A stretch of DNA of 37,766 nucleotides from a virus (lineage: Duplodnaviria; Caudoviricetes): positions 1 to 37,766 of the IMG/VR virus record IMGVR_UViG_3300033076_000454; one strand, 5' to 3'. The notes beneath the pieces are model-generated. The model was given only the letters and a program-made list of their open reading frames with translations, had not been told where the DNA came from and did no database searches. Of this stretch, positions 1-37,766 are shown in pieces. Each line of letters opens with the position of its first letter. Position 1 is the first letter of the stretch. Position numbers and translations under genes: made by a program.

Positions 1-203
1 ACATACGTACAAACGTGCTACCCCACGGTAGCGTCTTTTTAGCTTTTTATTCGTCTTCAAACAATCAAACCACAGCAATTAGTGATCGTCGTCCTGTTAA
101 GGATAGTGATTGAGTGCTCGCTAGCGCGGCGAGGCTTCCACTCCCTGCGATCCAAGATCCAGGTATAGGGCACACGATATTGGCTTGTGCGGGCCTTAAC
201 TGC
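1..203 (-). ncRNA. Candidate structured non-coding RNA downstream of the GIY-YIG gene (probably truncated by the window edge)
   Basis: No ORF on the - strand. About 49% GC overall and about 59% in 111-200 (hand count), against about 35% in sampled lines of the adjacent gene. Back-to-back inverted repeats: 170-174/186-190; 144-152/156-163; 112-116/139-143 enclosing 117-121/129-133; 62-67/107-112 enclosing 92-95/100-103; 17-22/27-32. Strand inferred from the upstream gene. Confidence 0.55.
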
Positions 204-638
204 TTAACCGTTTAGTTTGTTGATTATGTGACTGCCATGTACACGGACTTGAATATGTCCATTGTACCAGTCTTTGGATTCTAGCACTCTGCGTGAAAAT
301 TGTTCTCTTGCTTCGATATAACTGCACTCTGCTTTTGATTTACAGTAATAAAGTATTTCGCGTTTAAAATTGTCTTTGCCTTGGGATTCAACATCTTTGG
401 TTAGTTCAGGGCTAGAACCGTAGTAGTCTTGCCAATCTGAATCAATCTTAGATTTAATCTTCTTTTTCTTTTTAGTGCCGTTTTTGAGTTTGACTGTTTT
501 ATATGTTGTCTTAGAGAATTTTGCTAGTTTTTTGCCTATGTATTTGCGTTCGTTTGTGAGATTAGTGATCATGTAAACATAGCCCACGCAATCGTCGGGG
601 AGAGTTTCTACCGGTTGATTGTTGTAAAGCCATGTCAT
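204..638 (-). CDS. GIY-YIG endonuclease family protein (Seg-like, catalytic domain only)
   Basis: GYVYMITN...KYIGKK motif, Y(Y)GSS, FKREIL, conserved Glu (YIEAREQ) and WYN. Only 144 aa, with a Lys-rich insert and no C-terminal DNA-binding extension. Confidence 0.88.
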   Translation of the reverse strand: MTWLYNNQPVETLPDDCVGYVYMITNLTNERKYIGKKLAKFSKTTYKTVKLKNGTKKKKKIKSKIDSDWQDYYGSSPELTKDVESQGKDNFKREILYYCKSKAECSYIEAREQFSRRVLESKDWYNGHIQVRVHGSHIINKLNG

Positions 639-644
639 GTAGCA

Positions 645-650
645 TAGTTA
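645..650 (-). promoter_or_regulatory. Putative late-promoter variant TAACTA, 6 nt upstream of the GIY-YIG ATG
   Basis: The - strand reads gaTAACTAtgctacATG, one mismatch from the TAAATA found upstream of the structural genes. No Shine-Dalgarno is visible. Confidence 0.35.
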
Positions 651-675
651 TCTTGTTGCTGCCTGTGATTAAATT

Positions 676-1542
676 TTATGATAATTCTGTATTTCGCTGC
701 CATTGATTCGTGAAACTTGTATTAGAATCTGCGGTTCCGCATACATCTAAACATACAATATTTGGCTGTAAACTGTTCCAGGAACTTTGTATTTCACCAA
801 AATCTGTGACAAAATCTTTTTGTCTTGACCCAAGCCAGCAACACGGGCCAAGGCGTCCTTGTGCATCAATATATGCACTTTGCTCATTTAACGCATAGCA
901 ATTAACTTTTGTAGATTGCACATTTGGTACTTGCCACCCAATTGGTTGCTCAAGTCTATCTGTAAATCCACGCTTGCTAACTTTAGCACGGAACCATTTA
1001 AATCCCATGTCACGAGCGAGCTGTTCGCACTCGTCTACTTGATGTTGATTGTGTTTATATACAAGCATATCCCAGTGTGCTGAGCCACCTGCTGCAATAA
1101 ATGCCTCAACGTTAGCCATTACTTTGGACCAGGAAACATTTTTTCGATATACTTGATTTGTATCTTCTAGCCCGTCGATACTAAACACAACATAATCAAG
1201 TCTCTGATTCATGATGCGTCCTAACTCGTGCCACCAGAAAGAAGTTTGTATTCCACCATTAGTATTCATACCTAGCACAATGTTGGAGTTGATTGTTCTA
1301 AAAGACTTGTAGATATCCAATGTGTATTTGCCAGCAGCGGGATCTCCGTAGTTGCCGCACATAAACATTTTATCTAACTTTGCAATTTGCTCATCATCGA
1401 ATACTTTTGCAATCTTGTGCATGTCTAGATGATGCTGGCGATCTTTTCGAAAGTCTGGATCGGTTTCGCGAGCACACAACGGGCATGCCGCTTGACATAC
1501 ATCCGTTGGTTCTAAGTGTAAGACTTTTATATTACGCGACAT
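676..1542 (-). CDS. Radical SAM protein with C-terminal SPASM/twitch-like cysteines
   Basis: CxxxCxxC motif (CQAACPLC), GNYGDP, TNGG, FSIDG, and C-terminal Cys cluster (VNC...PCCW...CLDVC). Overlaps the gp46 stop by 11 nt. Confidence 0.88.
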   Translation of the reverse strand: MSRNIKVLHLEPTDVCQAACPLCARETDPDFRKDRQHHLDMHKIAKVFDDEQIAKLDKMFMCGNYGDPAAGKYTLDIYKSFRTINSNIVLGMNTNGGIQTSFWWHELGRIMNQRLDYVVFSIDGLEDTNQVYRKNVSWSKVMANVEAFIAAGGSAHWDMLVYKHNQHQVDECEQLARDMGFKWFRAKVSKRGFTDRLEQPIGWQVPNVQSTKVNCYALNEQSAYIDAQGRLGPCCWLGSRQKDFVTDFGEIQSSWNSLQPNIVCLDVCGTADSNTSFTNQWQRNTELS

Positions 1543-3613
1543 CGATATCAGTATTATAACTTGTAAAGCCGTTTTCTTTGACTACTTTGAGTATATTCTC
1601 AACTCGTCCGGCTAACTCGTCTCTGTGAGAAACAAGCCAAATAGATTTGTTTCGCTCACGACTCATCTTCTTAAGCAAGCCTAATGCGTTTTCTACACCG
1701 CTAGTATCCAAACCGTTGTCAATAAGTTCGTCAATAAACAACAAGTTAATTGGATGATACAACGATTCCCATACATCACGGAATGCCCACGACATTGATA
1801 AGATCAACCTGTTGCGCTCGCCGCGACTCAAGTTGTCAAAATCTAATTCACGACCTAGTTCTTCAATGCTTACAGTTAAATCATTCTGGAACTTCACAGT
1901 ATGTGGCAAGCCAATGCGATCCAAATAATGTGTTAGTCGTTGATTCAAATAACTCAAGTTTTGTTCAATAATCTTCTTGCGAACAAATGAATCTTTAGAA
2001 GTTAATAACTTGAGTAAGAACTCTTGGTGCTCTTGCAGTCGTGTAAGCTCGTTGATTGTGTTGTAGTCAACGGTTTGAAGTGCTTGCTTTTGCATGTCTT
2101 CAATTTGTTCTGTATACGGATCTTTCTCTTCGCCCTTTTTAGAAATCTGATCTAGCAAATTGTTTACTCGGCTGCGGTGCTCAATTGCTTCAGACTCTTT
2201 GTCGTAGTGCGTTGTGGGTTGCGGAGGCACAACAACTTCTTCTAATTCGTCAATTTGCTCGGAGAACGGATTAGTTTCTGCTTCTTTGGCATCCAACGCT
2301 GCCTTCAAACTGTTGAGCTCACTAGAATGTCGGATAGCTTCTGCTTCTGTTTTGTAGTGGGTCGACGGCTTTGTACCTAGTTCACCTAATGCCTTTAACG
2401 CATCGGTGTTTTCGATCCACTGTGTGTTAGTAGCCAGTGCTTGTAAGGCTGCTTCTTGCAATGCCTTTTCTTTTGCTGCTAACACCGATTCGTGATTAGT
2501 GTCGTGGAAGTCTTGACCGCAAGCATAACACTTGTGATTCTTTAGTTCTTCGACTTCGGCTTTTAACTTGTCTACAAGTTTGGTTTCTTTTGCTTCGTCT
2601 GCAACACATCGAGCAATGAGTTTTTCTAAGTCAGCAATGTCTTTGGCTTTTTGATTGTATGCTGCTAAAGACGCCCACGCCGCCAACTCAGTTTCTATAT
2701 TGATGCGATTCTTGTCTAAATAAGCACGTCCGGCTGCTGCCACTTCTGCTGTGTGTTTTTGCCGCCAAGCTGTTTCTCTAGCGACCAATGCGTTGTAGGC
2801 ATCGGCTTGTTGTTTCTTTACATTCCAAACAGTTAAGTCACGGTGCGCCTGTAATTCAACTTCAATATCAATCTTAGAAAGCTCATCGTATTGAGCCGCT
2901 AGATATGCTAGGTCGCTGTCTACTTTCTTTTGCCACAATCCGCTACGACGTTTTAAACTTTCGATTTGCTCTTCGATTCGTTTGTTTGCTTCTTGTAAAG
3001 CTCTAACACGAAACTCTTCTTGTGAGATAGCATCTTTAGTTTGTTTGTTTAGTTCTTTGATCTTGTCTGCACGTTCAGAGAGCAACGTGATACCCAACAA
3101 CTGCTCAATGATAGTGCGTTGGTCGTTTGCTTTCAAACTTAAAAACGGTTCAGTATATGTGTTAAGCGCAAGAACATGCTTGAACATGTCGTGACTCATG
3201 CCTAGGATGCGTTCGATTGCTTCTTGTGTTTCTTTGTTCTCGCCTTGTGCTTCGTCTGTGGCTGCTTGTTCTTCGTGATTGACGTAGAACTTTAGAACGT
3301 TGGGCTTGCGTCCACGTTCAATTTTGTATTCTTTACCGTTAACATCAAACTCTAAACTAACCAACATGCCTTTGCCGTTAGTTTTGTTTACAAGGTTGTC
3401 CTTGCGAATGTTGCTAAGAGCGTTGCCATAGAGTGCATAACTTAGGGCGTTGATAATTGTGGTTTTACCTGTGCCATTACGACTACCATCACCGCCTAAA
3501 TCTAAGTTCTCACCTAGAACTAGTGTAAGGTCATTACGGTCAAAGTTGATACCTTGTGTGGCATTGCCCACACTCATAAAGTTTTTTACAGTTAAATTTT
3601 TAAATCGAATCAT
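1532..3613 (-). CDS. gp46: Recombination endonuclease ATPase subunit (T4 gp46 / SbcC / Rad50-like)
   Basis: KNFMS, Walker A (GEN...NGTGKTT), long coiled coil with CYAC zinc hook, signature LSRGE, Walker B LFIDE, H-loop VSH. Adjacent to an Mre11-like gene. Confidence 0.95.
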   Translation of the reverse strand: MIRFKNLTVKNFMSVGNATQGINFDRNDLTLVLGENLDLGGDGSRNGTGKTTIINALSYALYGNALSNIRKDNLVNKTNGKGMLVSLEFDVNGKEYKIERGRKPNVLKFYVNHEEQAATDEAQGENKETQEAIERILGMSHDMFKHVLALNTYTEPFLSLKANDQRTIIEQLLGITLLSERADKIKELNKQTKDAISQEEFRVRALQEANKRIEEQIESLKRRSGLWQKKVDSDLAYLAAQYDELSKIDIEVELQAHRDLTVWNVKKQQADAYNALVARETAWRQKHTAEVAAAGRAYLDKNRINIETELAAWASLAAYNQKAKDIADLEKLIARCVADEAKETKLVDKLKAEVEELKNHKCYACGQDFHDTNHESVLAAKEKALQEAALQALATNTQWIENTDALKALGELGTKPSTHYKTEAEAIRHSSELNSLKAALDAKEAETNPFSEQIDELEEVVVPPQPTTHYDKESEAIEHRSRVNNLLDQISKKGEEKDPYTEQIEDMQKQALQTVDYNTINELTRLQEHQEFLLKLLTSKDSFVRKKIIEQNLSYLNQRLTHYLDRIGLPHTVKFQNDLTVSIEELGRELDFDNLSRGERNRLILSMSWAFRDVWESLYHPINLLFIDELIDNGLDTSGVENALGLLKKMSRERNKSIWLVSHRDELAGRVENILKVVKENGFTSYNTDIDVA

Positions 3614-4626
3614 AGGCTCTGGTAAATCTTTAATAGTAGTTTGTTGTCGTAGAATTCGGACTCGATATTCGTAAGTTGGTCGGTCACAATTTGATCCACT
3701 GATTCAAACTTAACATCACCGGGAGCCATGTCTTCATCTACTCCCGAAGCCTTATTAGGAATTAATGACATTTCACGAAGTTCGTAAGTTTTGATAAACG
3801 TTTCTTTGATGAAGTTGGCTTCTTCGTAGCTTATCTCAATATCCAAATTGACACGGACATGCATTTTGGGTTTAAGAAGCGTAGCAGCGTTGTCAATGAG
3901 GTTTGCCAAACCGTAGACCCTGTACGTCGGTTGAGCAGGCCATTGATGAAATTCAGGCGGTCTTCCCCACTCCAGAATTGTGAGACCTCTTTCGTCGTCA
4001 CCAGCGTCCGCATAGTTGTGAGGGAACGCATTACCAATGTAGGTGATATTCTTTTTAGTCTGGCGTTTGTGAAAATGTCCAGTGTACACATGACCAAATC
4101 CCCCAAGACTATCTCTTTGCAATTCCCCATGATCCGGCATCTCCACCATTGCGTTCATCAAATAACCAGGCAATTCAAAGTGCCCAAACAAGTATTGTCC
4201 TTTTAATTTAGACAAGCGTTTATGGTCATCACCGCACAACCAAGGTGCAATAACAACGCCACCACTGTCAAACCAATCATTGCAAATATGTACATTTGGG
4301 AGATGCTTTGCCCATTCAACACTTTGGATATCCCGTTTATCGCGATAGTAAAGATCGTGATTACCAGGAATAAAGTACACATGATCAAAGTTGTCATTTA
4401 GATGCTCCAATGCTTGCAGGCTGTAGTTCAGCGTGACAATGTTTAGAGTAGATCGGTTGTTGTGCCAATCACCTAAGAACATGCAGGTTTCGCAACCTTC
4501 TTCTTTGGCTTTTTGAGTCGCCCACTTAACAAAAGCCAAACAGTCCTCGTTGTGGAGAACGGAATTTGACTTTAGGCCAAAGTGAATGTCAGTGAAGATT
4601 GCGGCTTTTTTGAATAAGTTAGTCAT
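3610..4626 (-). CDS. gp47: Recombination endonuclease nuclease subunit (T4 gp47 / SbcD / Mre11-like)
   Basis: Metallophosphoesterase motifs DIHFG, LGDWH, PGNHD, GHFE, GHFH. Start placed at the second Met (MTNLFKK, 4626); the ORF track gives 4641. ATGA overlap with gp46. Confidence 0.93.
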   Translation of the reverse strand: MTNLFKKAAIFTDIHFGLKSNSVLHNEDCLAFVKWATQKAKEEGCETCMFLGDWHNNRSTLNIVTLNYSLQALEHLNDNFDHVYFIPGNHDLYYRDKRDIQSVEWAKHLPNVHICNDWFDSGGVVIAPWLCGDDHKRLSKLKGQYLFGHFELPGYLMNAMVEMPDHGELQRDSLGGFGHVYTGHFHKRQTKKNITYIGNAFPHNYADAGDDERGLTILEWGRPPEFHQWPAQPTYRVYGLANLIDNAATLLKPKMHVRVNLDIEISYEEANFIKETFIKTYELREMSLIPNKASGVDEDMAPGDVKFESVDQIVTDQLTNIESEFYDNKLLLKIYQSL

Positions 4627-5521
4627 TGCTTGATTGTACATGATTCAGTATGCGTTGAGCAATAGCCTTGTGGCTCAAAGGACCTGGATGTACGCCATCT
4701 GTGCCGTTGTCAAGGTGCAATCCGTAGTTAGAACAGTACTCTGGATACTTAACATATTCTGACACATAGTCATAAATTGCGCCAAAATCACTAATTGAAG
4801 TTATTACAAATTTACAACCAATTGCTTGTAAAAATTTAGTTCCTGTGTTGAGCAAGCTCAACTGGTTAAAATACAATTGTTCATCAGTAATGCTATCTAT
4901 TAGTTTACGATCCAAACTAGAATTAAGTACGATTTCCTCAACATGTTTGCCATTGAACTGGCTCAATCGTCCTGGAGTAGTCAGTTGCCATATCACAGTA
5001 TCATGCTTTTGTATGCAGGAATTAAGTAGATGCCGATAACTCCAAGCCAAACTGCTACCCGGTTTTGTAATTAACTTTAGTGGTAAGTTAAGATATTGGG
5101 ATAACCATTGTCCGTAGTTAAGTTCATTAGATCGTAGCCCAGTGCCGTGACTATAGCTGCATCCAAAAATCCACAACATAGGTTGATCTAATCTGTTATC
5201 AATATCGGGGTGTGTAGTAAATCGCTGAATGTTCGGCCGAATGTTAGGCTGAAAGGTTGTATCTCGCCTACACAAGTATTGAAACAAGGTCAACGACTCT
5301 TTGTAGATTGTACTATCAACATCGAATCCTCGTGATTCAAATTTAATGATGTCAAATTGAGAAGACAATCGAATAATTTGATCCACTTGTAGATCGCCCA
5401 GTGATGTGTGATATACACCGGGCGACAAGTTTTCTTTATAGCTGTTAACTAGCGTTGAACTAGAATCAACTTGAGAAAAATCAAAAGTTGATTCTGTTAT
5501 ATACAAAACCTTTTGCGTCAT
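4619..5521 (-). CDS. SGNH/GDSL hydrolase-fold protein
   Basis: Block I-like WIFGCSYSHG, block II-like PGSS, block V DGVHPGPLSH. The N-terminal ~110 aa are unassigned. Confidence 0.65.
   Translation of the reverse strand: MTQKVLYITESTFDFSQVDSSSTLVNSYKENLSPGVYHTSLGDLQVDQIIRLSSQFDIIKFESRGFDVDSTIYKESLTLFQYLCRRDTTFQPNIRPNIQRFTTHPDIDNRLDQPMLWIFGCSYSHGTGLRSNELNYGQWLSQYLNLPLKLITKPGSSLAWSYRHLLNSCIQKHDTVIWQLTTPGRLSQFNGKHVEEIVLNSSLDRKLIDSITDEQLYFNQLSLLNTGTKFLQAIGCKFVITSISDFGAIYDYVSEYVKYPEYCSNYGLHLDNGTDGVHPGPLSHKAIAQRILNHVQSSND
4633..4662 (-). promoter_or_regulatory. Possible sigma70-type promoter for gp47, inside the end of the SGNH gene
   Basis: The - strand reads TTGCTC-N18-TACAAT-N6-ATG(4626). Imperfect consensus. 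Confidence 0.3.
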
Positions 5522-6417
5522 TCGTCTAAGCTAGATACAACCGGTCCGGACATAGCAGCCATACTAGTTTTACCCGAGTTCTGACGAGTCCATGAAGGAT
5601 TGAGCCCGTTCATTTCAAGGATATCATCTCGTATATTTTGGTTCTTTTTCTCAATGTTAAGAATGCGTGTAAAACTATTAGTGATCGCAGCGGTATAGTA
5701 AGCGAACGGGTTCTGTGATTTTGACTCGTCAAACTGTAGACCAATTTGACTAAGTTGTAAAAGAGCTTGTCCACGCATTTCCTCGTTGTAAGTATAGCCA
5801 CGCCAGTTGCTACGTGTAGCATAGCGTTCGCACAATTTCATAAACATTGTGGCCAATTTTCGTGTCATTTGACCGTGATCTTTGCAGAACTCTCCAGTAT
5901 CTAAGTCGCCCTTCCAGTGCGATCTACCCACCAAAAACGGCGTTTTTTCGTCGTCAATTCGGTAGTGTTCAAACGGTGGAAAGTTAACTCTAACGTGGTT
6001 CATGTCCAGCACAGGCACGTCTACAATATCCGCTAGAGGATCTTCTTCGGTAGCATCGTCAAGATCTAGTATTTCTTCTAGCTTGCGTTTTTTAGCTTCT
6101 GCTTTGGTTAATTTTTTTGGAGCTTTTGGGATGTGGTCCCAGCACGTAATGCGAAACACTAAATCTGTGTTTGGGATCTTCTTTTGATCAATAACTTCGC
6201 CAGTTTCGCGCTTGATACGGTCAGCACGATTTTTACGTGCTTCTACTATTGTGCGCTGATTGATCTTGTCTACGCTAGGCAAAATAATATCATATTGATG
6301 ATCATTTACTCTATCGCGGTACCAACAGTAATTGTTTTTGCTGAGGTGAATTTCCTTAAGAATGTCCCTGTTGTTAAGATAGTTAACTCTGGGAGCGGGT
6401 TTTGGTAATAAAGTCAT
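5518..6417 (-). CDS. gp55: Late transcription sigma factor (T4 gp55-like) with a large internal insertion
   Basis: NYLNNRDIL at the N-terminus and NWRGYTYNEEM...FDESKSQNPFAYYT...F.R....EKK match gp55-family motifs. Sits upstream of gp47-gp46 as in T4-like phages. Confidence 0.82.
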   Translation of the reverse strand: MTLLPKPAPRVNYLNNRDILKEIHLSKNNYCWYRDRVNDHQYDIILPSVDKINQRTIVEARKNRADRIKRETGEVIDQKKIPNTDLVFRITCWDHIPKAPKKLTKAEAKKRKLEEILDLDDATEEDPLADIVDVPVLDMNHVRVNFPPFEHYRIDDEKTPFLVGRSHWKGDLDTGEFCKDHGQMTRKLATMFMKLCERYATRSNWRGYTYNEEMRGQALLQLSQIGLQFDESKSQNPFAYYTAAITNSFTRILNIEKKNQNIRDDILEMNGLNPSWTRQNSGKTSMAAMSGPVVSSLDE

Positions 6418-6445
6418 GGTTGACTGTGTCTCCTAATCTATACTT

Positions 6446-6473
6446 ATTATAACACTTTTGTAGTACCTGTCAA
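6446..6473 (-). promoter_or_regulatory. Consensus sigma70 promoter driving the gp55-gp47-gp46 arm
   Basis: The - strand reads TTGACA(6473-6468)-N16-TATAAT(6451-6446) with a TGn extended -10. AGGAG at 6434-6430 precedes the ATG at 6417. Confidence 0.8.
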
Positions 6474-6488
6474 CCTTTTATAAACTGC

Positions 6489-6511
6489 GCCGTTAAAATT
6501 TTGGGTAAATA
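6489..6511 (+). promoter_or_regulatory. Putative late promoter for the baseplate operon
   Basis: TAAATA at 6506-6511 (T4 late consensus is TATAAATA), with GCCGTT 11 nt upstream and AGGA before the ATG at 6530. Confidence 0.6.
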
Positions 6512-6529
6512 AGGTATAGGAATAAAATT

Positions 6530-7702
6530 ATGGCCGACAACAATATTGATTACAGCCCTGCCCCGGTGAACCCAAACGAAGATCCAGAAATCGCTGCGGT
6601 CTTGGCAGCTCAAGCCGAAGCTGATGCAATAGTGGCTGAACAAAACCAAATAGTAGACGACCAGGATCCGTTTGAAGCTGCCCGCCTAGCCGCTCAGGAA
6701 GAATTTGATAACCAAGAACCGGCTGTATTTGGCCCGGAGGATGTTAACCCTTTAACAGACGAACAGATTGCACAACTCGAAGAAGATCAAATCACCAATC
6801 GCCAATTGCTTCAAAATGAAGATGCAATTGATGTGGCGGCCCAAGCAGCGGCCCAAGCAGCAACAATTGCCAAGGCTAAACAACAAGCAACACTTCAGGC
6901 GCGATATAAACAACCAGGCAATAATGACTGGCGTGTGCGCCTAGTACTTGCAGAAGGTGCAGATTATCTATACAAAGCAAATCCTCCAGGAATCTTAAAA
7001 CCATTAGCAGACAGCAATGGAGTTATCTTTCCTTACACTCCAGAGATTCAAACGACGTACTCAGCAAACTACGAGCAATACGATTTGACTCACTCAAATT
7101 ATCGAGGATACTTCTATAAAAACAGTAAGGTTGGGGATATTAACCTCACTGCAAACTTTACAGCACAGGATACACAAGAAGCACAATATTTGTTGGCAGT
7201 TATTCACTTCTTCCGCTCTGTGACCAAAATGTTTTATGGCAAGGACGCACAACGCGGTGCACCTCCTCCGTTGGTGTATCTAGTGGGTCTAGGGGATTTC
7301 CAATTTAACGGACATCCTTGTTTGGTATCTAATTTTCAATATACTATGCCAAGCGATGTTGATTATATTAGGGCTAATAATCCTAATAACTATGGCACCA
7401 ACATGATAAACCGTGTAAGTAAAAGCACAACAGCAACAAGCCCTGCGGCATCGGTATTAAACCGATTAAGCAATGCTATTGACAATTTTGGAAGATCTCT
7501 ACAACCTGGTGCAACACCAGTATTACCGGCGTTTGGATCAGTGCTAGGGTCAGTAAACAATGTGAACCGGTCAACTTATGTGCCTACTAAAATGCAAATG
7601 AATATTACATTATTGCCTGTGCAAACTAGATCACAAGTTAGTCAGCAATTTAGCCTCAAGAGCTTTGCCAACGGTGATCTACTTAAAGGAGGATTCTGGT
7701 AA
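6530..7702 (+). CDS. Baseplate tail-tube initiator / tube-fold protein (gp48/gp54-like) with acidic N-terminal extension
   Basis: Core FPYTP...Y...HSNY...INLTANF...PPPLVYL...VSNFQY...P..M.MNITL resembles contractile-system tube initiators. First gene of the baseplate cluster, directly before a gp53-like gene. Confidence 0.6.
   Translation: MADNNIDYSPAPVNPNEDPEIAAVLAAQAEADAIVAEQNQIVDDQDPFEAARLAAQEEFDNQEPAVFGPEDVNPLTDEQIAQLEEDQITNRQLLQNEDAIDVAAQAAAQAATIAKAKQQATLQARYKQPGNNDWRVRLVLAEGADYLYKANPPGILKPLADSNGVIFPYTPEIQTTYSANYEQYDLTHSNYRGYFYKNSKVGDINLTANFTAQDTQEAQYLLAVIHFFRSVTKMFYGKDAQRGAPPPLVYLVGLGDFQFNGHPCLVSNFQYTMPSDVDYIRANNPNNYGTNMINRVSKSTTATSPAASVLNRLSNAIDNFGRSLQPGATPVLPAFGSVLGSVNNVNRSTYVPTKMQMNITLLPVQTRSQVSQQFSLKSFANGDLLKGGFW
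6836..6859 (+). repeat. Exact 12-bp in-frame tandem duplication (GCGGCCCAAGCA x2)
   Basis: Seen directly; encodes AAQA-AAQA in the low-complexity N-terminus. Confidence 0.85.
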
Positions 7703-8004
7703 TGGCTGCTACCTATGATTCAACAAGTCCCTACTATGCCACAGAGTATAGTCAATTCTTTTTAGACAAAATGGTCAATAGACCTATACCTAAAGAAGAT
7801 GACGATTTGCAATTTACAATTAATCAAACATATCAGTATCGTCCTGATTTATTAGCATATGACTTGTATCAAACTGGTCAGCTATGGTGGGTGTTCTATC
7901 AACGAAACCCTAACACTTTGCAAGCGCCACCGCTAGATTTTAAAGTGGGAACAACCATTTATCTGCCAAAAATTGACACGCTAAAAGCCGCGCTAGGATT
8001 CTAA
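7702..8004 (+). CDS. gp53: Baseplate wedge protein, gp53/LysM-like
   Basis: YQYRPDLLAYDLY...LWWVF...N motif typical of gp53-like proteins. TAATG coupling to the upstream gene. Confidence 0.75.
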   Translation: MAATYDSTSPYYATEYSQFFLDKMVNRPIPKEDDDLQFTINQTYQYRPDLLAYDLYQTGQLWWVFYQRNPNTLQAPPLDFKVGTTIYLPKIDTLKAALGF

Positions 8005-8005
8005 C

Positions 8006-10834
8006 ATGCCAGGACCACTAGATCCACCAGAGTTAGAATTAAATGCCAATGGTAGAATAGTTGCAATACCCCCAACTACTTCTCCGTCAAATGCCAACGA
8101 AACTGAAACTACGGATAACGGTGGTGGAGATTTTGGGCTAGATGCTCCAGTGCGTACACAAAGTACAACACAGTCTATTACAAATCCCGGTGGCGATTAT
8201 GACGGTGGATTTGTAGCAGAAGTTCTTGCACCAACTTATGACTATGGCGGCGATTATGGCGGTGGTCTTACGCCACCTAATGTACCATTAACTAATGCAG
8301 GTGCATCGTCTGGCGACGACGCTGCTAATAATTCTAGAGTACAAACAGAAAAAGATCTAAATCAGAATTTTAATGCAAGCGAAGTTATCAAACCACAACC
8401 TAATATTTTAGATAGATTTGCTAGCTACACATACACAGCTTCTGTGTATCTAATGACACCGCAACAATACCAGCGAATGTTAGCTACTAAAAAGAAAACA
8501 GTTAATGGTTATAATTTGTTATTTCAATCAGGCGGTGCACCAAATAACACAGGGGGTGCTCGCGGACCATCAGCTACTGCTCAAACAAGTCAGTTGTTTG
8601 ATACTGAGGCACAGGCTACGGCAGCAGCAGTTAACACTCCAGATGCTGGTAGAAATCCTGCGTTCGACAACGATTTCTACATTGACTCTATAAGCATTGA
8701 CAACGCATTGCCTGGAAAAAACACAGGCGCCGCACACATGGTCACAGGAATTAAATTTACTGTAGTTGAGCCAAATGGCATTACATTGTTAGATCGATTA
8801 TATCAGGCTGTGCAAGATCATGTGCCCAAGGATGGTGCAGGAAAAATTAATTACACCGCAGTCACATATCTAATGGTAATACGTTGGTATGGCTATGACG
8901 AAAATGGTGTTCTACAAAAAGTGGGTGCTGTTGGCCCAGATGGGTTAAGTGACCCTAATGCTATTACAGAAAAGTTTATTCCTTTCTTGATTAAGAAAAT
9001 TAACTGGAGCGTAGGCAGCAAACTAGTTAGCTACGAATTTGATTGTGCCGCAGTTGGACAACAAATTGCAGGAACAACACGCCGTGGCACAGTACCATAT
9101 GACGTTGAGCTAAGTGCAACTACTGTTGGAAAATTACTAGGCGGTGATGTTATATTCTCTGCTAACACTCCAGCGTCGTCTACCCCAGGAGCGTCAACGA
9201 CAGCAGCATCTACACAAGCATCAGTTCGTGCAGTTGATAATGCTATTAATGCAAACACCACACAAGCGCCGCCGACTGCAAATTCAGCGTTAACACCAAA
9301 GAAAACAATAACTCAAGGTCTGATGGGAGCCATGAATGAATTCCAACAAGATCTAGTGACCCGCAACATCTATCAGCGAGCAGACACTTATAAAATAGTC
9401 TGGGCCAATGGTGCTGAAGATATTAGAGATGCAACCGTGGTTTTACCTGGTGCAAAAGTAAATCATAAATCAACGCCACAAGCAAAGCCTGCAACTGAAG
9501 ATCCAAATGCGTTGCTGTCAGAGAAAAGTAAAATGGATGTTAGTGTTCGTAATTTTACAATTACTGCTGGACAACAAATTTTACAGGCAATCGACTTAGC
9601 AATTCGCAACAGCAGTTATATTAGCAAGCAAGCATTGGTAGTAGAAAACGAAGATGGTACTACTCAGGTAAAGGATTCTGCAAGAAACAATCCAGTTAAG
9701 TGGTATCAAATTAGTATGAGTGCAGTTCCAACAAAGTATGACACGTTGCGCAACGATTACGCATACGAAATAACATTTACAATCAGTCCTTATCTGTTGC
9801 AAAATTTTGATAGCAAGTATTTCCCTACCAGCAAGTTTAAAGGAATTCACAAAAGCTATCCATACTGGTTTACTGGCATGAACACAGCCGTGATAGATTT
9901 CCAGCAGACATTTAACAGTTTGTACAATATTACAGTCACCGGTGACTCTCCAGAAAATAGTGCCGCGGCTCAATTGCGTAAAAAATATACAAGTAGTATG
10001 AGAGAAATTCCATTCTACACGTATCAACCACGTAGCAACGAAAGCTCAATTGGTGCCGAACTCAAAGGCAACGAAGTTGCTGCTAACGCAGCAGAATATT
10101 TGTACAGCCCGAGTGATTTAGCTCGAGCAAAGATACGTATTGTTGGTGACCCGGCTTGGATACAACAAGGTAGTGTCTTTGCAGGAGTAAGCCCTACCGC
10201 ATTTAACTACAGTGCATTTAATCCTGACGGTACTATTAATTTTGATAGTCAACAAGTGATGTTTGAAATAGCTTGGCAGCGACCGGAAGATTATGACCTT
10301 GGATCAGGATTAGCTGACCCGTATGCAAGATCAGGTGGTGTACGACAGCCAATACAAAGCAATGTGTACCAAGCTACCAAAGTCACTAGCGAATTCCGAC
10401 AAGGAAGATTCGAGCAGACCATCGAAGGTAGTATATACATGTTCCCAATTCCTGATGGCACGAACAAAGCACCCGGAGCGCCAACTACAAATAGTACAGA
10501 CGAAAATAATGCAGAAACACAAAGACTTGCAGCGAGAGCGCAACAAACTAGAGGATCTGCAACACAAGGGGTGACTGCCAAAGTTGCAGCTACACAAAAT
10601 GTGAATACCACTCGCGTTGCACCGACTGCAACTGTAGAAGTTCCGTTAACTGATGCGCTTGGCAACCCCACAGGATTAACAGATAATGTTGCTGTCGCAC
10701 CACCTGCTAAGCCAGTATCTAGCAACGGTGTACTTGTTGGTTTTGCAAACTTTTTTGCTCCTAAAAAAATAGGAGAAGCAGACGCCCCAGTGCCAGCAAC
10801 AGATCCATTAGGAAACTTTACAGGCGGAGATTAA
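8006..10834 (+). CDS. Probable baseplate hub protein (gp27 / late control D-like)
   Basis: Lies between gp53-like and gp5-like genes. C-terminal AKIRIVGDP and YQATKVTSEFRQGRFEQTI fit hub-family endings. Disordered termini. Confidence 0.6.
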   Translation: MPGPLDPPELELNANGRIVAIPPTTSPSNANETETTDNGGGDFGLDAPVRTQSTTQSITNPGGDYDGGFVAEVLAPTYDYGGDYGGGLTPPNVPLTNAGASSGDDAANNSRVQTEKDLNQNFNASEVIKPQPNILDRFASYTYTASVYLMTPQQYQRMLATKKKTVNGYNLLFQSGGAPNNTGGARGPSATAQTSQLFDTEAQATAAAVNTPDAGRNPAFDNDFYIDSISIDNALPGKNTGAAHMVTGIKFTVVEPNGITLLDRLYQAVQDHVPKDGAGKINYTAVTYLMVIRWYGYDENGVLQKVGAVGPDGLSDPNAITEKFIPFLIKKINWSVGSKLVSYEFDCAAVGQQIAGTTRRGTVPYDVELSATTVGKLLGGDVIFSANTPASSTPGASTTAASTQASVRAVDNAINANTTQAPPTANSALTPKKTITQGLMGAMNEFQQDLVTRNIYQRADTYKIVWANGAEDIRDATVVLPGAKVNHKSTPQAKPATEDPNALLSEKSKMDVSVRNFTITAGQQILQAIDLAIRNSSYISKQALVVENEDGTTQVKDSARNNPVKWYQISMSAVPTKYDTLRNDYAYEITFTISPYLLQNFDSKYFPTSKFKGIHKSYPYWFTGMNTAVIDFQQTFNSLYNITVTGDSPENSAAAQLRKKYTSSMREIPFYTYQPRSNESSIGAELKGNEVAANAAEYLYSPSDLARAKIRIVGDPAWIQQGSVFAGVSPTAFNYSAFNPDGTINFDSQQVMFEIAWQRPEDYDLGSGLADPYARSGGVRQPIQSNVYQATKVTSEFRQGRFEQTIEGSIYMFPIPDGTNKAPGAPTTNSTDENNAETQRLAARAQQTRGSATQGVTAKVAATQNVNTTRVAPTATVEVPLTDALGNPTGLTDNVAVAPPAKPVSSNGVLVGFANFFAPKKIGEADAPVPATDPLGNFTGGD

Positions 10835-10843
10835 GGAAAGTAA

Positions 10844-12361
10844 ATGGCAGAAAATATACAAAGAAGTAGAGGTCGTCCACAAGGGTATAAACTCGATCGC
10901 GGTGGCGTACCTGCTGAAGGCGGCCCGTTCCTTGGCGTAGTAAAGAGCAACGTTGACCCAACTCGCAGCGGCCGCTTGCAAGTTTACATTGAAGCGTTTG
11001 CTGACGGTGGCGAAGCTAATGCTGACGATGAAACAAAGTGGACTACAGTAAGTTATATGCCTTCGTTCTTTGGACAAACACCGTTGCCTACATCGACAGG
11101 CGGAAACAAAGAAGTTGGGTATTATCCTGGAAATCAAACTAGCTACGGGATGTGGTTTACTCCCCCAGACCTCGGCGTCACTGTAATGTGTGTTTTTGTA
11201 AACGGCGATCGCTCACAAGGTTATTACATTGGCGTAGTTCCAGACCAAGGCATTGGACACATGGTACCTGCGGTTGGTGCAGAAAGTAATTATAAAACAA
11301 CAAATAAAAGCCAAGCGGCGTATTTTAACGGGGCTACACAATTACCAGTCACAGAAGTTAATACACTCAACGACTCTATTATTAACAATCCTCAGTTTTA
11401 CAATGCAGAAAAACCAGTTCAAAGCTATGTAGCTAGTGCAATGTTCCAACAAGGATTGATTAAAGATCCCGAGCGTGGTCCAATTAAATCTAGTAGTCAA
11501 CGAGAAACACCAAGTGCAGTTTTTGGCGTTAGTACTCCGGGTACAGCAATATACCAAGGCGGTATGTCACCAAACGACATACGGAAGAAAATCAATGCCG
11601 GCGAAGTAAAGCCAAATCAAGCCAAAGTGATTGGTCGAGTAGGCGGACACAGTCTTGTAATGGACGACGGCGACCTTGACGGCAATAATGCCATGCTGCG
11701 ATTACGCACATCAAAAGGTCATCAGATTACCATGAGTGATACTGATAACTTTTTCTATTTTATTCATGCTAATGGACAAACATGGTTAGAGTTCGGAGTT
11801 GAAGGAACAGTTGACATTTATTCAACAAACTCTGTAAACGTTCGCACCAAAGGCGATATTAACTTGCATGCTGATCGAGATATTAATATGTTTGCTGGAC
11901 GCAATGTTAACATCAAAAGCAACGAAACTATGCAATTAGAATCTGCAACAGATTTAATAATATCAGCACAAGCAGATATTACAATCTATAGCAAGGCAGC
12001 AGTTGGCGTTAAAGCCGATGGCACGTTAACATTAGACAGTGCTAGCGGGGGATGGAGCGGCGGCGATTCAATTGCATTAAAAGCTGGGGCTATTGATCTT
12101 AATGGTCCTGCTGCTGGAAAAGTTAAAACTCCTAACCCAATTACAAAAACAATTCTTGATGACACTGAATTTAATACCAGCACTGGCTGGGAAGTTAGTG
12201 AGGGCGCACTAGAAAGTATCGTAAGTCGCGCCCCAACACACGAGCCATATCCTTATCATAACAAAGGTGTGGACGTCAAAGTACAATTCGAAGAAGGCGA
12301 GCCAACACCACCGCCTGGTGCAGAGCCTGTTCCTCCTGGCGTAGAAATAACGGCGGTGTAA
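10844..12361 (+). CDS. gp5: Baseplate central spike, gp5/VgrG-like (OB fold plus beta-helix)
   Basis: GVVKSNVDPTRSGRLQVYI...W...GMWFTPPDLG..V.CVFVNGD OB-fold, GHSLVMDD and GHQITMSD motifs, and ~8-aa beta-helix repeats. AAGGA Shine-Dalgarno. Confidence 0.85.
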   Translation: MAENIQRSRGRPQGYKLDRGGVPAEGGPFLGVVKSNVDPTRSGRLQVYIEAFADGGEANADDETKWTTVSYMPSFFGQTPLPTSTGGNKEVGYYPGNQTSYGMWFTPPDLGVTVMCVFVNGDRSQGYYIGVVPDQGIGHMVPAVGAESNYKTTNKSQAAYFNGATQLPVTEVNTLNDSIINNPQFYNAEKPVQSYVASAMFQQGLIKDPERGPIKSSSQRETPSAVFGVSTPGTAIYQGGMSPNDIRKKINAGEVKPNQAKVIGRVGGHSLVMDDGDLDGNNAMLRLRTSKGHQITMSDTDNFFYFIHANGQTWLEFGVEGTVDIYSTNSVNVRTKGDINLHADRDINMFAGRNVNIKSNETMQLESATDLIISAQADITIYSKAAVGVKADGTLTLDSASGGWSGGDSIALKAGAIDLNGPAAGKVKTPNPITKTILDDTEFNTSTGWEVSEGALESIVSRAPTHEPYPYHNKGVDVKVQFEEGEPTPPPGAEPVPPGVEITAV

Positions 12362-12362
12362 T

Positions 12363-13436
12363 ATGGCATCATACAAATTTAATTCAGATGACGGTAAAAC
12401 TTTTGAAATCAAAGGACCCGAAGGCCTGACGTTTGAACAAGCAAAGGCTATATTTGATACTCAATATAACACAGGGTCATTAGTCGGGCTAAAGCCTGGC
12501 GACATCCTCAATGCCGCTAGTCAAGCTGCAAAAGGATTAACAGCAGCGCAAGCTCAGGTAGGACAAGCATTGTCCGGAATAACTGGCGCTTTAGGCGGCG
12601 GCATTTCTTCGTCAACTGGCGCTATTGGCAAAGCAGCCAGCGGTGCGTTAGCTTCGGTAAGTTCTGTTGCCGACACTGCAATTTCCACTGTTAAAAAAGC
12701 AATATCTAATCCAGCAACTGATGGTATAAATCTTGCTGATTATGCTAAACAAGACACTGCACTAGCACCACTAGGAAATATAAGCCTTCCGTCAATGACA
12801 GCGGTACTTGCGCAAGGTAAAAAAATAGTAGGACAGGCTGCTGATAAGTTAACCAACACCAAAGGAGTTGGATCTTTTGGGTTTGATATTAAACAATTAG
12901 AAACTGCTGGATACGTAAAACCAGGAACAAGCGCCCTTGTACAATCGGGGTCAAATTTAGTATCGTCAGTGTTAAAGAGTACCAGTGTGTTTACTGGCAA
13001 AGACGGAGTTAAAGGAGTTGATGGAATACTGTCAAATCCAGGACTACAGAGCAACATACAACAAGATTTAATGACCAAAGGTGTTGCTGGCCTAAAAGCT
13101 GTAGGGATTCCTACTGACGCTCTGGGCGCAAGCGGTCTCGCTGGTATGGCACTAAACGCATCCAAGAGTTTGCAAAACACAGAGTTATATGCCAAGGGCG
13201 CTGCTATTGCTTCTGACGTTAAGGCAGCATTTGATAAAAACATGAGCAACGGTGCTTTTGCAGTTAACTTATCAGAAACTAAAATCCCCGAGCCATTTAA
13301 GGAAACTGAAGTACCTCCAGTTGCTACAGATACAACAAATCGAGCAACACTAAACGCAGCGTCACAGCGTGTTCTTGGCAATCCTAAGATTCCAGTGCCC
13401 AATTACGGTCCGCCAGACGTGAATGGTTTTGTGTAA
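12363..13436 (+). CDS. Virion-associated protein, possibly with a degenerate lysozyme-like domain
   Basis: Ala/Gly-rich N-terminal half. GVGSFGF...QLETAGYVKPG...FTGKDGV...LSNPGLQ resembles phage lysozyme-like modules. Located between gp5 and gp25. Confidence 0.45.
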   Translation: MASYKFNSDDGKTFEIKGPEGLTFEQAKAIFDTQYNTGSLVGLKPGDILNAASQAAKGLTAAQAQVGQALSGITGALGGGISSSTGAIGKAASGALASVSSVADTAISTVKKAISNPATDGINLADYAKQDTALAPLGNISLPSMTAVLAQGKKIVGQAADKLTNTKGVGSFGFDIKQLETAGYVKPGTSALVQSGSNLVSSVLKSTSVFTGKDGVKGVDGILSNPGLQSNIQQDLMTKGVAGLKAVGIPTDALGASGLAGMALNASKSLQNTELYAKGAAIASDVKAAFDKNMSNGAFAVNLSETKIPEPFKETEVPPVATDTTNRATLNAASQRVLGNPKIPVPNYGPPDVNGFV

Positions 13437-13446
13437 TTTTAAGCAA

Positions 13447-13452
13447 TAAATA
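13447..13452 (+). promoter_or_regulatory. Putative late promoter TAAATA
   Basis: aaTAAATAagaatATG; 5 nt from the gp25 start. Confidence 0.55.
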
Positions 13453-13457
13453 AGAAT

Positions 13458-13835
13458 ATGGCACAAACATTTATCGGGTTTAATACACAAAATCAGCCAA
13501 AGAAGTTTACTTTGACCGGCTTCCCTCTGATCAAAAGAGACTTACTTAACGCTTTTAATATACGCCAAGGACAGTTGCCCGGCCGCCCAGGATACGGTAC
13601 TGTAATCTGGGATTACTTGTTTGAAAACCAATTAGAAGAATTACAAGCTAGCATACAGCAAGAAGTACAAAGAGTTGCCGGCGGCGACCCGCGAATCTTT
13701 ATCACTGACGTGCAATCGTATCCTCAAGAAAATGGTATTCTGATAGAGATCCAATTGCAAATTGTAGCCACTACAGACGCCGAGCGGCTAAGTTTATTCT
13801 TTGACCTCCAACAACGAAACGCAACATACGTTTAA
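13458..13835 (+). CDS. gp25: Baseplate wedge subunit gp25-like
   Basis: LIKRDLLN.FNIRQG..PGRPGYGT.IWDYLFE...DPRI pattern, 125 aa, directly before gp6. Confidence 0.9.
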   Translation: MAQTFIGFNTQNQPKKFTLTGFPLIKRDLLNAFNIRQGQLPGRPGYGTVIWDYLFENQLEELQASIQQEVQRVAGGDPRIFITDVQSYPQENGILIEIQLQIVATTDAERLSLFFDLQQRNATYV

Positions 13836-13839
13836 GTTA

Positions 13840-13862
13840 GCCGTTTTTGATCTCGATAAATA
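13840..13862 (+). promoter_or_regulatory. Putative late promoter GCCGTT-N11-TAAATA
   Basis: Intergenic. GCCGTT at 13840-13845 and TAAATA at 13857-13862, the same arrangement as 6489-6511. Confidence 0.6.
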
Positions 13863-13882
13863 AAATATCAAGGTAAAAACAA

Positions 13883-16800
13883 ATGGCAAAGACAACAAGA
13901 CAAACCGCAATTTTTGGCGTAGAAGACTGGAAACAGATCTATCAAACCTATCGCGAAGCTGACTTCCAAAGCTACGACTTTGAAACTCTGCGCAAAAGTT
14001 TTGTAGATTACTTGCGTTTGTATTACCCTGAAACATTCAATGATTACATTGAATCGTCTGAATTCATTGCCTTGCTTGACATCATTGCATTTATGGGCCA
14101 AGCACTTGCATTCCGCACTGACTTAAACACCCGCGAAAACTACCTTGATACAGCAGAACGTCGCGATTCAGTCACTCAACTTGCAAACTTAGTCAGCTAT
14201 ACTGCTAAACGCAACACAGCAGCCAGCGGATATTTAAAAGTATTTTCAGTAAGTACCACAGAGAACGTAGTTGACTACAATGGTGTTAACTTGAGCAATG
14301 TCACTGTTGATTGGGCTGATCCAACAAACCCCGATTGGCAAGAACAATTTACAGCTATCATTAACGCTAGTTTAGTTGACAGCCAACGTGTTGGCCGCCC
14401 AGGCGCACGCCAAACTATTCTTGGTGTTAGAACTGAAGAATACGGTATTAACTTAGTTGCAGGATTCTTGCCAGTTATTCCTTATACTGCCACAGTTGAC
14501 GGTATTAACATGCCTTTTGAAGCAGTGACTTCAACAATGGCAGGCAAGGACTATGTTTACGAGCCAAGTCCAGTACCTAACACAACGTTTAACATCTTGT
14601 ATCGCAATGACCAACTGGGATATAACTCTGCTAACACAGGATACTTCTTCTCATTTAAACAAGGTGTCTTGCAAAATCAAGACTTCAACTTAGCGGAACG
14701 TATTGCTAACCGTACAGTTAATATTAATATTGAAGGTATTAACAACGAAGACCGCTGGTTGTTTCAACTAGACAACGTTGGTAATATTAGCCGCGAATGG
14801 GCATATACTGAAAACATTTATGCTGCTGGCGCAGAGCAAGTTGGTACTCAACTACGCCCAATTTTTACTACCACTAGCCGCACAAACGATCAAATTACAA
14901 TGGTGTTCGGTGATGGTGTATTCTCTGAAATCCCAGTAGGTACATTCCGCGCTTATGTCCGTAGCTCCAACGGTTTACAATATATTATTAACCCTGAAGA
15001 AATGCAAGCGGTTGTGTTGCCAATTAGCTATATCGATCGCAATGGCAATCTACAAACAATTACATTCACTTGTGGCATTACACAACCTGTAAGCAATTCA
15101 CAGGCACGCGAACCTATTGCTGAAATCAAACAACGTGCGCCTGCTCGATACTATACACAGAATCGCATGGTCAACGGTGAGGATTATAACCTCTTCCCGT
15201 ATACTCAATATAATTCTATTATTAAATCTAAAGCGTTAAATCGCGCAAGTATCGGCACAAGTCGATATCTTGACTTAGTCGACAACACTGGAAAATATTC
15301 ATCAACAAATAGTTTTGGTAGCGATGGTGGATTATGGCAACAAAATATTCTTCCTACAATTTTATTCTCATGGGTTAACCGCAACGAGATTGCTGACGTT
15401 ATTACAAATCAAGTTCAACCTCAACTAGGTTATAACACTATGCGTCAGTTTTATTATGCTAACTTTCCAAGACAAACAGTAAATGCTGGCGCTACCGCTG
15501 GGTATTCTTGGAATCAAAGTACAACATTAGCAAACGAGACCACAGGATATTTTAGAAATGCTACGTATTCAACACAATGGCCAAATGGCTCTCCAATTGC
15601 AGTAGGAACTACAACTAGCACAGTATTTCAATATGTTGTAGTTGGTTCATTGATTAAATTTGTTCCACCAGCAGGATACTACTTTGACAAGAATAATAAA
15701 CTACAGCAAGGCACACCAACCCGTGCTGAAGAACGTCTAGAGATTTGGGCGAGCCCGCTTGAAGTAGTAGGCGATGGCAGTAATAACGGCCTTGGTAATT
15801 TGAGCTCAGGCGCCGGGCCTGTGACACTTAACAACTTTGTTCCAACTGGTGCTATTGTTGATACAATTATTCCATTATTTGTCACCGACTTGCCTCTCAG
15901 CATCGAAACCGCAATGGCTGAACAGATTGTTTTATACCGCAATTTTGGCCTCGGATACGATAACGACGGAACTATAACTGGAACTCCAGCCACTTGGTAT
16001 TTGATTACATCAACTAACCTTGATCAAGATGCTCCATTTAGTTTAGCTAATGCTGGTAGCACAGCAGGAACCAATAGTGATGCTTCTTGGTTAATTCAGT
16101 TCGTCACTGAAAATCAAAACTACACAATTACATTCCGCGGCCTAGCATATTCGTTTGGATCAGTGTTGCAAACACGATTCTTCTTTTACGACGGTCAACA
16201 AGTATACGACAGCCGAACTGGTACAGTTATTAAAGACTTTATTAATATTCTTGCAGTTAACACCAAGCCAGACTCAACAGATCACTTACCCGGTGACGTT
16301 TATACAACTATCACTGGACAACCAGTTGAAAGCGACGGATATGTCGACGACTTCCAAGTGTTAGTTGGATTCCGGGACAGTGATAACGATGGCGTTCCTG
16401 ATAACCCAGATTTCTTTAACGAAATTGTTGCACCAGCAGTGAATCCAAATCAGAAACTAGTATTCTTGCAACAAACTGTAGACTTTGACAACTTGCAACG
16501 CTATCTACTGGTTGAATCAGGAGTTGTTAATAGCGATTATGCTACCCTTGAAGACATTGAATTAGTATTAACTGAATGGAGCCCAGGGCAAGTATTCTAT
16601 GCCTACGATGATGAAGTATTCTACGAATTAACCATTAGCACAACCGGTGTTCGTAGTGTGGTTGAGGCTAGTGGCTGGCTTGCACGCACAGGCCGCCAGG
16701 ATTTGTACTATCAATATCGTCACAACTCACCGCTAACTAATCGTATTGACCCAGGCACTACAAACATTATTGACTTGTACGTGGTGACACAGTCGTATTA

Positions 16801-17335
16801 TACTGCCTATCAAAATTGGATCAAAGACACAACTAATACTGTGGTCGAACCAGATATGCCGTCAATTGACGAGTTAGGCACAGCATACCAAGGTCTCGAC
16901 GATTATAAAATGTTAAGCGATAACATTGTTTTAAACTCAGTGACCTTTAAACCATTGTTTGGGGAAAAGGCAGCACCTGAATTGCGAGCAACAATTAAAG
17001 TAATCCGTGCGCAAGGATCTACTGCCAGCACCAGCGAAATTAAGAACGCCGTGATAACAGAAATGAATAACTATTTTAGTATTGACAAATGGAATTTTGG
17101 TGATACCTTCTACTTCTCAGAACTAGCAGGTTATCTACACAAACAACTAGGAACTATTATTAGTTCTGTAGTTCTTGTCCCATTGAATACACAAAAGTAC
17201 TTTGGTGACTTATATGAAATTCGTAGTCAACCAAATGAAATTTTTGTTAATGGCGCAACTATTAACAATATTGACGTGATTGAAGCATTAACCAGTACCA
17301 ACTTGCGTACTGCACCAGGAAGTGGAGTTATCTAA
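13883..17335 (+). CDS. gp6: Baseplate wedge subunit gp6-like (baseplate J family), enlarged
   Basis: DFETLRKSFVDYL...FNDY.ESS...LLD..A...ENYLDTA.RRDSV..LA, FGDGVFSEIP, E.IAEIKQRAP..Y.TQNRMV..EDY, and C-terminal FG..FYFSEL. Confidence 0.9.
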   Translation: MAKTTRQTAIFGVEDWKQIYQTYREADFQSYDFETLRKSFVDYLRLYYPETFNDYIESSEFIALLDIIAFMGQALAFRTDLNTRENYLDTAERRDSVTQLANLVSYTAKRNTAASGYLKVFSVSTTENVVDYNGVNLSNVTVDWADPTNPDWQEQFTAIINASLVDSQRVGRPGARQTILGVRTEEYGINLVAGFLPVIPYTATVDGINMPFEAVTSTMAGKDYVYEPSPVPNTTFNILYRNDQLGYNSANTGYFFSFKQGVLQNQDFNLAERIANRTVNINIEGINNEDRWLFQLDNVGNISREWAYTENIYAAGAEQVGTQLRPIFTTTSRTNDQITMVFGDGVFSEIPVGTFRAYVRSSNGLQYIINPEEMQAVVLPISYIDRNGNLQTITFTCGITQPVSNSQAREPIAEIKQRAPARYYTQNRMVNGEDYNLFPYTQYNSIIKSKALNRASIGTSRYLDLVDNTGKYSSTNSFGSDGGLWQQNILPTILFSWVNRNEIADVITNQVQPQLGYNTMRQFYYANFPRQTVNAGATAGYSWNQSTTLANETTGYFRNATYSTQWPNGSPIAVGTTTSTVFQYVVVGSLIKFVPPAGYYFDKNNKLQQGTPTRAEERLEIWASPLEVVGDGSNNGLGNLSSGAGPVTLNNFVPTGAIVDTIIPLFVTDLPLSIETAMAEQIVLYRNFGLGYDNDGTITGTPATWYLITSTNLDQDAPFSLANAGSTAGTNSDASWLIQFVTENQNYTITFRGLAYSFGSVLQTRFFFYDGQQVYDSRTGTVIKDFINILAVNTKPDSTDHLPGDVYTTITGQPVESDGYVDDFQVLVGFRDSDNDGVPDNPDFFNEIVAPAVNPNQKLVFLQQTVDFDNLQRYLLVESGVVNSDYATLEDIELVLTEWSPGQVFYAYDDEVFYELTISTTGVRSVVEASGWLARTGRQDLYYQYRHNSPLTNRIDPGTTNIIDLYVVTQSYYTAYQNWIKDTTNTVVEPDMPSIDELGTAYQGLDDYKMLSDNIVLNSVTFKPLFGEKAAPELRATIKVIRAQGSTASTSEIKNAVITEMNNYFSIDKWNFGDTFYFSELAGYLHKQLGTIISSVVLVPLNTQKYFGDLYEIRSQPNEIFVNGATINNIDVIEALTSTNLRTAPGSGVI

Positions 17336-20300
17336 TGGCTAGAGTTCGTTCGGTAGATTTTTTACCAGAAATTTTTCAAACTGATACTAATAAACAGTTT
17401 CTAGCCGCTACGTTAGATCAGTTGGTTCAAGAACCAAAGTTTAAAAAGACACAAGGGTTTATTGGTCGCACAGTAGGACCAGGTGTAAACCCTAATGACA
17501 AATATGTAATTGAGCCTAACAAAGTTCGTGCTGACTATCAACTAGAACCAGGTGTTATTAGTTTAGTGCCAGACACAAACACCATTAAGAATGCAATTAC
17601 CTATCCCGGTATCAACGATGCTATTGGTTTCCAAGGTGGCAATCAAACACGACCAGACCGTCTATACTCGAGCGAATTCTACACATGGGATCCGTTTGTT
17701 GACTTTGACACATTTGTTAACTTTAGTCAATACTTCTGGCTTCCAGGTGGCCCAGATGCTGTTGATGTATCTGCAACCGGAATCCCTGCTAGCGATAATT
17801 TTGTTGTAGATCGTGCAAACGGTGTTTACACGTTCTCTGGCATTTCTGGTGATGATCCTGTTATTGAATTGGTTCGAGGCGGTAGCTATACATTCCAAGT
17901 AGCACAAAACGAAAAAGAAACAGTTAACTATCGTGTTCAAAATGCAGGAACTTCTGCATACAAAATTGATCAACAGACTAACCCTACACTAACTCTAGCG
18001 CGAGGCAATACCTACGTATTCAATTTGAACCTAAACGGAGTATACCCATTCTGGATTAAGAATGCGCTGACTCTCGGTACAGGTGATGCTTATAATTCTG
18101 GCGTAATTCGCAACGGTTCAGCAACTGGTTTAGTCACATTTACAGTACCACAAGATGCACCTGATACATTATATTATGTAAGCGAAAATCAAATTAATTT
18201 GCGCGGCCAGCTGAACATTGTTAACGGTACACCTGGTACTGGACCGGGCTTCTGGATTCAATCAACTCCGGGTATTGCTGGCGTGGTAGAATCAACTCCA
18301 AACATTAGCAATAGAAATGTCTACGGGGTAGAGAACAACGGCGAAGACCTTGGAACAATTACATTCAACGTTCCACAAAAAGATGCACAAAGTTTTTATT
18401 ACAACTTACCTAGTATCGGTACTGTTGATATTTTAACAGCGTTACACTTTGATCAGATTAATAATCAACCGCTAGATGATATCATTGCCAACTATGGCGG
18501 CCTTGATGGCATCACCACTCTTAACAACAAAACAATAGTATTCTCAACTACTACCGATGATCCAGTAGCTGGCGGCTGGATCAGAACGTCATTGGTAGAT
18601 TCTTCTACTAGCGTTATTCCATTTAATGAGCGCTACCAAATCTATCAAATTAGCTACGTTGTATACAACAATATAACATATCTAGTATTAAACCAAGTCG
18701 CTAGCATTGCTATCCAAGATAAATTTACAATTCGATACGGTGCGCAATATTCTAACACAGGTTGGTATAAAGATGACCAAGGCTATCTGACTCAGATTCC
18801 GTTGTTAACTGCGGTACAAGACGTTTTATATTACCAAGATGGCACCGACCCTGAAATCTTTGGGCGCTTTTTATTAATTGACCAAACTGAAAATAGTACT
18901 TTGCGCATTGATAATATCTTAGGAAAGAAGTCATACACAAGTCCAAATGGTGTAACATTTACTAATGGATTGAAGGTGTTATTCCGTGGTGACGTAGAAC
19001 CTGCAAGTTATGCTAATAACGAATACTATGTGTCAGGAGTAGGAACAGCGATTGAACTGCTTCCAGTCGCTAACTATGTTTGCCCCGAATCATATGTTGT
19101 TGATGCTAGTGATAGTGCCCTCTTTACAGAACCTAGTGATCTTGACTATTTAACTATTAGTCGTGCAAGCAAAGACCTCAATGCATGGACACGGTCAAAC
19201 CGTTGGTTCCACATTGATGTTATTAATGCTACAGCTGAATATAATCACACGGTTGCAGTTTTAGACAATGCATATAGAGCCAAGCGACCTATTATTCAGT
19301 TCCGCCCTGGCGTTCGTTTATGGAACATGGGAACAGAAGGTAAACAACCAGTTGATATCATTGACTTTGAAGAAACAGATGCATTTTCAAATATTGAAGG
19401 ATCAACAGGCTACTCAATCGATGGCTACACATTTGTTGAAGGAACTCGTGTAATTTTTGCTGCTGACGAAGATGCTGATGTTCGCGACAAAATTTATGTT
19501 GTATCTTTTGTTAGTCCGGATACTGTTAATCCGTTAATCGACCAACCAATCATCAATTTAACGTTAGCGTCCGATGGCGAAGTATTAGCAGATCAAAGCA
19601 CGGTTTGTCTTTACGGCAATACACTCAAGGGACTAACATTCTGGTACGATGGTACACAATGGGCAGAAGCACAATTAAAAACAGGTATACAACAAGCGCC
19701 ATTGTTTAACGTTTACGATAGCACCGGAATCAGCTTTGGAGATCAAAGCAAGTATCAAAGTTCTACCTTTGCTGGTAGCAAATTGTTTAGCTACGCCATT
19801 GGAGACACTAATGTTCTTGATCCTATTTTGCAATTCCCATTGCAATATTTGAATATCAACAACGTTGGTGACATTGTATTTGAAAACAATTTGTACAAAG
19901 ATACTTTCTTGTATGTTAACGATAACGTTAGCGTAACTTCTGACATTAGCTCAGGAAGTGCAAGAGAATATGCGACCCGCACAGTATTTGAACGTTTAAT
20001 CGGATGGCAAACTGCGGCAACACTAAGCCAAATTAGACAGCAGTTTAAATTTACATACTCAAACAGTACATTAAAGTTAGACGTTAAAGTAGCATCATCT
20101 GATGTTAACATTCCTGCTATTAAATTATACGTAGGATCAGTCTTCCAAGATCCAAGCAAATACAGTTATATCACAACTGCGGATAGTACCACGATTACGT
20201 TAAACGAAACTTATGCAATCGGTGATATTATTGAAGTTGCGGTTCTTAGTGAACAAACTAGCCAAGTAGGATTTTATCAAGTTGCAAGCAACTTAGAATC

Positions 20301-23300
20301 TAATCCGTTAAACGGAAACTCTGATAGCTTCACCCTAGGTACTATCCGTACTCACTACCAAAGTATCTGTGAAAACTTGTCTACATTAACTGGCACAGTT
20401 AATGGAGCTAACAACAGTCGAGACCTTGGTAATATTGTTCCTTATGGCTTGATCATTCTACAACAAAGTGCCCCTCTAACATTAGCTGGGTACTTCTTGC
20501 GATCAGACGAATATAATATTTTTGCATCATTGCAATATAACAGCAGAGAGTATACTAAGTTCAAAGGACAAATGCTCGAGGCAGTGACTCGCCAGAACAT
20601 TCAATATCAATCTGCTGGACAAATATTAGATACAGCAATTGCTGATATCACTTTAGGAAAAATTGATACACAACCATTTTACTGGTCAGATATGATTCCT
20701 GCCAGCGAAGTGTTTACTAATACTGAATACACAGTATCATTAATTAGCACTAATGTATTTGATACCGTCCAAGTTTACAATTACGAGTCAGCAAATTATC
20801 TAGGCATGAACGTATATCTAAATGATGTATTGCTAACTCGCGGAACAGATTACATTGTTGCAACTGATGGTCCTCGTATTACAATTCTAACTACATTGGC
20901 AGTCGGCGATGTTATTAGACTTCAAGAATACAATGCTACTTACAGTACTTTTGTTCCAAACACTCCTACTAAACTAGGATTGTACCCAGCATGGCGCCCA
21001 GAAATCATAACACAAAAGACCAGCAACGGCGATGAACTTGCTATTATTGGCCATGACGGTAGTATTACTAAAGCGTTTAACGATATCCGAGATCAAGTTT
21101 TATTAGAGTTCGAAACTCGAATTTATAATAACCTTAAACTCGATGGCAACCCAGTTCCGTTAACTATTACAGATGTATTGCCTGGACAGTTCCGTGATAC
21201 TGGATACACGTTCGAAGAGATTAACAATATATTCGCCACAGACTTCTTAAGCTATTGTGGCTGGAATAAACTTGATTATAAAACTCAAACTTATAGTGCA
21301 TCAAACGAATTTTCTTGGAACTACAGCAGCGCACAAAACAAACTTAACAATGAAAACTTGTTAGGCGCCTGGCGCGGTATTAATCGATATTTCTACGACA
21401 CACAACAACCACAACGTACTCCTTGGGAAATGCTTGGGTTCAGTGAAGAACCAGCATGGTGGGAAGAATTATATGGCGCGGCACCTTATACAAAAGATAA
21501 CTTAGTTTTATGGGACGACCTCGAAGCTGGTTATGTTGCAGATCCTGCTGGCCCATACTATCGTCCAGAATATGCTCGCCCTGGGTTATCGAATGTAATT
21601 CCTACTGGAGACGAAGGACAATTATTGAGTCCTTTTGATTCAGTAGTTGGAAATTACAATAATCAATTATGGCAAAAATCTTGGTCAGTCGGTGATGGTG
21701 GCCCAGTTGAAGCGTCGTGGTGGAATAGCTCTAGCTATCCATTCTCAGTAATGCACGTTCTGGCGGTGACTCGTCCTGCTAAGTTCTTTGCATTATTTGC
21801 AGACCGTGATTTATACCGATACAATGATGAGTTTAACCAATACTTGTACAACAATCGATATCGCCTTGATGCAAACGGCGTTGAAGTATACGGTAATGGA
21901 TTATCAAAAGCTAGTTATATTAACTGGATTGTAGATTATAATCGACAAAGCGGCATTAACTCAACAGACACTCTTACTGCTGATTTAGCAAACCTTGACG
22001 TTCGTTTATGCTATAGAATGGCAAGTTTCTCTGATAAGCAATACATTAAATTGTTTACAGAAAAGTCAAGCCCGAATAGCACAAACACAACGCTGATGAT
22101 TCCCGACGAGAGCTATAACTTATTGCTTTACAAAAATCAAGCATTTGATCGCTCTAGTTATTCAAGTGTGGTTATCCAACAAGTATCCGGCGGCTATGCA
22201 GTCTTTGGTTATAGCACCACACAACCTTATTTTAATGTGTTGGCTAGCAGAGCTGCTGGTAAACAACAAACAATAAGCACAGCAGGAATCACTGTTCGTG
22301 TGCCTACTTTGTACACAGATAATGTAGTGCAAATACCTTACGGGTATATTTTTGCAAACGAAACTGGCGTTGTTGACTTTTTGTTAAGCTACGGGAAGTT
22401 CTTAGAAAGACAAGGACTAGAATTTACTAACATTACCAACGGGTATGTGTTAACTTGGGAGCAAATGTCTCAAGAATTCTTGTACTGGAGCCAACAAGGT
22501 TGGAGCGAAAATGCTCTGATTAACTTGAACCCATTGGCATTTAAGTTATCGGTGACAAAGCCACAAGCAGTTGTTGATAGTATTCGTGCTCAAACTAGCG
22601 AAGATGTGTTGCTAGATCAAAATCGTCGAGAGTTGCCCACACGCAATTTAAACATCACACGTATTAACAACACATTTACTGTTGAGCCGTTAACTGATCA
22701 ATCGTTAAGTTTTATTGACTTACGTTATACAAGTTATGAACATATGATTGTTTTGAACAATCAAAGTGTGTTCGGCGATTTAATTTACCAACCTACAACC
22801 GGCGCTCGCCAAAGCCGACTCAGCTTAGTTGCAGTCACTACTACGGACTGGAATGGGCAGGTAGATGCACAAGGTTTTATTCTTAACAGAGACAACGTTG
22901 AAGAATGGACAGGGTTGCGCACTTATGCCAAAGGCGAAATTGTTAAGTACAAGAATGTATATTGGTCTGCACTAACTATCGTACAACCAAGTACATCATT
23001 TGATTACAATGTATGGACGCAAAGTGATTATACTCAAATTGAATTAGGATTACTCCCAAACATTGCTAACAAGGCAAATCAATTAGCTAACAGTTATAAC
23101 ATTAACGAAGCTAACATCGAAAATGACAATGATTTATTGTCATACGGATTAATTGGTTTCCGTCCGCGTCAATACATGGCAGCACTTAACCTTGACGATA
23201 TAAGTCAAGTTAACGTGTATCGTCAATTCTTAGATAGCAAAGGGACTATACTCAGCGCAGAATTGTTCTCTCAAGCTAACCTAGGTAAAGAATCAGGCGA

Positions 23301-26300
23301 TTATCAAATTTACGAAAACTGGGCAGTCCAACGTGCAGTTTACGGTGCTAATGCTAACCGTAGCTTTGTGGAATTGCGTTTAGATAGATCATTCCTTAAT
23401 CCAAATCCAAGTTTGGTTCAAGTGGTATTACCGCAACAAGAAAGTCAAGCTGATCAACAAATATTGTTTAGTGACATCTGGCGTCAGAGCTACAGGTTAA
23501 CTAGCCCGAACTTCTTGCCTACAACAACTACTGTACCTACTGATACAGCGTTGCCTAGCGCCGGTTATGTAAACATTGATGACGTAGATATTACTGTATT
23601 TGACATCAATGACCCTTCTAGTCTTTCTGCAAACATCAATAACATTGATGTTGGTACTGCTATATGGGTTGCTAAAGTTAACAGCTACGACTGGAACATT
23701 TATCGCGCACAACAGGTACCGGGACAAATCCAGCACGTTTGTGATAACCTCAACGGCACAAGTAGAGTGATTTTTAGTGCTCACCATGGACTTTCAGTTG
23801 GTGATAAACTAATCATTCGATTCTTTGATACCGAAGTTAATGGTGTTTACGAAGTGTTGGCGGTTCCTGATTTGAACACAGTAAACATTGCGTTTACTTT
23901 TAGAGCTGGAAGAGTCGTAGTCAATGGAACAGGTATAGGACTAACTTTGCAAACTATGCGTGTTGCGCAAGCTAGCGACATTATTAACCTACCGTATGTC
24001 AATGATATTTTACCAGGTGCTAAAGTATGGGTAGATAACAACGGTTCAGGAAACTGGGAAGTATTAGAAAAGTCTAATGTTTTCTCTGAAGTAGTCGAGC
24101 TTGCTCCTGTCTTACTTGACGCTGGTGAACAGTACGGTAGTGCAGTCGCGCAAGCAACTAATCGTTTTGCAGCATTAGTTGGTAGCCCGAGATATAATTT
24201 TGGTTCCGGCACAGCTAAGGGCGGTGTGTATGTATACGTCAAGAGCTATAGCGACCAGTATACACTAGTAAGCCCTACAGCAACCGGTGATGCAATTCTT
24301 ACACTAGATGCTACAGGTGTTCGTGGATACGGCAATGCAGTTGACTTTGGAAATCAAACTTGGGCCGTTGCTGGTGCAAGTGCAAGTTTAGGTCCTGCAA
24401 GCCAAGCTAATAATGGCTACGCATGTGTAATTTATAAAGATCCGGCGCTTGGTCAACCAGGTGTTGTGCCATACGCACAATGGCAATTACTTACACAGCC
24501 TGGGACAACTACTGTAAGCACTCCCGGTGCTGGAGAGTTTGGATACAGCGTAGTGATGAGTGCAGACGAACGATGGATGTACATTGGCGCACCTGGGCTC
24601 AACCAAGTACACGCCTACGGACGTGTCACCTGGCAAGATCAATTTATTAAGTCACGGGGCGACGGCGAAACTGTGTCGTACGATATCAGTTCAGCTATAC
24701 AAATTGATGCAGCAACACAATTAAAAGTCACTGTTGATGGGAAAATTTTAATCCTGGGCACAGACTACACAGTTGATGGTGGCTTTACTACAGTGACCTT
24801 TACAACAGCCCCAGCATTGGATACATTAATTGAGATCCAACGTTATTCTATTTTCCAATTAGATTCTGGAACATATTATGAAGTTTCACAAAGTGCAACC
24901 TCTGGGTCAGGCACCAACGCTGAATTTACAATTGTAAGAGTACGCGGCGAAATTGGTCAGCCAGGTGCAGACAAAGGTACAGTTGGCGTAACCAATGGCG
25001 GTAGTGGCTATTCTATAGGTGATACTATTACCATTGCTGGCAGCAGCTTTGGCGGCACAAACAACGCTACACTAACAGTGACTGGAGTAAACGCCGGTGC
25101 GGTGACAACATTCACAATTGCTTACACTCCGCCTTCGCTAGCAACAGTATTTTCGTTGAACGAGCAATTCTTTACAGTTAACAGTATATACTCGTTTAGC
25201 ATTACAGTTGACGGTGTGTTGTATCGTCCTAACATCGATTATACGTTTAACACTGGCACAACAGACATAACGTTTGTGACTGTACCAGCACAAGGTACTG
25301 TGATAATAGCAACAGCTCAAAGTTATTTTGAATATGTTGATTCTATTACTGTTGCTGGCCTTGGAGGTAGCGACCGCTTTGGTCAATCAATTAGTTGCAC
25401 CACAGACGGACGTCAATTGATCGTTGGTGCACCATATAGCACCGTTGACAGTGAATTAGAAGCTGGTAGCACTTACGTCTTTGACAGAAATGTACAGAAA
25501 TTTATTGTTAGCAATGCATCAGAAGATACCTATACTGTGCTAGGTTCAATTACTGGCCCAGTAAGTGTTATCCTTAACAATGTATTTTTAACTAACGAAA
25601 CCGATGGAATTGTTGGAGCTAATAATACATTCTCTGTCAGTGGCAATGATATTACTATCAATGCAACGTTAGCAATCGGCGATACGATCGAAATTGAAAC
25701 TAATCAATTTGCACAACTTCAACAGATTAATCAAAATGTTGTTGCTGAGTTTAGCAACTACGGCGCTGCAACAGATATCTGTTCTTATAATTGCAGCTTA
25801 TATGTAGGTGAACCGCAGAGCTCAGTTCAAATATTTAAAGGTGGTGCTGTTGAACGTAGTGTTAACCAGAGCCGCATCTACGGAACTATTACTGCTACAG
25901 TAGCAAATCCTACTTTAGACAATGGCGATACCATTCGTGTTAATAATATTGAAGTAGCAGTTCCTAATGCTCCTAATCAAAATGTCACTGGACTAGCGGC
26001 GGCTATTAATGCTGCGGTACCTAACGTTGATGCTACAGTATCAACAACAGGATATTTGACTATTAGCGTTAAGAACAGCGATGCAGCACCGCAATTTAAT
26101 AAATTACAAGTTGCACCGGGTGCAGTCGGTGATGTGTTTGATGCACTAGGTTTTGAAACCTTTGTATACACACAAACTATTACAAGCCCATATCCAACTG
26201 CTTTATCGGGATTCGGTTCAAGCATTAGTGTTGATGACACCGCGACTAGTTTAGTCATTGGTGCTCCGCGAGGCACAGAGTATCTCGAAACCTTGTGGGA

Positions 26301-29300
26301 TAATGGAACAACGATATTTGATGCTGGAAGCACTCTGTTCTTTAGCATTATTATCCAAAGCGGTGTGGCGTACCTATACGATTACTTGCCAAGTTCATCA
26401 TTATCTGTGGATAATCCTGGCATGTTTGTATTTGGTAATCAGTTAACTGATTCTAATATTGCACCGTACGATCAATTTGGTACCGCAGTTAACTACACAT
26501 CTGGTGTATTAATGGTTGGCGCCCCTACTAACGATGCCGGCGACAGCGCCGCAGCATTTGGTAGAGTCTTTGTATTTGAAAATACAAACCGCACACCTGC
26601 GTGGTCAGTAATCCGTGAGCAACAGCCAGTTGTTGATGTTAGCTTGCTCAACAGCGTATTCTTATACGATAGAATTACAAGTTCTACTACTGAATTCCTT
26701 GACTTCTTTAATCCGTTGCAAGGAAAGATTCTTGGTGCCGCAAGACAGAATATTGATTACATTGGTGCAGTTGATCCTGCTAGTTATAACATAGGTCCAG
26801 TGAATATTCGCGGTACTACGTGGGGTGCAGACTATGTTGGGCAAGTATGGTGGGATATTTCTACTGTGCGTTTTATTGATCCTAATCAAGATGATATTGT
26901 TTACGCTAGCCGTCGTTGGGGACAAGTATTCCCAGGCAGCTCAGTAGATGTTTATCAATGGATTGTAAGCCCTGTGCCTCCGGTGGAATACACAGGCCCA
27001 GGCACACCTTTAGATACATTAAGTTATAGCATTAATTCTAGCTTGTCTACAAGCGGAACATTTGTCACTGAATATTATTTCTGGGTCAAGGGACTTACTA
27101 CAACTGCCACACAGTTAGGTAAGACATTGAGCATTGCAACAGTAGCTCAATATATTCAAGATCCAAAGGCTAGTGGCATTAGCTATCTTGCTCCTATTAA
27201 TAGCAGCACTATTGCGCTATATAACTCAGGCGACCTAATCGAAGCATCAGATACAATTATTAACATTGAATTTGATCGCGAATATACTAACAACAACGTT
27301 CACGTCGAATACGAACTAATTGCACAAGATAAAGCAGACGGATTCTTAAGTGATAATTTATATCGCAAACTTCAGGACAGTTTCTGTGGAATTGATACCG
27401 CTGGTAATCTTGTACCTGATCCTAACTTAGGTCCAGCGGAGCGTTATGGCGTACAATTCCGCCCACGCCAGTCAATGTTTGTAGATCGATTTGAAGCGTT
27501 GCGCAATTATTTGACTCGTGCTAATAATGTATTGAAACTATACCCTATTAGCGAAAGCCGAACATTTACATTGTTGAACTCGAGCGAACCAGAACCAGGT
27601 TCTAATTCTGGTCTGTGGAATTTGCGTGTCGCTAACTTAGAGATACTTGGATTCCAAGATATCTATGCAGTTCCATTGGGATACAAATATCTTGTAGTAA
27701 GTGATAGCGATAACAGAGGCTTATGGACCATTTACACCGTTGAGTCTGATACTGCCAATTTAGGTGGCCGTATCCTAGTATTAACTCGAGTACAAGGTTA
27801 TAATACTGCTGACTACTGGAGTTATATCAATTGGTACCTACCAGGATACAACTCTAGCACCAAGGTAATTGTTGAAGTTCCAAACTATAGCGCCTTGGCA
27901 ACACTAAATGTAATGGTTGGAAGTTCAGTTAAAGTCACTGCAAACGCTCAAGGCAAATGGGAAATCTATCTGCTAACCGATACTGGCTGGCAGCGTGTGG
28001 GCTTGCAGGATGGTACAATTGCTTTCTCTGCAGAACTATGGGATTATGCTATTGGACGTTTTGGATTTGACGTTGAAGTTTTTGACGCACAATATTTTGA
28101 TCAAGAACCTGTTATCGAAACTAGAAAAATTATTCAAGCAATCAACGAAGAATTGTTTATCGACGATCTGTTAATTGAGCGCAACAAAGCGATGGTGTTG
28201 ATGTTCAACTATGTGTTGAGCGAATTTGCAGCGCCTGAATGGTTAGTTAAAACTAGTTTGATTGACGTTGATCACAGAATCCGTGAGTTGATTCCATTCC
28301 AAAACTACACTCGAGATAATCAAGAATTCGTTTCGGATTATATTCAAGAAGTTAAACCTTATCACGTGCAAGTTCGTGAGTTTAACTTGCAATATAGTGG
28401 CTTCGATGAATACTTCGGGGACACTACTGACTTTGACGTACCAGCATACTATAATACAACCCTAGAAGTACCACAATACACTAGTCCAATTTTGTTGCCT
28501 TACGCACATTCAACACCGCAGGCCACTAACACTCTTAGTGATGCATCGTCAACTTCTACAATTTGGAGCAAGTGGCCGTACAGTCAATGGTACAACAATC
28601 ATCTATTGAGCATCGACAGCGTTAGCGTTGTTAACCAAGGAACTGGTTATACTGAACCGCCAACAATTATATTCTCAGGAGATGCTACAGAAGCAGCAGA
28701 AGCCACAGCAGTAATTAATAGCCTAGGCCAAGTGGTTGCAATTAACGTAATTAATCCAGGATCTGGATACCTACAAACTCCTACTGTTATATTTGACGGC
28801 GGCAACGGCACTGGTGCTAGAGCATACGCTGTAATGAGCAACGGCTTGGTACGTAGTTTCCGTACAGTAATTAAGTATGATAGATTCCAGTACCAAACCG
28901 CAATTGAAACATGGAATTCTAGCGGCACTTACGAAAACGGCACTTTGGTACGTTATGATGATAGAGTTTGGCGTGCAGAAAACAGCGACGGCAGCTCTGC
29001 TAACGTAGGCCCTACATTTAATCTCGAAGATTGGGTGCCAGTTCCTGCAAGCGAGTTGTCGGGTGTTGACCGTACCATGGGATACTATGTTGCCGGAGCA
29101 AATCAACCTGGCCTAGAATTACCATTGTTAGTTGACGGTGTTGATTACCCGGGAGTACAAGTATTTGGAGATTATTTCCTTGGTACATTAAACCTCGATG
29201 CTGATTACCAAAGCAGCTTTACTGATCAGTACTTAGGAACACGATTTACTGACATTAATGTTGATGGTGGCGAATTCATTGGACCATACGAAGGTCATGC

Positions 29301-31569
29301 TCCAGAAGAACTAGTTAACGGTGCAGAATACGATACACTAGATTTCCGTGTATATACTCGCCCAGGCTCCGATTGGCAATTTGACGGTCATGGATTCCAG
29401 ATTGGCAGCATACGCTACGAATTTGATCCTTTTGTCACCGGCACTTATAGCTGGGCAGGCGTAGTTGATCACCCAACAGAAATAATTGTAAGTAATCAAA
29501 CCACTGGTTTAGATTTAACTAAAGACACTGATTACATAATTGATTGGGTAAATCAAACAATTGACATACTAGATAATGCAACTGCCGGGGATATTTTAAA
29601 CATATCTGTTTATGAAGTAGGCGGTGGTAGCCAATTGTACAGACAAAATTATACAGGTGCCGAAATTGACAACGAAATTGTTGTGCCTGTTAACGCCGCA
29701 GAAATTAGTAATGTAGCAACATTTGTCAACGGACAATATTACGATTCTTTATCTTGGGAAGCGTACACTGAATCTACAACCTGGAATATTTTAAATGCCT
29801 ACAATAAACTAGACATTGTTAATAATGCTGGGGATTATTACAGAGCGTTGCAAGATGTACCAGCAGGCACTAACATTACCAATACTGCATATTGGTTTGA
29901 ATTTGTTCCTACATTACAAACTAAAGTCACATTTGACTCTAGCTTTGGACCAACCGACGGCATTTCTATTGTAGTGTTAGGTGTATCTAGCCCAGTTAGC
30001 TATAGCTGGAGTACTCCACAAACACAATACTTTGTAGCAGACGAAACAATTGTTAATAATCACATTTTAACAATAACAAACAGCTTACAAGGAACCAATC
30101 CTGCTAACTTAGTAGTGACTCGCAACGGTCGTCGCTTGCAGCCGGCAGAAGGTATTGAATGGATTGGCGATGACTCTAGTGTAAGTTTTGGTTTGCCACA
30201 ACGCGGTGGATACGAACAAAGCATTATTAATGCCCCCGCTGATGTATCTGTATGGGTGGATAATGTGCTACAAACACAAAGCGTTGGTTCAATTGTTGGC
30301 GATTATGGTGTCACAAACTGGGACGGAAGCAATACTCCTGGACGCCAGGTGGTATTCGCTACACCACCTGCTGCTGGCGCTCGTATCTTGATTAGTGTTT
30401 CGACAATTGCAGAATATGTTGTAATTAATGATCAAGTACAGATAATTCCAAACTTCAACCTTGGTGATGTGTTTGCAGTTACATCATGGAATGATACTGC
30501 TCAACAAAACATACTAACGTTAGTTTTTGCAGGCCCAATTGACACAGGTTTAACAGTCACCGAACCGTATGACAGCACTCCATATGATTCTGCAACAATC
30601 GACAATACTCCGGGCTCGTTTGATTACAGCCAAGGTACATCTATACCTATAAATGATTTTAACTTAGAGCGCGGCAATGTTGTGGCTGGAAGACTATGGG
30701 TCACACTCGACGGCTTAAGATTGTTTGAAGGGGAAGATTACACAGTAGAAGGCGATCAATTAATTCTTGCATCTGGTCCTATTGGTGGAAATCAAGTTTT
30801 AGTAGTCACTGAATTTACAAATTCTGTAGTTCCGGAAGCAATTGCATTCCGTATCTTCCAAGATATGCGAGGAGTGCAAGCAACTTATAGAATTACTGAA
30901 GCTACTACTACCGAACTAGCCCAGCCATTGTCAGCAACTGCCGATATTGCTTATGTTGTTGATGCTAGCAAATTAAGTGCTCCAGACTTACCAAATGGGG
31001 TATTTGGGTTAATTACCATCGACGGCGAAAGAATTATGTATCGCGAGCGTAATACTGCGCTGAATACTATAAGCGGCTTACGTAGAGGAACCGCTGGTAC
31101 TGGTACAGCAAGTCACGAAATTGGGGCTAGTGTATATGATATTAGCCGCGGTAATTTACTCCCAGAAGAGTTCCAAGACTATGTTGTAAAAGACACTAGT
31201 GTTGCAGACGGATCAACCACAGTATTCTATGCACCAAATATTAGCACATCTGATTTTGGGGATTCGAGTACAATTTATGTTGAAAGCATCGAAGTTTACG
31301 TGGGTGGCGAGAGACAGTATAACTATGCTGATACCACAGCAACTAGCCAATATCGTTGGATTGCAACTGACTTTAATCCGCTAGCTATTGAGTTTATCGT
31401 TGACGATACAGTATACCCACCGCTAGCAACTCCGCCCGATGGTGTAGAAGTCACTATACTACAACGCCGCGGTGTGACCTGGTATGCACCCGGCAACGGA
31501 ACTCCATCAGACGGCGTTGCTTTACAAGAAACTGAGACCCGTGCTGCAAGGTTCTTGCGTGGTTTATAA
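17335..31569 (+). CDS. Giant (4744 aa) baseplate/virion structural protein at the gp7 position, with FG-GAP propeller, CBM5/12-like and Ig-like repeats
   Basis: Uninterrupted 14.2-kb ORF, TAATG-coupled to gp6. N-terminal FLPEIFQT..N..FL and later YIQEVKPYH are wedge-like. Contains seven FG-GAP-like repeats, three W-x5-Y-x4-V modules and many V..(D/N)G...G.DY repeats. Confidence 0.8.
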   Translation: MARVRSVDFLPEIFQTDTNKQFLAATLDQLVQEPKFKKTQGFIGRTVGPGVNPNDKYVIEPNKVRADYQLEPGVISLVPDTNTIKNAITYPGINDAIGFQGGNQTRPDRLYSSEFYTWDPFVDFDTFVNFSQYFWLPGGPDAVDVSATGIPASDNFVVDRANGVYTFSGISGDDPVIELVRGGSYTFQVAQNEKETVNYRVQNAGTSAYKIDQQTNPTLTLARGNTYVFNLNLNGVYPFWIKNALTLGTGDAYNSGVIRNGSATGLVTFTVPQDAPDTLYYVSENQINLRGQLNIVNGTPGTGPGFWIQSTPGIAGVVESTPNISNRNVYGVENNGEDLGTITFNVPQKDAQSFYYNLPSIGTVDILTALHFDQINNQPLDDIIANYGGLDGITTLNNKTIVFSTTTDDPVAGGWIRTSLVDSSTSVIPFNERYQIYQISYVVYNNITYLVLNQVASIAIQDKFTIRYGAQYSNTGWYKDDQGYLTQIPLLTAVQDVLYYQDGTDPEIFGRFLLIDQTENSTLRIDNILGKKSYTSPNGVTFTNGLKVLFRGDVEPASYANNEYYVSGVGTAIELLPVANYVCPESYVVDASDSALFTEPSDLDYLTISRASKDLNAWTRSNRWFHIDVINATAEYNHTVAVLDNAYRAKRPIIQFRPGVRLWNMGTEGKQPVDIIDFEETDAFSNIEGSTGYSIDGYTFVEGTRVIFAADEDADVRDKIYVVSFVSPDTVNPLIDQPIINLTLASDGEVLADQSTVCLYGNTLKGLTFWYDGTQWAEAQLKTGIQQAPLFNVYDSTGISFGDQSKYQSSTFAGSKLFSYAIGDTNVLDPILQFPLQYLNINNVGDIVFENNLYKDTFLYVNDNVSVTSDISSGSAREYATRTVFERLIGWQTAATLSQIRQQFKFTYSNSTLKLDVKVASSDVNIPAIKLYVGSVFQDPSKYSYITTADSTTITLNETYAIGDIIEVAVLSEQTSQVGFYQVASNLESNPLNGNSDSFTLGTIRTHYQSICENLSTLTGTVNGANNSRDLGNIVPYGLIILQQSAPLTLAGYFLRSDEYNIFASLQYNSREYTKFKGQMLEAVTRQNIQYQSAGQILDTAIADITLGKIDTQPFYWSDMIPASEVFTNTEYTVSLISTNVFDTVQVYNYESANYLGMNVYLNDVLLTRGTDYIVATDGPRITILTTLAVGDVIRLQEYNATYSTFVPNTPTKLGLYPAWRPEIITQKTSNGDELAIIGHDGSITKAFNDIRDQVLLEFETRIYNNLKLDGNPVPLTITDVLPGQFRDTGYTFEEINNIFATDFLSYCGWNKLDYKTQTYSASNEFSWNYSSAQNKLNNENLLGAWRGINRYFYDTQQPQRTPWEMLGFSEEPAWWEELYGAAPYTKDNLVLWDDLEAGYVADPAGPYYRPEYARPGLSNVIPTGDEGQLLSPFDSVVGNYNNQLWQKSWSVGDGGPVEASWWNSSSYPFSVMHVLAVTRPAKFFALFADRDLYRYNDEFNQYLYNNRYRLDANGVEVYGNGLSKASYINWIVDYNRQSGINSTDTLTADLANLDVRLCYRMASFSDKQYIKLFTEKSSPNSTNTTLMIPDESYNLLLYKNQAFDRSSYSSVVIQQVSGGYAVFGYSTTQPYFNVLASRAAGKQQTISTAGITVRVPTLYTDNVVQIPYGYIFANETGVVDFLLSYGKFLERQGLEFTNITNGYVLTWEQMSQEFLYWSQQGWSENALINLNPLAFKLSVTKPQAVVDSIRAQTSEDVLLDQNRRELPTRNLNITRINNTFTVEPLTDQSLSFIDLRYTSYEHMIVLNNQSVFGDLIYQPTTGARQSRLSLVAVTTTDWNGQVDAQGFILNRDNVEEWTGLRTYAKGEIVKYKNVYWSALTIVQPSTSFDYNVWTQSDYTQIELGLLPNIANKANQLANSYNINEANIENDNDLLSYGLIGFRPRQYMAALNLDDISQVNVYRQFLDSKGTILSAELFSQANLGKESGDYQIYENWAVQRAVYGANANRSFVELRLDRSFLNPNPSLVQVVLPQQESQADQQILFSDIWRQSYRLTSPNFLPTTTTVPTDTALPSAGYVNIDDVDITVFDINDPSSLSANINNIDVGTAIWVAKVNSYDWNIYRAQQVPGQIQHVCDNLNGTSRVIFSAHHGLSVGDKLIIRFFDTEVNGVYEVLAVPDLNTVNIAFTFRAGRVVVNGTGIGLTLQTMRVAQASDIINLPYVNDILPGAKVWVDNNGSGNWEVLEKSNVFSEVVELAPVLLDAGEQYGSAVAQATNRFAALVGSPRYNFGSGTAKGGVYVYVKSYSDQYTLVSPTATGDAILTLDATGVRGYGNAVDFGNQTWAVAGASASLGPASQANNGYACVIYKDPALGQPGVVPYAQWQLLTQPGTTTVSTPGAGEFGYSVVMSADERWMYIGAPGLNQVHAYGRVTWQDQFIKSRGDGETVSYDISSAIQIDAATQLKVTVDGKILILGTDYTVDGGFTTVTFTTAPALDTLIEIQRYSIFQLDSGTYYEVSQSATSGSGTNAEFTIVRVRGEIGQPGADKGTVGVTNGGSGYSIGDTITIAGSSFGGTNNATLTVTGVNAGAVTTFTIAYTPPSLATVFSLNEQFFTVNSIYSFSITVDGVLYRPNIDYTFNTGTTDITFVTVPAQGTVIIATAQSYFEYVDSITVAGLGGSDRFGQSISCTTDGRQLIVGAPYSTVDSELEAGSTYVFDRNVQKFIVSNASEDTYTVLGSITGPVSVILNNVFLTNETDGIVGANNTFSVSGNDITINATLAIGDTIEIETNQFAQLQQINQNVVAEFSNYGAATDICSYNCSLYVGEPQSSVQIFKGGAVERSVNQSRIYGTITATVANPTLDNGDTIRVNNIEVAVPNAPNQNVTGLAAAINAAVPNVDATVSTTGYLTISVKNSDAAPQFNKLQVAPGAVGDVFDALGFETFVYTQTITSPYPTALSGFGSSISVDDTATSLVIGAPRGTEYLETLWDNGTTIFDAGSTLFFSIIIQSGVAYLYDYLPSSSLSVDNPGMFVFGNQLTDSNIAPYDQFGTAVNYTSGVLMVGAPTNDAGDSAAAFGRVFVFENTNRTPAWSVIREQQPVVDVSLLNSVFLYDRITSSTTEFLDFFNPLQGKILGAARQNIDYIGAVDPASYNIGPVNIRGTTWGADYVGQVWWDISTVRFIDPNQDDIVYASRRWGQVFPGSSVDVYQWIVSPVPPVEYTGPGTPLDTLSYSINSSLSTSGTFVTEYYFWVKGLTTTATQLGKTLSIATVAQYIQDPKASGISYLAPINSSTIALYNSGDLIEASDTIINIEFDREYTNNNVHVEYELIAQDKADGFLSDNLYRKLQDSFCGIDTAGNLVPDPNLGPAERYGVQFRPRQSMFVDRFEALRNYLTRANNVLKLYPISESRTFTLLNSSEPEPGSNSGLWNLRVANLEILGFQDIYAVPLGYKYLVVSDSDNRGLWTIYTVESDTANLGGRILVLTRVQGYNTADYWSYINWYLPGYNSSTKVIVEVPNYSALATLNVMVGSSVKVTANAQGKWEIYLLTDTGWQRVGLQDGTIAFSAELWDYAIGRFGFDVEVFDAQYFDQEPVIETRKIIQAINEELFIDDLLIERNKAMVLMFNYVLSEFAAPEWLVKTSLIDVDHRIRELIPFQNYTRDNQEFVSDYIQEVKPYHVQVREFNLQYSGFDEYFGDTTDFDVPAYYNTTLEVPQYTSPILLPYAHSTPQATNTLSDASSTSTIWSKWPYSQWYNNHLLSIDSVSVVNQGTGYTEPPTIIFSGDATEAAEATAVINSLGQVVAINVINPGSGYLQTPTVIFDGGNGTGARAYAVMSNGLVRSFRTVIKYDRFQYQTAIETWNSSGTYENGTLVRYDDRVWRAENSDGSSANVGPTFNLEDWVPVPASELSGVDRTMGYYVAGANQPGLELPLLVDGVDYPGVQVFGDYFLGTLNLDADYQSSFTDQYLGTRFTDINVDGGEFIGPYEGHAPEELVNGAEYDTLDFRVYTRPGSDWQFDGHGFQIGSIRYEFDPFVTGTYSWAGVVDHPTEIIVSNQTTGLDLTKDTDYIIDWVNQTIDILDNATAGDILNISVYEVGGGSQLYRQNYTGAEIDNEIVVPVNAAEISNVATFVNGQYYDSLSWEAYTESTTWNILNAYNKLDIVNNAGDYYRALQDVPAGTNITNTAYWFEFVPTLQTKVTFDSSFGPTDGISIVVLGVSSPVSYSWSTPQTQYFVADETIVNNHILTITNSLQGTNPANLVVTRNGRRLQPAEGIEWIGDDSSVSFGLPQRGGYEQSIINAPADVSVWVDNVLQTQSVGSIVGDYGVTNWDGSNTPGRQVVFATPPAAGARILISVSTIAEYVVINDQVQIIPNFNLGDVFAVTSWNDTAQQNILTLVFAGPIDTGLTVTEPYDSTPYDSATIDNTPGSFDYSQGTSIPINDFNLERGNVVAGRLWVTLDGLRLFEGEDYTVEGDQLILASGPIGGNQVLVVTEFTNSVVPEAIAFRIFQDMRGVQATYRITEATTTELAQPLSATADIAYVVDASKLSAPDLPNGVFGLITIDGERIMYRERNTALNTISGLRRGTAGTGTASHEIGASVYDISRGNLLPEEFQDYVVKDTSVADGSTTVFYAPNISTSDFGDSSTIYVESIEVYVGGERQYNYADTTATSQYRWIATDFNPLAIEFIVDDTVYPPLATPPDGVEVTILQRRGVTWYAPGNGTPSDGVALQETETRAARFLRGL

Positions 31570-31580
31570 CAAGGTAAATA
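31559..31580 (+). promoter_or_regulatory. Putative late promoter (GTGGTT-N10-TAAATA)
   Basis: TAAATA at 31575-31580, just after the stop of the giant gene and 7 nt before the ATG at 31588. Confidence 0.55.
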
Positions 31581-31587
31581 AATGATC

Positions 31588-31737
31588 ATGTCAAATACAG
31601 TACCAAATTCGCTAAAAACAAGCAATACAGAGGCAAAACCACGCAAGCCTAACGAGCAAGGCACAATTTCTGTGCAAGCCCACATGCGTATTTTTGATCC
31701 AAAAACGCAGAAAACCTATGTGGAGGGCAGAGCATGA
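31588..31737 (+). CDS. Small hypothetical protein (49 aa), absent from the ORF track
   Basis: MSNTVPNSLKTSNTEAKPRKPNEQGTISVQAHMRIFDPKTQKTYVEGRA*. Fills the intergenic gap, overlaps the next gene by ATGA, and resembles that gene's N-terminus. Alternative start at 31582. Confidence 0.75.
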   Translation: MSNTVPNSLKTSNTEAKPRKPNEQGTISVQAHMRIFDPKTQKTYVEGRA

Positions 31738-32339
31738 TTACTCCTGGACTAGCTAAAATTACAGGGCACGTTAAAATACACGATCCTGCTAGCGGCGAAA
31801 TATTTTACAACGACCATAATGCTATTCACTACGAAAACATTTCTGTAGCTATGGCGCAAACTTTGAGCGATCGCGGACTTGGGTACATCTATCAAATGGC
31901 ATTTGGCAACGGCGGCAGCTCAGTGGACCCCACTGGTGTTATTACATATTTGCCCCCAAACACAACAGGTCAAAATGCTGACTTGTATAACCAAACTTAT
32001 GCAAAAGTAGTTGACGATAACTCTGCTGCTGACACAGATCCTGAGAACAATAAAATGACAGTTCTCCATACCGCAGGCAATGTTTATTCAGATATTCTAG
32101 TAACTTGTTTACTAGACTACGGTGAACCTCCGGAACAGCAAGCATTTGATAACTCAACTAATTTTAACGGTGAATTTGTATTTGATGAACTAGGACTTAA
32201 AGTATGGAACGGAAGTGCAGATAATCTGCGCTTAATTACACACGTAATTTTCCACCCTGTACAAAAGAGTTTGAACCGTCAGATTCAAATCGACTACACA
32301 TTGCGCATACAGACATTAAGCAACATTAATGCTGTATAA
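31734..32339 (+). CDS. Virion structural protein (baseplate / tail-fibre attachment-like)
   Basis: GHVKI.D...N.I...MAFGNGG...FDELGL...LITHVIFHPVQKS...QIDYT pattern of phage baseplate/fibre-collar proteins; position in the cluster. Confidence 0.6.
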   Translation: MITPGLAKITGHVKIHDPASGEIFYNDHNAIHYENISVAMAQTLSDRGLGYIYQMAFGNGGSSVDPTGVITYLPPNTTGQNADLYNQTYAKVVDDNSAADTDPENNKMTVLHTAGNVYSDILVTCLLDYGEPPEQQAFDNSTNFNGEFVFDELGLKVWNGSADNLRLITHVIFHPVQKSLNRQIQIDYTLRIQTLSNINAV

Positions 32340-32342
32340 ATA
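32335..32342 (+). promoter_or_regulatory. T4-consensus late promoter TATAAATA
   Basis: Exact TATAAATA overlapping the upstream stop codon, 29 nt before the tail-fibre ATG. Confidence 0.7.
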
Positions 32343-32371
32343 TAGAATAATATAGGAATAAGGCTCCCAAC

Positions 32372-34153
32372 ATGGCATATACAATCAATCTTACCGACGG
32401 CACCGTTTTTGCAACTATTGCTGACGGCACTGTTAACACATCAAGTAGCATGACGCTGGTAGGCAAAAACTATGCTGGCTACGGACAATTTCTTGACGAT
32501 AACTTTATACACTTGTTAGAAAACGGTTCTAATACCACTGCACCGAGTGCTCCATTAACTGGACAATTGTGGTGGGACAAAACCAACAACTTGCTTAAAG
32601 TTTATAACGGTACAACATTTAAAACAATTTCCGCAGCAACTTCTAGTTCAACTGCACCAACATCAAACGTCACAGGCGACTTATGGTACGATACAGTTAA
32701 CCAACAGTTAAAAGTTTGGACGGGCTCTGCGTTCTTGGTAGTCGGACCGGCCTACACCAGCTCAACTGGTACTGCTGGTGCTATTCCTGAAACCATTAAC
32801 GACTCTGGTGCAACTCCTCACTTTGTGACTAGTTTGTATGTTAATAACACTCGTGTTGCTATTGTTTCAAAGGATGCTAGCTTTACTCCAGCTGCACCAA
32901 CTAACACAACATTCCCAACCATCTATCCTGGTATCACATTAACCAACTCAGGATCTCCTGTGTTTGCTGGTTCTGCAACAAATGCACAAACGCTCGATAG
33001 TTTGGATTCTACAGACTTTATGCGAGCTACTGCTAACGCACAAACAACTGGCCAACTAAACGTTCTAAATAACGCAGGCTTATTTGTTGGTGCAGGTAAT
33101 GTTTTCAACGTAAACATTACTGGCAACGATGCCAACATCAAGAGCGCAATTAGCACAGGTAATTTAAATATCCAGGCTAACGTAGGCGGCACAACATATA
33201 CAGTTGCACAAGCACTTGGTGCAAGCGGCACATTTGCTGTTGCTAACGCACTTACAGTAGGAACTACAACAACCGTCACTGGTAATATCACCGGCGGCAA
33301 CGTTAACACTGGCGGCTTGGTGAGTGCAACTGGCAACATCCGTGGTGGCAACGTAATTTCCGTTGCTGCTATTTCTGGTGCGTCAGTTGTTGCCACAGGC
33401 AACGTAGATTCTGGTAATTTGCGCACCAGTGGTCTAGTAAGCGCAACTGGTAATATTACTTCAGCCGCCAACGTCGCTGGCACATATTTTATCGGTAATG
33501 GATCACAACTAACTGGTTTGAGCTTAGGTGTTTCTGTTACTAAATTTACAAACGGCACTTCAGAAGGCAACGTTGGCACACCAAATGGAAACATTAACTT
33601 CAACGTAGGCGGTGTAGCTAACGTTGTTGTTATCGACACAGGTACTTTATACACTGGTAATTTAAGCACAAGCAGTATTGCTAAAACAGGAACAAACGCT
33701 GTTGGTAATATTGGTTCTAGCTCTAACTACTTTAACCAAGTGTTTGCTACTGCTACTACTGCACTTTACGCTGACGTTGCAGAACGTTTCCATGCAGACG
33801 AAGCATTAGAGCCAGGTACTGTTGTTGAATTAGGCGGTTCCGCAGAAATCACACGTTCTCGCAATGATTTGAGCGAAAACGTATTCGGGGTCATAAGTAC
33901 TAAACCAGCCTACACTATGAACGGCGGTGCCGGAGAAGACGATACTCATCCCAAGGTCGCAATGACTGGTCGAGTTCCGGTAAAAGCTACGGGTTATATT
34001 AACAAAGGCGATAGATTGGTATCAGCAGGTAATGGATTTGCAAGAGCAGCTCTTCCTGGTGAAGCTACTGCATTTAACACTATTGGGCGAGCACTGGTTG
34101 ACAAGCGTACCCCAGAAGAAGGTACAATAGAAGCAATTGTGACTATTAAGTAA
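32372..34153 (+). CDS. Tail fibre protein with C-terminal intramolecular chaperone-like domain
   Basis: N-terminal LVGKNYAGYG..L..NF..LLEN, two G(Q/D)LW.D....LKV..G repeats, SATGNI.GGN repeats, and C-terminal YADVAE...PGTVV...GVIST.PA..MN...GRVPVK (peptidase G2/S74-type chaperone pattern). Confidence 0.8.
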   Translation: MAYTINLTDGTVFATIADGTVNTSSSMTLVGKNYAGYGQFLDDNFIHLLENGSNTTAPSAPLTGQLWWDKTNNLLKVYNGTTFKTISAATSSSTAPTSNVTGDLWYDTVNQQLKVWTGSAFLVVGPAYTSSTGTAGAIPETINDSGATPHFVTSLYVNNTRVAIVSKDASFTPAAPTNTTFPTIYPGITLTNSGSPVFAGSATNAQTLDSLDSTDFMRATANAQTTGQLNVLNNAGLFVGAGNVFNVNITGNDANIKSAISTGNLNIQANVGGTTYTVAQALGASGTFAVANALTVGTTTTVTGNITGGNVNTGGLVSATGNIRGGNVISVAAISGASVVATGNVDSGNLRTSGLVSATGNITSAANVAGTYFIGNGSQLTGLSLGVSVTKFTNGTSEGNVGTPNGNINFNVGGVANVVVIDTGTLYTGNLSTSSIAKTGTNAVGNIGSSSNYFNQVFATATTALYADVAERFHADEALEPGTVVELGGSAEITRSRNDLSENVFGVISTKPAYTMNGGAGEDDTHPKVAMTGRVPVKATGYINKGDRLVSAGNGFARAALPGEATAFNTIGRALVDKRTPEEGTIEAIVTIK

Positions 34154-34167
34154 ACAGGAATTAGATA

Positions 34168-35118
34168 ATGACATATTCAAGCGGCGGTTTAATCCAAGCC
34201 ACAGACTATAATGGTTTTGTTAGCACCAACTCAGGTGCTAACGTTAATGGCGTTTGGAATACCTTGTGGGGACAATCCGCATTGAGTACTGTTAGCACCA
34301 GTGGTACTGTCACAGCTACGCAATGGGCTTCTTTGGTGAATACTCTGGCGTCAATGGGTAGTCAAACAAACACTACAATTACAGCAAGAACTGCCCCAAC
34401 AACTGGCCAAACTATCGGTATTCTTTCTGCACTCAATACAGACTTAACAAACTGTACTACAAACGCAAGAAATGCAGCAGCAGTAGGATCTCAATTCACT
34501 GGTTGGTCTGGAACAAACTCAAATACTGCTGGTAAGTCTGGTGCAACTTGGACTATAACATTTACTAATACAGTCACTTGGGCTAGTTCCGCAGCAGCAA
34601 GTTATTTCTTTAATGCAGGCGGGCTTATTAAACTTGATGTTAGTAAAACCGCAACTGGTAATACCGGTGACCCGGAATGGAACGACTTAGCTAATACATT
34701 GTGCGGTGATATCTATATTTCAGGTGCAGCAGCATCCAAAACAATTGCTGGAACAGCATATACGGGTACTACCAAAATTGGAGGAACAGGAACACCTAAC
34801 GTTCTAAGTACCGCTACAGGCTGGGATTCATTAGTTGCTGGTGCAGCAGCGACAATTGTTTACAAGCAATTCGCAGACACTGCTCCGTACACAACCAATT
34901 ACATTCAACATGCAATTGCTAAAAACGCCGGTGGCGATACACTAACAATTACTACAACTTGGTATAATGGCGACAGCGATCCAATCTCAGGTGGTACAGC
35001 AGCTTCTGGTGCTACACCAGGTACTGGTGCTTGTACTATTTGTACCTATTTCCCACCTTCTACAACTTACTTGACTAACTCGTGGGGTTCGCCCACTGTT
35101 GCAGCTACAACAGTTTAA
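34168..35118 (+). CDS. Putative tail/virion structural protein
   Basis: Thr/Gly/Ala/Ser-rich; MTY..GGLIQATDYN, A.QW..L, YFFNAGG.I. AGGA Shine-Dalgarno. Last gene before the terminator. Confidence 0.6.
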   Translation: MTYSSGGLIQATDYNGFVSTNSGANVNGVWNTLWGQSALSTVSTSGTVTATQWASLVNTLASMGSQTNTTITARTAPTTGQTIGILSALNTDLTNCTTNARNAAAVGSQFTGWSGTNSNTAGKSGATWTITFTNTVTWASSAAASYFFNAGGLIKLDVSKTATGNTGDPEWNDLANTLCGDIYISGAAASKTIAGTAYTGTTKIGGTGTPNVLSTATGWDSLVAGAAATIVYKQFADTAPYTTNYIQHAIAKNAGGDTLTITTTWYNGDSDPISGGTAASGATPGTGACTICTYFPPSTTYLTNSWGSPTVAATTV

Positions 35119-35121
35119 TCA

Positions 35122-35150
35122 AAAGGGGCAATTGCCCCTTTACTTTTCTC
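35122..35150 (+). terminator. Intrinsic terminator (possibly bidirectional)
   Basis: Perfect palindrome AAAGGGGCAATTGCCCCTTT at 35122-35141, followed by ACTTTTCTC, 3 nt after the stop codon. Confidence 0.8.
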
Positions 35151-35167
35151 TCTACTTCCTTTATAAT
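35139..35167 (+). promoter_or_regulatory. sigma70-type promoter overlapping the terminator
   Basis: TTTACT(35139-35144)-N17-TATAAT(35162-35167), with the ATG 5 nt further on. Confidence 0.6.
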
Positions 35168-35172
35168 GTGTT

Positions 35173-35481
35173 ATGGATACTGAAGCCTTGATTGCACATT
35201 CGCGAGCCCGTTTTGATCACCAAACTGCCAAGCGTTTGTTAAAAGAAAAATATGAAGCCAAAATGCTATTCGCCCACGCCGGCGGAATGTGGCGTGCTGG
35301 TCCAGAACTGCAAGCAGTATTACTACAATGCAGTCCTGAAGACCCTGTGGTAATATTAGACTTGTATGATAACCCTATCAAAGTCAAAGCGCCAGAGTTG
35401 TTTGCTAAGTCGCATGCAATCTGGCAAGAACAAATGAACGCATGGTTGCTGGAATGGGAAAATCAAAACAAAAAGCGTTGA
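35173..35481 (+). CDS. Hypothetical protein
   Basis: 102-aa ORF with plausible composition and a promoter upstream; no motif recognised. Confidence 0.7.
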   Translation: MDTEALIAHSRARFDHQTAKRLLKEKYEAKMLFAHAGGMWRAGPELQAVLLQCSPEDPVVILDLYDNPIKVKAPELFAKSHAIWQEQMNAWLLEWENQNKKR

Positions 35482-36293
35482 AAACAGGAGCATTAATCTT
35501 TGCGTTCAATAACGAAAAAACGGATTATGTTAAAATGGCGACTTGGAGTGCTGAAAGGATTCGTCACTTTCTCAACATTCCGGTTGCACTCGTCACAGAT
35601 GCAACGGACCCTGGATTACATAAACGATTTGAGCACGTCATTTGCACATCGCCGCAAACCGGGGGTACAAGATACTTTGAAGATTATGCAGACACTGTTT
35701 CGTGGCACAACGCCGGAAGAACAGATGCTTACAGTTTATCTCCATTTGAACAAACCCTTGTCCTCGATTCCGATTACGTCGTCTGTGGTGATCAACTTAA
35801 ACGAGCCTTAGCAGCACCGCAGGACTTTATAGCGCATAGGTCAGCATTTAATATTGCTCGCGCTGATGAACCATTCTTAGATACGTTTGGCTCGCACAAG
35901 TTCCCTATGTGGTGGGCAACTGTAATGATGTTTAGAAAATCTAACACAGCACAATACATTTTTGATAGCATGGAAATGATCAAAAACAATTGGCAGCACT
36001 ACAGAAATTTGTATAGCATTAGTGAAAAGAACTATCGCAATGACTATGCTCTAAGTATTGCGCTGGGTATTGTATCTGGGCATACACTTGCAGTGGACTC
36101 TATTCCCTGGCCCTTGATGAGTGTGACACCCGATGTAGAATTAACAAGAGAAGTGTACGGCACAGGAAATCGCGAACTATGGCACATGCGATATCAAGGA
36201 CAAGATTGTAAGCCTAAGGCAGTAGGCATTACAGGACAAGACTTTCACGCTATGGGTAAAAAGTATTTGGAGGCAGTAATTGAAACCAATTGA
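35478..36293 (+). CDS. GT-A fold nucleotide-diphospho-sugar transferase-like protein
   Basis: GALIFAFN...Y..MA, LSPFEQTLVLDSD (DxD), WATVM.F, RNDYALSIA. Start placed at the TTG overlapping the upstream TGA; the ORF track gives 35442. Confidence 0.7.
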   Translation: MKTGALIFAFNNEKTDYVKMATWSAERIRHFLNIPVALVTDATDPGLHKRFEHVICTSPQTGGTRYFEDYADTVSWHNAGRTDAYSLSPFEQTLVLDSDYVVCGDQLKRALAAPQDFIAHRSAFNIARADEPFLDTFGSHKFPMWWATVMMFRKSNTAQYIFDSMEMIKNNWQHYRNLYSISEKNYRNDYALSIALGIVSGHTLAVDSIPWPLMSVTPDVELTREVYGTGNRELWHMRYQGQDCKPKAVGITGQDFHAMGKKYLEAVIETN

Positions 36294-37050
36294 AGAACAA
36301 GGATACATTATTCCTGCATTTAATGTAGGCGGCACTGATTATGTTGATTGTGCTAGAGCATTAGCAAAGACGCTGTTAATGCACAATCCTCGCGCTCGCA
36401 TTTGCTTGCTTACAAATGAAAAGTATGCAGCAGACCCTGTTCTGTTTGCGTACACGCACACAGTAGATATTCAAAACGAAAATCCTTTTGCTAACGACTA
36501 TCTGGTGTTTAAAAACACACCATTTCGTGAAACAATAAAACTAGAAGCAGACATGATGATTGCTAGTTCCATTGAGCATTGGTGGGATATGTTTAAGCAT
36601 CGTGATCTAGTAATATCTACAGGATGCAGGGATTGGAAAGACCATACAAGCACAGTTCGTAATTACCGACAAGTATTTGACGATAACAATCTCCCAGATG
36701 TGTACAATGCTATTACATATTGGCGTCTTTCAGAAACTGCAAAAGAGTTCTTTGATCTTGTGCGCGATATATTTGGGAATTGGGAACAGTTTAAAACCTT
36801 GTTAAAGTTTCCGCCTGATGCGCCCGATACTGACTTGGTGTATGCTATGGCCGCACAGATTATTGGACCAGAACGTTGCACATTGCCGTTTGCAAGCTAT
36901 CCAAAGATAGTGCATATGAAACGACACATAGCCGGAACACAAACAGAAGACTGGACAAAAGAACTAGTTTGGGAAACAGACCCATTAAGAATACAAACGG
37001 TTGCGCAATGGGGTGCTTTCCATTACAATGTAAAGGACTGGAATGTTTGA
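36280..37050 (+). CDS. GT-A fold glycosyltransferase-like protein (paralogue of the upstream gene)
   Basis: GYIIPAFN...DY..CA..LA, TPFRETIKLEADM (ExD), YNAITYW, TDLVYAMA, C-terminal FHY. GGAGG Shine-Dalgarno. Confidence 0.7.
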   Translation: MKPIEEQGYIIPAFNVGGTDYVDCARALAKTLLMHNPRARICLLTNEKYAADPVLFAYTHTVDIQNENPFANDYLVFKNTPFRETIKLEADMMIASSIEHWWDMFKHRDLVISTGCRDWKDHTSTVRNYRQVFDDNNLPDVYNAITYWRLSETAKEFFDLVRDIFGNWEQFKTLLKFPPDAPDTDLVYAMAAQIIGPERCTLPFASYPKIVHMKRHIAGTQTEDWTKELVWETDPLRIQTVAQWGAFHYNVKDWNV

Positions 37051-37354
37051 TATTGTGTGGCCCGAAGTCGAGCCGATATTCTATAGATTGTATTACAACA
37101 AAGAAGGAGTTCCGCTATTCTATAGCATGGAGGACTTACCAGGTAATTACTTAGAGCTAACACAAGAACAATACGCACAAGGTAAATCAAATATACGTGT
37201 GCGGGATGGACGAATAGTAGAACTAACGTGGACAACAAGTTATAAACTAGTACCTGGACAAACCGGTACACCTTGTGATCCACGTGACGTTGCAGTAGTT
37301 TCAAACAAAGACACAGCAACACATTGGAGCAAACGGACTTATGAGCAAAGTTGA
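37043..37354 (+). CDS. Hypothetical protein
   Basis: 103-aa ORF overlapping both neighbours, with an AAGGA Shine-Dalgarno; no motif recognised. Confidence 0.7.
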   Translation: MFDIVWPEVEPIFYRLYYNKEGVPLFYSMEDLPGNYLELTQEQYAQGKSNIRVRDGRIVELTWTTSYKLVPGQTGTPCDPRDVAVVSNKDTATHWSKRTYEQS

Positions 37355-37766
37355 TATAGCAGATTTAGATTGTATTTTTTTAACATATGACGAACCTAAC
37401 AAAGAAGAGTTTTGGGTCAAGATTAAAAACATGGTGCCTTGGGCCCAAAGGGTCGATGGTGTTAAGGGCTCTGACGCAGCACACAAGGCGGCCGCGGAAC
37501 TATCGAGCACTGAACGATTTATCCTTGTGGACGGAGACAACATCCCCGATCCAAGTTTTTTTAATCAAACGCTGCATTTTCCTAATGCGGAATACGAAAA
37601 TGCTGTGTTCCGTTGGAGAGCTAGAAATAACATCAATGGACTAATGTATGGCAATGGCGGATTATCATCGTGGACTAAGAGTTTTGTCGCTGCTATGCAG
37701 ACACACGAGAACACAGACGGACGAACTGAGTCTCAAGTTGAGTTTTGCTTTGAGCCAAATTACTGG
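37341..37766 (+). CDS. Glycosyltransferase-like (GT-A) protein, 3'-truncated by the window end; absent from the ORF track
   Basis: Open from the ATG at 37341 to the window end: MSKVDIADLDCIFLTYDEPN...RVDGVKGSDAAHKAAA...FILVDGDN...NGLMYGNGG, with a DxD motif after a hydrophobic strand. Confidence 0.75.
   Translation, partial: MSKVDIADLDCIFLTYDEPNKEEFWVKIKNMVPWAQRVDGVKGSDAAHKAAAELSSTERFILVDGDNIPDPSFFNQTLHFPNAEYENAVFRWRARNNINGLMYGNGGLSSWTKSFVAAMQTHENTDGRTESQVEFCFEPNYW

Follow-up and report, generated by a model that had tools for sequence, protein, structure and literature searches.

Large structured RNAs that abut a nuclease gene include the nuclease-associated guide RNAs HEARO and omega RNA. 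In the replication of ColE1, RNA II forms a persistent hybrid, for which a stretch of G in the RNA must pair with a stretch of C in the template (PMC4412123). The T4 origins oriF and oriG are R-loops in A+T-rich elements (PMC3016281), and the T4 replisome replicates any plasmid bearing such an R-loop (PMC5043065, PMC4412123, PMC3016281). Those T4 R-loop origins that have been studied best are driven by middle promoters and become inactive late, and just one unpublished remark ties oriC to a late promoter (PMC3016281). Among RNA families, the Polynucleobacter-1 motif was described by Weinberg et al. in 2010 (PMC2864571), where the accessible main text gives no function, a table line marks it "y" for RNA and "y" for cis-regulation in Burkholderiales and fresh water, and the supplement holds the alignment rows of 16 representatives. 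A full-text literature search by motif name returned this original paper alone, and further literature searches returned nothing on the element described here.

We analysed a window of 37,766 nt, which is the whole contig of a T4-like phage, and the contig end at base 1 falls inside an RNA element. Read on the minus strand from 195 to 59, the window matches the Rfam model RF01718, Polynucleobacter-1, over its entire length (59..195, model positions 1-141, 115.3 bits against a gathering score of 37, E 1.5e-24), and a freshwater setting is common to both. However, the model spans just ~140 of the ~450 nt of the element. The first-pass annotation had been unable to place this stretch in a family; the Rfam search does so, and the element, truncated in the window, belongs to an RNA family that is known but has no assigned function.

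A conserved fold at the left end of the window

Positions 1..206 (minus strand) are the 5′ part of a large structured RNA, ~205 of ~450 nt, cut at base 1, and share 90–93% identity with the 5′ part of the full-length relatives L036, L031 and L016. Contigs of close relatives overrun the window's ends in 4/4 DNA runs, and loose ends in two DNA runs carry the next conserved loop past window base 1, which lies in the 5′ arm of the hairpin following P7. Since the window stops mid-element, all facts on the 3′ part come from relatives. RNA runs contain 4–6% of the words, and the contigs from these runs cover the region but show neither strand, ends nor level.

The fold was followed through an alignment of 88 relatives with a mean identity of 66%. 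Helix P1 (170..190, minus strand; 190-186 with 174-170) is 99% paired, with compensatory changes. The bulged helix P2 (144..163, minus; 163-156 with 152-144) is variable, 88–90% paired, and was not recovered in a 20-sequence consensus. P3 (117..133, minus; 133-129 with 121-117) is 97% paired, and its loop may pair with the 5′ end near 200-205; this 5′ pseudoknot is weak (153/240 cells paired), with one column pair that covaries strongly. A multi-way junction follows (62..112, minus), made of P4 (112-107 with 67-62), a small hairpin (103-92) and a G.U-rich hairpin (87-68), and in P4 527/528 cells are Watson-Crick across the 88 relatives. Past the 3′ end of the Rfam model come a hairpin with compensatory changes in relatives (17..32, minus) and the 5′ arm of the next long hairpin (1..15, minus). 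The loop of the latter is off the contig and forms, in relatives, a six-pair pseudoknot (515/522 cells paired); a second well-supported pseudoknot is paired in 349/350 cells. Taken across the 88 relatives, P1, P3 and P4 are 97–100% paired with compensatory changes, and double-sided changes occur in 19/30 predicted pairs among 20 aligned sequences, the window included. Non-canonical cells over the full element number 990 G.U versus 320 A.C on the minus strand, and the strand is fixed as minus because the G.U-rich stem pairs there. Positions 1..206 are half of a conserved, covarying minus-strand fold.

The hairpins had been proposed from the letters of the window, and the named arms are exact reverse complements by a script check (170-174/186-190, 144-147/160-163, 149-152/156-159, 112-116/139-143, 117-121/129-133, 62-67/107-112 and 17-22/27-32), with the TCCT 92-95 and AGGA 100-103 arms also present as read from the sequence. 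These hairpins are real, beyond chance by covariation, but their folding energy is ordinary and their strand is the minus. Against shuffles, 1-203 scores z +0.06 on the plus strand and -0.51 on the minus strand, no better than chance, and 59-195 scores z +0.32 on the minus strand; the full-length relative L016 reaches z -2.6. What was described as a weak CAC/GTG hairpin has six pairs, G.U among them, when read on the minus strand, where 91% is paired against 62% on the plus strand. Within the 10-bp bulged hairpin, the inner CTCGC/GCGAG stem is P3 and is retained in the family, whereas the five pairs of the outer GAGTG/CACTC helix are not conserved as a set: pairing is 77%, one position is mostly a gap and another is C.A in 53/88 relatives.

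The broader suspicion of a large structured RNA is borne out by the covarying fold and its ~450-nt extent in relatives, and the idea that the structure can stand independently of the nuclease by the other genes that neighbour it in phages and islands. As the annotation had judged, the stretch is neither tRNA nor tmRNA, with no ARAGORN or Rfam match to either; known ribozymes, RNase P and group I/II introns likewise gave no Rfam match at the gathering score, nor at E up to 1 in five loci. Nothing else in the analysis spoke for a ribozyme. The plus-strand frame that ends at TGA 111-113 is not a conserved coding 3′ end, being open in 31/88 relatives and of out-of-frame length in 63/88, and its TGA is kept in 87/88 because the stop sits in a conserved helix.

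Conservation extends over ~450 nt in relatives, with a central hairpin, a terminal hairpin and two strong pseudoknots, and in their 3′ part two 7-nt direct repeats flank a hairpin; these repeats are absent from the window, being off the contig. We collected viral relatives with the nuclease as query, and among the best 80 of 574 most nuclease-first relatives have 430–500 non-coding bases after the stop. In the collection searched, ~1,500 viral stretches fit one core pattern. Directly after the GIY-YIG stop, classes B (L021, L073, L626-L745) and C (L035, L046, L506-L625) carry two alternative 5′ domains in the same slot, joined to a common 3′ part, and ~160 stretches of the collection match each of the two class patterns. 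The middle part, the 3′ part, the twin repeats and the class B and C 5′ domains have no Rfam match. Comparison with GenBank phages by blastn gave no match. Scanning genome contigs with the core pattern gave 120 loci, with no real element among them by profile, but chance matches in G+C-rich genomes, two of which were also searched with Rfam and gave no match.

Three large genomes hold one copy of the element each. The 302-kb phage record G004 holds two different elements (G004:C1:165725-166200 and 275700-276250), one following a RusA-like gene after gp46 and the other sitting among unrelated genes. Tandem short repeats of the TAGGCA type, iteron-like in appearance, lie ~330-220 nt upstream of the core in L132, L098 and L158, and at least three copies are present in just 6/73 loci.

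Twin repeats in the 3′ part of relatives

By mutual information, three pairs of columns with a distance of 50 covary by identity. We located the repeats with a parser blind to their sequence and found the hexamers of both copies identical in 140/144 phage loci (shuffle maximum 49) and 54/56 metagenome loci (shuffle maximum 26). The repeats match in 53/55 class C loci (shuffle maximum 32), a set that partly overlaps the phage and metagenome sets, while class B, with 48/52 matching against a shuffle mean of 44, is uninformative, its repeats being nearly invariant. Short and duplicate loci were left out of these counts, together with 8 phage and 2 metagenome loci that the parser could not place; by eye, most of the unplaced loci still have matching copies, L083 is without one copy, and L157 and L167 resemble chance matches to the pattern. 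Four of the six counted mismatches are parser slips and two are real G/A differences. In L083, repeat copy 1 and the central hairpin are missing and the element runs straight into copy 2, which may reflect a deletion between the repeats.

The repeat sequence itself is free, with GGATGA, AGATAA, GCATAA and ATGAAG found in phages and AGCGAA, ATCGAA and GACAAA in islands. Mapped onto a tree of 88 elements, changes at the three variable positions number 20/20, 10/10 and 16/16 for one copy and the other, with 21, 10 and 16 joint changes. Close relatives differ by concerted change with almost no intermediates; the flanks of the repeats are not homogenised. Spacing of the copies ranges from 47 to 72 nt, with no helical phasing. 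Each of the two elements of G004 has its own matching pair, and these two different pairs argue against one shared binding protein. A reading of the repeats as a K-turn or box C/D was dropped because island and class B repeats are without the GA motif.

Identity without a fixed sequence implies that a complementary strand is needed. The complement of the repeat occurs within the element in 19/200 cases versus 25 expected, so no third pairing partner is apparent; with no complementary partner in the RNA, copy 1 most likely pairs with the template DNA at copy 2, as in ColE1. On these sequence patterns, the full RNA probably anchors on its own template as a hybrid, and the hybrid between copy 1 and copy 2 would be short, 7–10 bp. 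Differences between the copies (copy 1/copy 2) run one way, with G/A 108 times versus A/G once at +8 and T/C 38 times versus C/T twice at +9, and would be wobble pairs in a hybrid of RNA copy 1 with the template strand at copy 2; they are largely inherited states with few independent events. G/T at +8 (13 loci, and 17 in class B) fits neither direction, and a fixed CTC versus TCT difference just upstream does not agree with the wobble direction.

Neighbour genes, late-type boxes and islands

The RNA of the window starts at the stop codon of a SegE-like GIY-YIG nuclease gene (204..638, minus strand; 144 aa; PF19835, E 3.6e-33; PHROG 447). A TAACTA box (645..650, minus), 6 nt before the start codon, is likely a variant T4-late promoter. 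TAANTA lies within 20 nt of the GIY-YIG start in 43/53 non-identical relatives, at exactly 6 nt in 30 of them, against a shuffle rate of 5%, and the TAACTA box would likely give a leaderless transcript of nuclease plus RNA. Upstream on the same strand (676..6417, minus) are genes for a gp55-like late sigma, an unknown ORF, gp47/SbcD, gp46/SbcC and a radical SAM protein, which all run, together with the GIY-YIG gene, toward base 1. A radical SAM gene and a 300-aa ORF without Pfam or PHROG match (676-1542 and 4619-5521) lie inside the gp55-gp47-gp46 block, and the structural gene block holds a 4,744-aa ORF (17335-31569). The sole plausible match of the GIY-YIG structure model is the I-TevI catalytic domain, at E 0.78.

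The core lies 150–400 nt behind the nuclease in 69/80 nuclease-first loci (best 80 of 574) and further down in six; of the remainder, three are too short and two are without the core in the DNA covered. Conversely, the nuclease is upstream in 59/71 RNA-first loci with 800 nt of upstream DNA, where the other upstream neighbours include RusA-like resolvases, MazG and RNase H, with one chance pattern match. A RusA-like resolvase occupies the neighbour slot in phage loci L107, L114, L158, L132 and L441. The GIY-YIG nuclease is a replaceable neighbour of the RNA. Most genes on the downstream side converge on the element. The place after gp46 is taken by the GIY-YIG gene (window 204-638) or by a RusA-like PD-(D/E)XK protein (L107, L114, L158 and L441), a hint that this GIY-YIG family, which PHROG 447 labels "NAD synthetase", may consist of junction-processing nucleases. 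In L097, where a diverged element lies at a contig end, an RNase H gene (749-1168) is found ~650 nt upstream of the core.

A metagenome scan with the Polynucleobacter-type motif gave 119 loci. Where there was enough upstream DNA (n=59), the neighbour was a divergent DUF6641 gene in 52, GIY-YIG in three and RusA-like in one; an integrase is present in 29/31 long loci and a clamp-loader-like ATPase gene in 18/23 long island loci. One DUF6641 homologue is named from a Polynucleobacter genome, and the four phage genomes searched for DUF6641 had none. The T4 late box is TATAAATA. PMC2988020 describes this box as an 8-bp TATA box with no -35 element. TAAATA precedes the island RNA in 74/75 loci (background 2.7%), and it is the most enriched hexamer before ORFs in 4/4 phage genomes and precedes structural genes in the window. 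It also stands before 14/14 small island ORFs, picked by an N-terminal pattern, and before DUF6641 in 0/63. Several loci (L448, L449, L450, L460 and others) combine integrase, DUF6641, late-type boxes before small proline/glutamine-rich ORFs and a clamp-loader-like ATPase.

From these features we infer that the integrase-bearing islands are satellites of T4-like phages. Phage satellites such as PICI and PLE are likewise chromosomal islands with an integrase, apparently wired to a helper phage; here, in contrast, a T4-like jumbo phage would act as helper, a gp55-type promoter would provide the wiring, and the part in common would be an RNA. A capsid-targeting N-terminal motif was found in 1/244 late ORFs and rejected. 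The GIY-YIG nuclease and DUF6641 are both predicted to have a long basic β-hairpin, but homology between them was also rejected (hhalign probability 2%, E 0.022, not significant). The DUF6641 model (pLDDT 85) has no clear fold match in solved or viral structures.

A possible RNA-primed origin and its alternatives

We compared the DNA behind the repeats with that of ColE1. The 45 nt behind copy 2 are 67–68% A+T versus 54% in the element, and the motif GAGCG-N1-4-AGCGA, which has only 10 fixed bases, lies behind copy 2 in 120/181 (median 39 nt) and is absent in 61/181. In the ColE1 record, G6 occurs exactly twice, at 928 and 1175, and GAGCGTAGCGA occurs once, at 1332, 157 nt behind the second G6 tract, a spot that we take to be the primosome assembly site (ssiA/pas). 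PMC3167613 places ssiA near the ColE1 origin, with no sequence given in its accessible text. Both RNAs are long and folded with an upstream RNA segment identical to a downstream DNA segment, and an A+T-rich stretch followed by GAGCG-N-AGCGA behind the repeat is common to both. They differ in that the segment is here a free 7-mer with copies 47–72 nt apart, whereas in ColE1 it is a G tract 247 nt apart, and in that the element has a late-type promoter and is found in phages and islands, whereas ColE1 belongs to plasmids. The ColE1 system also includes the antisense RNA I and Rop. No sequence likeness was found. By this analogy the element most likely works in the manner of ColE1 RNA II, without belonging to the RNA II family. 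Searches of 72,556 plasmids by blastn at E 0.1, with a phage query and an island query, gave no match, and the element is therefore not a known free replicon.

The T4 origins oriF and oriG share with the element a T4-like phage, a promoter with a downstream A+T-rich element, and an R-loop as the replisome signal, the last being proposed here (PMC3016281). However, they are ~100 bp long, use middle promoters and need no specific RNA sequence according to the accessible text of PMC3016281, whereas the element has a 450-nt conserved fold and a late-type box. GC and AT skew in four large genomes showed no turn at the element in G001, G002 and G003, and in G004 a skew minimum near the element coincides with a switch of gene orientation; skew is a weak test because it follows the coding strand here.

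Our preferred reading, held tentatively and with slightly less than even confidence, is that the element is an RNA-primed origin common to T4-like phages and their satellites, in which a self-anchored RNA would prime or load replication. An origin had been among the suggestions of the first-pass annotation, as a structured DNA element; it is the best reading here as well, but in the form of an RNA-primed origin that the relatives suggest. Going by motif enrichment, the phage late sigma would start the RNA, which in phages would share a message with the nuclease and in islands would be a transcript by itself. Next, the 5′ and middle domains would fold, and the hairpin would bring repeat copy 1 beside the polymerase as it passes copy 2, where, as covariation suggests, copy 1 would pair with the template strand of copy 2. 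By analogy, the hybrid could extend into the A+T-rich stretch behind and be trimmed to a primer, and the displaced strand with the GAGCG-N-AGCGA hairpin could receive the helicase. Islands would keep the RNA, the late box and the clamp-loader-like gene so as to be copied upon infection by the helper phage. Against an origin stand the missing skew turn, a promoter of late rather than middle type, the lack of a plasmid carrier and the converging downstream genes.

The main rival has the same self-anchored hybrid mark the start site of DNA packaging, or of late recombination, with satellites copying it for packaging by the helper. The late-type promoter in phages and islands fits packaging too, because T4 terminase depends on gp55: it interacts with gp55, and gp55-deficient extracts package ~100-fold less well (PMC3012670). 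The nuclease in the phage neighbour slot, either GIY-YIG or a RusA-like resolvase, would suit it as well. Yet there is no sharp contig terminus, with 8/27 nearby contig ends within 500 nt of the element and scattered, the T4 pac site lies in gene 16 (PMC3012670), and replication is favoured by both the ColE1-like motif downstream and the clamp-loader-like gene; packaging is an unlikely explanation. Rather unlikely, too, is a free-standing late non-coding RNA, such as a scaffold, decoy or ribozyme, that acts after release, the repeats being two sites for one protein or a product of gene conversion. Two strong pseudoknots and three exchangeable 5′ domains do exceed what a primer would appear to need, and a hairpin at the element's end is terminator-like. 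But the repeats vary widely and still match within each element, including the two elements of one genome, and their concerted change, almost without intermediates and with flanks left unhomogenised, speaks against such a product.

The abutting nuclease gene recalls HEARO and omega RNA, and copy 1 might be the short guide of an RNA that partners the adjacent GIY-YIG nuclease. The close spacing of core and gene (69/80 nuclease-first and 59/71 RNA-first loci), a transcript that the two likely share, and the long basic β-hairpin predicted in both the nuclease and DUF6641 are in keeping with this, but the linkage is not obligate. Here the nuclease is replaceable or absent, as in the 52/59 metagenome loci that have DUF6641 (three have GIY-YIG and one RusA-like); DUF6641 is itself absent from 4/4 phage genomes, and the β-hairpin likeness is not significant. 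No variable segment of guide length is seen, and the sole examined match to copy 1 is copy 2, which makes a guide improbable. A role in cis, as a 3′ UTR or regulator of the operon upstream, would explain why the RNA starts at the stop codon in phages and would agree with the cis-regulatory entry in the table of PMC2864571. Such a role is very improbable, as the RNA in islands stands behind a promoter-like box of its own, with the closest gene on the upstream side directed away from it, and in most phage loci the next gene converges. Hardly credible is a template for reverse transcription with a jump between the repeats: a cDNA jump would have the same geometry, with copy 1 on the complement of copy 2, but no RVT_1 match was found in 5/5 phage records (two at least 90% complete, three incomplete), where a control was positive in 3/14.

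Returning to the RNA-primed origin, its fuller form is possible, if on balance somewhat less likely than not: widespread origin RNAs of ~450 nt, with swappable 5′ domains and a changeable 7-nt segment that re-pairs with its own template under late sigma, would be common to freshwater T4-like jumbo phages and to undescribed chromosomal satellites carrying the RNA, gp55-type promoters and a clamp-loader subunit. The Polynucleobacter-1 motif has been without a function since 2010, and its case warns against taking every large RNA next to a nuclease gene for a guide RNA. If the origin reading is true, this orphan motif gains a function, and a ColE1-like primer system would exist outside plasmids, with a compact RNA that forms an R-loop at a site it specifies itself. 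It would also reveal satellites of T4-like phages that are switched on by late sigma, and would show how abundant uncultured lake phages may start their replication.
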